In this document: positions 1 through 64,000 of the stretch, one piece after another
Position numbering within the stretch: position 1 is the stretch's first letter
Layout: every line of letters begins with the position of its first letter
Assembly (NCBI GenBank): GCA_039096225.1
Contig: JBBPEB010000002.1
Coordinates: 124,001 to 188,000, forward strand
Direction of reading: 5' to 3'
Source of the DNA: Blastocystis sp. Blastoise
Lineage: Eukaryota; Protista; Bigyra: Opalinata
Length of the DNA stretch: 64,000 nt
Notes under the pieces: model-generated
The model's database searches: none
Told to the model about the DNA's origin: nothing
What the model saw: only the letters and a program-made list of their open reading frames with translations
Position numbers and translations under genes: made by a program

Positions 1-372
1 GTTAATGCTGAAATCTTTCAATCCTATTTAAGTGGATTGTTGAACTCCCTCAATGGTACTGGTAGTCACGTGATTTATTTGGATAATGCATCCATTCATC
101 ACGATCCTGGTGTTGCTGCTAAGGTTAGTGAAGCTGGTCATCAACTAGTTTTTGGAGCTCCTTATAGTCCTGAACTTAATCCAATAGAAAAAGTCTTTGG
201 ATTCTGGAAAACTCGTGCTGAAAATGATTTGAAGATCTTTACAAATCTTGAAGATTTGGTTAATAAGATTGGAAATCATTTTCGTTCGATTAATCCAATG
301 GAAGTTCGTGCAACTATCCAAGGAACTATCCGAAACGTTTGGCCTAAGGTTATGAACAGAGATGATATATAA
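1..372 (+). CDS. C-terminal part of a Tc1/IS630-like DD34E transposase (5' end outside window)
   Basis: Frame open from base 1; motifs YLDNASIH and PYSPELNPIEKVF with 34 residues between D and E. Confidence 0.88.
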   Translation, partial: VNAEIFQSYLSGLLNSLNGTGSHVIYLDNASIHHDPGVAAKVSEAGHQLVFGAPYSPELNPIEKVFGFWKTRAENDLKIFTNLEDLVNKIGNHFRSINPMEVRATIQGTIRNVWPKVMNRDDI

Positions 373-548
373 ACAGTTATTTATATATACTTTATATATA
401 TTATATATAAATTTGTTCAGTTTTTAAAATTTTGTTTTGTTTATTGTAACATAAAAAACACAAATAATGTTCTTTTAGAACACGAATCTTATTAAAAACG
501 TCATTTAAAAGTAAAATAAAAAAATAAAAAAAAATATTCCCAAAGTCA

Positions 549-640
549 TATAAGGTCAACCAAAATTGCCCTAAAAGCCGACTATAAAAAATCAAAGAAA
601 AATTGAATCGGCTTTTAGGGCAATTTTGGTTGACCTTATA
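549..640. repeat. Perfect 33-bp inverted repeat with 26-nt spacer (Tc1 element end or mini-MITE)
   Basis: tataaggtcaaccaaaattgccctaaaagccga at 549-581 and its reverse complement at 608-640; TA at both outer ends. Confidence 0.8.
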
Positions 641-798
641 GTAGTCTCCCAATAAAAATTTTTATTAATATATATATATGTAAATCCATTGTTATTTGCA
701 AAATTATCCATTGTTTTTTGAAAAAAATCCATTGTTTTTTGCAAATAGTCAAAGCCAAAGTATTTTGCAATAGTATATTTCAGGTAGTTTCTTGAAAA

Positions 799-880
799 TT
801 GTGTAATTTTCAGTGTTTTATATTTTGGTTGTATTTCCCGTAGGGAAATCAATCAAAATTAAGACACTGAAATATTACAC
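799..880. repeat. Imperfect long palindrome upstream of the tyrosine recombinase
   Basis: tgtgtaattttcagtgtttt...tttccc-gta-gggaaa...aagacactgaaatattacaca. Confidence 0.65.
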
Positions 881-1501
881 ATTCTTTAAGAACTTCTGAA
901 AGATGTTTTTTCAATTGGTTTTATATTGTTTTATTCATTTTTATATATTATATATATACAACTATAAATATATCCTAATTATATGTAATAATTGAAATTA
1001 TTAATTATATTAATTAATGATATAAATATTGCATTAATTATTGAAACATTTGTTTTAAATCTTTTATTAAAATTCATTTTTAACCATACTCTGGAAAAAT
1101 AACTCATTCTAGACTGTCTCTACACGTTTCGTTTTAAACTATAAATACTAATACAATTTACTAGTCATATCAGGTGAATGTTAGAAATATTTTATGAGTA
1201 TTCATCTATTCAATACTTGAGTTTGACCATTTTTGATATAATAACGATTTGTTCTAATTTATATTGAATATATATATATTTTTGTAATATATATATAATA
1301 TATATTAGTATTTCTATATTTATCATAATATTTCATTAAATAACTACACATTTTTTTAATGATATTATTAGTAACTGTCTTTAATAACTGTACTGTTGTG
1401 TATAAATATAATAATAAAACAAAACAAATTAAATAACTAAACATAAATAATAATATACTTTAAAAGACCGCCATTTTTTATTTATCCATCATAATCATCA
1501 A

Positions 1502-2641
1502 ATGGCTGAAATGAAACCTTTAGTTAGTGTTATACCACTTAAAAGTGGTCATCGATATGAGATATGGTACAATGAGTTCCAGAATTACCGATCATTACAT
1601 GATCCTAAACATGAATTAGATATAGATAAGGTATTAGAATCATATATACAGTATCTTATAGATCTACCAATGAGGGCCAATACCATTACGTCCAAGCTTA
1701 CTGGCCTATATAAGATGATTACATTCAAGGAAAACCACTACGTTAACAAGGTAACTGCTGAAAGAATAAAAGGATCACTTAGGAACCATGTCAAGAATCT
1801 TCCACCACCAAAGAAGAGTGCTGTCCTGTCAGATGATAACTGCCGCCAATTCTTGAATGCTCCTTATGATGAAGACCTATCTCTCCTTCAACTCAAGGTG
1901 TGCCTAATCATTACCATTTACAGTGGTTTGAGACATATAGAAATATATAGGTTAAAAAAGAAGAACATAACAGAATGATTATATTATATATATATACCTT
2001 TTATATAGATTTTTGATGACCATGTTGCTATTAACGTTGAAAGAAGTAAGACTGACCAGAATGGAGTTGGATTTGATGGAATAGTACCTATAGAAGAAGG
2101 GAATGTAAAGATGGGAAATATACTAAAAGAATACTATAGCAAGCTGGATACTAATGAAGAAGGACCCTTGTTTCCGTTGATAGTTGAGAACCACTTCTGC
2201 TGCAAATCTACTGGAGAGAAGACAATTGGCAATTGGCCAAGAAGAATAGCTACTTACCTTAACCTACCTAATGCTGATAGCTTCACTGGTCACTGCTTTC
2301 GTAGAACAATGGCCAGCCTAGCTGCTGAGAATGGAGCCACGACAGAAGAACTAATGGTACAGGGAAGATGGAAGTCGGCCTCTGTAGCTAACCAGTATGT
2401 TCATAATTCGTTGTCACGTAGGTTAGAAATCTCCAAGAAGACCTTTGTGTGCTCGCCGAAGAAGAATGTATCTGCTGATGCCTATGCTATAAAGAAAAAA
2501 GAAGCTAATAGTATAAGTGATGAATTAAAATACGTCTTTAATGATTGCCATTTTGAAAATAGTACTATTACTATTCAAATAAGCTCCCAGGTCGACGTCA
2601 AAAAAAGCAGTTCTTTTTCTCAAGAATTTTCAAAGCCTTGA
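1502..2641 (+). CDS. Tyrosine recombinase, Crypton-like; two exons (1502-1972, 2009-2641), about 367 aa
   Basis: Catalytic set: SGLRHIE (R), RSKTDQ (K), GHCFRR (HxxR), GRWKS (W), ANQYV (Y). Exon 2 is in frame from the AG at 2007-2008; the donor reads GA rather than GT. Confidence 0.85.
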
Positions 2642-4680
2642 AAATTTTAAATTTTCAGGCTTCTGTTTTTGAAAACTTAAAAATTTTCAGTTGTCTTAGT
2701 TTTGTTGTAAATACTAAAAATCAATAGAAAACCTTGAAAAAAGTCAAATCCAAAGTATTTTGCAAAAATTTTTCATAATGCCAAAGTATTTTGCAAAAAA
2801 AAATTTTCACGATTTTTTTAAAAATTTGAAGCCAAAGTATTTTGCAAACAGTGCAATTGTAAATTGCAAAGCACTGTAGAGTCTTTCACGGTAAGTGTAT
2901 CAGATTGTAATAATAAAGAAGCGCGATTAATCACAGATAATATACGAAACCAGCATTCTAGATATATATGAAATGATATTTCACCTAGTACCTTAAGCAT
3001 GCTTTCAGCTTTACTATAACATACATTTTTTTTATTATATGAATAGAAATATAATAAAAAGACTTTGCAAAGAGTCTGCTTTGGGTGAGCTACATATGGA
3101 AGGATTGAAAAGTATCTGGCAACAAATCGAGTCTGAGATACTTGTGGTAAAGTGTATAAACTAAAGTTATTATTCTTTATCATCACTCGTAGACGGGAAC
3201 ATCTAGACCATGAAACAGTTATGTCATTAATTAATGATATATATTTTATTGAATCAGTAATACTATTCTGTAGGTCAAGAAGAGCTAAGTTGAGAAGATG
3301 AGCACGACATCCATAGCCAATGATAGCACCAGAATCAAGCTTTAATCCAGGAACAATACCATATGTAGTACTTGTATTACAAATGCAATTATCAAAAGAA
3401 ACAGAGCAAAGATTATTTATTTCCAATTCTTTTTTGTTTAAACAAGATTTTATATTTTCAGCTATTTTTATGCCAGAAGGAGAAGTCTCCTCAATAATAC
3501 AAAGGAAATATTGATGGATTGCAAATGATTCATCACAAACTCGAACAGTTATAACCATTTCTTCTAGATTCTGACATGAAGTACCATCAGTTGTAATACT
3601 AAAGATTCTACTCCCTATTTTACTTTTAAGAACAGAGAAAAGATTTTTTGATATTATTTTGATCCATCTTTGTGTAGATCTTATAGATTGATAAATACAA
3701 CGATTTTCTTCTAAAAACTGTCTAAATAAATTATCATTCTTAGCAGTAAGAATAAGCAACTTTAAAAAGACCCCACAATGAGGAGAAGAAAGTATTGTTG
3801 TATCTCCATATATTGAATGGATACTAGACAGACATACACACACACAATTGAATATTTTAGTAAAGAAGAACTTCCATAATTTCTTATTGTTTGTTGATAA
3901 TAAGTGATCATTATTAATTAGAAGTGTCTGATTATTTTGAATATTGGCTAATAACGCCTTGAACTTCTTCATCGATTCTTTATGGCACTTCATATTCTTA
4001 TGAGATGAAATAGTAGAAGCTAAATATTCTTCACCATATACCATTGGCTCCTTAGAAAATAATAAACAGGAGATACAGTACCATTTCTGATTATCATTAT
4101 TATACAAAATAAACTTATTATAGACCTCATTATGTTTGAGGACACTTTTAAGATTTGGACACTTATATAACTCAACATCTAGGAAAAGAAGATCATCTAT
4201 TACATATGAAATAAGTTGAATCAATTCATGTAAATGACTATCAACATATAGAACCCACATCTCTGATACTGTTTTCATACATATTTCATCATTTACATCT
4301 TGTTTAATAACATCTGTAAGAGTAATAAATAATTCTTTGTTTTTCTCCAGTATTCTTTTGATAGTAGATATAGGATAGTTATATATAGTTGAAGAAGGAG
4401 TTTCAATAGTAGAAATTGTTGAATCACTCAATTGTCTATTAGATGATGAGGTGGAGGTTTGGTTATGAATATTGCTATATTGACCAGATATTTGATATTG
4501 TACTGGAAGAATATGATACAATTTATCAATAATAGTAGAAGATGATGTAGGAGACAATAATAAAGATGAAAATTCATCTGAAACAAAGCAAGACAAACAA
4601 TGAAGTTTTTGAACAGTTTGTAATGAAGCATTTGAAGATTTAGAATTATTAGACTTACATATATCATGATCTACATAAAA

Positions 4681-7424
4681 TCTTATATATAAAGGCAATA
4701 GAAGTTGGATATTTGTGTCTCAAGTTCACGGACCGTTTATTCTATGATGGTTAAGGCTATGATAATATCCTTTCAGTATGTTATATATTATGTTCCAAAT
4801 TTTATTTTAGTTTTTTTAATTTTTCAAAAATTCCATATCTAAGGCCTCAAAATAGTCCGAGAAGTTTTGCCGACCGTTAGCAAGTTGGCCGTCCTATGAA
4901 ATCGATTAAAAATTTTTGAAAACTCATTCTTATTGGATAAAAAGAACACAAATATCTTTGTCTATTTTCGCGCCAAAAATTTATTGACATGGTCAAAGTT
5001 TATACTTCTAATCATTTTGTCTTCATTTTTTCAAAAAAAATTCAATTATATTTCTTTTTCTTTTGCAAAACTTTATTTTGTAAATTTGTTATCCATTTTT
5101 TTTTTATCTTTTATTTTAAAAATTTCTTTTTCTTTTTTAATTTCTTCTTTTTATATATTTTATTTATTTTTTTATATTTATTATTTATAATTCTATTTTA
5201 TAATTTATAACATTTTTCGCCACACATAAAAACAACTTTTAAAATATTAGAAACAATTTAGACCAGTAATCAGTTATCAAAGTGACTTAATAGGCTTAAT
5301 TTTAACCTATATACATAAAATAACCTAAATAATGATAATATATAAATCTTTGAAAAAATTTGATCCACAAAGTTTTGAGATATCGGACACATTCTCTTTT
5401 GACCCTTTTAAATTTTAATGAAAACTATCTGGATCATCATGATAACTCATGAAACCATGCTAAAAGTCATTAAAACCTGTTTTTAGCATGTTGAAAAATT
5501 AACAAAAAAATTCAATTGCGTGTTCTGTCAACATTTTTTATTTTATTAATTATTAAACGTTACAGGGTTTATTTTAGATGTTTATATTTATGAATTATTT
5601 GAACACATTTTTAAAATAAAAAGGTAGAAGAGATATCGAAATCATTTTACTCTTAATAAAAATTTTTGGACTTAATATTTGTAGTTTAGATAAAATTCGC
5701 CACTCATTGAACCCATCAGGTTTCTTTCAAGACAAGAATGAGTGGATATCTGTTTGGTTGACCCTCATAAAATCAATTTATGACTTCATATATGAATACA
5801 GTGACCTTAATCATTCTCAAATATGTCATTATTGCATATTTATGACAACAAAGTTGGTGTATCGGCAGATTTCGACCTCTCTAATTTCGACTTATGACTT
5901 CATATTTGGTGTAAGGATGCCTTATATGTTACATTATGATATTTCATATCTTTAAATGCTTTTTAAAAAAGGTCAAAAATAGTTAATTGCGACTTTGTAC
6001 CAAAAAAAGTCGTCCTAACACACTTTTTAAAAGTCATATTAATAGGTAATATAATATTACATATATATATAAAGTCAAAATATAAAATATCGTTGAATCT
6101 CCGGTTCAAAAATGAAAAAGAAATTTTGATATTTTTCAAAAATTTTATTTTTATTGTTTTAACTAAGGTCAATTTCAGCCATCATTTTTCTATCAATAAA
6201 GTCAATATTTATATAATATATAATATGTTTTATTCTGATTATAAATTTGTAAAAATTAGTTCTTAAAAATAAAAATTGACTGAGAAATAAAATTTCAAAG
6301 TGGTACGTCTATCAAAATATTATTTTTTTTTAATACTGTTTCTTTAATATTGTATTCCTATAAACACTATTAATAGGTTGAAAAAAAAAATGCTTTTTAA
6401 TTACAACGATTTTATATATTTATTTATATTAGTGAAAAATTATATTAGTCAAACTACTATTTATTTTTAGTATATATCAAATATAAGTATGATATATATT
6501 TTCATATAATAAGAATTCATTTGAAAAAATCAATAACATATATATTTTTTTATTCATTTTTGTTCTCTTTATAATGTCTTTAAATAAGTGCTTACATATT
6601 TATACTATATATGAAAATAAAAGAATTTAATGACTTAATTTATAAATTTTTAAAAATATAAACAGACATAATTTTGGTTCCATTACTTTTAGACATCTTT
6701 ATTATTAAATGAGTTTTTTAGAATACAAATTTTTATTCATAAACAATAATGTATTTTTATTATATATATATAAGTAGATATTAGTGATATGAAATAGTAG
6801 TAGTTGAACTTTTGAATTTTTAAAATTTTAATTTTTTTTTTTTTCTATAAAATACAACGCGTTGTTTTTTATAGTTAAAAAAAAAGAATTGAAATTTTAA
6901 AAATTCAAAAGTTTAACTACTACTATTTCATATCACGAAACATATATATTCATTTAAAAAATTGTATATAATCTAAATAAGATCTATTTAGATAGAATAT
7001 ATGCATGATACCATAAAATCAATTTGATAAATGAATAAATAGAGTAAAGAATATATATAAACATTTTGATTTAGTCACTGATAACATAAATATTTTAAAT
7101 TATTTCTTTTATATAAAGCAAATAAAACAAAAATATGAATTAATAAAGAAACATTCCCGAAAAAATAATTTAAGAAGAATAACTTGAAAAAATAAATAGA
7201 ATTATTGTTTATTTTCATATCATAATATCTTTCTTAGATAAATGTAATTTATATTAGAGAACTATTAAGAAATGTTTTATTTAATGAAACTATTATTAGC
7301 CATAAAAATCTTTTAAAAAGTATGTTTACTTATTTATATGATAGTATATATTTAAAAATTATTTATATAAATTATAAAACTCTAAAGGATACGAAGCATC
7401 GGCGAAGCCGATGCCACCCGCTAG
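4681..7424 (+). mobile_element. Non-autonomous Helitron family A, copy 1
   Basis: A|TCTTATATATAAAG 5' end; 3' hairpin gcatcggc-gaa-gccgatgc then CTAG|T; no TSD; copies at 16230 and 39403. Confidence 0.9.
6784..6936. repeat. ~150-bp near-perfect palindrome inside Helitron A (also in A2 and A3)
   Basis: gtgatatgaaatagtagtagtt...acaacgcgttgt...aactactactatttcatatcac. Confidence 0.85.
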
Positions 7425-7840
7425 TTAATTATAAAATATTTATATATCAATTATTATAGTAAACTAATGTACCAAAATAATTTGTTATTGATTCAGTAAT
7501 TGGTTGTGATACTATACTTCTCATATTAGATACATCATTATCTATAAAAAAGAAAATGAAATATTTTATGTATAATATAATATATTAAATAAGTATTACT
7601 AATACCTGATAATACATCTTCAATGCTATCGTTATTATTAATTTGAGATATTTCTTCCACTGTGTTACCATTAGTACTAATTTGTATATTATTGGTATCT
7701 ATATATAATAATCAAACTATAGAAATATATATATACTGTTACATGGTTCGATTACATTATTTGATAAAAACGAATCAATTGTCGACTTCTCCTTTTTTAA
7801 TGATACTAATTAATAAAAAAGAAAAATCATAAGTTTGTAC

Positions 7841-7844
<4 letters not shown>

Positions 7845-7937
<93 letters not shown>
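7845..7937. repeat. (TA)n microsatellite
   Basis: Direct reading. Confidence 0.95.
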
Positions 7938-7939
<2 letters not shown>

Positions 7940-8877
7940 ATATATATCTCCAGTTTGATTACAATATATAATAATGTCACTTGTCGGAATCACGTTTTTA
8001 TTTGTCTTCATTTCATTAATCCTATTTTCTAAAGAAGAATTACCTATATAATAACTTACAATATATTTATAAAACATACATAAACATAATTCTGATAAAC
8101 ATTTAGCATGTTTAACATTGAGAGCTTCTTGTTGCTTTTCAATACCTATAAAAATTAATATAGTAATTGTATCTACTTACTTTCTATAACGTAAGGAACA
8201 TTATGCTTCAATAGTTTAAGAGAATCAATGAAATGTTTATACTCCTTGCACTTCATTGTTCGACCGTTCTATAAGTTTATAATCATATTAAAATAAAATA
8301 TACTTTAAATCCTGGAATAAGATCACATAGTGAATGTTTATTGTTTGTATCTTCATTATATTCTTTTTCTGCCTGACCAATATATTGTCTAACATATATT
8401 GGTAGAGAAAAAATATTAAAAGACGCTGTTATCATCTTTATAATAAAGAAATATACAAAAATTTAAAAATATACTCTTAAAATAATTTTAAAATTCACGG
8501 TAATACTTATATTTTTACGGAAAAAATAAAAGTGTAAAAAAACTTTTAAAAAAATTAAAACAATCTTATTTCAATGACCGTTTTTTGTTTTAAAACGGCG
8601 TTTGAACTGCTTAATTCCTCTTTAATAGGTCTCATTTGTCCAGCTAGGGTGTAAAACATGCGCTCTATCGATTGGTGATACTTTCATTTTTTTGAAGGTA
8701 ATGGATGAGCGATGAATGGCAATTAACTTCAAAATTTTAAAATCGTCCCTTATTTTAATAATGAAATGAATACATATTGGTTCATATGTCTAACATACTT
8801 TTATGTCTAGAAAGTCAAATATAAAACGAAAGAAATGAAAAAATTAAAATCCACAAAAATGACTAAAAGAATAAAAA

Positions 8878-8948
8878 TGCCTTGAATGAGACTCGAACCG
8901 TGGATATCCAACTTTACGTTTACAGCGCTGGTCAACAATACCAACATG
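8878..8948 (-). pseudogene. Degenerate tRNA-like (Pol III/SINE-like) sequence
   Basis: B-box GGTTCGAGTC about 50 nt after an A-box-like TGGTATTGTTG; stems imperfect. Confidence 0.35.
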
Positions 8949-9247
8949 TTACTCAATCTTTGAATATTAACTATTCTATATAATAAGTTTGAATTTATTT
9001 AAAATCTTCAAATATTATATTTATCATCTTTTATTATATTTGTAGCATTTTAGGCATTCTAAGAATCTCTTATAAACATAATTTACTAATTTTTGAAAAG
9101 AAATTATCTACTAATGTGTTGATTCTAAACCAAAAACACATATCAATGATGCAGATAATGTTTGTAAACTATGAAAAATGAAACAAAGCTGTTTTTTTAT
9201 TGAATCATTAGTAAATTAGCAGTTCTAAAAAATTTAAAAAAAAATAG

Positions 9248-9316
9248 TTCCTTGTTAGAATCGATCCGTCGACCAAGTAAAAATTTTATGCGCACTGACC
9301 ACTTGACCAAACAACC
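9248..9316 (-). pseudogene. Degenerate tRNA-like sequence
   Basis: A-box TGGTCAAGTGG and B-box-like GGATCGATTC at tRNA spacing. Confidence 0.4.
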
Positions 9317-10324
9317 TCTTTATTCAATTTACCATTTGGTGATATAATAATTATAAAACAAGTGACTACTAATCGTTTTCTTATTTTTCTCTTTTTTAAC
9401 ATAAAAACAATATATTTTATAATATAAATATTATAACTGTGTTGTGTGACTTATTCTTCATATAAAATACATTTTAAAAGCATTTTATGAGGCTAGTAAA
9501 AATCATTTTGTTGGAGGTATTGTTTTTTCAAATCCGACTTTTGTTCATATTGTTGTTTTTTGTATGGTTTTTGAAAAAAAATATTTTAATATGTTTTTTT
9601 TTTATTTATTTTTTATTACTAGTCACGGTGTATCTGTAGAGTCCCTACAAGACTATTTCATAATATTTAACAAAAATAAAAACTTTTTAATTACATTATT
9701 ATATTATATATTATTATTTTAGAGTTTATTGACATTATTCTTCATTATAACACATAAATAAAACTCTTAAACATAACTTTCAAAAAAATATATTAAGCAA
9801 TTGACTTTTGTCACAAAATATTTTTTTTGTCACCCAACTTAACACAAATAATCATACATTAAACTCATACTTGTTGTTATTTAATGAGTTATAACCTTTT
9901 CAGTCATGTATCTGTCACAACATGTGTCTCAAAAAGCGTTTTATTTGACTTATTTCAAAATAATTATGCATTATATACTAGAATAATATGTTTTTTTGTC
10001 AAAAACTGTCATGTCATAATATAATAGTCAATGAATGAATTGTCTTTTTATGTCACCAGGTCCGTTTTTCACAAAAAGTGTGTAAATCGACGTGTCTTAA
10101 TGAGCTGAGTTTGGAAATATTTTTTTTTATATTTTTTAAATAAAAAACAAAAAAGTTATAAGCAATCGTCACTTTTTTGTCAGAAAATTTTGGTGACAAT
10201 TGCCACGTGGCAATTCCGTCCAGTGACAAGGGAAGGCACTGAATCATAGATAATAAATGATAAATAATAAATAACAATAGATATTATATGATAAAAGATA
10301 CAAAAAGCCAAACATATATGATTT

Positions 10325-10475
10325 TATGCAGCCGCCGTCCGGGGCCGTTAGGCACTGGACCTGCGGCCTGACACTAGTTTTTATATAATGAAAAGATAAT
10401 TCTTTAATAAACTGTTTTATTTTCTTTTTATTTAGATTCAAGCTTAGGCTGGCGTAGCCAGTCGTGAAACGCTTG
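10325..10475 (+). mobile_element. Two stacked Helitron 3' ends (D-type ending CTAG at 10377, C-type ending CTTG at 10475)
   Basis: Hairpins match those at 16135-16184 and 26148-26184. Confidence 0.8.
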
Positions 10476-11436
10476 TATTATTAAATCCGTAACGGTAGTG
10501 TAAGAAAAAATAAAGAGAGTTTTAATTCTTTCAAACATTGCTTCTGACAGAAGTTTTAGCTTAATCTATTCAGATATTATAAATATTTGTTTTCTTATAG
10601 ATATTGCCATTGAATTTACAACTGATATAGCAGGTAAAGTAGCAACGAAATGATAAACCTTTTTAGAGTTATTTTAATGTTGTTTGAAGAACATTTTCGA
10701 TTAGACTGTTCTAATACTGAGTTTTTCTATATTTATGGTTATCATAATATTTTAAGCATAATATATGTAGTTTTAGTACTAAAAACTATAATAAGATAAA
10801 CATTTATAGTATGGTATGCTTTAATAAAAATAATGTATAGAAAAATGTTAATAATACAATAAAAAATATATATACAGTTAAATAATTGATAACAGAGTCA
10901 TTTAAGATTATTTTGAAGCATTCAGGACGCTTTATTTGAAATTTCTCACCTTATCAAAGCAGAATGAATTGCATTCATTGTTTCAAAAGGTGTATCTATT
11001 GTTAAACACACATTACAGTTAAAGTCCCTTTATAAATCCGGGGCACTGCACAAAACCAGGACAAATTTTATTTAAATTTTTTTGGAAAATTATAAATGTA
11101 ATATACCGAATATATGATTAATTAGTTTTTGTAAGAAAACAAAACAAATAATATTTTTTTAAAATTATTAAACACTCTTATTTTATATAGAAATTGACAA
11201 AGTTTATTAAAATAATATATAAAGAAAAATGAATTATTAAAAAAATATATATTTAATATAGTTTATATGTAAATAAAAGCAAACAATAAAGAATATAAAT
11301 ATAGTTACATGTTTCTAAACAGGGGAGGTAGAGGAATAACTTCTTCATTATCATTATTATATGGAGTAGTATTATCTTCATCTTCACCATACTCTCTTAA
11401 TGGACCAACAAGAATTCTATTTGATGCTTTTGATGA

Positions 11437-13205
11437 TTAAGACGTTCTTCTTTCATTAGGTCTTTCTTCGAATCTATTAACAAATTCATCTTCAGCTTCA
11501 GTTAATAATCGAGATCTTATCCAAGCCTGTTTTATATTGCTTCTAGTAAAAGATTCAGATACAGCATCCTCAGATGCTTCTAATAATTCATATCTACCAC
11601 TGGTTTTAAAGAATTTCTTTAATGTGTTTTTATAAGATCCATAAACTACAAGATCTAATGGTTGAAACTGACTAGTCGTACCTTTTGGTAGTACTAGAAG
11701 ATCTATATGATTTTCTTCTAAGAGAGAAAGGACAGAAGAATCATTTCTTGTTGGATGAGAATCAAGAATAAGTAAAGCATATTGATCAATATTATTATCT
11801 CTCATTCTATTTACATGTGGTAGGAAGATATCATTTATCCATCCAATAAATATTTCAGAGTTAATCCATCCTGAAGGTGCAAAAAAAGTCTTTAAACCAT
11901 GAATATTATGTTTATCTAATTCTTTAGGATCATATGTTTGTTGTTCACAAACATAAGAAGACTCAACATGAGAACCATCAGCAGAAATACAAACAATAAG
12001 AGTAAGATGACCATGAGAAGTTCCTTGACCAGTCATTGGAATAAAACCATCAGGAACAGCAACTACTTGAAATGATTTAACAGAAGGAGTTGACCAACTT
12101 TCATCCATATTAAATATTAAATGATTAGGATAATTACGTTCCTTACGAAGAAATGAAATATTTCTGAATAATGTTCTAGCACATCTTTTACTAGGAATAG
12201 CATTAAATAAATAAACAGTTATAGGTTTCTTCAAAGATATATTATTCTTTATAAGGAGTTTTCTAACAAACGAATCAGATACATCATTAATATTATTAGT
12301 ATTAGTACATCTTTCATGAAGTATAGAATAAATATAATTAATAATATCCTTTTTGGTGACACATTTCTTTTCAACAGCCTTCTGTGTAATCCAATCAATA
12401 ATCTTTCTTTCATCTTCATCAGTAAGAATTGATGGACGTCCTGAGGATAGAACAGAACCTCTTTCTTGAACAGACACTTTAGCACGATGAAGAGTACTCT
12501 TCGTTGTACAAGATAAATAAGCAGCCTTTCTAAATGATAATCTTCTTCTTCCATCTTTTCCATCAAATATTTCAGTCATCTTCAGTGCTTTTCTTCTAGG
12601 ACTAGTAATACTCATAATTTCAGGATGTTTTAGGATCTCAGCATCTTCTTTCGATGCATTAAAGTCCCTGGAAAAAACCGGTCCTCTGGAAAAAACCGGT
12701 CCATTTTTTTTTAATGTTATTTTCATGTAAATACGGGTTTTTTTAACCACAAAAACAAAATAACCACGATTTTTCATTTTGTTTTATAAACATTTTTGTT
12801 TATATAATCATTACTATATATGTCATTCACTTCCCATATCACTTGACAGAATTGTTATGTGGTAATTATCACCAAAATCTGCGATATAATATTATATTTT
12901 GACAGTGTAATCTTATTTATTCTCGATAAGTCAATTTAAGTCAGGTTGAAGTGACAATCAACTATTATCATGGTATGTGCTGCAAAAGTGATGGAAGGAA
13001 ATATAGATGACTCGCATATTAATGATGTTGCTGATAAAACTGTGTATAAAACAAAAAAAATTTAAAAATCGTGGTTATATATTTTTTTGCCGTAAAAAAA
13101 TTATTATTTACATGAAAATAACATTAAAAAAAAAATGGACCGGTTTTTTCCAGAGGACCGGTTTTTTCCAGGGACTTTAACTGGATCTAGACTAGGTAAA
13201 CTCAT
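11437..13205 (-). pseudogene. pogo DD35D transposase (HTH_Tnp_Tc5/DDE_1 type), interrupted by a MITE near its N-terminus
   Basis: FNMDES, LILDSH, QPLDL with 35-residue spacing. Removing 12662-13177 plus one TA restores MSLPSLDPVNASKEDAE (about 416 aa). Confidence 0.85.
12662..13177. mobile_element. MITE with long TIRs and TA TSD, same AAGTCCC terminus as the host pogo element
   Basis: aagtccctggaaaaaaccggtcctctgg... and its reverse complement at about 13110-13177. Confidence 0.9.
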
Positions 13206-13422
13206 CTTTAATACCTAATTTTTAAATAAATTAAAATAGTAATGTAAAATAAAATATAAAAACTTTTAGTTTACACATTCAATTTGATAATAATAAACAA
13301 TAATTGAGAATCCCGTGTTTATCTCATAATTCTGAGTCGTCTTTAGTCAATATTCATGGGTTTTGTAAAAAAACACATTTTGTCCCGGTTTTGTGCTGTG
13401 TCCCGGATTTATACAGTGACTT

Positions 13423-13454
<32 letters not shown>

Positions 13455-13495
13455 GACTTCTAGAAACTCGCTTTATATATTTAAGGTAATAGAAA

Positions 13496-16184
13496 TCATT
13501 ACTATATATATGAGAATAGGCAAAAAAATTCCCATTGGTCAGTTTTTGGAAAAACCATTTGATTGGCTAATGTATACTATAGTTTGTCGCCGCAACTCCT
13601 CTAAACTTATGGGGAGTTAACTTTTGGTTGAAACACAGTTCAATAGGATATAAGCTGTAGTTGTGCACCGTATATTTGGTTAAGCGATATTATTTATAAT
13701 TAAAAAGATATTAATAAAAGAACAGAAAACATGATTTTTGAGTCGTTTTTGATTGGCTCTTTGGGATGACCCCGATAAAAATTGTTGACCAGACAATTGG
13801 AAAATAAACATGGGGTAAACTTGATTTTTTCTCAATCCCACAATATACGTTATCCGTGTTTATTCTTTATATTTATCTATTTTTTAATACTTTTTCATAT
13901 TGAACACGTGAGGCCTTAACGGTCAAATTTAGATTCTCAATTTGACATGATATTCTGATTCAGGAGGTCAAAAAACCTAGGTGTAGCGATTTTCAGCTCC
14001 TAAGGACGATTTTTGAGTGATCGATATTTTCATCGATCTTCTTATAATTGACTAATATTGTATCATAGTAATCAATAGGTCCTCAAACTACTATAGTTAA
14101 AACAAAGTCTTAAAATAACGAGTTTAAAAGTGACAATTTTGAAAAATGTGAATTAAGTGGTCTTAGAGTGAGAGATTCAATATAATGACTTTTATTTAAT
14201 AAACTAGAGGTAATACTCTATACTATGTCAAAAGGAGATTAAAAATTATGAAGGTCAAAGTGTATGACCAAATGACAAAATGTGTCTTAAAAAGTAAAAG
14301 GGTTTCTATATGTGTTCAAAATATTGAATCACGTCTATTCTTTGAATAAGAGCTTTAAATAAATAGTTTAAGGTTGTCAAATTCAAAAGAATGTGTAAAA
14401 CATAGTCTTAAACTTTGAATAAAAAATTTATAGATATTAATTAGTGTACAGCTGTAGTAGCTCTACAACATATCAAAAGTTCAAAGAAAATAATTTTTAG
14501 AGAGTGGATGTGTGAGGTGTTGTGACTATTATTTAAAATTTATTTTTACTTCAGTTTGAGCAAAATCGTGAATTTCGTGCACTGTAGAAAAATTGAGTCA
14601 GAAGGTCAACTCTAAGGGTCTTAAATTTAAAAAAATGTAAAAATGACTAACTTAGAGGACGAGATTCAAAATAAGAGTGTTTAGTCATTAAACTAGACTG
14701 TATGACCTATATTATGTTAAAAGGAGGGACAAAAATATTTTGATCAAAGTGTATGAGCAAATGGTAAAGTGTCCTTAAAAAGTCTAAAGTGTTGACTAAT
14801 GTGCTTATAGAGTCATATAAAGTCTACTATGTAAATATTAGCTTTTAAAAATATGTTTAAGCCTTTCAATTAGTAAAAATATGTTCAAAGAGACTCATAA
14901 AATGAGAGTTTTAAGAAACGAGATATTGTTCAGTATACACTAAGAGACACTCTACAACATATCAAAAATATAGCAAAATCTATTTTTAGAGACTGCATGT
15001 GTAAAGGGTTGTGAGAGTTATCGAATAAATATTTTTCACTCAGTTTGTGCAAAATCGTGTTTTTGGAACACTGTAGAAAAATTAACTTCAAAAATCAACT
15101 CTAAGGGTCTTAATTTTTAAAAATGTGAAAATGTTTGACTTAGAGGACGAGATTCAAAATTCCCCCTCACTTTCATATAATTAGACCACACACTCTATAT
15201 TATGTCAAAAGAAGGGACGAAAATATTTTGGTCGAAGTAAATGAGCAAATGCAAAAGGTTTATAAAATGTTTTAAAGTGATGACCAATGTGTAGCTATGG
15301 TATTATTAAGTATAGTGTGTAAATATTAGCATTTAAAAATGAGTTTAAGTGTGTCAACTTTTCATAATGTGTCAAAAAGGGTCTTTAAGACAGAGATTCA
15401 AAACATTTACTTTTATTTAATAAATAGTATGATAAACTCTATACTATATCAAAAGACTGACGGAAACTGTTTTGATACAGTGGATCTTGAATGTGTAAAG
15501 TCTCTTTAAAAGTTACTATTTTGAGTTATTTATAATTAAAATCATTATTTGAGACGAATATAAAAATATTAACTTTTTAAATAATGTTTTAGTTGTCAAA
15601 GTGAAAATGAATGTTGACTTTGTTATACTTAAAACTTCAAAATTCTTTTAAGAAGTATTAAAATGAGTTAAAATTATTTTATTACGTTTATTTAAATGAA
15701 TTTTATGAATTAAAAATACTTTACACTACTTCACATTGGTACTCATTTCTAAAGTTATTGACTTTAAAAACTCAAAGAATGTTTTAAACAGTTGTTTAAT
15801 TATTACTAAATACAAAATATATTTTAAAAATAAATTGTTGTGAAAAAATTGACTTAGAAAGTGATTTTAATTAAAAAATAATTTTTTCTCTTTTTTAATT
15901 TCTTATTTAAAAAGTCTAAAATAATCTTATATCAGGAATTGAACCTGATTACAATCATAAAATAATTGTAACTCTCCATATAGAGTATAAGAAATTAATA
16001 TTTAATAAATAATAAATAATATATATAATATATAATATATAATATATAATATATAATAAATGACTCATATTAAAAACTATATATATATAATATATAAGAT
16101 AAAAGATAATAAATATTTTTTATATACTCTTTATGCAGCCGCGGTCCGGGGCCGTTAGGCACTGGACCTGCGGCGTGACCCTAG
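13496..16184 (+). mobile_element. Non-autonomous Helitron family D, copy 1 (internal ~490-bp tandem units)
   Basis: A|TCATTACTATATATATGAG start; GC-rich hairpin ccgcggtcc...ggacctgcgg then CTAG|T. Confidence 0.9.
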
Positions 16185-16229
16185 TTATACATATGTATAT
16201 ATATATAATATAATACTATAATATATATA

Positions 16230-19170
16230 TCTTATATATAAAGGCAATAGAAGTTGGATATTTGTGTCCCAAGTTCACGGACCGTTTATTCTATGATGGT
16301 TAAGGCTATGATAATATCCTTTTAGTATGTTATATATTATGTTCCAAATTTTATTTTAGTTTTTTTAATTTTTCAGAAATTCCATATCTAAGGCCTCAAA
16401 ATAGTCCGAGAAGTTTTGCCGACCGTTAGCAAGTTGGCCGTCCTATGAAATCGATTAAAAATTTTTGAAAACTCATTCTTATTGGATAAAAAGAACACAA
16501 ATATCTTTGTCTATTTTCGCGCCAAAAATTTATTGACATGGTCAAAGTTTATACTTCTAATCATTTTGTCTTCATTTTTTCAAAAAAAATTCAATTATAT
16601 TTCTTTTTCTTTTGCAAAACTTTATTTTGTAAATTTGTTATCCATTTTTTTTTTATCTTTTATTTTAAAAATTTCTTTTTCTTTTTTAATTTCTTCTTTT
16701 TATATATTTTATTTATTTTTTTATATTTATTATTTATAAATTTATTTTTTAATTTATAACATTTTTCGCCACACATAAAAACAACTTTTAAAATAGAAGA
16801 AACAATTTAGACAAATAATCAGTTATCAAAGTGACTTAATAGACTTAACTTTAACCTATATGCATAAAATAACCTAAATAATGATAATGTATGAAGCTTT
16901 GAAAAAATTTGATCCACAAAGTTTTGAGATATCGGACACATTCTCTTTTGACCCTTTTAAAATTTAATGAAAACTATCTGGATCATCATGATAACTCATG
17001 AAACCATGCTAAAAGTCATTAAAACCTGTTTTTAGCATGTTGAAAAATTAACAAAAAAATTCAATTGCGTGTTCTGTCAACATTTTTTATTTTATTAATT
17101 ATTAAACGTTACAGGGTTTATTTTAGATGTTTATATTTATGAATTATTTGAACACATTTTTAAAATAAAAAGGTAGAAGAGATATCGAAATCATTTTACT
17201 CTTAATAAAAATTTTTATACTTAATATTTGTAGTTTAGATAAAATTCGCCACTCATTGAACCCATCAGGTTTCTTTAAAGACAAGAATGAGTGGATATCT
17301 GTTTGGTTGACCCTCATAAAATCAATTTATGACTACATTTATGAATACAGTGACCTATATTATACACAAATCTGTCATTATTGCATATTTATGACAACAA
17401 AGTTGGTGTATCGGCAGATTTCGACCTCTTTAATTTCGAGTTTTGACTTCATATTTGGTGTAAGGATGCCTTATATGTTACATTATGATATTTCATATCT
17501 TTAAATGCTTTTTAAAAAAGGTTAAAAAAGTTAATTGCGACTTTGTACCAAGAAAAGTCGTCCTAACACACTTTTTAAAAGTCATATTAATAGTTATTAT
17601 AATATTACATACATATATAAAGTCAAAATATAAAATATCGTTGAATCTCGGGGTCAAAAATGAAAAAGAAATTTTGATATTTTTCAAAAATTTAATTTTT
17701 ATTGTTTTAACTAAGGTCAATGTCAACCATCATTTTTCTATCAATAAAGTCAATATTTATATAATATATAATATGTTTTATTCTAATTATAAATTTGTAA
17801 AAATTAGTTTTTAAAAATAAAAATTGACTGAGAAATAAAATTTCAAAGTGGCACGTCTCTCAAAAAAAGAATAATTTCTTAATACTGTTTATTGATTATT
17901 GTATCCCTATAAACACTATTAATTGACTGAAAAATTATTCTATAACTACAAGGATTATATATATTTATTTATATTAATGAAAAATTATATTAGTCAAACT
18001 AAAAATTATTTTTAGTATATATCATATATAAGTATGACATATATTTTCATATCATAAGAATTCATTTTAAAAAATCAATAATTATTTTTTTATTTATACT
18101 TTTGTGTTCTTTTAAAAGTAGCTTTATATATAAATATGGAATAACTTAATCATTTAATTTATAAATTTTTAAAATATAAGCAAACATAATTTTGGTTCCA
18201 TTACTTTTAGACATATTTATTATGAAATGGATTCTTTATGAATATAAAAACAAAATTATCTATTATTAAAAAAGAAAATATGAATACAAATTCTTATTCA
18301 TAAACTATCATGCATTTTTATTATATATAGATAAGTAGATATTAGTGATATGAAATAGTAGTAGTTAAACTTTTGAATTTTTAAAATTTTAATTCTTTTT
18401 TTTTCTATAAAATACAACGCGTTGTTTTTTATAGGAAAAAAAAAAGAATTAAAATTTTAAAAATTCAAAAGTTTAACTACTACTATTTCATATCACGAAA
18501 CATATATATTCATTTAAAAAACTATATAATCTAAATAAGATCTATTTAGATAGAATATATGCATGATACCATAAAATCAATTTGATAAATGAATAAATAG
18601 AGTAAAGAATATATATAAACATTTTGATTTAGTCACTGATAGCATAAAATTATAAAATTATTTTTTTTATATAAAACGAATAAAATAAAAATATGTATTA
18701 ATAAATAAACATTCCAGAATGAATAATTTAAGCAGAATAACTTGAAATAATAAATAGAATTATTGTTTATTTTCATATCATAATAGCTTTCATAGATAAA
18801 TGTAACTTATATTAAGAAACTATTATGATATGTGTCATTAATGAAACTATTATAAACTATAAACTACTTTAAAAAGTATTTTTATGTATCTATATGATAG
18901 TATACATTTAAAAAAATATTTATATAAATTATAAAGCTCCAGTGTCTTCCCTGTCACTGGACGAAATTGCCACGTGGCAATTGTCACCAAAATTTGTGAC
19001 AAAATATTTATTTTTGACAGTGTAATTTTATATTTTTATGACTAAGTCAATTTAAGTCTGGCTGAAAGTGACAGTCAGCTATTGTCATGGCAATTGTCAC
19101 AAAAGTCAGGGAAGACATTGTAAAGCTCTAAAGGTTACGAAGCATCGGCGAAGCCGATGCCACCCGCTAG
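16230..19170 (+). mobile_element. Helitron family A, copy 2
   Basis: Same TC start and hairpin-CTAG end as A1. Confidence 0.9.
18940..19120. mobile_element. hAT-type MITE, 181 bp, 8-bp TSD TAAAGCTC
   Basis: TIRs cagtgtcttccctg / cagggaagacattg; empty site in A1; same insertion in A3. Confidence 0.92.
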
Positions 19171-20299
19171 TTTATTTTAATTTACATAGTTTTATCATGT
19201 ATATATAGGATAGGAAAGATGTTCCACATATTTACATATTATAGATATTATAATGATTAGTTTCATACTTTATATATATTATCTTGCTATTTATTTTTTA
19301 TTATGTTATATTTAATTGTATAGTATTCCTTTTGTTTTATAATTTTTTAGGAATGAAATTAGTGCAGAGAATTCTTATCGAATAGCAGAGAAATGCAATA
19401 CAAATTATTCAACATTACATTTCTATTAGATTACATTCTTTAATATGTTTATGGAAACTTATAGACCTTTCAAACATTTTCAATTTACTTATACATTTAT
19501 AAAATCAATAATTCGTTAAAATAAGATATGTTTTAAACAATAGTTTGTGTATTGTGAATTTTATCTTTATAAATAACTATACTAAATATATATTTTGATT
19601 CTCTATGGCCTTCATATTATAGATCAAATACTGTTCTATCAATATGTCTCACAAGAATGTTTAATTGTAAATAAGGTTTTTAAAATAACAAGTTTTTTGC
19701 TCTTTCTAAGTCTAAAAGCGTGTTTGCAATGAAATGATTTAGCTTAATACAAACATGATCATTTATAAATCAATTTTATAATCAAACAGACATTTTAGTA
19801 AAAAAGAGTAGAATTCTAGAATGTTAATACACCCCCTGAAAACAAAGAATTTTATATAGACATTTTCTATGAAAAAAAGATTTTATTTAAGGGCTTGGTT
19901 GTGTTTTTTAAAAAGCAGATGTTTAACATAATTATTTTTTTTTGCTTATTTGAAACTATTTTTTATATAAAGTACCTGAAACAGACTGACCTCCTGCACC
20001 AAAGTGACACTTTTTCTGAAAAACGTAATTCTCATGGGAATTTATTTTATTACAGTTAAAAATATAAAAAAACATGGAAATCAGTTTTTTTTTTAATTGT
20101 TAAACAAAACAATATGTGATAACAAATATATATAATAAATAAAAGAAATTATAATAAAAAAATGAAAAAAATATATAGAAATTATAATAATTAGCATGAA
20201 TATTAGTAGTATAGTATAAATTAGAAATTAATAAATTAAAAAATAAATATATATATAATTATTAAGAAGAATATATTATAAAGCATCATCAATTTAAGA

Positions 20300-20500
20300 G
20301 GAAACACTGATTTCATCATTATTAACAGGTCTAGAAGTATATGTTAATATTCTATTAGATATTCTTGATGATCTATTATTTTGTTTTCTCTAGAACAATC
20401 TTCAAAGTCATGAATAAACTCTTTTTCAGTATCAATAAGTAGTTTTGAAGCATCCCAAGCACTCATAATGCTTCTCCTACTAGCGATTGTCAGACTTTTG
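20300..20500 (-). pseudogene. C-terminal relic of a pogo-like transposase
   Basis: SRRSIMSAWDASKLLIDTEKEFIHDFE aligns by eye with TRSNIKQAWIRSRLLTEAEDEFVNRFE of the 11437 ORF. Confidence 0.6.
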
Positions 20501-21409
20501 CATGATTCTTTTGGGGTTTTTTTTGTATTTTTTTTTTGATTATTTGGGATTATTTTGTAATGACCACAAATTTTGCGTTTTTATATATATATGACTATTC
20601 AATTAAAAATATAAATGGCTAGTTTTTCCAAAATCAGGGGTGGCCCTTCCTTAAGAGAATAGATTAAAAGTAAGTTTATGTTCCGATTTTAATATGTATT
20701 CACAATTAGGCAAGAAAACTTGCGGTTTTATTATAATGTTACAACTCAACATTGGTAAATGATGTATAAAAACGGATAAAAAGGTATATATATGAAAATA
20801 GATAAATACATATTTACTTTTATTTTATTATTCTCTCATACTAGTTCTTCACTACTTCCAGCTGACACATGTCTCTGAACTGGATACTTTTGCTTATCAT
20901 TTATGAGGTTATAATTTAGTTTTAGAAATAGATGTTTTTGAATTTTTTCAAATGAAAGATTTGCGCGCTGAGTCTTTTCCAGTTCATTTAGGTAACTGAA
21001 GAGTTTTTCTACATAACAGTTTGAAAGTTTAATTGAAGCATACTGTTGCCCAATGATTTGAAATTTCTTTTGGTTTTCTGGTATTTCGAGGATGAAACTT
21101 TCTACTTCGTTCTTTGAAAGTTAAATATTATCTAAATCTTTATTTATAATATATTCTGATTTACATTTTACATAATAATTATATATTTCTTTTATATCAT
21201 CCATTAAAAGGCTATTTCTATATATAGGAAAACTCAATATGTACTCTATAAACGATTCGCAACTATTTAAGGGGATATGTAAATAGTCAAACACAACAAT
21301 TCTCTTATAGAATTCGTAAAGACTCTTATCTTCATTGAAATACTTCTTCATTTTGATAATACTGGAGTTTATATCTAAAGTATATATTATTTTATATATA
21401 TATATTATA

Positions 21410-21457
<48 letters not shown>

Positions 21458-22127
21458 GATGTATACTCTCTTTTAGTTTTTTCACTAATCTATTTACTTC
21501 CATGACCCCAAGGTTACTAACATTATCTGATACTATTATATCAATTTGATTATATGATTTATCCAGTTTATTTGAAAACCTGTTCATAATATAGAAACCA
21601 TTAACTGATGATATAGTATTTTCACAAATGGCGTTAGTAAACAGAACGAAGTCCTCACTTACTTCTTTTTTAGCGTCTAGTTCTACTTTTAACTGTATAT
21701 AATTATCATCATTCTCACATGTTGATATAATATCTTTTCCATATTCTGATTTAATTATTTCTTTCTTATTATCAATCATATATGCTCTTATAATATCTAA
21801 ATATTTTATATAGAAAAGAAGACACTCAAAATATGATTGCCATCTTGTAGAAGAGTATCTAGGAATAGTAGCTGCTAGTGAGTCATGTTGCTTTATAAAC
21901 AAATGGAGTTTCCCTCTTTTTATCTCTGCTTTGCTGAAATATTTATTTATGTTTGAAGAGAACTTATTAGCGTATATAGTTTTATCTCTTAGTTCTCTAC
22001 ATACTATATCTAGAATATGGCAAATACAAGGTACACGTTCATGATTATAGAAGTATCCAAGTTGCTCGTTACAGTATCTTATCATGGTACTATCATTATC
22101 TGTATGTATATATAAATATTTTCATTA

Positions 22128-25100
22128 TCTATATTATTAATATCCTTAATTTAGCAGCCCAAAAGTACGGTGTCTCACACACTTTCACCTTTATTGACTT
22201 TGTTATTAACTTTTATAAAATAAAAATAACATCATAAAAACCGGAACACAATTCTGAAAATGACTGTTAAAGAAATTTTTCGAAAACTCTAAATTTCTGG
22301 CTAAAAAACGCAAAAAACCATTTTCGCACAAAATTTTAACCAAAATTATTGGATTATTTTTATTTTAGCCAATATTCTTCATTTTTATAAAAACACTTAT
22401 TTTTCCATTTTCATTTTTTATTGTTTTCTTATTTTTGCTATATCACTTCACATACTCTATATTTATTTTTATAAAATTGACTTTTATTGACGGGTTGGTC
22501 TTATAAATAGTTTTGACGGGTAAATTTGTTTATATTAAGAACTTGACAACATATCAATACACACATCACTAACTTTAAACTCTAAAATGGTTTCAGTTGT
22601 CATGATAATGACCTCAACTACTCTGTAACAACAATAATTCCTTTAAATAACAACAAAAGACAAACTGATATCCAACACATTTCTTCTTTATAAACTTATT
22701 TGAGTTTATTTAAGTTATTTAGAATCAATACATGTCATTAGTATGTCTTTTAGTTGTTTAAAATGTTTTAATAAGAAAATATTTGATAATAGAAATTTTG
22801 ATGTTTTGATAGTATAGTTTGTTATTCGTCTTTCTTCTTGAGTTTTGGGTATTTTTTAAAAATAAAAGCATAATCATAATTAGGATAAGCTATTGCAGAT
22901 ACATATTTTTTATTTTATCTAAATATTTAATATTGACTGAGAAACATTCATTTATATGAAAAACATAAAAATGAAAATTTTCAAAAAAGGGTATAGTTTG
23001 TTATTGTGATTTCTCAATCAATTCTTGATAAAATAAAAAAGTTAAAACATATTTAGAAACTAGACATGTCATAGCAGATACATGTTTTTTATTTTTTTAA
23101 TTAATAAAAAACTCAGGTCACAAGAGTCAATAGTTGAACTCAATAAATAAATGACTTTTGAAATTTTTGTCAAAAATTTTTCATTTGTTTTTTGTTAATA
23201 TTCTCATCAATAATTAATATATTTGACATTTGACACTATATTGAATCACTACATATCAAAATAAACATATTTTACAATTTTATTTTGTTTTTAAAAGACT
23301 TTGACAACAGATCACCAGACAATGTTAACTTAATAAACTCTTAAAACGTTTTAATTAGTGCTGAGAATCACGCATGGACACTATATGTCACTTTTTTACA
23401 AAAGTTAAGACAACATGTTAGACTGATACTGACAATGTTTGTCTTAAGAAGTCAGTTATGAGTCATTATGAGTTGTAAATGTTATAAATAGTGTTTTAAT
23501 AAATAAATATGCTCTTATTAGTCTTTAATTAGTGAAATAAATCGTTTAAAAGAAGAAAACATTTTTGACACTATAGTTTATTTTGACAATTTTTCCATCA
23601 ATATTAATTTTTAAAAAATAAATAAAACCTATTTATAAACTAGACAACCTATAGTTTATAAATTTATAAAAATATTATCAAAATATAAAATAACTTTTGA
23701 GATAAAAAATTATATATGCAAAACATAAAAAAATTAATTTTTGAAAAAAGGGTATACTTTATAACATTAATTTCTCAGTCAATATTTAATTATTTTATAT
23801 AATTATAACAAATAAATATAGAGAATAAAACATATTAATTATATTATTTTTAATATTTAAAATTAATTAAGAAATGAGTTTAGTAGAGTCAATAGTATAA
23901 CATGTTAAAAAACTGAAAATTGAAAAATCATTTTTCTAAAAATTTTCTGAAAGTTGACAAATCAAATTCATATTTGACAATTAATTTTTACATTTTTGAA
24001 AAATAGAGTATGTATCTATTACATATGTAAAAAGAATGGTCAAAAATAAGTTAGACGAGTGTATGAGTATATGCACATGTTGACTCATAATTTTGAAAAA
24101 AGTAGTTAAATATGTCCTAAACCACATATCAAAGCAATTCTATAAATATTATCACTTTATAATGAGTTTAAAGGATAAAATAATTTTGAATTGTCTGTTT
24201 GACTGTCTTAAGTGAAGAGATTCAATACACTTTTTATAAAAATGAGTATTAGAGTGTTTAATGTTTATAATAATAAAAGAATTGTTTGAAATAAAGGTGG
24301 TTGTGTGTTTGACCAAAATGTTAAAATGAGTCTATTTTTTAAAAATGGTTGTAATAAGTATGTATAGAGTGTTTTTAGAGTGTTTCATATTAAAATCTAC
24401 AATAAATAAACATTTTAAGTTGTTCAAAAAATTATTTTTTTAGAATTACAATAGTTAAGTCAAGAGATTCAAGTCACTTTTTATAATAATAATAAATAGA
24501 CTTATTATAGAATATAAAATATTAAAAATTAGTTTAATTAAACATGGTTGACTGTTTGATAGGAGTGTTAAAATGGGTAAAAAGATTTTAATTGTTTCTA
24601 AAACTGTATAATACGTTTTTATGTCACTAAATACAAAATTATTATTGTTTAAAGAATGTTTTTTGTCTTTCAAAAGAACTCATTCTTTGTAATTGTGACT
24701 TTAAACAAAAGAGATTCAAGTTATTTTTTACAAATTAAAATAACAAATTCAATACATGTGTATATTAGCATAAAATTAGTTAAAATAAAAGTGAGTATAT
24801 GTATTTAAAAACGTTCAGTCTTTTAGAGTTTTTTTATGATAACTTATTTGTTTTAGAAGCTATATTGTATGTACAATAATAAAAGTTTCCAAAGTATTTA
24901 AATCTATTTAGTTATGAAATGAAATGTAATTTTTGTTTTATATTTTAGTTTTTATTTCTTATTTCTAGAATGATTTTGATAACACTATAAAAATTGAATT
25001 AAATTTGAATTAATTAATTTTAAATAATGAAAAGATAATTTCTCTATAAATATTCTCTTTTACTTAAAACGAATAGATTCTATTAATGATAAATATTAAA

Positions 25101-26184
25101 ATAAGACTCTAATTTTTTTGTTTATTATATAAAGTAATAAATATCTTTTAATTATTAAGAGTACTTTTGTATTAATAATTCAAACTAAAATAAGTATAAT
25201 AAAAGAAAAATTATAATATTTATCAAATAATATCAAGATATGATTACTATTTATATAATTAAACATTTATTAATTGAGAAAAGCTGTATAATAAAATTTC
25301 TAAAATATTTATATAATAGTATATATAAAAGGAAAGGATAAAATATAAAAAAACAAATAGATATCAAAATTATAATATTTTAAAAATAAAACAAAACAAT
25401 ATATGAAAAGAATAAAAAAGAATATATAATATTTTTTTAGACAAGAGAATAAGCTATTTCTCACAATAATAATTATATAGACTAATTCAAATAAAACATA
25501 AATATTTAAAGGTAGGGTATAAGTGATAATAATATGTTTTAAAAGAAAAAGTATTTTATAATCATATTGATATTATTTAAAATACTAAATATTTATAAAA
25601 CTAAATGAATTGATAAAATACATAGAAAGTTATAAATGAAATAACAAAGAAAAGTGAATTAATATTGAAAACTAAAAACTAAATAGAAATAGAAATAGAA
25701 ATAGAAATAGAAATAGAAATAGAAATAGAAATAGAAATAGAAATAGAAATAGAAATAGAAATAGAAATAGAAATAGAAATAAGATCAAAAATAAAACACA
25801 AGAGTTAATTAATTATCATTGATAAACAATAAATATATATAGTCAATAATAAAAATGGCTAAAAAGAATATTAAAAAAAAAAAGGAAATAATACTCAAGA
25901 ACATATAGAATGTTAAGTAAGAATTATCAATATGTATGAATTAAATTATTTAAAATACTAAATTGAAAATTAAGATTAGAAGATAACAATTAAAAGCAAT
26001 TGAAATAATATTTTATAAAATATGAAATAGTTTTAATCCTAAAAAAAAATAAAAACAGAAATGAATAACAAAAACATAAGAATAAATATTCATTTTTTAA
26101 AATTCAATGTAAGATATAACAATTGAGAGATAATAATTATCTAAACTCAAGCGTAGGCTGGCGTAGCCAGTCGTGAAACGCTTG
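22128..26184 (+). mobile_element. Non-autonomous Helitron family C, copy 1
   Basis: A|TCTATATTATTAAT start; hairpin ggctggc-gta-gccagtc then CTTG|T; clean A|T insertion without TSD. Confidence 0.88.
25681..25780. repeat. (AAATAG)n array inside Helitron C
   Basis: Direct reading; variant array at about 38058-38240. Confidence 0.9.
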
Positions 26185-27474
26185 TATTCTTTAAAACATT
26201 TTGTAATTATTTTTTGATAATCTATATGAGTAAAGCCACTCATTTCATATACACCTAGAAGGAACACATTCTTTGAATCAAGAGGCTTTACAAGGATGCC
26301 AAATACTTCTCTTCCTCCTTCATCAGTGGTACCATCAATAAACATCTCAATTTTTCTATTAAAAAGTATTATTTTTAGCTTTTCTTTTTCTATATTATAT
26401 AGTTTAGGAATAGTAGTATTGGATAGTGTTCTTAATGTAGGGATATCATTACAATTGATTATATGTCTAACAGCGAAATATTTATATTCCTCTGAATCTA
26501 GGAATCATAAAGGACTATATATTTATATAAGAAGTATAGCCATATCTTCACCAATATTTGTATTTTTACATTTATTTTTTATTTCATTATTTTCTTTTTT
26601 TCTAGTTTCAAAATGTTGCCTATTTATTATATGTTTTTTTGTTTTAGATGAGAGATTATGTTTGAAGAATTATTGTATAGATATGATTGTTTACAGCACT
26701 CACAAAGGATCTTATTATCAACTGGCTTTAAGCAGCATCTATCTTGGTGAAAACGGTTTTCTGGATCATCAAAAGTCTGTAATCACCTTTCAAGCGTCAT
26801 CTTATTGTTATGTCTTTGATTTATAGAAGTTTTCCTTTCTTTATTTTTTTCTCTAATTGCTTCTGACATTTTCATTACGGTTTCCTAAATATGAATATTA
26901 CTATTATTTTCTTCCACGAGTTGTTGCGTCTCCTGTTGGTTATTCTGCTGCTATTCATCATTTATATTATTATCTTTTTCACCATTAATGTTCTGATTTG
27001 TCGATGTTTTTCTTGTATTGTTTTCAGAAATGTTTTTCTTCTGTTTTCGATGTATTATATTAATTTTTTCTGTGTTTCTGTTGCATTCCATTCTTTTCTT
27101 TTTGGATGCTATAATTAATTATGTTAAGTTTAAAAAATTTAAGTGTAAAAATAGTATACATTGTTTTTGTTGTTTATTCATAATAAAAAATCTTATTTAA
27201 AAGTTTAATTCGTTATAAAAATGGTAAAAGAAAAATAAGTTAAAATTATTTCTTAAATCTAAATAGATATGGCTATTTTTCTTTATTATTCATGAAATAT
27301 TCCGTCTAATAATGGGTTTTTTATTTCAAGATAATTTTGGCTTTTTTTTGCATAATATTATAGAAAACTAGAAACGTTGTATCTTCATAAAAACTGTGAA
27401 TACCAAATATTTTTTTATAAAAATACCATATTTAGTACTTCATATATACATAACTGCTATTAATATATTAGAAT

Positions 27475-30149
27475 ATATATATATGAGAATAGGCAAAAAA
27501 ATTCCCATTGGTCAGTTTTTGGAAAATGCATTTGATTGGCTACTATATACTATAGTTTGTCGCCGCAACTCCTCTAAACTTACGGGGAGTTAACTTTTGA
27601 GTGAAACACAGTTCAATAGGATATAACATGTAGTTGTGCACCATATATTTGGTTAAGCGATATAATTAATAATTAAAAAGATATTAATAAAAGAACAGAA
27701 AACATGATTTTTGAGTCGTTTTTGATTGGCTCTTTGGGGTGACCCCGATAAAAATTGTTGACCAGACAATTGGAAAATAAACATGGGGTAAACTTGATTT
27801 TTTCTCAATCCCACAATATACGTTATCCGTGTTTATTCTTTATATTTATCTATTTTTTAATACTTTTTCATATTGAACACGTGAGGCCTTAACGGTCAAA
27901 TTTAGATTCTTATTTTGACATGATATTCTGATTCAGGAGGTCGAAAAACCTAGGTGTACCAATTTTGAGTTCCTGAGGACGATTTTTGAGTGATCGATAT
28001 TTTCTTCGATCTTCTTATAATGGACTAATATTGTATAATGGTAATCAATAGGTCCTCAAACTACTATAGTTAAAACAAGGTCTTAAAATAATGAGTTTGA
28101 GTGTCACAATTTTGAAAAATGTGAATTAAGTGGTCTTAGAGGATAAGATTCAATATAATGACTTTTGTTTAGTAAACTAGAGATAATACTCTATTCTATG
28201 TTAAAAGGAGAGTCAAAATTATGATGGTCAAAGTGTATCACCAAATGACAAAATGTGTCTTAAAAAGTAAAAGTGTTTGCATATGTGTATAGAATCATGT
28301 ATTAAGTATATTCTATGAATAAGAACTTTAAATAAATAGTTTAAGGTTGCCAAATTTAAATAAATGTGTAAAACATAGTCTTAAACTATGAATAAAAAAT
28401 TTATAGATTTTAATTAGTGTACAGCTGTAGTAGCTCTACAACATATCAAAAGTGCAAAGAAAATAATTTTTAGAGAGTGGATGTGTGAGGTGTTGTGAGA
28501 GTTATTAAAAATTTATTTTTACTTCAGTTTATTTAAAATCGTGAATTTCGTGCACTGTAGAAAAATTGAGTCAAAAAATCAACTCTAAGGGTCTTAAATT
28601 TAAAAAAATGTAAAAATGAGTGACTTAGAGGACGAGATTCAAAATAAGAGTGTTTATTCATTAAACTAGAGTGTATGAGCTATATTATGTTAAAAGAAGG
28701 GACGAAAATGTTTTGATCAAAGTGTATGACCAAATGGTAAAGTGTCCTTAAAAAGTCTAAAGTGTTGACTAATGTGCTTATAGAGTCATATAAAGTCTAC
28801 TATGTAAATATTAGCTTTTAAAAATATGTTTAAGCCTTTCAATTAGTAAAAATATGTTCAAAGAGAGTCATAAAATGAGAGTTTTAAGAAACGAGATATT
28901 GTTCAGTATACACTAAGAGACACTCTACAACATATCAAAAATATAGCAAAAACTATTTTTAGAGACTGGATGTGTGAAGGGTTGTGAGAGTTATTGAAAA
29001 AATATTTTTACTTCAGTTTATCCAAAATCGTGTTTTTGGAACACTGTAGAAAAATTAACTTCAAAAATCAACTCTAAGGGTCTTAATTTTAAAAAATGTG
29101 AAAATGATTGACTTAGAGGACGAGATTCAAAATTCCCCATCGCTTTCATATAATTAGACAACACACTCTATATTATGTCAAAAGGAGGGATGAAAATATT
29201 TTGGTCGAAGTAAATGAGCAAATGCAAAAGGTTTACAAAATGTTTTAAAGTGATCACCAATGTGTAGCTATGGTCATATTAAGTAAAGTGTGTAAATATT
29301 AGCATTTAAAAATGAGTTTAAGTGTGTCAACTTTTCATAATGTGTCAAAAAGGGTCTTTAAGAAAGAGATTCAAAACATTTACTTTTATTTAATAAATAG
29401 TATGATAAACTCTATATTATATCAAAAGACTGACGGAAACTGTTTTGATACAGTGGATCTTGAATGGGTAAAGTCTATTTAAAAGTTACTATTTTGAGTT
29501 ATTTATGTTAAAATCATTATTTGAGACGAATATAAAAATATTAACTTTTTAAATAATGTTTTAGTTGTCAAAGTTAGAATGAATGCTGACTTTGTTATGA
29601 TTAAAGCTTTCTAATTCTTTTAAAAAGTATTAAAATGAGTTAAAATTATTATATTATGCTTATTTAAATGAATTTTATGAATTAAAAATACTTTACACTA
29701 CTTCACATTGGTACTCATTTCTAAAGTTATTGACTTTAAAAACTCAAAGAATGTTTTAAACAGTTGTTTAATTATTACTAAATACAAAATATATTTTAAA
29801 AATAAATTGTTGTGAAAAAATTGACTTAGAAAGTGATTTTAATTAAACAATAATTTTTTCTCTTTTTTAATTTCTTATTTAAAAAGTCTAAAATAATCTT
29901 ATATCAGGAATTGAACCTGATTACAATCATAAAATAATTGTAACTCTCCATATAGAGTATAAGAAATTAATATTTAATAAATAATAAATAATATATATAA
30001 TATATAATATATAATATATAATAAATGACTCATATTAAAAACTATATATATATAATATATAAGATAAAAGATAATAAATATTTTTTATATACTCTTTATG
30101 CAGCCGCGGTCCGGGGCCGTTAGGCACTGGACCTGCGGCGTGACCCTAG
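27475..30149 (+). mobile_element. Helitron family D, copy 2 (5' TC lost)
   Basis: Near-identical to D1; ends in hairpin-CTAG at 30149. Confidence 0.88.
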
Positions 30150-30549
30150 TTAGAATATATATAAATAATCATTATAATCAACATAAATAAAAAGAGATAA
30201 ATAATCCATATTTTATAAACATTTTTATAAATATACTTAAATAATTATAAATATAAACAAAAGAATCAGTCAAATTTCATTTTTTCATTATTTTTTGCAT
30301 ATTTTTGTATATGCAAAATCCAAAACTGGAAGACGAAATCCAAAAATTTGACAATCCCTACAACAACGTCAAATACAGAATAATTAATATAAACAAAGAA
30401 TTGTGTATTTTTTTCCACTTAATTATTTTCTCAATAATTTACAACAATAAAAACATAAGCATTTTGCCAAGTTTATCGCGGTATTAATAGTACTGAAAAA
30501 TAGACTGTCCTGAGTCAAGTTTTACAATTTAAGGCGTCCTGAGTCAATT

Positions 30550-31036
30550 ATCTCAAATGGAAAACTCTGGTCTGACTGTCCATGATACAAATAGGCTCGG
30601 CTCAATTTTTCAGTGTAAAAAGAAATAAATTTTTGATTTTTTGACTGAATTTTGGTTCTAAGTCATAGAGACAAGCTTATTCACTTTTAATTACATTTAT
30701 GACTATAAGAGGGTCTAAACTTCAAACACTACTATAAAATTTAAAAAATTTGGACACCATGAATTCACAAAATTAACACTTTAAAATAAAGAAAAACGTT
30801 TTGGGTATTATGTGACCCTCTGTAAATAAACAATAATGTCAATTCTTTATTAAAATTTGTCTAATAGGGTTTTAAAGTCTAAATCAAAAGTCGACTGAAA
30901 AAAGTGTCAAAATTTTGTCAAAATCCACGATTTTTGCCTAAGTCTATGAAACTACTCAATTTTTAGTGGCTGAACAAATTTTGAACTGAAATAAGCCAAT
31001 CATATGATTTAAAATGATGAAACCAGAATAACAGTG
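30550..31036. mobile_element. Right end of a CACTG (CACTA-type) element abutting the viral insertion
   Basis: Homologous to 53450-53890 and ends ...CAGTG at a similar distance. Confidence 0.6.
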
Positions 31037-31054
31037 ATATATTATTACATCACA

Positions 31055-31674
31055 ATTTGCTCTCAGCTCTCACTCACAAAGATATTCACGGGGCGGCTAA
31101 ATATAAAGAACGGTATATACGGGTAAAAGCCGCGAATGTAAAAAAACTTTCCCGTGAATACACATGAACATGTGCATTGAGTTGAATTTCTCAAGTAGTA
31201 ATATATTAGAAAGGTGGTTCGAAAGAATAGAAAACAAAGACAATATAGATATAAAAAATCAAGATCAACTAATTGTAAGATTTACTTCTGACTTTCGAGT
31301 CAAATACTCTTATGATGATCTTTGTTTCGTGTTTCGCTGAGAGCAAATTGTGATGTAATAATGCGTCATCGCTCAATTTGATTGGAGGAATCTTGAGTTT
31401 CTCCGATCGGATTGGATAAGTTGTGTTTGGTTGTAAGTGTAATTCTTAATATTTATAATTAGGGTCCCAAACCTTTAAATTGAAATAACTTTTTATCCAG
31501 AAGGAATTAGACCCTAAAAATAGCAAAAAAAGAGTTTTGGGAATGGGTACAATTTAATTTTTATTGACTGGTGATTAGGTCCTGACAAGATATAAGGGCA
31601 TATTCTGTATTTTTAATTATGCTGACGTGGTTTATATTTATTTTATTTTATAATTTATTTTATAATTTATTTTA
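31055..31674. repeat. Viral common/control region, copy 1
   Basis: Matches 36100-36720; the only difference I noticed is one T in a homopolymer. Confidence 0.92.
31344..31380 (-). promoter_or_regulatory. Putative rolling-circle origin hairpin with nonanucleotide CATTATTAC
   Basis: Minus strand caaattg-agc-gatg-acgcattatta-catc-a-caatttg; fits NANTATTAC. Confidence 0.7.
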
Positions 31675-31697
31675 TAATTTTTAGTAAAAAAAAAAAA

Positions 31698-33423
31698 ATG
31701 CAAAATAATAATACTAACCCTGTATATTAATAAATATATTTAAGTTATTGTTATATAGAACCGTCAGTCTCAATATTGGACTCTTACTTTATTTGGTGAA
31801 GACCTTTTACATTTTAATGAAGTAATCCAACCCAGTTGGAATAGTAATGGTCTTCCATTTGAAATAGTATATAAATATATTATATATATATATATATAGA
31901 ACTATGTTGCTTTATCAAGAGAAGTATCTCCGACTACAAACAACACTCATGTACATTTATATATGGAAATGAAAAAAAGGTTAAGAAGAAATCAGATAAT
32001 AAGATTACTATCCTTAGAGCATACTGATGTAAGACCAAGGGAGTGGTCACGAGAGGCAACTTTAATTTATTTAAGTGAAGTATATATTTATATATATTAA
32101 TTTAATTATTTAATTATAAATATTAGATAAATGAAATAGATGAATATTACAATACAAGCAATACACTTGGATATGGAGCAAACTTTCAAAATGGAATGCA
32201 TCGCGATTTAATAAATGCTTCTACTTATAATGGTGTTCTTTATAATATGAATAATAATAATAGCTTTGCTAGAATAGACCCAATATCTACAGCTCCTATG
32301 AATTTTACTCATAATAAAGTCAAATATTCTAAAAACAAAAAACGTATATACATTATAATTTATATTATATATATAGATCCAAAAAAAATATCTGAAGAAG
32401 TTGCTTCAATGATAAAAAATGGTTGTACTTATGAAGATATATGGGAAGAATATGCTTCCTTTGCCCTATTACATTCAAATAACATAAAAAAAGCAATCTA
32501 TGACTTTAATACCAAAAAAAGAAATACTGCACCTATAGTTTTATATTTATATGGGAAAACTGGAGTAGGTAAAACTTATACAGCTAAAAAAATATGTGAA
32601 CTAGGCGAAAATGAAGATGGTAAAGGATCTTACTACATGAAGAATGGAGATATTAAATGGTATATATTATATTATATTCTATATTTATAGGTGGGATGGA
32701 TACAAAGGTCAGTTTGGCATCATTATTGATGATTTTAGAAAAATCTATAATGATAAAGACCTTCTTCGTATTTTAGATTATTATGATGTAGGAGTGGAAA
32801 CAAAAGGTTCAACAGTAAAAATCACCTCACCTCTAATTATATTTACGTCTGATAGAAGCTTAAAAGAAAATTTCAAAGAACTTTCAAATGATGAATTAGA
32901 ACAACTACTCAGAAGATTCTACAATGAATATGAATTACTTGAAGATAATACTATTGATTTCAAATATAGCAAAGCTAAAGATGATTACATCAAAGGTATC
33001 AGACGTAATCTACTATATAAAGATGATGAAACCAAATATATACAAGCCGCTGATATTATGATGAAAATTAATAATCAATACAAACCAACAGTCAATATAC
33101 CCATACAAATAGAACTAGATAATGAACTTACCCTTAGCTCACCTCCAACAACTCCTCGTATATCTCTTCCTACTATTGAAATAACTACTCCTAAAAAAAC
33201 AAATTTCTGTCACAAAAGACCTAATACTCCTATACCTATTCTAGATTTATCATCTTCAGATAACGAATATAGTAATGAACTCATTGATCTCACTTTCACT
33301 GATAATGAAGAAGACGATGAAGAATATTCTGATCATAATAAACCTATAAGTCTTTCATGGGATAGTAGCGAAGATGATTATTGTATACTCCCAGACTCTC
33401 AAAACATTAAACAAGAATTCTAA
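31698..33423 (+). CDS. rep: CRESS Rep1 (HUH endonuclease plus SF3 helicase), 6 exons: 31698-31721, 31759-31866, 31900-32079, 32127-32343, 32377-32659, 32691-33423; 514 aa
   Basis: Motif I YWTLTL, motif II THVHLY, motif III IYLSE, Walker A GKTGVGKT, KWWDGY restored by splicing, Walker B IIIDDF, motif C IFTSD, Arg finger LLRRF. Confidence 0.93.
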
Positions 33424-33545
33424 ATTCTATATATTTATTATCTATTGAGTTTTTCTGATTTCATATCTTTTCTCAGTTATATCTTTGTTTTAAAAACTTA
33501 TTTGTTTTGTTATATAATTCATATGCAACTCAACACATTGTGCAA

Positions 33546-33608
33546 TTGTGAAATTGTGTATCTGTGAAAATGTGAAATTGTGATTTTGTGAAATTGTGAA
33601 ATTGTGAA
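33546..33608. repeat. Tandem 8-bp TTGTGAAA-like repeats between the convergent rep and cap 3' ends
   Basis: About 8 imperfect copies. Confidence 0.75.
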
Positions 33609-33708
33609 ATAATATTTGTGTTGAAGTGCAGTGAGTGTGAGTAGTAATAATAAAAATTGAACAAAACAAAATTAATTTAAGACAAATAAAAATATATATA
33701 CACATAAA

Positions 33709-34947
33709 TTAAAATTTAGTTAAAGTATTTATTCCTTGAACCCATGGAGAAACACCAGGTATAGCACTAGCAGCTGTAGCTATATTTTGAACAGTTTCAC
33801 TATTCCAAGACCTTTTAAATTTATTCCAGAAATCAACTACACCATTCCACATAGTTTGAAAATCATTATAAGAAGAAGGATAACAAAAATCTAATGATTG
33901 AGTTAAAATAGCACAAGCATAAAGAGCTTGTTCATCTAATAAAGGAGGATTCTTTAATAATGGGAAATACTCACTATTATAAGAAGGAACTAACTCATAA
34001 CCATTACATATTTTTAAAGTAAATGGATTGTTAAAATTTGAACCTTCAACTCTAATAATACCAAAATTAAATCCAGTATGTAAGAAAGAAGGAACATATT
34101 CAGTTACTTCTATAGGTAGCATAACCTTAGTAAATATTCTTTTAGACATCCAAGTATCATAATCAAATATATTCATTTGAGCACTAGCACTTCCTAATAA
34201 TCCATTAATAAAATATTCATAACTATCTCCTGTATCAAGTTGTTTCTTTTGAAATATAGGTGGCCTATAATAATTCTTATAACCATAAGATAAATGTTGA
34301 GGCATATAACAACCATCAGGGACATTAAATACTTTATATTTTGGAGAATAAGAAGTAATAGCATTAGAATCTAAAGGAATATAAGGATTCATATAACTAT
34401 TAAAAGCTTGATAAGATAAATCTTGAGATTCTACACTACCACTAGTAGTATACATAGTATCTACACAATACGGTACTTGAATACCATATATAAGACCTTG
34501 CATATTATTAGTATTACCAGCCCATTTTAATGTACAACCACGAAATAATCCACGACCTAAATTAAAATCTTCTTGATTTTGCTGCCAATTAGGATCTTTA
34601 ACACCCATAATACATGTTTGAGATGATGATGTTTTATCCACAGTATTATACCAAGTAAATGTACCATAAATCAAAATAGGATAAGTAGACCATGGTGTTG
34701 CAATTATAGTAAAATTATTATATAAATCTGGGACAACAGCTCTAGGATCTACAAATGTATCTTGATCTATAGATATATTAAACTTATTATTTAAAGTATA
34801 AATCATGTGGGTTTGGCCATCAGGTACACCGTCAACAGGTATAGAAGTATCATCACAAGGATTAACGTAACGCTTAAGATAAAGGGCTCCCGCAGAGGAA
34901 CTAGCCATTGACAACTTGTCATTTATTATAGTACCTAAACTAGACAT
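33709..34947 (-). CDS. cap: Capsid protein resembling nodavirus/tetravirus self-cleaving capsid precursors, 412 aa
   Basis: N-terminal YLKRYVNPCDDTSIPVDGVPD and C-terminal YPSSYN-DFQTMW...AASAIPG resemble, from recall, the LKCAFAPPD...GIPD and gamma-peptide regions of nodaviruses. Confidence 0.75.
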   Translation of the reverse strand: MSSLGTIINDKLSMASSSAGALYLKRYVNPCDDTSIPVDGVPDGQTHMIYTLNNKFNISIDQDTFVDPRAVVPDLYNNFTIIATPWSTYPILIYGTFTWYNTVDKTSSSQTCIMGVKDPNWQQNQEDFNLGRGLFRGCTLKWAGNTNNMQGLIYGIQVPYCVDTMYTTSGSVESQDLSYQAFNSYMNPYIPLDSNAITSYSPKYKVFNVPDGCYMPQHLSYGYKNYYRPPIFQKKQLDTGDSYEYFINGLLGSASAQMNIFDYDTWMSKRIFTKVMLPIEVTEYVPSFLHTGFNFGIIRVEGSNFNNPFTLKICNGYELVPSYNSEYFPLLKNPPLLDEQALYACAILTQSLDFCYPSSYNDFQTMWNGVVDFWNKFKRSWNSETVQNIATAASAIPGVSPWVQGINTLTKF

Positions 34948-34989
34948 TTAAAATAATTTATGCAAAATAACAAAACATATTTATAAGAA

Positions 34990-35095
34990 AACGAATTTAT
35001 ATATACAGATAAACTGTCTCCTAATACGAATTTATATATTCAGATAAACCGTCTCTAAAAACAAATTTATATATTCAGATAAACTGACTCCATTA
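34990..35095. promoter_or_regulatory. Three 35-bp direct repeats in the divergent cap/ORF3 intergenic region
   Basis: a(c)gaatttatata-t(a/t)cagataaac(t/c)g(t/a)ctc repeated three times. Confidence 0.7.
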
Positions 35096-35145
35096 ATAAT
35101 TATTAATCAAATCATATCATATTTTATTTATTTTATTTACAATAA

Positions 35146-35892
35146 ATGCCTTATAGATACTCATCCAGATATAGAGGTACTCAACGTACCTATTATAGAA
35201 GAAGAAGATATAATAGAAATTCAAACGCTGTAACCACTTATAACAATGCAGTTAATTCTTTTAGAACAAATTGGGCAACTATCGCCGAAGATACTACCGT
35301 AGGTGGAATCGCAAATAAACACAAACTTAGGCACCAATTAATGCTTGTAGCCAAAAAATGTGGAAGAATGTACGTAGCTCAAGCTAGAACACTATTAACA
35401 TCAACAGATTATACTATACCAATTCAAATATTTATACCAAGCGCTACAGGTGACGACGAAAATGCAAAGAACATTAAAAAACTCTGCAACTCTACTATCA
35501 AACAAATTATAAACACAGTCTACACAATTAACAAAAACGGAATCAAAAAAGAATATATATATAGACTAAACGGTTTACTCTATACCTATCCATTCACTGC
35601 AGAACCACTCGCCTATGATTTCACACTACCCATCTACTATGCATCCGATGATTTTACAAAAGCAGAAACAATACTAGTTTTTATATACCAAATGGGAGGA
35701 ATCAACACATTTCCTATTATGTATAATATTTCAGAAGGAGGACAAATGACTTTCAGAACAGAACCACAATATAATACCGTTATCACTGCATTGTTCGACG
35801 AAGCTACAAGATACGTTGCCGCTGCACAAACAGCAGGAACATCACCTATGGTATACTATGCTCAAAATCTACCAGATAGATTACGACACTAA
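35146..35892 (+). CDS. Viral ORF3, 248 aa, Arg/Tyr-rich N-terminus (second capsid or nucleic-acid-binding protein)
   Basis: Intact intronless ORF starting MPYRYSSRYRGTQRTYYRRRRYNR, typical of CRESS capsid arms. Confidence 0.75.
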   Translation: MPYRYSSRYRGTQRTYYRRRRYNRNSNAVTTYNNAVNSFRTNWATIAEDTTVGGIANKHKLRHQLMLVAKKCGRMYVAQARTLLTSTDYTIPIQIFIPSATGDDENAKNIKKLCNSTIKQIINTVYTINKNGIKKEYIYRLNGLLYTYPFTAEPLAYDFTLPIYYASDDFTKAETILVFIYQMGGINTFPIMYNISEGGQMTFRTEPQYNTVITALFDEATRYVAAAQTAGTSPMVYYAQNLPDRLRH

Positions 35893-36099
35893 ACATACTA
35901 ACACTACAAACATTAATTCTTGTCTAATATAATAATATATAATTAAAAACACTGTTTTGTTAATTCTTTTTAAAAAAAAACATTAAAAAAAAAAAAAAAA
36001 ATCGAACACCAAACTCGACTGCGCGACCATACTCTTTGTGAACTTCTACAATAAAACAAGATAAGGATCCGAGAGTACTATACAACCACAAAACTGAGC

Positions 36100-36720
36100 A
36101 TTTGCTCTCAGCTCTCACTCACAAAGATATTCACGGGGCGGCTAAATATAAAGAACGGTATATACGGGTAAAAGCCGCGAATGTAAAAAAACTTTCCCGT
36201 GAATACACATGAACATGTGCATTGAGTTGAATTTCTCAAGTAGTAATATATTAGAAAGGTGGTTCGAAAGAATAGAAAACAAAGACAATATAGATATAAA
36301 AAATCAAGATCAACTAATTGTAAGATTTACTTCTGACTTTCGAGTCAAATACTCTTATGATGATCTTTGTTTCGTGTTTCGCTGAGAGCAAATTGTGATG
36401 TAATAATGCGTCATCGCTCAATTTGATTGGAGGAATCTTGAGTTTCTCCGATCGGATTGGATAAGTTGTGTTTGGTTGTAAGTGTAATTCTTAATATTTA
36501 TAATTAGGGTCCCAAACCTTTAAATTGAAATAACTTTTTATCCAGAAGGAATTAGACCCTAAAAATAGCAAAAAAAGAGTTTTGGGAATGGGTACAATTT
36601 AATTTTTATTGACTGGTGATTAGGTCCTGACAAGATATAAGGGCATATTCTGTATTTTTTAATTATGCTGACGTGGTTTATATTTATTTTATTTTATAAT
36701 TTATTTTATAATTTATTTTA
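36100..36720. repeat. Viral common/control region, copy 2 (origin hairpin at 36389-36425)
   Basis: Direct repeat of 31055-31674. Confidence 0.92.
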
Positions 36721-36744
36721 ATATTTATTTGATATTTTATAAAT

Positions 36745-37623
36745 ATGAGTGATAATAATAATGTTGTATTTATATAATTATTATATATATATGTATATAG
36801 TCACCACAAAGTCAATATTGGTTTTGTACACTATTCGGTGATGACCGAGATTTCTTTTTTCAAGAGACTCTACCTAATTGGGAGGAAAATGGTTTACCAC
36901 AGGAAATTATGTATGTGGCGTATGTAACTGAACCTAATAACGAAACACATAATACGCATACACATTTATACATTGAATTAACAACAAGAAGAAGAAGAAA
37001 TAAGGTCCGAAGAATGCTTCAGTTGGAACATACAGATGTTAGACCTCGTGATGGAACTCGTGAAAACGTACTATATTATTTATCAGAGGTATATACATAT
37101 ATATATGTATATATATATATATATAGATAAATAATTTACATGAAATATATCGTAACCAAAATACTAGAGGCTATGGAGCTATAACAAGTGGTACTCATCG
37201 TGATTTATTTGCAAGTCAAACTTTCAATGGAAGACTGTATAACTTAGAATCAAGAAACATAAGTAGTGAACCTTCTCCGTTATCACCTGGTCCTATTAGA
37301 TTTATTAAAACAGATGTTAAATATTATAAAAATAAAAAACATCCGAAAAAAAATTCCGAAGAAGTAGCTACAGCAATAAGGAATGGTAATACTTACGATG
37401 CTATATGGCACGAATTTCCGGGATTTACACTCTTACATTCACAAGCAATTAAGAGATTAATCTATGATTTTAATGAAAAGAAAAGAGTAGAATCTCCAGT
37501 AGTTATATATATATGGGGCGAAACTGGTTTGGGAAAAACCTATACAGCAAAAAAACTTTGCGAATTAGGTCCAAACAAATTAGGTGATGGTTCATATTAT
37601 TTAAAGAATAGCGATATAAAATG
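36745..37623 (+). pseudogene. rep: CRESS Rep2, divergent paralogue; exons 36745-36765, 36801-37088, 37127-37623; truncated in the next intron by Helitron C
   Basis: YWFCTL, THTHLY, YYLSE, GETGLGKT; frame open until the donor at 37624. Confidence 0.9.
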
Positions 37624-37646
37624 GTATATTAATATATTTATATATA

Positions 37647-39402
37647 CAAGCGTTTCACGACTGGCTACGCCACCTACGCTTGAGTTTTGATAGTTGTCAT
37701 CTCTTAATTGTTATATTTTATGTTTTTTTTTAATATTATGTTTATTTTTATGTTTTTGTTATTCATTTCTATTTTTTTTATTTTTAGGATGAAGACTATT
37801 TCATATTTTATAAATTATTATTTCAATTGTTTTAGTTGTTATCTTCTATTGTTTAGTTATTAGTTTAGTATATTCTAAATAATTCAATTCATACTTTATT
37901 GATAATTCCTATTTAACATTTTATATTACATTTTTTTGAGTATTATTTCCTTTTTTATTTAGTATCATTTTAGCTATTTTTATTATTGATTATATATATT
38001 TATTGTTTATTAATAATAATTGATTAGCTCTTGTGTTTTATTTTTGATCTTATTCATATTTCTATTTCTATTTCTATTTCTATTTCTATTTCTATTTCTA
38101 TTTATATTTCTATTTAGATTTCTATTTAGATTTCTATTTAGATTTAGATTTAAGTTTAGATTTATATTTATATTTATATTTATATTTACATTTATATTTA
38201 TATTTATATTTATATTTATATTTATATTTATATTTATATTTCTATATTAATTCACTTTTCTTTGTTAATTTATTTATAACTGTATTTGTAATTATAAATT
38301 CATTTAGTTTTATAAATATTTTATACTTTAAACAATATTATTATGATTATAAAAAATTTTTTATTTTAAAACTTAATATTATCAGTTATATCTTATCTCT
38401 AAGTATTTATTTTTTATTTTTAATTATTCTATATAATTATTATTATGAGAAACAACTTACTCTTTTGTCTAAAAAATATTATTTATTCTTTTATGAATTT
38501 TCTCATATATTATTTTATTTCATTTTAAATTATTATCATTTTTATCTCTATTTGATTTTTTATATTCTATCATTTCTTTTTATATATACTATTATAAATA
38601 TATATATTTAATATTTTATTATACCCCTTTTTCGTATTAATAAATGTTTAATTATATGTAATAGTTGCTATAGTTTAATACTATCAGATTCAAATGTTCA
38701 TAATATTATTCTTTTTTTATTACTCCTATTTCAATTTGGATTTTTAAAAACAAAAAATATTTTTAATAATTAAAAAATATATATTATTCTATATAATCGA
38801 TAATAACTCATAGAGTTCTTTTATAAATATTTATCATATATAGAATTTTTTTTATAAAAGAAAAAAGAATTATTTTTAAAAATTATCTATTCATTTTTTA
38901 TAATGTTTTCAAAATCATTTCATTAAATGAAACGAAAAACTAAATATAAACCAAAAATTACATTCTATATCATAAATAGATTTAGTACTTTAAAATACTT
39001 TACCTATTGTACATGAAATAAAGTTTATAAAACAAATAAGTTATTTTTAAAAAACTCTAAAAAACTTTTAACATTTTTTTCAAACACATTCACTTTTATT
39101 AAAACGAATTTTATATTCATATACATATATATTGAATTTATTATTTAATTTGTAAAGAATAACTTGAATCTCTTTTGTTTAAAGCCACAATTACAAAAAA
39201 TGAGTTCTTTTGAAAGACAAAAAACATTCTTTAAGCTATAATATTTTTATATTTAGTGACATAAAAACGTATTATACTGTTTTAGAAGCAATTAAAATCA
39301 TTTTACCCATTCTAACATTCCTATCAAACAGTCAACCATATTTAATTAGACTAATTTTTAATATTTTATATTCTATTATGACTCTATTTATTATTATTAT
39401 AA
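37647..39402 (-). mobile_element. Helitron family C, 3' portion
   Basis: Reverse-complement CTTG/hairpin end at 37647; homologous to about 24480-26184. Confidence 0.85.
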
Positions 39403-42342
39403 CTAGCGGGTGGCATCGGCTTCGCCGATGCTTCGTAACCTTTAGAGCTTTACAATGTCTTCCCTGACTTTTGTGACAATTGCCATGACAATAGCTGACT
39501 GTCACTTTCAGCCAGACTTAAATTGACTTAGTCATAAAAATATAAAATTACACTGTCAAAAATAAATATTTTGTCACAAATTTTGGTGACAATTGCCACG
39601 TGGCAATTTCGTCCAGTGACAGGGAAGACACTGGAGCTTTATAATTTATATAAATATTTTTTTAAATGTATACTATCATATAGATACATAAAAATACTTT
39701 TTAAAGTAGTTTATAGTTTATAATAGTTTCATTAATGACACATATCATAATAGTTTCTTAATATAAGTTACATTTATCTATGAAAGCTATTATGATATGA
39801 AAATAAACAATAATTCTATTTATTATTTCAAGTTATTCTGCTTAAATTATTCATTCTGGAATGTTTATTTATTAATACATATTTTTATTTTATTCGTTTT
39901 ATATAAAAAAAATAATTTTATAATTTTATGCTATCAGTGACTAAATCAAAATGTTTATATATATTCTTTACTCTATTTATTCATTTATCAAATTGATTTT
40001 ATGGTATCATGCATATATTCTATCTAAATAGATCTTATTTAGATTATATAGTTTTTTAAATGAATATATATGTTTCGTGATATGAAATAGTAGTAGTTAA
40101 ACTTTTGAATTTTTAAAATTTTAATTTTTTTTTTTTTCCTATAAAAAACAACGCGTTGTATTTTATAGATAAAAAAAGAATTAAAATTTTAAAAATTCAA
40201 AAGTTTAACTACTACTATTTCATATCACTAATATCTACTTATCTATATATAATAAAAATGCATGATAGTTTATGAATAAGAATTTGTATTCATATTTTCT
40301 TTTTTAATAATAGATAATTTTGTTTTTATATTCATAAAGAATCCATTTCATAATAAATATGTCTAAAAGTAATGGAACCAAAATTATGTTTGCTTATATT
40401 TTAAAAATTTATAAATTAAATGATTAAGTTATTCCATATTTATATATAAAGCTACTTTTAAAAGAACACAAAAGTATAAATAAAAAAATAATTATTGATT
40501 TTTTAAAATGAATTCTTATGATATGAAAATATATGTCATACTTATATATGATATATACTAAAAATAATTTTTAGTTTGACTAATATAATTTTTCATTAAT
40601 ATAAATAAATATATATAATCCTTGTAGTTATAGAATAATTTTTCAGTCAATTAATAGTGTTTATAGGGATACAATAATCAATAAACAGTATTAAGAAATT
40701 ATTCTTTTTTTGAGAGACGTGCCACTTTGAAATTTTATTTCTCAGTCAATTTTTATTTTTAAAAACTAATTTTTACAAATTTATAATTAGAATAAAACAT
40801 ATTATATATTATATAAATATTGACTTTATTGATAGAAAAATGATGGTTGACATTGACCTTAGTTAAAACAATAAAAATTAAATTTTTGAAAAATATCAAA
40901 ATTTCTTTTTCATTTTTGACCCCGAGATTCAACGATATTTTATATTTTGACTTTATATATGTATGTAATATTATAATAACTATTAATATGACTTTTAAAA
41001 AGTGTGTTAGGACGACTTTTCTTGGTACAAAGTCGCAATTAACTTTTTTAACCTTTTTTAAAAAGCATTTAAAGATATGAAATATCATAATGTAACATAT
41101 AAGGCATCCTTACACCAAATATGAAGTCAAAACTCGAAATTAAAGAGGTCGAAATCTGCCGATACACCAACTTTGTTGTCATAAATATGCAATAATGACA
41201 GATTTGTGTATAATATAGGTCACTGTATTCATAAATGTAGTCATAAATTGATTTTATGAGGGTCAACCAAACAGATATCCACTCATTCTTGTCTTTAAAG
41301 AAACCTGATGGGTTCAATGAGTGGCGAATTTTATCTAAACTACAAATATTAAGTATAAAAATTTTTATTAAGAGTAAAATGATTTCGATATCTCTTCTAC
41401 CTTTTTATTTTAAAAATGTGTTCAAATAATTCATAAATATAAACATCTAAAATAAACCCTGTAACGTTTAATAATTAATAAAATAAAAAATGTTGACAGA
41501 ACACGCAATTGAATTTTTTTGTTAATTTTTCAACATGCTAAAAACAGGTTTTAATGACTTTTAGCATGGTTTCATGAGTTATCATGATGATCCAGATAGT
41601 TTTCATTAAATTTTAAAAGGGTCAAAAGAGAATGTGTCCGATATCTCAAAACTTTGTGGATCAAATTTTTTCAAAGCTTCATACATTATCATTATTTAGG
41701 TTATTTTATGCATATAGGTTAAAGTTAAGTCTATTAAGTCACTTTGATAACTGATTATTTGTCTAAATTGTTTCTTCTATTTTAAAAGTTGTTTTTATGT
41801 GTGGCGAAAAATGTTATAAATTAAAAAATAAATTTATAAATAATAAATATAAAAAAATAAATAAAATATATAAAAAGAAGAAATTAAAAAAGAAAAAGAA
41901 ATTTTTAAAATAAAAGATAAAAAAAAATGGATAACAAATTTACAAAATAAAGTTTTGCAAAAGAAAAAGAAATATAATTGAATTTTTTTTGAAAAAATGA
42001 AGACAAAATGATTAGAAGTATAAACTTTGACCATGTCAATAAATTTTTGGCGCGAAAATAGACAAAGATATTTGTGTTCTTTTTATCCAATAAGAATGAG
42101 TTTTCAAAAATTTTTAATCGATTTCATAGGACGGCCAACTTGCTAACGGTCGGCAAAACTTCTCGGACTATTTTGAGGCCTTAGATATGGAATTTCTGAA
42201 AAATTAAAAAAACTAAAATAAAATTTGGAACATAATATATAACATACTAAAAGGATATTATCATAGCCTTAACCATCATAGAATAAACGGTCCGTGAACT
42301 TGAGACACAAATATCCAACTTCTATTGCCTTTATATATAAGA
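39403..42342 (-). mobile_element. Helitron family A, copy 3 (contains the hAT MITE at 39453-39633)
   Basis: Near-identical reverse complement of A2. Confidence 0.92.
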
Positions 42343-45300
42343 TATAGAAATGTTGTGGATATACTACAGACTTTATAGAGTTACTAGATAATAATCAAAT
42401 AAGAGAATCTACCTTTAACTATTACAAGTCCAAACAAGGTGATACTAGTAATGAAAATGTAACAATCAACGATCAACATTAATTACTTACAAGCTCAAAT
42501 AATGAAGTTACTGCTAAGTCTTCTAAAAATAATAGTCAAAAGAAAACATATAAAGAATTTTTTGAAAGAACAAATATCGATGAAGAAAATGTAAATAATA
42601 TCAATGATGATTATGAAGAAGAAGTTGAAGAACATGATATAGCTCCTGAAGAAATTGAATTATTTAATCATACAAGCGTTTCACGACTGGCTACGCCAGC
42701 CTACGCTTGAATCTAAATAAACATAAAAAAATAATTTGTAAAAAGACTATCTTTTCATTATATAAAAATTATTTATTTCAAATTTTGTTTTGTTTTATTA
42801 ATATTATCAATAATGGTTTCATATTTTATTAATATTATCAATAATCGTTTCATAAAAAGAAAATTAAAAAATAAAAATTAACAATATATAAAATAAAGAT
42901 TACATTCTATTTCATTAGTAAATATATTTAAATACTTAAAAAACTATAGCTATTGTTTATAAAATATAGTTTATACAACAAATAAGTTATCATAAAAAAA
43001 CTCTAAAAAACTATAACATTTTGAAATACATATACTCACTTTTATTAAAACGAATTTTATATTAATATACATATATATTTAATTTATTATTTTAATTTAT
43101 AAAAAATAACTTGAATCTCTTTTGTTTTAAGTCACAATTACAAAAAATGAGTTCTTTTGAAAGACAAAAAACATTCTTTAAACAATAATAATTTTGTATT
43201 TAGTAAAGAATAAATGTATTATACTGTTTTAGAAACAATTAAAATCTTTTTACCCATTTTAACATTCCTATCAAACAGTCAACCACATTTAATTAGACTA
43301 ATTTTTAATATTTTATATTCTATAATACGTCTATTTATTATTTTTATAAAAAGTGACTTGAATCTCTTGACTTAACTATTGTAATTCTAAAGAATCAAAT
43401 TTTTAAACAACTTAAAATGTTTATTTATTGTAGATTTTAATATAAAATACTCCAAAAACACTCAATACTTTCTTATTCTAACCATTTTGGAAAAATAGAC
43501 TCATTTTAACATTTTGGTCAAACACACAACCACCTTTATTTCAAACAATTCTTTCATTATTATAAACATTAAACACTCTAATACTCATTTTTACAAAAAG
43601 TGTATTGAATCTCTTCACTTAAGACAGTCAAACAGACAATTCAAAATTATTTTACACTTTAAACTCATTATAAAGTAATAATATTTTCAGAATTGTCATG
43701 ATATGTGATTTAGGACACATTGAACTACTTTTTATAAAATTATGAGTCAACATTTCCAGTTTGTCATTCACTCGTCAACTCCACTTTTGACCATTTTTTT
43801 GAGAAACGCAATACATATAATGTCTAGTTTTCAAATATGTAAAAATTAATTGTCAAATATGAATTTGATTTGTCAACTTTCGGAAAATTTTTTAGAAAAA
43901 CGATTTTTCAATTTTCAGTTTTTTAACATGTTATACTATTGACTCTACTGAACTCATTTCTTAATTAATTTTAAATATTAAAAAATATATTATTAATATG
44001 TTTTATTCTATGTATTAATTTGTTATAATTATATAAAATAATTAAATATTGACTGAGAAATTAATGTTATAAAGTATACCCTTTTTTCAAAAATTAATTT
44101 TTTTATGTTTTGCATATATAATTTTTTATCTCAAAAGTTATTTTATATTTTGATAATATTTTTATAAATTTATAAACTATAGGTTGTCTAGTTTATAAAT
44201 AAGTTTTATTTATTTTTTAAAAATTAATATTGATGGAGAAATTGTCAAAATAAACTATAGTATCCAAAATGCTTTCTTCTTTTTAAACGACTTATTTCAC
44301 TAATTAAAGACAATTAAAAACAAATTTATTTATTTTAAGCTTATTTATGACATTTAACACTTATTAAGACTGATAACTGACTTTTTAAAACAAACATTGT
44401 CAGTATCAGTTCAACATGTTGTCTTAACTTTTGTGAATGAGTGATGTATAGTGTTTATGAATGTTTATATATAGTAATTGAAACATTTTAAAGTTTATTG
44501 AGTTGACATTATTTGGTGTTTTTTCACATTATAAAAAATAATATCACTATTTAATACCAATACTTTATATCTGAGTATTACATGATCATATACACAGAAA
44601 TAATACAAAATCAAATTGTTTAAATAGACTTTAACATTTCGAGATACACTCGACCCACTGGTAGGCATTTTCACGGATATCAAAAAAGCGACAAATGAGA
44701 AAAAGTAAACAAAAAATTTTAAGACACTTTTCAGTCATAGCGAATAGAGTGGCCAAAAAATAGGCTAATTTTGTCGGGTATGTTGTTTGTTTTCATTCGT
44801 TCAGAATTCTTTTAGAAACGTCATTTTTTATTTATTTATCGTTGTGTGAATGATAATAAAAATATATATAACAAAAGACAATAGATAATAATAAAATAAT
44901 TATAACAATAAAAAGAAAAGAAAATAGCAATTATTTGAGTTTGTTTTGAGTTGATTGTGAACCATTTTGAGGACTATACATATAAAAATAATAGAACTAA
45001 TAATAATATAGATAATATATAATATATACCTTCTAGTAGCACCTGTAGACAACCCAGTTAATAGAAACTACAACTATAAAAATAAATGTATAAATAAATA
45101 TATAATATAGCAATATACCTTCAACAATCAAGCAGCTTTTGGCCAACGAGAAACACTGAGAACACCTAGAACCTATATAAAAATTAAAATAGTTAATTGC
45201 AAAAATAATAATAATAATATATACCTTTGAAACCAGATAGTGAAGGACCAAGGAGACCTGAGACAGAAGTTGAACCTATAGAAAATGATAAATTATAAAA

Positions 45301-46350
45301 AAATAAGATAATGTAAAAATAAATACCTTCAACAACCCGGGATTCCTTCTAGTCCATACTCTGCAACTCATAGGCTAACTAAATAGAATAAAATAAAAGA
45401 AGAAGAAACATACCTTTAAAAAAGAAGACCAATTAGGACCTATTTAAATCTATCTGACACACCAAAAAGCCTATATAGTATAAGACAAATAAAAATATAT
45501 TATATACATTTTATAATATATAAAAAATAGTTATAAATTAAATAAAAATAAAAATAAATATGTGAAAATATTAAATCTTAAAAATAAAGAGAAATTCCCC
45601 CTTATAAAATCTTTTATTCTATAATAAAAGTCTGTATAAATTTTGGGTTTCCAGGGGTAAAAATTTTTTTAAATTTTCCCTTTTTCTCTACTAAAAAGTC
45701 TATTTAAATATAAAATTGATTTATAAATATATTATGCGTTTATGAACCTAAATTATTTTATTTCAATATGTTTAAGACTTAATAAAACCAGAAAATCGTT
45801 ATTTTAACAAACTTTAATTCAAATTAAATATATTTGTCAGTTGTATTCATATAATAATATTTAATTTATAATGTGAAGAGTATGTAGAATCAAAAATATA
45901 TATTTAGTATAGTTAATTATAAAGATGTAATTAAAATTTACAGACTTTTATCTTAAAATATGTTTTCTTTTAATGAATTACAATTCTTATCACTGAATTC
46001 ATAAATAGATATTGTCTATCAGCTTTATAAGTTTTCATACACATAATAAAGAAAAAACTAATAAAAATATAAAGTAGACTTTTATTTATTCCATTTTTCA
46101 ATTGTTCGAAAAGAATACTCAACAATAATTCTATTTCTAAATATCTACAAAACAAAATGAATAAAATATAATAAATAGAACGTATAGAAGATACTCAGCA
46201 AGAATAATAGAAAATATGTATAATAAGCATATATATAACTTTTTATTATAATATACATATTATATATGTTTTGAACTTTTATTTTATCCTGTATATACAT
46301 AACTATAAAAGTTAGTATACTTTAAATAAATGTTTATTTATATTTAAAAA

Positions 46351-46384
<34 letters not shown>

Positions 46385-46389
<5 letters not shown>

Positions 46390-47193
46390 ATAATACTCTT
46401 CAGAGCATTCTATACAATATATAGATCCATAACCATAAGAACAAGGAGCTAAAGATGACCAAATAGTACCAAAAGTACCATTATCCCGTGGTAGTTTGGG
46501 TCATCATTCATACCTCCTGCATCTCCTCGTGTACTATACATAATAGAAGGAATAGAAGAATATTCGTGGTTATTCTGATTTTCAGAAGATCCTTTATATA
46601 TAGAGATAGAAGAATCGCGGTTATTTTCAATAAATAGAGTTCCATGACCTATGTGAAGTGTTGTATTTCCATGATTATATGTATCATTAAATAAACACGG
46701 GAATGCTTCATTATAGAAGAATATAATGTATCATAAGCATAAGGATTGACAAGAGATATCTTTTGGATACTAAAGAATATTCTCCCGTCAGATCCATCAC
46801 CACCGCCACTTCCACTTTATATAATTATATATATCTTATGTTAATATAAATATAAATATATATATATACGTTGACACCGTTAGCTCGTACAATCCCTATT
46901 CCCTCCATACTATTAGCATTAATATATATAGTCCTTCAGATCCCCTCACTGGTTAAAACGACTGGTTCACCTCAATCTGAAGAGATTTCTATATATATAT
47001 ATGAATATAGAGGAAGTATTATACATATTATAATAATAATACCTAAAATAATGTATATAATAAGTAATATATATATATATATATATACAAGAACCAGAAA
47101 AACTTCCTAAAACACGTGTATCTGTATTTATATATATAAGCCCGCCACCTTGTCCCCCAGCAAGGGAAAAAGAACCACTTCACTAACTATACA

Positions 47194-47244
<51 letters not shown>

Positions 47245-49070
47245 ATATAGAAAGTTACGTCATAATTACTATATGAAATCTCTCCAAGACTCCCATATCC
47301 CGAGCTTCCATCTCCTCCTCTTCCACCATATCCCGCGCCCTCACCACCCGGTTTCACGCCAATAGACACAGATACATCCCTATATATATATGTAATAGTA
47401 TAATATAATAGTGAATAATATAATAATAATAAAATATAATAGTATATAATATATGTATATTATATAATAGTGAATAATAATAATACAATATAATAATAAT
47501 AAACGTATATAATAGTAGATAGAATACTAATTGTGTAGCTGAAATAACTCCAGAATTTTTCAGTTCTTTTTCATATATATAATATAGTAGATCTACTTAC
47601 ACATGGTAGTAATGATAATAAAATAGAAGTATTTTTCTATATGTATATATATATAGTTGTATATATATATATAGTTATATATATACAAAACAACAGCGAA
47701 ATCTCCAAGTTTTGAAATATCCTGAAGTGACGATAAACAAACAGATATCTATAAATATACATATACAGTCATATATATATATATATAGTTATATATGTAT
47801 TACATTATAATTAGTAACTGGTTTAGTTGCTAATTCATAGCCATAACTACTAATAGTACCTATACATATATACAGTTATATATATATATACCTGCTACAG
47901 AGAGTGTATTATTCGCGATTATATCTACATATCGCGCTTATACAATATTCCTACAGAAACAGTAAGAGATTGAAGATTAATAGAATGACAATATTTAACA
48001 ATAATAATTATTATTATCATAGCAAAAAATATTACATATATATATGGAGAATAATCATATATATATGCATACTTGAAAAGTGATTCACCTTCATTAATAT
48101 TTCCCTCCAATTGAATTGAATTTGCCACATAAATAGAGAGTTGCATACTATAAGATAAACTGCTTTGTATATCAATATAGAAGGAATAACAAGAAACATC
48201 CAAATACTAATCATGATATAAGTTACTTGACTATATATATTATTTAGTATAATAATTAGTATAATAATTAGGATAATAATTAGGATAATAATTAGGATAA
48301 TATGAATATTATAAGAATAAAAATATGTATACATATATACTTGAGATATAGTAATTGATCGAACATTTGTTTCTATTTTGGTCATTTAAGGGATAATAAA
48401 TAAATGGATTCCGTTATAAGTAAATCACCTGATGATAATTGCGTTTCAGATGAAGCACATGCCATAAGAAGAAGAATAGTATTCCTAGTATATCGTTTTG
48501 ATTAGGTACTATTTGTATCAAAAATTAACTGTGATCCCATAACAACTAAAATATATAAATAGTTATATAGTTATATAAATTGTTCTATAAATATAAATAG
48601 TGACAAAAATATAAATAGCGATAGATATACAATATATATAAATATATATAAATATATCACTATTGCCACTTATAGATACATAACTGGCTTCTCCTTAATT
48701 ATAATAAAAATATATAATAATTACACAATACAATAATAATTTATATATATATACATATACAATATTAGTTTTATTTCCAATAATATGAGTAATAGTACCG
48801 TTACTACCAACGTAGTTATAACTACTACTAGCAATATGGCCAACACAACTATATATAACCGTGGGAATCAACAAAATATAAAATAATGAATTATATTATT
48901 ATGTTAATTAATAATAAAATATAAAAAAAAAAGAAATATGAAAGAATTATAATAATATATATATATATATATATATACGCTCTGAGATACAATAGAAACT
49001 AGATTAAGTGCTGTATATATAAGAAATATTCTTCCACCACCTCCTCCTCCTATCTCATCAGGCTCATTAT
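46385..49070 (-). pseudogene. Multi-exon fragment of a glycine-rich protein with a Cys-rich motif, apparently frameshifted
   Basis: Exons encode GGEGAGYGGRGGDG, GGGGGR and NGTFGTIWSSLAPCSYGYGSIYCIECSEEYYK. Confidence 0.5.
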
Positions 49071-49123
49071 ACTATATATATAAATATCAGCCTTTTTCTT
49101 TGTTCATTGTGAGTAGATCCTAC

Positions 49124-49410
<287 letters not shown>

Positions 49411-49644
49411 ATATATATATATATATATATATACTTGTTTTGAGTATAAGGAGAGAGATATCTTCAAAGTTCATTGTGTTTACTATTTCTTTCAAATCAT
49501 GATATTCCTCTGATAATAATGGAGAATTAATATAAAGCTCAATATAACTATATAGATATATATAAATATAGAAAATAATAATAAATATAGAAAATAATAA
49601 ATAAATATAGAAAATAATATATATTAAAGATAATATATATTAAT

Positions 49645-51060
49645 ACAATTGAATTGTTTGCGCGGTTTGTTGTTCATTGGCGGGTAAATTGATCCAACAT
49701 GAGCAAAGAAGCGTGGGGAATGTTTTAGCGATACTATAGAGAGCAATAGGAGTATGAGAAGTCTCTGTGAAAGATAAAGACTTGAAAAGATCCAATAAAG
49801 ATAAAGTAGGACATTTTGGCTATATATATATATAAGCCAAATAATGTTAAGTATAATAATAATAAAGATGAGGAATTATATATATATATACTTTAACTTT
49901 AGCAGAATGATGAATAAATGGAATATGAGGCATAATAGAGGAAATAAACATGGGAATAGGAGATGAGAGAGAGGAATATTTACTATAGTTTTATGAATAT
50001 ATATAAAGATGATATGTATTTATATACTTAAATAGATTAATTTTATCTTCAGATGCTAGTAAGACCAAAAAGAGACGAGAAAATAATATTATTCCATATA
50101 ATTGAATAATATAAGGATATTCTATATATTCTATATATTCTATATATTCTATATATCCTATATATAAAATATATAAAATATATAAAATATATAGAATATA
50201 TATGCCATTATATTGAGTAAGGAAAAGAGAGAATGGTTTCGTGAGACTGTCTGCTACAGAAATATCTTCAACAGGAGATGCTATATATATATATATTTTT
50301 CATAATAATAAATATTATAATATATATATATATATATGTACGTTCTAATTGTAATATCCAGTCAACAAAACAGAATAAATGAGGATGTAGAGAAGACGTA
50401 GGAGAATAGAGAGGATTAAATAATATAGATATGTATGTGATCAAGAATTTGGAGACATCAAAAGCAGGAGTTCTATATATATAATAGAATATCAAATAAT
50501 ATATATATATATATATATTATATATATACTCCTTAATATATTTATAGAATTTAGTAGCTTGCATTAAATCTTGTAAATACACGTGCTTTTCAATTGTGTT
50601 CTGAGGGTTTTCAAGTAAATCATCAAGAATAGTTGATTCCCGTAATTCTTGTTCAAGTGATTGAATAGAGCTAAAAAGAGAAGAGCATATATTTATATAT
50701 AATGAAGTAGCTATCTCATTATAAGAAACAAAAAGAGAAGATGATTTCATAAAACGATATAATTTCACACAATAATTAATTCCTAAAGGTAAGGATTTAG
50801 CGGCTAGAGGAAGAATATAATTATATATTTGTTGAGAGATTGGCGGGCAATTCTTTATTTTAAAAATCGAAAGAAGAAGACGAGTTGTACATTGAGCACA
50901 AAGAGGAGAATTGAGTTGAAGGATATTTGATATATATCCATCAATAGCATTAATATGAATAATTTCATTATTGGTGATAGTAACTCCGTTAGAAAAGAGA
51001 GAAAGAAGAATATAAAGATAGGATAATACCATATATTCATTATTCTGTAAATCAGTTATA

Positions 51061-51101
<41 letters not shown>

Positions 51102-51473
51102 GTTGTTCTATGAATGTATTGAATGCTCCGAAATAATCATCACGAATCGTTTGAATTGGTTCTTGAGAAGCGCACGTGCTATTGAGGGTCTTAGAAACAA
51201 TATAAAGGAATCTTGAAAGCCATCTAAAAAATATAATATAAATATAAATAAGACAAACCATATATTTAAATATACACATATAAATAGATGAGGAACAATA
51301 TAAGTATATATATATACTGTTGTTGAGAAATAGTGGTATTTGTAAGAATTGACTGACAAAGATCTATTGTTATACTAGATACATAAGCATTCTTTTCTCC
51401 CGCGGGAATGGAGGATTGACAAAAACGATAGAAGATTGTTCGATACATAGAAATAAACGTATTCAATACTTCT

Positions 51474-51507
<34 letters not shown>

Positions 51508-51565
51508 GAGAATAATTAAAGAGATAAAATCGTAGTGATATATAAATAATACAAAAATATTGATT

Positions 51566-51598
<33 letters not shown>

Positions 51599-52159
51599 CT
51601 ATGATTATTACTACTAATGGTTTGTACATAGAGTTCATATATGGTGGCCAGAATTTCAATATAATCAGGATTAATCGATTGAATAGCCTCCATGATATTT
51701 GGATACCCTGACACAAGACTATGGAAGGAATGAAAGATATAGTGATATATAGATATATAATAGTGAATAGCTATATAATAAGATATATTGCAAACAATTA
51801 TTATATATATGTATATACTCTTTAAGATCATAAGCAGTTGAATAAACATATGTAATTATTTGTGTTTCGAGGGATATAGATACGGGAGGGATCATAAAAT
51901 GATAGAGAGATAGAATATTCGAAAGACTAAAAGATATATATATATATATATTTGTATAAAGCATAATATTATAAATATATACATAAGTTGTTGATGTGTT
52001 TTGACTTGAAGTGTTGAAATGAGATACTGAAAATTGATGAAATGGTCTGAAATCTCATGTCTCTCTTCATCATCATATATAGTCATACAGTAACCAAACA
52101 TAAGGATCTATATATAATAATAAATTATAAAAATAATATTAATCAATAGATATGAATAA

Positions 52160-52190
<31 letters not shown>

Positions 52191-52376
52191 TATATATATA
52201 TATATATATATACATCTTTATCCTGTAATACAATTTCTTTCTTTGGTGCTTCTTCAACTGTAGTTATATATGTATATATAAGATGATATAGATCTTGATG
52301 GTATGTCTTATGAGATGTATATATATAATATTCATGGAGGAGAGAAGGAAGAGAACAATGAGGCTTAGTTCTATAT

Positions 52377-52421
<45 letters not shown>

Positions 52422-52950
52422 TTTTATCTATATACAGTTTTAAGTTTAAAAGAAGATAACTAACAAGAAGATTCATGAATGGCAACAAGAAACCTATGAT
52501 TCTATAGAATATATAATTTAATAAGAATAAATTAAATATAGATTAAAACGAATTAATAATATATATATATATTTTAATAAAATAAAAGTAAAAAAAAAAA
52601 ATGTGTTAATGCAAAAGTAAAAATCAAAATATATTTATATACCGTGAATAGCACGGTCATCTGTTGATCAAAAGAGCTATAGACGAGAATAAATAAGTAT
52701 TCTAAAAGAATAAAACAGTAAATGTAAATAAATACCTTATTTAATAAATAGACAGCCAGTCTGTGAAACGAACCCTTTTATTGCAAACCACAGAGAATAT
52801 CCGAGGGAAAGAGGAAAGCCAGAATGAAGAACCTAAAAGAATCAGATAAAAAAATAGGAAATATTCAATAAATAAATTATGATATAATATATACCTGTAT
52901 AGAAAACACCTGAGATATGCATAGCAGTCACTAAATCTGCTTGTATGCAA
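49645..52950 (-). CDS. Multi-exon gene of unknown function; integrity uncertain
   Basis: Many exon-like blocks bounded by gtatat...tatag introns, including a long exon at about 50530-51045. Confidence 0.45.
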
Positions 52951-54879
52951 CAAATTAAAAATAAAGATAAATTCATATTTAAAGTCAATTTTTTAGTCAA
53001 ATACTAAAAATTTTCATGAAAATACCTTTTTAAATTTTTTTTAAATTTTTATGACTTATTACTAAAGTAACAAGTCTTAGTAATTATATATTACACTATT
53101 GACGCAACATTATTGTATCCCACTACTTCCAGTTTTTTAAAAATTACTCATTTTTGTCGACTCTCTGATCTGTTGACTAACTCGTCTAAAGACTATTAAT
53201 TTTAACATAAAACGTTTTTATATTACATAATTAACACTAGAAACAACTTTTTAAAAGACTTTTATTTGATTCTGAGGAAAAGTAGTTTTTTTATAAGTTT
53301 TGACATACTTTATGTATGCGGAACTTTAAGTCATGATAGAATAAAATAAAAAAAAGTCTTTTAAAACTCTTGTGTCGTCTGATATATAATAAAATATAAA
53401 TAGACTCAGTTTTAAACGACAAAAATATTCCCGTAAATATTTTAAAAATTCAAAACTCTGGTCTGATTGCCCATGAAACAAATAGGCTTGGCTCAATTTT
53501 TCAGTGTAAAAAAAATACAAAATTTTGACTTTTTGGCTGAATTTTGATTCTGACCCATAGAGGTCAGCTTATTCACTTTTAATCATATATGTGACTCTGA
53601 GAGGGTCTTCACTTTAAACACAACTATAAAATATTTTAAAATATTGACCTCCATTTTCTTCAGAATTGCGACTTTAAAATAAATAAAAACGGTTTGGATA
53701 TCGTGTGACCCACTGATATAAGAAAAAATTGTCAATTTTTTAATAAAATATGTTTAATAGGGTATTTGAGTCTAAATCAAAAGTCGACTTTAAAATTTTG
53801 TGAAAATTTTCATTTTTTTGCCTAAGTCTTTTTTTTTCTTGAGTTTTCATTGGCTGAATAAGTCTTGAACGAAAATTAGCCAATCAAAAACCTTCAAAAA
53901 CTCAAAAGTGCCTACCAGTGACCTTTTTTATTTCTTCTGTTGTTTTGATATATTATACTATTGTGTCAGTAGTGTAATAAAATGTACTTAATATATTGAA
54001 TCCCTTATTTTAAATAAATGAAAAAAAGGAATTATTTGTAAAGTGGGTTTAAAAAGATTTAATAATTAACAAATACAACTATTATGACTATATTAAGGTT
54101 CAATACATTCAAGTATCATGCTATTAAACAAAATAAAAAACAAATCTGTAACAACATACAGTGAACTTGAATTTATATTAAGAAATTCTTGTTCTAATCT
54201 AGATATTATACTTATATAATACTCATAAATACCGTTTTAAAAGAAAATAAGAACAAAAGTTACACATCCAATTATTAAAAGTGTGAGTTTTGACAAAATA
54301 AAAAAAATGAATTTAGTTTAACATCATATTAATACAAAAATAAATTTATTTTAATTTAAAAGTTATTAATGAGTGAGAACGACGAATCACAAAAATAAAT
54401 ATGTTGATTTTTTCATTTTATTTTTATGTTTTTTACTTTTATTTTAATAACTTCGTCAAAATTTATTATTTTTGCAAAAAAAAAATTATGAATCGAGTTT
54501 AACTAATATAGATGAGTAATAAATAAATATAAAAAAGACTCTTTTATCAATATAAATTATGAATCACAAAAGTAAGTATAATGAATAAAAAAGTAAGATA
54601 AATATAATTGGATGCACCAAAACATAATTTTTAATGGCTCCACAAAACTGTTTATGTCGAATATTCTTTTTTCTTAAAAGTCGATTTTCTCCTTGGATTT
54701 TCAAAATTGACCAATCATATTTTGAGTATCGATTTTTGTCATAAGTATCTTGTAAATTACAAAAAATCTTGCTGTTACAATAAAATGCGCCAAAGTTACA
54801 GCCATTTGAAATTTTTGAAACGGCTCAGTTAGGCTGCTAAATTAATATATATAATATACCCAGTTAGAGATTCTAATAA

Positions 54880-55390
54880 TATGTTATTAATAAGATCCGA
54901 ATTTGTTTTAGAAAGAAGACATATTATTGAAAGAATATCTTTATCATTTAATTGAGGAACTGATCGTGTTGTTTCACCTTGAAATGATATCTTACCATAA
55001 GTAGTTATAAATGATATCTCTTTATTTTCTAGTGATGTATATCTTTTATCGTTTTTGGTACTACTAAGTGTATTAAATGAATCTGATGATGTATAGTAAA
55101 CTCCTGATGATTCTTTATCTTGAATTTTAATGATTGTAGATTCATTATAGTTTACTGTTCCTTTAGTTATTCTTTTGATCTTTCGATAAGATCTTTCAGC
55201 TTCCCATGTTGAAGAATAGTAAAGAGAACCAGAATGTTGGATACATAATCCTAGATGCTTTATTGAATGGATTTGAACTGTTATAAGAGGTGCAGGTAGT
55301 ATAGATTCTATAAGAGAAACAAATAATATACATCTTCTTTCGAAGGTATATAATTCTTCTTTTTGAGTTATAGGATTAATTGTTATTGAA
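54880..55390 (-). pseudogene. Fragment of a CACTA/CMC-type transposase
   Basis: TVQIHSIKHLGLCIQHSGSLYYSSTWEAERSYRKIK fits the HxxxHL...G.L...ER pattern. Confidence 0.6.
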
Positions 55391-55395
55391 TCACA

Positions 55396-57410
55396 TAATT
55401 ACTATATATATGAGAATAGGCAAAAAAATTCCCATTGGTCAGTTTTTAGAAAATGCATTTGATTGGCTACTATATACTCAAGTTTGTGTACACCTCTACT
55501 CTAAACTTACGGGGAGTTAACTTTTGGTTGAAACACAGTTCAATACGATATAACATGTAGATTTGCACCGTCTACTTTGTTAAGCTATATTGTTTATAAT
55601 TAAAAAGATATTAATAAAAGAACAGAAAACATGATTTTTGAGTCGTTTCTGATTGGCTCTTTGGGATCATAAAGATAAAAATTGTTGACCAGACAATTGA
55701 AAAATAAACATGGGGTAAACTTGATTTTTTCTCAATCCCACGATATACGCCATCCGTGTTTATTCTTTATATTTATCTATTTCTTAATACTTTTTCATAT
55801 TGAACACGTGAGGCCTTAACGGTCAAATTTAGATTGTCAATTTGACATGATATTCTGATTCAGGAGGTCTAAAAACCTAGGTGTACCAATTTTGAGCTCC
55901 TGAGGACGATTTTTGAGTGATCGATATTTTCTTTGATCTTCTTATAATGGACTAATATTGTAGTATTGTAATTAATAGGTCATCAAACTACTATAGTTAA
56001 AACAAAGTCTTAAAATAATGAGTTTGAGTGTCACAATTTTGAAAAATGTGAATTAAGTGGTCTTAGAGTGACAAATTCAATATGATGACTTTTATTTAGT
56101 AAACTAGAGATAATACTCTATACTATATCAAAACAAGAGTCAAAATTAATAGGGTCAAAGTATATGACCAAATGACAAAATGTGTCTTAAAAAGTAAAAG
56201 GGTTTCTATATGTGTTTAGAATCATATATCAAGTCTATTTTATGAATAAGAGCTTTAAATAAATAGTTTAAGGTTGTCAAATTTAAAAGAATGTGTAAAA
56301 CATAGTCTTAGACTTTGAATAAAAAATTTAGAGATATTAATTAGTATACAGCTGTAGTAGCTCTACAACATATCAAAAGTACAAAGAAAATAATTTTTAA
56401 AGAGTGGATGTGTGAGGTGTTGTGACTATTATTTAAAATTTATTTTTACTTCAGTTTGAGCAAAATCGTGAATTTCGTGCACTGTAGAAAAATTGAGCCA
56501 AAAAATCAACTCTAAGGGTCTTAATTTTGAAAAATGTAAAAATGAGTGACTTAGAGGACGAGATTCAATATTTGAGTGGTTATTCATTAAACTAGAGTGT
56601 ATGATCTATATTATATTAAAAGGAGGGACAAAACTATTTTGATCAAAGTGTATGAGCAAATGGTAAAGTGTCTTTAAAAGTGTTATGGTGATGCCAGTTG
56701 TGTTTAAGGGTCTAAATCAAGTTTACTCTTAAAATATTAGCTTTAAATAACCTGTTAAAGGTTGTCAATTTACCAAAATGTTTTAAAGCGTGTCTTAAAC
56801 AAAGAGATTCAAAGAGTTGACTTTCATTTTATACATATTATGTGTATATAAACACTTTATGAAAAGATATTTTAGAAAGTATTGTGGATGAGTGTTTTGT
56901 CAAATGGTAAAGTTGTATCAAGAGTTGATTGTTTTCATTGCTTTTTGTTTAAATCAATGTTGTATGTCTACTCTATAAAACTAACCATTTAACACTGAGT
57001 TTAACGTTTTAAAGTCAACATGTGTGTTTGGTTTGTTTACTTTTGAGAGTTGAAAATCAATTTAAATTGATAAATTATGTCATATACGTCTATATTGATT
57101 GATTCAAACAGTTTTGAGATTACTTAGTTGTTTAAGTATAAATGGATTTGTACTCATTGTGACTGTTGTTAAGAAGAGGAAGTCTCAAAAAGTTATAAAC
57201 AGTTAGATATATATATGTAAGGTCAAAATTGAAAAGTATAATTTAAAACAAATAAAAGTAAGGTTAAAAAAAGAGAATATATATATATATAATATATAAA
57301 TAAAATATTAATAAAAAGAGAAAAATAAGACTTCATGTCAGGAATTGAACCTGAAAACAATCTATAATGATTGCTTCTCTCCTTCCAGAGCATAAAGGGA
57401 GTTTAAAGAG
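55396..57410 (+). mobile_element. Diverged Helitron family D, copy 3; 3' end not found
   Basis: 5' region homologous to D1; shares the subterminal tcaggaattgaacctga. Confidence 0.8.
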
Positions 57411-57426
57411 TAATAATAATAATAAT

Positions 57427-57490
<64 letters not shown>

Positions 57491-57894
57491 GGAATGAAGG
57501 AAGTAGGAAGAATGTGGAAGTAGGAAGTAGGAAGAAAGAAGAAGGAAGGATGAAGGAAGAAGGAAGAAGTAGGAAGAAGGATGAAGGAAGAAGAAGGAAG
57601 AAGGAAGAAGTAGGATGAAGAAAGAAGGATGAGGAAGTAGGAAGAAGAAGGAAGAAGAAGGAAGAAGGAAGAATGACGGATGAGGAAGTAGGAAGTAGGA
57701 AGTAGGAATGAAGAATGAAGAATGAAGAATGAAGAATGAGGAAGTAGAAGGAAGAATGAAGAATGAGGAAGAAGGTAGTAGGAAGGATAAGGAAGAAGTA
57801 AAATGAAGTAGAAAGAAGGAAGAAAGAAGAAAAAGGAACAAGAAGACTATTAAACCTATATACAATAGAAAAAATATAAAAAGATAACATAAAA

Positions 57895-57929
<35 letters not shown>

Positions 57930-57931
57930 AA

Positions 57932-57966
<35 letters not shown>

Positions 57967-58172
57967 AATAAATAAATAAATATAATAAATATAATAAATA
58001 TAATAAATATAACAAATAAATAAAAACATAAATATAATAAATAAATAAATAAATATAATAAATAAATAAATATAATAAATAAATAAATAAATATAATAAA
58101 TAAATATATATAAATATAATAAATATAATAAATAAATAAATAAATATAATAAATAAATATATATAAATATAA

Positions 58173-58203
<31 letters not shown>

Positions 58204-58230
58204 AAAACATAAATAATAAAAATGAAAACA
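57410..58230. repeat. Compound simple repeats (AAT, TA, GAAG-rich, AAAT)
   Basis: Direct reading. Confidence 0.9.
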
Positions 58231-58921
58231 ATAAATAAAATATAAATATATACCTAATAGATTAATCTGAAACCACAGACTAAAGAAGAACGACATGAAA
58301 AAGCGAAGACCACAACACATCAACAACATTTTCTTTCCTATAGAATAAAAATAATTAAAAACTATTGAATAAATGATATATAAAGACAAAATAAACAAAA
58401 TAAATAATAAAAATAATAATAACAAAAAGCAATTAGTAAAACAAAAACAGATGTTAAGAAATAAATAATATATTTATATACCTTACACTAGAAAAACCAT
58501 ATAGCACAACCAGGACCACTTCAAGAAGCTTCTGTCACCACAACCAAGACAAATACAAGAGAATCCTATAAAAAAGTGTATTATTTTAAATAAATAAATT
58601 TATATATAAATAGATATATATAATACTAAACAAAATAATATAAAATTAATTAATCAAACATACTTAGTCAATCAATATAAACAAATATTTAAAAAATGTA
58701 AAAAACTATAGTTTTTGGGTACCCAAAATGTTTTTAATAAAAAATGTCCCTATTATCAGCTTAGCATAAGATAATAATAAAAATTCGAGGTTATTTATGA
58801 TTCCTATTAATTTTTAAATATGCATATTTTAAATATTGTCCCTATTTTACAAAAATTGAAATCAAAATAAGATTTTGTTTTCTTCATAAAAATACTTATT
58901 TTATAATTAGTTATTAAATAG

Positions 58922-60860
58922 GATGCCTAAGAAGACTCGGATGTCGTCCAGGCGGAGGTCTGAAAATAGGAAAAGCTATATTTCTCAAAGACGGTCAAGT
59001 ATGTTATACCATTCTTTATTATTATTCATATATAGGTTCTTCTACTCAACAGGATACAAGTATGGATGTCATTGATGGTGATGGTTCTTATCAATATGGT
59101 CTTGAAGGTATATATTTATACATTTCTTTTTGTTTTATTATTTTATATCATCTTAGGCTCTTCTATGTCCATGGTGTCCTATTCTGATGATGGTGTAAGG
59201 TTATCAAGTGGTCTTGAAGGTATGTTGGCATTCATTTGTTTTTATTTTTATATTTTATTTTCTATAGGTTCTTCTATTGTTGTGGACTCTGTTGCTGGAG
59301 CTATTGATGGTGATGTTAACTCTACTCACGGTCTTGAAGGTATGTTGTCAATCATTTATTTTATTTTTTTTATTTTTATTTATCTATAGGTTCTTATACT
59401 CATGATGATGTTGTTGCTGATGCTATTGATGGTGGTGTTAACTCTACTCATGGTCTTCAAGGTATATAATCATTCATTTATTTATTTATTTTTAATTATT
59501 TCTTTTATTTCCTATTTATATTTTATTATAGGTTCTTCTGTTGCTATGAATGTTAGTGCTGATGTTATTCATAAAGAAGGTATATATAATCTATTTTCTT
59601 TTTCTTCTTTTTGATTTATACTTTTATTTTATAAATATATATAGGTCCTTCTGTTCTGACAGTGTCTTCTGTTCATGGTACTGTATCTGATGGTGATCAT
59701 CCTTCTGAGGCTAAAGGTATATAGATATATCATATATATATATTAATTATTTTTCTTTTAATTCTTTCTTATTTGTTTTTATATAGGTCCTTCAACTCAG
59801 TTAGTACATGGTCATTCCTCTATTCCTTCTTCAGAAGGTATATATATATAGGGTTAAATCCCGATAGTCAAGTTTTCAGAAATTTATTTACGAGTTGACA
59901 TTTGTGTCCTAATTTTTTACGAGTTGACATTTGTGCCTTAATTATTTACAAGTTGACATTTGTGTCCTAATTTTTTACGAGTTGACATTTGTGCCTTAAT
60001 TATTTACGAGTTGACATTTGTGCCTTAATTATTTACAAGTTGACATTTGTGTCCTATTTTTTTACGAGTTGACATTTGTGCCTTAATTATTTACGAGTTG
60101 ACAATTATAATTTAATTTTTTACGAGTTGACAACTATGATTTAATTATTTATAAGTTAAAAATAGTAATTTAATTATTTCAGATTTTTTAAAGAAAAATA
60201 TTTTTTTTTCAGGTTTCTTTGTTAAAAATAGTCATGAAAATATTAAAAATAAAAATACAAATAAATTATTCATAATTGTCAACTCGTAGATAATTAAATC
60301 ATAGTTGTCAACTCGTAAAAAATTAAGACACAAATGTCAACTCGTAAAAAATTAAATTATAATTGTCAACTCGTAAAAAATTAAGACACAAATGTCAACT
60401 CGTAAAAAATTAAGGCACAAATGTCAACTCGTAAATAATTAAGGCACAAATGTCAACTCGTAAAAAATTAGGACACAAATGTCAACTCGTAAATAATTAA
60501 GGCACAAATGTCAACTGGTAAAATGAATGTCTGAAAACTTGACTATCGGGATTTAACCCATATATATATGTATCTATGTTTATTCTATTTTATGATTCTA
60601 TATAGGTGTGTCTTTTAATTTGGGATCGTGTGACTCTGATGTTGGTCTTGATATGGTTACTACTAATATATATAAAGGTATATATATATATATATAATAT
60701 TATTTATTTATTTATACTTATACTATTGTATATATATATATAGGTGATGGTGTTAATAATTCTTCAGTCGTTGATGGTGTCAATGGTTCTTCAATTATTC
60801 AAGGTATATTTATACTTATATTATATTCTATACTTATATAGGTTCAAATAAAGTTGTGGG
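58922..60860 (+). CDS. Gene built from tandem symmetric short exons encoding Ser/Gly/Asp/Val-rich repeats
   Basis: Exons 59036-59107, 59157-59219, 59268-59339, 59390-59461 (72, 63, 72, 72 nt), all phase 1, ending GLEG or GLQG. Confidence 0.65.
59851..60559. mobile_element. Foldback/Mutator-like MITE inside an intron
   Basis: 30-bp TIR gggttaaatcccgatagtcaagttttcaga; inverted arrays of ~28-bp repeats; flanks compatible with a 9-bp ATATATATA TSD. Confidence 0.85.
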
Positions 60861-61534
60861 TAAGTATTATTTATTATTTTAGTTTCTTTTTCTTTTGTTT
60901 TATTATTTTTTTTCACAGATAATAGCTTTCTGTTATCTGCTTTCTTTTTATTATCTATTTATATATTTATTTACTAAGCTTAGCTTTAGCTACTTAGTAT
61001 TTAAATATTTAATAGAATCCTTTCTTTTTTCCTTTTTTGTTTTTTTTTTTTTTTTTTTATTTTACTTAACTTTAATCGTGTCGATATATACGGGAAGGTG
61101 TCGGATATTAAGATAATTTTTGAATTACTTAATATTAAATAGTGTTGAGTATTTTAATATTTGTATTTAATTTAATTAATACAACTATTGATTACCTATA
61201 TGACTCATACTATTGCTGACTATTGTTCGCTTCTAACTCTATATAGTCTAACCGATGTAATACTATCAATGATTGAGATATCTAAGTGTTAAGATTCTTC
61301 ACTTACTCACATTGTATATGATATTAACTGGTAGTTAGCTATATGTTTATAGAATGTTGTAACAAAGCACAATAGCTATAGATGTCCTCTATGAGGTTGA
61401 ATCATATAGATTGTTTAATAAATTATACAGTATTAATTACCTATACTTATTTAATATTAGTTTTCATTAATTATAATATTATCTTTCATTACATTATAGT
61501 ATTGAAGATAATTGTTAATTAATAAAGTTTTTAC

Positions 61535-61697
61535 TTTATATTAATAAATATATCATAGTATATCTATGTATTATTATATTAATAAAGGTTATATACTTTA
61601 TATTAATAAATATATCATAGTATATCTATTTATTATTATATTAATAAAGGTTATATACTTTATATTAATAAATATATCATAGTATATCTATGTATTA
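61535..61697. repeat. ~62-bp tandem repeat, about 2.6 copies
   Basis: tactttatattaataaatatatcatagtatatctat repeated. Confidence 0.8.
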
Positions 61698-61698
61698 T

Positions 61699-62681
61699 CA
61701 CTGTCAGGCAGGGTGGCCTATTTAAGAGTTTTGATTGGCTAATTTTAAAAATAGTCCAATAATTTTTCTTTAAAAATTTGACCTTCTAAAAAAGTGGTTT
61801 AGAGAAGGAATTTTTCTGAAAAACAAAAAAAAATAATTCTAAGTCGATATTTTTTTTCTATTTTGCTTTGTTCTTCTCATATAGAGTTTATATGAGGTTT
61901 TTGACATTATATTCAATCAATAGGGTCTTTATTTGACAAACAGAGCTAGTTTTTATATTTGTTTTCTTAACATTAGTGGTTTGGAAATGTTGACTTATTT
62001 TCAATAAAAAGTTGTCAATATGTATTCAATAGACCATCTAGACTCATAATATTAAAAAAAACTTGTTTTATGATGTTTATGAAAAATACTCAAAAACGAA
62101 AATTCAGACAGTCAAATTTTGAAATATAGGGTAATTTTTTCATTTCAAAAATGAAAGCAAAAATTGAAACTGGGTCTTTTATTTCTTTTTTTATTGAACT
62201 TGATGCATGAGTTTATATTTGATTAAATTACTATATGTTCTATTTAGGTATAATGTCCATGTTTCAAATTTGTTGTATTTTTTTTATATTCTATTTTACT
62301 TAATTCATTTGTTATTTAGGAATCAGGTCTTTTTAAGATGAGAAAACTCCCTTCGTGGTGAAATCGTGTTCTATGTAATTCCAAATGGTCAAACTGGATA
62401 GAAAATACTTTCTGTATATAATTATATTTTTAAATTAGTTTTACATATTTAATCTATCTTTATTCTATAGTGTAGAATGATTGCTGGCTTCTCAATATGT
62501 TTCTTGTGTCTCTTATGTCAGTTTGGTAAGTATTTTATTTTAATTACATTATAATTACTTATAAATTTTTATTATTATTATTTTATTTATTTATTTTTAT
62601 ATTTATTTATTATATTAATTGGTATTTTCTTATTTCTGTCTTTTGGAACTATTATTTTTTTTATATTTTTATCATAATATA
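61699..62681 (+). mobile_element. End of another CACTG element
   Basis: CACTGTCAGGCA followed by ttttgattggctaatttt, as at the 53920 end. Confidence 0.6.
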
Positions 62682-64000
62682 TCATTACTATATATATGAG
62701 AATAGGCAAAAAAATTCCCATTGGTCAGTTTTTGGAAAATGCATTTGATTGGCTAAGGTATACTATAGTTTGTGGACACAACTCCTCTAAACTTACGGGG
62801 AGTTAATGTTTGGTTGAAACACAGTTCAATAGGATATAACATGTAGTTTTGCACCGTATATTTGGTTAAGCGATATTATTAATAATTAAAAAGTTATTAA
62901 TAAAAAAACAGAAAACATGATTTTTGAGTCGTTTTTGATTGGCTCTTTGGGGTGACCCCGATAAAAATTGTTGACCAGACAATTGAAAAATAAACATGGG
63001 GTAAACTTGATTTTTTCTCAATCCCACAATATACGTTATCCGTGTTTATTCTTTATATTTATCTACTTTTTAATACTTTTTCATATTGAACACGTGAGGC
63101 CTTAACGGTCAAATTTAGATTCTTATTTTGACATCATATTCTGATTCAGGAGGTCAAAAAACCTAGGTGTACCAATTTTGAGCTCCTGAGGACGATTTTT
63201 GAGTGATCGATATTTTCTTCGATCTTCTTATAATCGACTAATATTACAGTATTGTAATTGATAGGTCCTCAAACTACTATAGTTAAAACAAAGTCTTAAA
63301 ATAATGAGTTTGAGTGTCACAATTTTGAAAAATGTGAATTAAGTGGTCTTAGAGTGAGAGATTCAATATAATGACTTTTATTTAATAAACTAGAGATAAT
63401 ACTCTATACTATGTCAAAAGGAGATTAAAAATTATGAAGGTCAAAGTGTATGACCAAATGACAAAATGTGTCTTAAAAAGTAAAAGGGTTTCTATATGTG
63501 TTCAAAATATTGAATCACGTCTATTCTTTGAATAAGAGCTTTAAATAAATAGTTTAAGGTTGTCAAATTTAAAAGAATGTGTAAAACATAGTCTTAAACT
63601 TTGAATAAAAAATTTAGAGATATTAATTAGTGTGCAGCTGTAGTAGCTCTACAACATATCAAAAGTTCAAAGAAAATAATTTTTAGAGAGTGGATGTGTG
63701 AAGGGTTGTGACTATTATTTAAAATTTATTTTTACTTCAGTTTGAGCAAAATCGTGAATTTCGTGCACTGTAGAAAAATTGAGTCAGAAGGTCAACTCTA
63801 AGGGTCTTAAATTTAAAAAAATGTAAAAATGACTAACTTAGAGGACGAGATTCAAAATAAGAGTGTTTAGTCATTAAACTAGACTGTATGACCTATATTA
63901 TGTTAAAAGGAGGGACAAAAATATTTTGATCAAAGTGTATGAGCAAATGGTAAAGTGTCCTTAAAAAGTCTAAAGTGTTGACTAATGTGTTTATATTGTC
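62682..64000 (+). mobile_element. Helitron family D, copy 4 (runs off the window)
   Basis: A|TCATTACTATATATATGAG start; homologous to D1. Confidence 0.9.

Follow-up and report, generated by a model that had tools for sequence, protein, structure and literature searches.

We have found that a 5045-nt unit on a contig of Blastocystis sp. Blastoise is probably an endogenous copy of an undescribed lineage of chimeric ssDNA viruses. The reading that we favour, at a probability of about 0.78, is an integrated copy of a circular ssDNA virus of Blastocystis, likely of an unnamed lineage. Its capsid has a predicted noda/tetra/Lake Sinai-type fold, the fold of insect RNA viruses, and the unit is likely to represent a third case, as yet unnamed, of DNA viruses taking over an RNA-virus coat. 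The unit lies in a stretch of 64,000 nt of contig JBBPEB010000002.1 (hereafter the window). Comparison of the window with itself bore out the direct repeat at a spacing of 5045 nt that the first-pass annotation had proposed, and the reading frames bore out its uninterrupted rep (+), cap (-) and ORF3 (+); all three genes of the unit are open, rep being so only after predicted splicing, which yields one frame of 514 aa. The features of the locus are as follows (strand in brackets; a dot where none applies).

30555..31037 (.), left flank, made up of a dispersed host repeat whose end lies just ahead of the viral DNA; 78% identical to 53446-53886, the alignment continuing to about 31037
31041..31067 (+), inverted 27-nt origin copy at the left junction, nonanucleotide included; reverse complement of 31336-31362
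31055..31673 (.), first copy of the common non-coding region, with a structured segment, a putative origin and the rep promoter region (repeat comparison, folding)
31343..31380 (-), putative rolling-circle origin 1, with the nonanucleotide at 31355-31363 in a weak, interrupted stem
31698..33423 (+), repA: HUH endonuclease, SF3 helicase and acidic tail, 514 aa (Rep profile, PDB Rep helicases)
31722-31758, 31867-31899, 32080-32126, 32344-32376, 32660-32690 (+), predicted introns of repA
33537..33610 (.), 8-nt tandem array of 9.2 copies, like the right arm of the origin; candidate Rep-binding iterons
33709..34947 (-), capsid gene, 412 aa, noda/tetra/Lake Sinai (peptidase A21/A6) type (profile search, predicted structure, tree)
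34988..35092 (.), three copies of a 35-nt repeat in the gap from which cap and ORF3 diverge; candidate elements of a bidirectional promoter
35146..35892 (+), ORF3, 248 aa, Arg-rich, head-to-head with cap (open frame)
36100..36719 (.), second copy of the common non-coding region, containing putative origin 2 (nonanucleotide on the - strand at 36400-36408; repeat comparison)
36745..37646 (+), repB: RepA paralog, 268 aa present (comparison with RepA)
36766-36800, 37089-37126 (+), predicted introns of repB; a third starts at 37624, and repB is cut inside it
37647..39402 (.), host repeat truncating repB; its hairpin end, which we take to be Helitron-like, recurs near 10478, 26184 and 42673

Both flanks of the viral DNA are thus dispersed host repeats, and the unit likely sits among transposons in a Blastocystis chromosome. 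Its GC content is 28.6%, compared with 23.7% outside the unit. The description of the surroundings as a region where nearly every transposase is broken holds roughly, but a DDE_1 frame of 448 codons (11437-12783) is open. The window also holds a 2.9-kb repeat whose two copies are 99.86% alike, and a piece resembling Flavi_NS5 (E 0.08) inside a recombinase ORF at 2009-2641. Rfam gave no match in 30000-39500.

The two repeat copies are identical for 560 nt (31055-31614) and, after a 1-nt indel, identical again up to 31673/36719. The nonanucleotide CATTATTAC occurs in each in the same sense on the - strand (31355-31363 and 36400-36408), 5045 nt apart, although 34 matches to the pattern itself occur in the window, where 39.85 would be expected. 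Of the two same-sense origins proposed earlier, the register therefore stands, but the hairpin is weak: taken alone it is at chance level (z -1.15, 28 of 200 shuffles being as good). The 27-nt perfect inverted repeat 31041-31067/31336-31362 is beyond chance, being reached by none of 200 shuffles, and so is the folding of the segment that it encloses (z -9.3, and z -5.0 for the second copy; 60 shuffles in each case). Only the last 13 nt of the inverted origin copy precede the second repeat copy. The nonanucleotide recurs at 33644, next to the 8-nt array in the rep-cap interval, but a second origin at this site, although considered, is not supported: there is no hairpin (0.0 kcal/mol), and the motif is common by chance. 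The idea of a simple partial dimer did not survive: the repeat covers just ~620 nt of non-coding DNA, and what follows the second origin is another rep paralog, into which a host repeat cuts. The locus is therefore a recombinant or mixed concatemer with a shared common region. As the unit between the two nonanucleotides is complete, a 5045-nt circle could in principle be released; with the weak hairpin and a nuclease motif III devoid of its usual lysine, we regard present-day release as rather doubtful.

The repA region unspliced contains 62, 21 and 51 stops in the frames, and removal of five predicted GT-AG introns of 31-47 nt joins it into a single frame. The product matches a profile of 11 Rep homologs (E 7e-48), and its helicase, with Walker A, Walker B, motif C as well as the Arg finger of SF3, matches the Rep helicases in PDB (E 5.7e-9 to 5e-7). 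The nuclease part alone aligns to the profile of 11 Reps at E about 5e-6; by itself the nuclease exon matched no Pfam family and no PDB chain. HUH motifs I and II (named in part after PMC11903649) are present as WTLTL and HVH in RepA and as WFCTL and HTH in RepB. In motif III both have YLSE where YxxK is usual, i.e. the Tyr is kept and the Lys is replaced by Glu. RepB is identical to RepA at 152 of 267 aa (57%), and its remainder is absent from the window by tblastn. Introns 2 and 4 of repA are missing from repB, the frame of which runs unbroken across both positions and thereby supports these two introns; the other three positions are common to Reps just 57% alike, so these introns are old. 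A host-like ORF at 51101 has a similar candidate intron of 40 nt. One intron in the Reps of gemini- and genomoviruses and a separate one in circoviruses are described in the available part of 10.1101/687855, and a rep with five introns would be unusual.

An RNA-virus-type capsid, as claimed at first pass, is supported by profile and by predicted structure. All 13 matches of the capsid profile in PDB are RNA-virus capsids (best E 1.1e-48), and no bacilladnavirus chain is among them. The AlphaFold model has a pLDDT of 77 (29.6 when built from the single sequence), and aligns with a VIA Z of 29.1 to NwV (rmsd 4.3, 319 aligned), 28.4 to LSV2 and 27.8 to Flock House virus (FHV). Over the noda/tetra/Lake Sinai type the Z is 24-29, compared with 17.5-19.8 for bacilladnavirus capsids and 8.4 or less for tombus/sobemo chains (8.2 for carnation mottle virus, Tombusviridae); identity to noda/tetra/Lake Sinai-type capsids in the structural alignments is 9-18%. 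The TM is 0.69 against the Atlas, and in BFVD capsids labelled Cressdnaviricota are found at 0.45-0.46, together with many unnamed entries. Asn361 of the model occupies the scissile-site position, aligning to FHV 363, NwV 570 and Providence 556 (see also the available part of PMC9892032), and is followed by an amphipathic helix; the C-terminus alone gave only chance matches in PDB. The residue after Asn361 is Asp, as in Lake Sinai virus, the capsid of which does not self-cleave according to the portion of PMC9892032 available. The capsids of Lake Sinai virus and of alphatetra-, carmotetra- and alphanodaviruses (Pfam Peptidase_A21/A6) share with that of the window the fold, an N-terminal helix motif and the scissile-site Asn, whereas the window unit differs in having a DNA genome with a Rep and a capsid without the basic N-terminal arm. 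Outside the clade described below, 11 of 22 capsids likewise have a short N-arm. ORF3 carries 9 Arg/Lys in its first 30 residues, and has no homolog in Pfam, PHROGs, PDB (best E 0.1), the Atlas or a set of 5.8 billion, except ORF3 itself. As the capsid has no basic arm, the ORF3 protein might bind and condense DNA, to which we give slightly less than even odds.

The observation extends beyond one locus. A metagenome scan with the capsid alignment returned 107 candidates, three of which were relatives (L001-L003), with capsids 23-24% identical to that of the window; no relative was found among 19 candidates of a metagenome scan with the window capsid alone, in the IMG/VR scans or among 49 candidates from prokaryote genomes. 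L001 has a cap converging on a rep piece, and L002 (5098 nt) and L003 each combine a CRESS Rep with a related capsid and with an Arg-rich gene in head-to-head orientation, whose product resembles ORF3 in nothing beyond the arm (hhalign probability 13.8%; z 0.28 and 1.56). If its ends join, L002 has the gene order of the window unit plus one extra ORF. L003 is 5586 nt long, with a 15-nt terminal repeat and an 18-bp origin hairpin (z -6.85); its proteins fall into clusters of 43, 51, 52 and 29 members, and 12 of the 15 listed members of its Rep cluster have longest contigs of 5.4-5.7 kb; a contig of 23,431 nt also belongs to these clusters. The window capsid and those of L001-L003 fall into one clade of 12 rows (98/95; SH-aLRT 88 after 10 long or gappy rows were dropped), of which the DNA context is known for four, the closest relative, P0016, lying outside these four; neither the capsid alignments nor the trees include P0026 and P0031, whose matches were broken into many short stretches. 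For the Reps, descent of those of the window and those of L002 and L003 from a single origin received 61/47, which speaks neither for nor against it. The core of the first-pass annotation, i.e. an endogenous, probably undescribed CRESS virus with an RNA-virus-type capsid in a protist host, is supported, and the same gene set on free-standing contigs strengthens it.

Could the unit belong to a family already named? Bacilladnaviridae come closest: they too combine a CRESS Rep with a noda-like capsid, in genomes of 3.4-6 kb with opposed rep and cap and with stramenopile hosts (PMC13623192), and the 5045 nt, opposed genes and noda-like jelly-roll capsid agree with this. However, Walker B of RepA is IIIDDF, with DD instead of the two glutamates of bacilladnavirids (PMC11903649), and RepA shows neither their motif-I signature FP nor their Arg-finger signature PF; the likely host is not a diatom, as near-identical proteins are named Blastocystis sp. 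The unit further differs in its predicted spliced rep and separate Arg-rich gene, and its capsid, far closer to those of RNA viruses, keeps the scissile-site Asn and the C-terminal amphipathic helix. Pecoviridae/CRESSV1 infect Blastocystis, and the accessible text of PMC9615429 reports 38 endogenous viral elements (EVEs) in this genus, 37 Rep-like and 1 Cap-like, those of CRESSV1 included; the window unit shares with these the host genus and endogenous Rep copies, but has a whole three-gene unit, a noda/tetra-type capsid and a larger genome, the macochaviruses being about 2.9 kb with two ORFs (PMC13475009, in part). A divergent member of either family is therefore quite unlikely. Cruciviruses are likewise ssDNA viruses with an RNA-virus-derived capsid, but theirs is tombus-like; Naryaviridae and Nenyaviridae are CRESS viruses of a gut protist that exchange modules of Rep and Cap and integrate as whole genomes (PMC7493932, available part), but their host is Entamoeba. 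None of the 16 stretches scanned gave a significant match to an RNA-dependent RNA polymerase, and the neighbours of the capsid are Rep and ORF3. A literature search, which missed most subscription journals, including the family papers in Arch Virol, yielded no published description of this gene set; given this coverage and the unnamed BFVD entries, an earlier deposit is possible.

The remaining explanations concern how the DNA came to lie where it does. Two NCBI proteins of Blastocystis sp., P0001 and P0015, differ from those of the window by 1 and 3 residues and have two accessions each, three apart; these numbers suggest two more copies, and hence at least three near-identical cap and ORF3 copies on one contig. 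A word search of sequencing runs listed three from one study, one of which contained 0.49 of the words, and no RNA run, which counts in neither direction. Such copies, together with host-style introns in rep where the L002 and L003 Rep frames are unbroken, and a left end beginning at the nonanucleotide as Rep-mediated joining would give, would fit a capsid-bearing element that moves by rolling-circle transposition within the host genome and swaps reps behind a shared control region, with no recently integrated free virus. Unit-length contigs of relatives in dozens of assemblies, the old introns and the higher GC of the unit speak against such an element, which we consider improbable. A virus of several circles with a common region, the locus being a chain of a repA unit and a repB helper or satellite, would account for the identical 620-nt region ahead of two different reps and for the nonanucleotide at 33644 beside the 8-nt array; but that site has the failings noted above, and L002 and L003 hold all genes on one contig each, so that this is still less probable than a divergent member of a named family. 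Least likely of all, and very improbable, is a chimeric assembly in which a free virus that belongs to a different organism of a mixed culture was joined into a repeat-rich contig: there are repeats on both flanks and tortoise Blastocystis cultures are xenic (PMC10690189, as far as available), but the copies differ mutually by 1-3 residues, repB is cut exactly at the end of a host repeat present three more times in the window, the introns are of host style, and a 560-nt repeat is short relative to long reads.

For the integrated virus that we prefer, a plausible cycle can be proposed from the sequence. The host spliceosome would join the rep exons, and Rep would nick the nonanucleotide on the capsid-coding strand and drive rolling-circle replication of the 5045-nt unit. 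The capsid would assemble into a T=3 shell with room for 5 kb, and entry through the membrane would fall to its C-terminal amphipathic helix. The locus itself probably goes back to a replication product of more than unit length that combined two co-infecting genotypes through recombination immediately upstream of the rep start, the second rep being cut later by a host element. A much broader scenario, for which we see only a modest chance, is a widespread, family-level lineage of Blastocystis ssDNA viruses, the third independent capture of an RNA-virus capsid, which kept the noda/tetra membrane-entry helix, moved the genome-binding arm to a separate Arg-rich protein and swaps Rep modules behind a shared control region, and whose tandem chromosomal copies can release 5-kb circles to this day and might account for the 30-nm particles once seen in Blastocystis.

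Those icosahedral particles were seen long ago and never identified, according to the part of PMC12835684 available, and the link to them is loose, since the fractions held dsRNA. The capture of an RNA-virus capsid by DNA viruses is a rare event, for which the available text of a 2026 taxonomy commentary gives bacilladnavirids and cruciviruses as the only examples (PMC13595969). With a third case in which the geometry of the scissile site is preserved, it could be tested directly how the shell of an RNA virus is adapted to packaging DNA. Furthermore, through the endogenous copy this capsid family is linked to a host that can be cultured, namely Blastocystis, which is the commonest protist of the human gut, and an unnamed 5.6-kb virus present in dozens of public assemblies thereby gains a candidate host.

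Two copies of a direct repeat lie 5045 nt apart in the window; they are identical over 31055-31614 and, beyond a 1-nt indel, identity resumes up to 31673/36719. The arrangement proposed in the first-pass annotation, with rep (+), cap (-) and ORF3 (+) between the copies, is found in the sequence, and a further rep gene follows the second copy:

31698-33423, + strand: rep (repA), 514 aa after predicted splicing, between the repeat copies
33709-34947, - strand: cap, 412 aa, between the repeat copies
35146-35892, + strand: ORF3, 248 aa, between the repeat copies
36745-37646, + strand: repB, a truncated rep paralog, after the second repeat

The locus is not the plain 1.3-mer (partial dimer) suggested earlier, because the second repeat copy leads into a different rep paralog and not into the first rep. 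RepB and RepA are identical at 152 of 267 aa. Their aligned codons are 62.5% identical in nucleotides, and the two genes use different codons for 65 of the 152 common residues. As read from its sequence, the locus is one complete unit followed by the start of a second genotype with a common control region.

Removal of five predicted GT-AG introns (37, 33, 47, 33 and 31 nt) from repA leaves a single 514-aa frame, while the unspliced frames of 31698-33423 hold 62, 21 and 51 stops. Introns 1, 3 and 5 are common to both genes, and since repB runs unbroken across the sites of introns 2 and 4, these two predictions are independently supported. RepB is cut off inside intron 5, at the start of a host repeat that matches 24481-26187 at 77% and whose hairpin end occurs three more times in the window; the remainder of repB is absent from the 64 kb. 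Spliced RepA matches a profile of 11 Rep homologues (E 7e-48), the final exon aligns with CRESS Rep helicases of solved structure (E 5.7e-9 to 5e-7), and motif III reads YLSE in both RepA and RepB. The nuclease exon by itself has no match in Pfam or PDB and is therefore divergent.

Of the two same-sense origins previously claimed, the nonanucleotide CATTATTAC is indeed present in both repeat copies, each time on the - strand (31355-31363; 36400-36408); the putative hairpin is weak (z -1.15), and the motif occurs in the window at chance frequency (34 observed, 39.85 expected). The left end of the unit, adjoined on its left by a dispersed host repeat, is a 27-nt inverted origin copy that starts at the nonanucleotide (0 of 200 shuffles), and the segment closed by this copy folds strongly (z -9.3; copy 2, z -5.0). 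This end fits a nascent strand that was begun at the nick, changed template at the 13-nt inverted repeat and became linked to host DNA; it also fits the remnant of a head-to-head copy.

The proposed RNA-virus-type capsid is supported; all 13 PDB sequences matched by the capsid profile are RNA-virus capsids. By itself, the sequence matches Lake Sinai virus capsids (E 4e-6), and a search of 1.84 billion representatives returned 33 matches. Among 30 aligned members, Pfam names Peptidase_A21 in 20 and A6 in seven, while the window capsid itself matches neither at E 0.01. A model built on the alignment of related capsids (pLDDT 77) was compared by VIA-align with the RNA viruses NwV (Z 29.1, rmsd 4.3, 319 aligned), LSV2 (28.4) and Flock House virus (FHV, 27.8), with two bacilladnaviruses (Z 19.8, rmsd 3.3, 266 aligned; 17.5, 3.4, 245) and with tombus/sobemo capsids (Z <=8.4), and the rankings by Foldseek and Atlas concur. 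Asn361, invariant across the 30 rows, aligns in the model with the Asn cleaved in FHV, NwV and Providence virus (numbering from PMC9892032), and the most amphipathic 18-residue window starts at 363. At this candidate cleavage site Asn361 is followed by Asp, which Lake Sinai virus also has there; the capsid of that virus is not cleaved (PMC9892032). The N-arm has 19 residues, one of them basic.

Capsid alignment against metagenome contigs yielded three loci among 107 candidates:

L003: 5586 nt, 15-nt terminal repeat, 18-bp hairpin with TAGTATTAT; 495-aa Rep, 382-aa capsid and, head-to-head with it, a 228-aa Arg-rich ORF, plus a fourth ORF
L002: 5098 nt, same four genes as L003
L001: 1852 nt, capsid gene converging on a rep piece

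If its ends join, L002 has the gene order and orientation of the window, plus the extra ORF. The contigs have 40-43% GC, and their capsids are 23-24% identical to the window capsid. In a 34-row tree these three, the window capsid and the database proteins P0016 and P0018-P0024 form a clade (98/95; SH-aLRT 88 with 10 rows dropped), genomic DNA context covering four of its 12 rows. All 12 have N-arms of 12-29 residues with 0-3 basic, against 70-82 residues in the nearest armed group outside; short arms also occur in 11 of the 22 other rows. ORF3 has no detectable homology to the Arg-rich proteins of L002/L003 beyond the arm. The window Reps and those of L002/L003 are of two very different types, and a single origin for them is neither established nor rejected (61/47); similar module swapping has been reported for Entamoeba viruses (PMC7493932).

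Clusters of the four L003 proteins have 43, 51, 52 and 29 members; the 15 listed for each are distinct sequences, none with a descriptive name, and for 12 of the 15 listed Rep members the longest contig measures 5.4-5.7 kb. The fourth ORF (L003:1805-3478 (-), 557 aa; L002:1553-2950 (-), 465 aa) is large and acidic, has no Pfam match, is hardly alike between the two contigs (E 0.05-0.06) and lacks a counterpart in the window unit. A related armless capsid (P0017 cluster, 16 members, contigs mostly 1.3-1.9 kb) may come from a segment that carries only a capsid, or from an RNA-virus lineage that acted as donor. An L003-type Rep and capsid (P0089 and P0134) are found together on one contig of 23,431 nt, which would be a concatemer or an integrated copy. 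Residues 42-69, at the N-terminus of the L002 Rep, resemble a RanBP-type zinc finger (E 2.8e-5, below cut-off). RepA residues 454-480 and L003 Rep residue 29 carry Hydrophobic-Asp-Leu/Val-Thr/Ser motifs followed by acidic runs, similar to SUMO-interaction motifs.

Proteins named Blastocystis sp. at NCBI differ from the window cap and ORF3 by one and three residues. Each has two accessions, three apart, on a contig equal in length to the one that carries the window's own proteins; this suggests that two further units lie head-to-tail on that contig. The window GC (23.7%) and the intron lengths are consistent with tortoise-associated Blastocystis, with 21-23% GC and introns that exceed 30 nt and vary more in length (PMC10690189); in the accessible text of that paper 'virus' occurs once, in the introduction.

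Other elements surround the unit. Transposase-like fragments at 26097-26504 and 21405-22121 (-), about 4 kb apart, are named by Pfam in neither case and are taken by us to be hAT-like; the stretch between them carries, at its start, the hairpin end also seen in the element that truncates repB. A 2.9-kb repeat (16226-19172, 39401-42346, 4680-7382), two copies 99.86% alike and the third 91.6%, suggests recent transposition. A second multi-copy element (13503-16214, 27476-30178, 55395-56812, 62660-63995) has internal 244/489-nt subrepeats. There are also a tyrosine-recombinase-like gene in two frames at 1454-2641 (+) (Phage_integrase E 3e-5, below cut-off), presumably Crypton-like, and an open 448-codon DDE_1 transposase frame at 11437-12783 (-) (E 4.7e-15), possibly intact.

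CRESS viruses nick at a nonanucleotide and copy by rolling circle. Upon the established gene anatomy, repeats, capsid family and relatives, we propose that the capsid-coding strand, which carries the nonanucleotide here as it does in L003, would be nicked at that motif, with rolling-circle copying of 31357-36401 (5045 nt) to follow. The capsid fold and size point to a T=3 shell; the missing capsid arm and the fixed head-to-head position suggest that ORF3 would be a DNA-binding partner; and the common control region suggests that co-infecting genotypes recombined before or during integration.

These workings would be like those of a bacilladnavirus or crucivirus. RepA, however, lacks the form of Walker B and the FP/PF signatures that define bacilladnaviruses (PMC11903649), and the capsid is not of the tombus-like type that defines cruciviruses. 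Endogenous Rep elements of Blastocystis are already known, without this gene set in the available part of PMC9615429. No description of the combination of rep, cap and ORF3 came up in the literature searched, and subscription papers and supplements may hold related genomes; the unit probably represents a family-level lineage.

Follow-up and report, generated by a model that had tools for sequence, protein, structure and literature searches.

A single intron in the Rep gene is known from mastreviruses and genomoviruses. Spliced reps have further been predicted for 36 crucivirus genomes, at sites of the maize streak type (bioRxiv 10.1101/2020.02.27.967703), and putatively for two cycloviruses (PMC8703526), and spliced Reps are described from arthropod-associated genomes (PMC6186406). 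CRESS insertions in gut protists include whole genomes, sometimes in tandem (PMC7493932), and 38 CRESS EVEs are described from human and animal subtypes of Blastocystis, with a Cap-like sequence in 1/38 (PMC9615429). Such gut-protist EVEs belong to Naryaviridae and Nenyaviridae (Entamoeba), Vilyaviridae (Giardia), and CRESSV1 (Blastocystis). CRESS viruses with RNA-virus-derived capsids include bacilladnaviruses, cruciviruses, ctdb796, and ctce741. Bacilladnaviruses have genomes of 4.5-6 kb (PMC7000223), and large CRESS genomes with noda/tetravirus-related capsids have been described (PMC9426455). Mirusviruses contain many spliceosomal introns, processed and expressed, that crowd virion genes and reach 0.2-0.65 per kb in the rich groups (PMC12768974).

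We analyzed a 64,000-nt stretch of a Blastocystis sp. Blastoise chromosome (the window; 24.3% G+C), in which a CRESS-DNA-type virus unit of 5,045 nt is integrated, its length being taken from the spacing of two origin repeats. The unit carries a replication gene (Rep1), a 412-amino-acid ORF on the minus strand, and a 248-amino-acid orphan ORF, and host repeats flank the insertion at both ends. NCBI holds Blastocystis proteins identical or nearly so to all three ORFs, on a 1.32-Mb contig. The initial annotation of this DNA, made from the sequence alone, did not remark on three of the features listed below: the second Rep, whose introns differ, the duplication of the origin region, and the capsid of RNA-virus type.

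30555-31002: host repeat just upstream of the left junction
31040-31067, + strand: left junction with host DNA; nonamer-like TATTATTAC, then an inverted copy of the origin flank
31055-31673: intergenic/origin region copy 1, strongly structured
31355-31363, - strand: putative origin nonamer CATTATTAC in an imperfect stem-loop (function predicted)
33709-34947, - strand: capsid-like ORF, intronless, 412 aa, of the noda/tetravirus (Peptidase A6/A21) kind
35146-35892, + strand: orphan ORF, intronless, 248 aa, with an Arg/Tyr-rich N terminus
36100-36719: intergenic/origin region copy 2, 5,045 nt behind copy 1
36400-36408, - strand: nonamer CATTATTAC in origin copy 2
36745-37623, + strand: Rep2, truncated; exons 36745-36765, 36801-37088, and 37127-37623
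36766-36800 (35 nt) and 37089-37126 (38 nt), + strand: Rep2 introns
37624-37683, + strand: right junction of the insertion, at the start of Rep2 intron 5, which is broken by a dispersed host repeat

Compared with the systems above, the unit resembles mastreviruses, genomoviruses, some cycloviruses, and cruciviruses in having a Rep of HUH and SF3 domains made from spliced mRNA. Unlike mastreviruses and genomoviruses, Rep1 has five introns rather than one, they are 31-47 nt long with the host's GTATAT..TAG signals, and the set differs between relatives; Rep1 also lacks the gemini-type nuclease match that would place it near Geminiviridae and Genomoviridae. Its capsid is of the A6/A21 kind, not tombusvirus-like as in cruciviruses. 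A nodavirus-like capsid and a 5.0-kb unit are shared with Bacilladnaviridae, but the host differs, being a gut stramenopile in place of a diatom. The Blastocystis host is shared with CRESSV1/pecoviruses, and the unit is complete, whereas a Cap-like sequence was found in only 1/38 of the Blastocystis EVEs. It is, like the mirusviruses, a protist nuclear virus with spliceosomal introns; unlike those large double-stranded DNA viruses, it has a 5-kb genome of single-stranded DNA type with all introns in Rep and none in the capsid gene. The unit behaves as a CRESS provirus with a spliced Rep and cannot be filed in a named family. The Rep hits included no named CRESSV1 sequence, and our FastTree analysis included no named family references.

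Rep1 runs from an ATG at 31698 to a stop codon at 33423. The initial annotation had divided it by five introns of 37, 33, 47, 33, and 31 nt, each of the form gtatat...ag, and we found all five at the positions this implied:

31698-31721, + strand: exon 1 (ATG, 8 codons); outside the RNA contig
31722-31758, + strand: intron 1, 37 nt, phase 0; same site in Rep2; outside the RNA contig
31759-31866, + strand: exon 2 (motif I, WTLTLF)
31867-31899, + strand: intron 2, 33 nt, phase 0, with an in-frame TAG; absent from Rep2
31900-32079, + strand: exon 3 (motif II, H61-V-H63; motif III, Y101-L-S-E104)
32080-32126, + strand: intron 3, 47 nt, phase 0; joint in the RNA contig; same site in Rep2
32127-32343, + strand: exon 4 (lineage-specific insertion between the nuclease and the oligomerisation region)
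32344-32376, + strand: intron 4, 33 nt, phase 1, without a stop if retained; joint in the RNA contig; absent from Rep2
32377-32659, + strand: exon 5 (Walker A, GKTGVGKT)
32660-32690, + strand: intron 5, 31 nt, phase 2; joint in the RNA contig; donor at the same Rep2 site
32691-33423, + strand: exon 6 (Walker B, motif C, Arg finger, acidic tail, stop)

All five introns start with GTATAT, end with TAG, and contain 4-11% G+C, versus 29.5% in the exons. Joined, the six exons make 1,545 nt, equal to 514 codons and a stop codon, without an internal stop. In K-W-W-D-G-Y, which the initial annotation had named among the motifs restored by splicing, the first Trp codon is divided by intron 5. Two introns lie inside the nuclease domain and one just before it, and the density is 3.2 introns per kb of Rep1 coding sequence, all five being in the replication gene, whereas the capsid gene has none. 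Read without splicing, the frame ends after 10 residues. With a single intron retained, it stops after 10 (intron 1), 54 (intron 2), 110 (intron 3), or 280 (intron 5) residues, and only intron 4 can be read through. Because retention of intron 1, 2, 3, or 5 stops translation early, whole Rep would be made only from fully or nearly fully spliced mRNA, which would keep its level low.

Evidence for splicing came from sequencing run X1, which is likely RNA (the label is a guess). Its contig 1, 881 nt long, skips 47, 33, and 31 nt at GT..AG joints, corresponding to introns 3-5, and omits nothing else. Around intron 2, 9 contig letters stand against 42 in the genome, or 33 fewer (the tool skipped a repeat there), and the contig starts at 31801, downstream of intron 1. 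Of the five introns for whose junctions the initial annotation proposed an RNA check, introns 2-5 are absent from one likely-RNA contig, and intron 1 lies outside it. This RNA-type evidence consists of one contig from one run at a depth of about 5.6, and it may share its source with the window. X1 was the only run with the region among three runs, none of them on record as RNA, from one study; it contained half of the sampled words of 31055-37650, and the alignment covered Rep1. Runs X2 and X3 gave no alignment, which carries no weight as evidence.

Each of the six Rep1 exon peptides is found verbatim and in register in the NCBI protein P0002 (514 aa, a "hypothetical protein" of Blastocystis sp. 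Blastoise), whose gene model is exactly the five-intron model. In the Blastocystis annotation described in PMC10690189, RNA-supported introns were preferred; if P0002 was annotated by that procedure, the same preference would apply to its introns. Rep2, which lacks introns 2 and 4, is colinear with Rep1 without gaps across both sites. The joints of the X1 contig, the exon peptides of P0002, and the gapless alignment of Rep2 at sites 2 and 4 together argue that the Rep1 introns are not due to chance, and the host spliceosome likely removes all five. Two other causes of the interruptions were rejected: a frameshifted pseudogene, because of the RNA joints and the intact frame, and an alternative genetic code, because introns 1, 3, and 5 change the frame.

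The spliced product is a Rep of CRESS type, as had been proposed: aligned with 34 typical CRESS Reps by HHalign, it matched over residues 9-355 at 100% and an E value of 1.8e-45. Relatives at an E value of 0.001 numbered 147 in one search and 7,568 in another, and the best PDB matches are Reps. The architecture is an HUH nuclease fused to an SF3 helicase. Residues T18, H61-x-H63, Y101, G236-T243, D284-D285, T323, and R345-R346 match column majorities or known variants. Motif III departs from the pattern, reading YLSE (Glu for Lys) in both Rep1 and Rep2, whereas Lys occupies this position in 253/266 aligned rows. This Lys has been proposed to position the substrate (PMC5399927), and with Glu in its place, nicking by Rep1 and Rep2 is putative. 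A Helitron or Replitron transposon, judged by the general features of those elements, was rejected because an SF3 helicase and a capsid are present.

Among Pfam families, P0002 matched RNA_helicase (E value of 1.2e-13); it had no match to Viral_Rep, nor to Gemini_AL1 at E values up to 1, so that a gemini-type nuclease was not found. The nearest relatives of Rep1 have both Viral_Rep and RNA_helicase domains, and P0002 has, in addition, an acidic tail and extra sequence inserted between its nuclease and helicase parts. The initial annotation had predicted that such a Rep would be missed by ORF-based virus discovery. This fits the nuclease half, which is cut into exons of 8-72 codons, three of which were tested and had no Pfam match; it fits the last exon less well, since that exon alone weakly matches RNA_helicase (E value of 1e-3, below the curated cut-off).

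A FastTree phylogeny of 253 Reps (13/266 rows were left out, 10 gapped at key motifs and 3 near-duplicates) placed Rep1 and Rep2 together with a support of 1.0 and no well-supported sister. The pair sits on a long, isolated branch of 0.73 substitutions/site, and the nearest other sequence is at a distance of 2.07. A third, distant Rep encoded on the same contig outside the window (P0126; NCBI WA158_003499) has a canonical YxxK and an H-x-H motif II and falls outside the Rep1/Rep2 group.

To set the viral introns beside those of the host, we used a rough scan of one host gene region, which gave 13 candidate introns of 32-130 nt (median, 61), with a GTATAT start in 8/13 and an ATAG end in 11/13; 200 shuffles gave a mean of 1.8 and a maximum of 6 candidates. 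The scan is crude, having recovered 3/5 of the Rep1 introns exactly and neither of the two Rep2 introns. The view that the Rep1 introns are like neighboring host introns thus stands for the signals and less so for length, the viral introns of 31-47 nt being at the short end relative to the host median, as expected under a genome-size limit. Tortoise isolates of Blastocystis are described as having 21-23% G+C and longer, more variable introns, and human subtypes as having 30-nt introns (PMC10690189). Strong adaptation to an intron-dense host had been suggested; neutral intron gain in an AT-rich, intron-rich nucleus accounts for the data as well.

Rep2 starts right behind origin copy 2 and shares 56% identity with Rep1, measured across 260 codon pairs (dN, 0.40; dS, 1.51, near saturation; dN/dS, about 0.27). 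Its two introns occupy Rep1 sites 1 and 3 in the same phases and with different sequences; at site 5 the donor is present before the host repeat breaks the gene off, and across sites 2 and 4 Rep2 follows Rep1 colinearly with no intron. NCBI models P0003 and P0123 agree with this structure, and P0123 splices the truncated Rep2 (at 37623) to a host-repeat exon at 42486-42707, about 4.9 kb downstream, a predicted virus-host chimera. Judged from sequence divergence, Rep1 and Rep2 split long before the unit copies did and evolved under purifying selection. Because the Reps have diverged so far (56% identity, dS of 1.51) while the unit copies are near-identical, the three shared introns predate the insertion, which looks recent, and its copies. 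Introns 2 and 4 were either gained in Rep1 or lost in Rep2.

These distances bear on whether the locus is a domesticated or decaying viral fossil, in which introns were gained after one old integration and Rep serves the host (for example, as an antiviral decoy) or serves nothing. For endogenous giant viruses, the presence of introns is taken to indicate assimilation (PMC12768974), and Rep2 is truncated while Rep1 is apparently transcribed without its motif III Lys. Against such a history, however, three intron sites are common to Rep1 and Rep2 despite a dS of about 1.5, unit copies are about 99% identical or more, and the Glu is common to both Reps, which are under purifying selection. The unit is moreover complete, with an origin-like region and three open ORFs, and we consider a fossil very unlikely.

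The two origin-region copies are identical in 619/620 columns, the sole difference being one gap. CATTATTAC occurs on the minus strand once per unit, and its surrounding stem is imperfect and better formed on the plus strand. The fold of 31030-31480 has a z score of -8.05. Beside the nonamer, 31376-31416 forms a hairpin rich in G-T pairs, far better on the plus than on the minus strand. The left junction makes a 27-bp perfect inverted repeat with 31336-31362; because it begins at an inverted nonamer, integration likely began at the Rep nick site. That a near-identical origin region precedes a Rep this divergent suggests recombination within the AT-rich leader. Two co-infecting relatives likely recombined, which placed Rep2 behind this origin region. 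With its two origins, the unit could loop out or undergo amplification.

Both remaining viral ORFs are uninterrupted and equal to their NCBI proteins over the full length, in agreement with the earlier statement that they are intronless. The 412-aa ORF matched PDB entries named "Capsid protein alpha" (7xpg, E value of 3.6e-6; 7xgz, E value of 6.7e-6), which we take to be from Lake Sinai virus. In the Atlas, it matched RNA-virus Peptidase A6 capsid clusters at 0.94-0.95 (A6 on 16-45% of members); the nearest clusters are RNA viruses, most commonly Kitrinoviricota. Its match to Pfam A21 was weak (E value of 0.029), searches of Pfam, PDB, and the Atlas gave no tombus-type match, and a single-sequence fold (pLDDT of 29) was too poor for assessment of a jelly roll. 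The protein has a C-terminal segment that, in our assessment, resembles the nodavirus gamma peptide. Given this segment and the RNA-virus identity of the nearest Atlas clusters, the capsid was likely captured separately from that of bacilladnaviruses.

The orphan ORF had no match in Pfam, PDB sequences, or the Atlas, and its single-sequence fold had a pLDDT of 38.5. The only basis for reading it as a putative second capsid protein is its basic N terminus. Downstream of all three viral stop codons, on the coding strand and within about 40-80 nt, we observed TGTTTTGTT (33503-33511, +; 33660-33668, -; 35953-35961, +), which has 11 matches in the window versus 2.2 expected and presumably resembles the downstream gene element of Blastocystis. 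For tortoise isolates, the account in PMC10690189 gives no enrichment of that element.

The accession runs indicate at least three near-identical units at two places on one contig. The order of the accessions (KAK8815333-KAK8815339) suggests that a second cluster lies elsewhere on this contig, beyond the window, and that two complete units precede the same truncated Rep2 there, so that the unit copy number differs between the two places. In the other copies, the capsid protein differs at 1/412 residues and the orphan protein at 3/248. Because the truncated Rep2 and its read-through (P0003) recur at the end of the second cluster, a host segmental duplication is indicated rather than independent insertions.

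A multicopy unit of this kind could also be a long-resident endogenous mobile element, living mainly in Blastocystis chromosomes and copied by Rep or by recombination, forming particles rarely or never, and gaining introns as host genes do. The near-identical units at two places, the long branch of the Rep pair, the replaced motif III Lys, and the lack of a free relative in low-sensitivity scans of viral and metagenome contigs would all fit, and Rep-like genes have been discussed as selfish elements (PMC3198968). However, a long chromosomal stay should not favor capsid and orphan ORFs that are both intact and intronless, the introns are short for the host, and the second cluster speaks for duplication by the host. 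On balance, we regard the mobile element as unlikely.

The tandem units and the abrupt switch between Reps likewise resemble the concatemers expected if two related genomes of a virus replicating in the culture had been stitched into a host contig during assembly, in which case the introns would be real and the integration not. The virus-host junctions are known from the assembled contig. Yet both ends run into dispersed host repeats, a host repeat breaks Rep2 inside an intron, and the same broken end recurs in the second cluster, and we give such a chimera hardly any credence.

Elsewhere in the window, we observed several other elements. A tyrosine-recombinase-like ORF pair at 1454-2641 (+) matches Phage_integrase (E value of 3e-5) and is possibly, we assume, a Crypton-type transposon, and an intact 448-codon ORF at 11437-12783 (-) encodes a DDE_1 (pogo-type) transposase (E value of 4.7e-15). 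A dispersed repeat with internal tandem units of 488-489 nt is present in four copies that are 85-97% alike (13470-16200, 27445-30180, 55370-56850, and 62660-64000), one of which ends about 900 nt upstream of the virus. A 2.6-kb element has two inverted copies (16576-19172 and 39401-41997) that are 99% alike, implying a recently active repeat, with older copies at about 4700-7300. An array of 29-nt units at 59826-60552 consists of two mutually inverted halves.

Free relatives were sought in viral contigs with Rep2 exon 3, capsid, and Rep1 queries, and none was found by this search, which needs near-exact short peptides and has low sensitivity; a low-sensitivity scan of metagenome contigs with the Rep1+Rep2 alignment and capsid queries also gave no relative. 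An alignment of 20 sequences had no stretch conserved enough for scanning. A degenerate pattern for the intron at W|WDGY hit 5 viral contigs, 0/5 of which encode a Rep, and was rejected as chance. Our literature search, with limited coverage of subscription papers, turned up no description of a CRESS Rep with several introns or of this element. "CRESS" is absent from the main text of PMC10690189, and neither "intron" nor "splic" occurs in the main texts of PMC7493932 and PMC9615429.

Taken together, we think it probable that the locus is a unit-length CRESS provirus whose Rep introns date from nuclear replication of the virus lineage and are still spliced out by the host spliceosome. The introns would have been acquired step by step in the nucleus of an intron-rich, AT-rich host, with Rep transcribed from the intergenic region by host RNA polymerase II, and capture from an RNA virus is the likely reason why the capsid gene has no introns. 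The introns were likely carried while the lineage still replicated and would presumably have been present in packaged virus; the low-sensitivity scans found no free relative.

A further-reaching version, which we put forward as doubtful, is a living, reactivatable provirus of an undescribed CRESS family. Spliced Rep would nick both origins, and a 5,045-nt circle would be packaged in an independently acquired noda/tetra-like capsid. Among its relatives, gain and loss of spliceosomal mini-introns would keep pace with divergence, and viromes would under-count an entire clade of multi-intron single-stranded DNA viruses of intron-rich protists.

Small single-stranded DNA viruses have been thought too compact for more than the odd intron, and here a five-intron Rep stands beside a relative with three of the five. 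Gain or loss of introns inside a 5-kb virus lineage would offer a small, testable system for the origin of new introns, and the hosts of unassigned CRESS viruses could be recognized from the size and signals of their introns. To recover nuclease domains of this kind, virome pipelines would have to use spliced alignment. The locus is also another case of a CRESS Rep paired with an RNA-virus capsid and provides a complete, possibly inducible virus genome for Blastocystis.

Follow-up and report, generated by a model that had tools for sequence, protein, structure and literature searches.

In Flock House virus the capsid protein has a catalytic residue, Asp75, and a scissile one, Asn363, and residues 364-385 form gamma-1 (PMC8046363). 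Entry by particles that cut their own capsid protein and free a membrane-piercing peptide has so far been documented for RNA viruses. Recombinant particles of Lake Sinai virus 1/2, made in E. coli, remain uncleaved at pH 6.5-8.5; the authors name two differences from cleaving viruses, the missing catalytic acid and the Asp that follows the Asn, and report cleavage when both positions were changed jointly (PMC9892032). Capture of RNA-virus capsids is already known in ssDNA viruses. The CRESS family in which noda-like capsids are known is that of the bacilladnaviruses (PMC9426455, PMC12667125, PMC11903649), and a word search for gamma or cleavage reports in the available text of these three papers and of a review of ssDNA capsids (PMC11945456) returned none. 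Cruciviruses and other hybrids likewise carry an RNA-virus capsid captured by a CRESS replicon; these captures are tombus-like, bacilladna-like or ciliovirus-like, with no gamma-type cleavage described in the available text (PMC7000223, PMC7468197). CRESS elements are also known from Blastocystis genomes, where CRESSV1 (pecoviruses) has been linked to Blastocystis and a larger unassigned Rep cluster (cluster 1) and one Cap-like element were listed; the text available of this paper makes no mention of nodavirus-like capsids (PMC9615429). A literature search over main texts, with few subscription journals, found no description of the capsid/Rep group reported here.

We analysed a capsid gene and its surroundings in a 64,000-nt stretch of Blastocystis DNA, called the window throughout. 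The features are collected in Table 1. NCBI has the identical protein on a 1.32-Mb contig of Blastocystis sp. Blastoise, where its annotation is "hypothetical protein".

Table 1. Features of the capsid gene and of the viral element that contains it (window coordinates)
Feature	Position	Strand	Details
Stem-loop	31034..31053	+	nonanucleotide TATTATTAC (31040-31048) on a 5-bp stem; near left junction; candidate origin
27-bp inverted repeat	31041..31362		arms 31041-31067 and 31336-31362 flank a structured non-coding region
Rep (HUH nuclease + SF3 helicase)	31698..33423	+	514 aa after removal of five GT-AG introns (37, 33, 47, 33 and 31 nt)
Capsid precursor ORF	33709..34947	-	412 aa; sequence, profile and structure matches
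Gamma-like tail, residues 362-412	33712..33864	-	51 aa, 5,789 Da; amphipathic helix 366-383 (33799-33852)
YPSSYN, residues 356-361	33865..33882	-	Asn361 (codon 33865-33867), predicted scissile residue
NPCDD..GVPD, residues 29-43	34819..34863	-	Asp32 (codon 34852-34854), at the Flock House Asp75 position by offset
Three 35-nt direct repeats	34988..35092		between the divergent capsid and Arg-rich genes; putative regulatory role
ORF with Arg/Tyr-rich N-terminus	35146..35892	+	248 aa; head-to-head with the capsid gene
Identical copy of the 560-nt block 31055-31614	36100..36659	+	5,045 nt from the first copy, roughly the length of one genome; non-coding
Second, paralogous Rep	36745..37650	+	56% identity over 268 aa; intron-containing; ends at host repeat from 37644

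The original prediction had read this ORF as a noda/tetravirus-type capsid and had set a structural match to that group as one of its tests; the match was obtained. The single capsid sequence matched Lake Sinai virus capsids (E 4e-6) exactly through the NPCDD..GVPD and YPSSYN segments, and a 33-sequence profile matched the capsids of Lake Sinai, Helicoverpa stunt, Providence, N-omega, Nodamura, black beetle and Flock House viruses (E 1e-47 to 2e-9) and that of Pariacoto virus at E 0.005. PF03566 scored the capsid at 13.1 bits (E 0.029), below the curated cut-off of 25 that is passed by the relatives P0081 and P0083, and the Pfam search gave no match to PF01829. By ESM Atlas features the capsid scored 0.95 to Peptidase_A6 clusters. 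The AlphaFold model (pLDDT 75.8, pTM 0.77; poor at residues 232-257 and 270-287) matched solved sinai-, tetra- and alphanodavirus capsids in Foldseek at E 7e-18 to 1e-10, with Lake Sinai virus on top, and noda/tetra/sinai chains in VIA-align at Z 22-30. The alignment to the uncleaved Flock House capsid (Z 28.1, rmsd 2.8 over 304 residues) ran through the gamma helix to residue 383. Lower Z scores were obtained with bacilladnavirus capsids (19.9 and 16.9), birnavirus VP2 (17-19) and plant-virus jelly-rolls (8.2 for the first of them, otherwise 8 or less). Judged from sequence and model together, the protein is almost certainly a jelly-roll capsid of the alphanodavirus/tetravirus/sinaivirus type with an interior helical domain. 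Its size and the Foldseek TM-scores by target (0.76 for Flock House, 0.45 for N-omega virus) argue that it lacks an Ig-like domain, and nodavirus size without this domain would imply a T=3 shell, T=4 being unexpected.

The N-terminal P.DD...GVPD segment (residues 30-43), the YPSSYN segment and the 51-residue tail, with both of the tail stretches quoted there, were all found in the ORF where the original prediction had placed them. They exceed chance, as the homology matches run through both segments and the tail is unusually amphipathic (see below). Model residue 361 was the end point of the VIA-align alignments to 12 mature beta chains, and Asn361 paired with residue 363 of Flock House, Nodamura and black beetle viruses, 361 of Pariacoto, 570 of N-omega, 575 of Helicoverpa stunt and 556 of Providence virus; exceptions in the structural alignments were one procapsid chain that ended at 362 and one partial chain that stopped at 357/359. 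This Asn is invariant in the 33 aligned homologues (33/33) and in all 23 rows of a clade set that comprises the window capsid, P0003-P0011 and P0077-P0089, many of them near-copies. The next residue is Asp362 in the window capsid and Asp in 16 of the 23 clade proteins; in viruses that do cleave, the scissile Asn is followed by Ala, Ser or Phe. Among the reference sequences given in the original prediction, the start of Flock House gamma, AAASNIPG and the YPAT of Helicoverpa stunt virus are correct, but N-omega virus reads YGATDN-F and not the YPATDN-F given for omegatetraviruses.

The tail had been described as amphipathic-looking, and it does contain the most amphipathic helix of the protein. 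The hydrophobic moment of the 18-mer 366-383 was 0.72, a value reached in 2 of 2000 shuffles, and the maximum among the 344 windows before Asn361 was 0.44; the AlphaFold model has a helix at residues 363-381. In VIA-align the tail overlaid two uncleaved Flock House mutants up to residue 383, which places its helix on gamma-1. Across the clade set the highest 18-mer moment falls in the tail in 21 of 23 proteins, with Trp367 conserved in 23/23 and Phe363 in 22/23. The tail is under purifying selection in the two pairs compared (pN 0.20 vs pS 0.75; pN 0.13 vs pS 0.63), and between L002 and L004, two of the metagenomic loci described below, its identity is 81% against 53% for the body.

The position of the putative catalytic acid was derived from alignment offsets. 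Profile A2 begins at its position 27 (Ser17) on residue 60 of Flock House and black beetle viruses, and profile A3 at positions 18 and 22 (Asn9, Ser13) on residues 52 and 56 of the same two; all these starts give an offset of 43 and would therefore set Asp32 on residue 75, assuming no gap. When the model was aligned by structure to Flock House virus, the first paired residues gave offsets of 43-45. With the D75N mutant chain the N-terminal start was lost in both profile searches: one search started at offset 44, and in the other the best stretch was C-terminal. On the gap-free assumption, Asp32 would thus share the register of Asp75 in Flock House virus. We take residue 68 of Pariacoto virus to be its catalytic Asp. 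In a single-sequence match Cys31 aligned gap-free to LSV2 Met83, which has been equated with Pariacoto Pro67 (PMC9892032), and in the single-sequence alignment Gly occupies the Asp32 position in Lake Sinai virus.

Of 44 homologues, 14 have Asp at position 32, 20 have His and 8 have another residue, with 2 unmatched; within the clade set, His is found there in 20 proteins and Asp in 3. A quick capsid tree (midpoint-rooted, with long branches, and built without bacilladnavirus and named nodavirus rows) joined the His forms in one branch (support 100), sister to the window capsid and P0003 (support 96). Asp forms stand on both sides of this tree while His is confined to one branch, so Asp is probably the older state. 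Either cleavage has been lost in the His branch, or His has replaced Asp as the acid; in inteins, cyclisation of Asn is assisted by His. The proteins of this branch (P0005-P0011, P0077-P0089) share a fixed DPAHG.C...PDED segment with a loop three residues shorter than in the window capsid, and its His-Cys pair could have a catalytic or metal-binding role. A different set of relatives, P0012, P0015 and P0019 (513-515 aa, from contigs of up to 9.4 kb), combine NPCDD with an extended basic arm, a Ser that follows the Asn, and an amphipathic tail of short length; canonical cleavage seems most likely to be found among these three.

The capsid gene sits, near certainly, in an endogenous CRESS-DNA virus within the Blastocystis contig. 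The DNA-virus setting that the original prediction had assumed is borne out by the neighbouring Rep gene, with a Rep also beside the capsid in 4/4 metagenomic loci. GC content in the window is low, at 13-34% per kb, and repeats are abundant. With the five predicted spliceosomal introns removed, the Rep frame is open and carries the motifs WTLTLF, HVH, YLSE, GKTGVGKT, IIIDDF, FTSD and LLRRF; motifs I and II, Walker A, B, C and the Arg finger are all present, and PF00910 was found in the last two exon-bearing ORFs. Motif III is YLSE in both window paralogues, the usual consensus being YxxK. The paralogue has some intron positions in common with the first Rep, the second intron being absent. The Rep introns are AT-rich, and their shortness fits Blastocystis, whose introns are 30 nt long in human subtypes and longer and variable in the low-GC clade (PMC10690189), which implies nuclear transcription of the gene.

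The stem-loop with TATTATTAC lies close to the end of a host repeat, and CATTATTAC occurs on the minus strand at 31363. The downstream 560-nt copy leads into the second Rep. NCBI has two accessions each for identical capsid and Arg-rich proteins from the same contig against one copy in the window, so the insertion has probably been duplicated recently. Nested host repeats surround the element (24481-26187 / 37644-39402; 13503-16214 / 27476-30178; 16226-19172 / 39401-42346), one pair being 99.9% identical over 2.9 kb, and ORFs 21405-22085 and 26097-26345 resemble fragments of DNA transposases.

The product of the capsid ORF has no basic N-terminal arm: by sequence count there are three K/R across the 28 residues preceding NPCD, with a net charge of -8. 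The same holds for the whole clade set (23/23), with 0-4 K/R ahead of the motif and net charges between -1 and -12, unlike bacilladnaviruses above 4 kb, which need a basic arm (PMC11903649). For this reason the protein encoded head-to-head with the capsid, with 9 K/R in its first 30 residues and a net charge of +13, is likely to be a separate genome-binding protein. A homologue search with it returned only itself, and its match to the corresponding protein of L002 and L004 was limited to the basic N-terminus (probability 14%). We also considered whether the L002/L004 form could be a retained ancestral jelly-roll capsid and rejected this, as its model is all-helical (pLDDT 65); the model had no match in BFVD at E<=0.001 and resembled only generic four-helix bundles (best Z 7.7).

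A scan of metagenomes confirmed four loci (L001-L004) among 205 pattern matches. The pairing of capsid and Rep in all four points to an unnamed DNA-virus lineage. The Reps of L002-L004 matched the Pfam helicase at E 2e-11 to 7e-10, and that of L001 was recognised by Walker motifs in a cut-off ORF. All four loci have His-type capsids and intron-less Reps. L002 and L004 also have an Arg-rich gene placed head-to-head with the capsid, L001 and L003 being too short upstream to show one. L002 (5,586 nt) has a 15-nt terminal overlap and carries TAGTATTAT at an 18-bp stem, and its genes fall into clusters of 29-52 members, none with a virus name; many capsid homologues lie on contigs of 5.4-6.5 kb. 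Scans of viral contigs with the capsid, profile A1, P0003, P0004, P0012 and the L002 Rep, and of genome contigs with P0010, gave no confirmed locus. Some further features of these loci may be recorded here. In L003 (935-4117) two paralogous Reps of 56% identity diverge from a long DNA hairpin with branches, near 2500-2640, much as the window has an equally similar pair. Farther out is a GC-rich gene that clusters with proteins giving weak M12/M10 metallopeptidase scores, which suggests that the L003 copy, too, may be integrated. A fourth ORF in L002 (1805-3478, 557 aa) and L004 (1553-2950, 465 aa), from clusters of 52 and 9 members, had no Pfam match and hardly any mutual similarity, and is absent from the window element. 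At its N-terminus the L004 Rep (3-1313) carries a zinc ribbon of the RanBP type (PF00641, E 3e-5).

Among described systems, the capsid protein alpha of alphanodaviruses (Flock House, Pariacoto, Nodamura and black beetle viruses; Peptidase_A6) resembles the window capsid in fold, size, structural score (Z 25-28), scissile Asn and an amphipathic tail, of 44 residues against 51 here, and would also do so in the Asp that by offset corresponds to Asp75. The window capsid differs in its ssDNA/Rep genome, its protist host, the missing basic arm and the Asp in place of Ala or Ser after the Asn; identity is about 15%, and cleavage in the window capsid is only predicted. Sinaivirus (Lake Sinai virus 1/2) gives the best sequence match and has corresponding YLNP..GxPD and YP..YN-D motifs, but with Gly at the Asp32 place, a large P-domain, a basic arm, no cleavage and an RNA genome (PMC9892032). 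N-omega, Helicoverpa stunt and Providence viruses (Peptidase_A21) are alike in Z (25-30), in the aligned scissile Asn and in the weak PF03566 match; alphatetra- and carmotetravirus capsids have about 640 residues and an Ig-like domain, whereas the window capsid has 412 and none, and by sequence there is no Glu at the place of N-omega Glu103. Nodaviridae, tetraviruses and Sinaivirus are recognised by an RNA genome with RdRp. Here the neighbours of the capsid gene are a Rep and the Arg-rich ORF, with Rep in each of the metagenomic loci as well. We do not regard the element as a member of the RNA-virus families, nor do we assign it to the Bacilladnaviridae.

The Bacilladnaviridae come close in being Rep-encoding ssDNA viruses of 5-6 kb with a noda-type T=3 capsid and a stramenopile host (diatoms). 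However, their capsids score 6-12 Z units below noda/tetra/sinai capsids against the window capsid. In the solved noda-like example compared, ClorDNAV, residue 388 of 390 aligns with Asn361 and the window capsid extends 51 residues beyond (PMC12667125); ClorDNAV therefore lacks a gamma tail. A phospholipase A1, to which a function in lysis or entry has been ascribed as a proposal, is encoded by three bacilladnavirus genera (PMC11903649). The Z gap makes it likely that the capsid was captured independently of that of bacilladnaviruses; the hosts of both are stramenopiles.

How far the resemblance extends to function can be argued in several ways. We put at about even the chance that the window encodes the capsid of an integrated Rep-encoding circular ssDNA virus whose particles, once assembled, self-cleave after Asn361. 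Asp32 would be the catalytic acid that aids the cut, and the 51-residue tail would be freed as a membrane-active gamma peptide, whose exposed amphipathic helix (366-383) would breach the endosomal membrane and let the DNA reach the nucleus. The intron-bearing Rep would be transcribed there, and within the shell the Arg-rich protein would condense the DNA, a role suggested by the capsid's lack of a basic arm. Of the two differences held responsible in Lake Sinai virus, the window capsid has the acid at the catalytic place, but it also has the Asp after the Asn. The persistence of Asn and tail without Asp32 in 20/23 clade proteins appears to count against cleavage, as does the fact that an amphipathic helix is equally expected of an uncleaved interior helix. 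The chain may thus be uncut as in Lake Sinai virus, fold and motif having been kept and the tail, still attached, serving as an interior helix and arm to brace the shell and make contact with the genome. This has a less than even but still substantial probability. Lake Sinai capsids are the top matches in both sequence and Foldseek searches and their C-arm is uncleaved and structural (PMC9892032), and the Asp after the Asn and the change of Asp32 to His in most of the clade point the same way. Against it stand the Asp32 of the window capsid where Lake Sinai virus has Gly, and the tail itself, which starts with F..W and forms a basic, strongly amphipathic helix as in Flock House gamma. Moreover, N-omega, Lake Sinai and Flock House capsids lie within about 1.5 Z units of each other in their scores to the model, and the non-cleavage of Lake Sinai virus is known from particles made in E. 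coli.

The cut at Asn361 could also take place with the tail acting mainly as a shell lock or genome selector and only in a minor way in membrane penetration. The N-omega gamma peptides are locking helices (PMC4147699), Flock House gamma has a role in genome recognition (PMC8046363), and in the window capsid residues 1-20 of the tail sum to a net charge of no more than +1. We nevertheless consider this improbable, as gamma is also lytic in both viruses (PMC4147699, PMC8046363) and the three Trp and the moment of 0.72 suit a membrane interface. That the capsid gene is a separate RNA-virus insertion, lying by chance beside a Rep in a repeat-rich host region, would agree with the host repeats that crowd the flanks, with the similarity of the window Rep to the L002-L004 Reps in the helicase only (25-30% identity), and with the absence of genomic context for Asp-type relatives in the scans with P0003, P0004 and P0012. 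We think it very improbable indeed: homologous capsids are paired with Rep in four of four independent loci, the head-to-head Arg-rich gene is found again in L002 and L004, and capsid, Rep and Arg-rich ORF lie within one 5,045-nt unit bounded by the 560-nt exact repeat and the nonanucleotide stem-loop.

Taken more broadly, and as a tentative proposal that we hold at well under even confidence, the self-cleaving capsid may belong to an undescribed family of CRESS-DNA viruses of gut protists (5-6.5 kb) that captured the whole noda/tetravirus maturation machine independently of bacilladnaviruses. Such a family would use a self-released lytic entry peptide, would have shifted genome binding to the Arg-rich protein, and would have His for the catalytic Asp in one large branch. 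Blastocystis provides a host for this otherwise unnamed group, which is present in dozens of public assemblies. It offers a natural series for probing what decides cleavage, the question left by the uncleaved Lake Sinai capsid: the catalytic position can be Asp, His or Gly, and the Asn can be followed by Asp or Ala. A lineage that keeps the whole module would show if the entry mechanism of an RNA virus outlasts a switch to a DNA life cycle in the nucleus.
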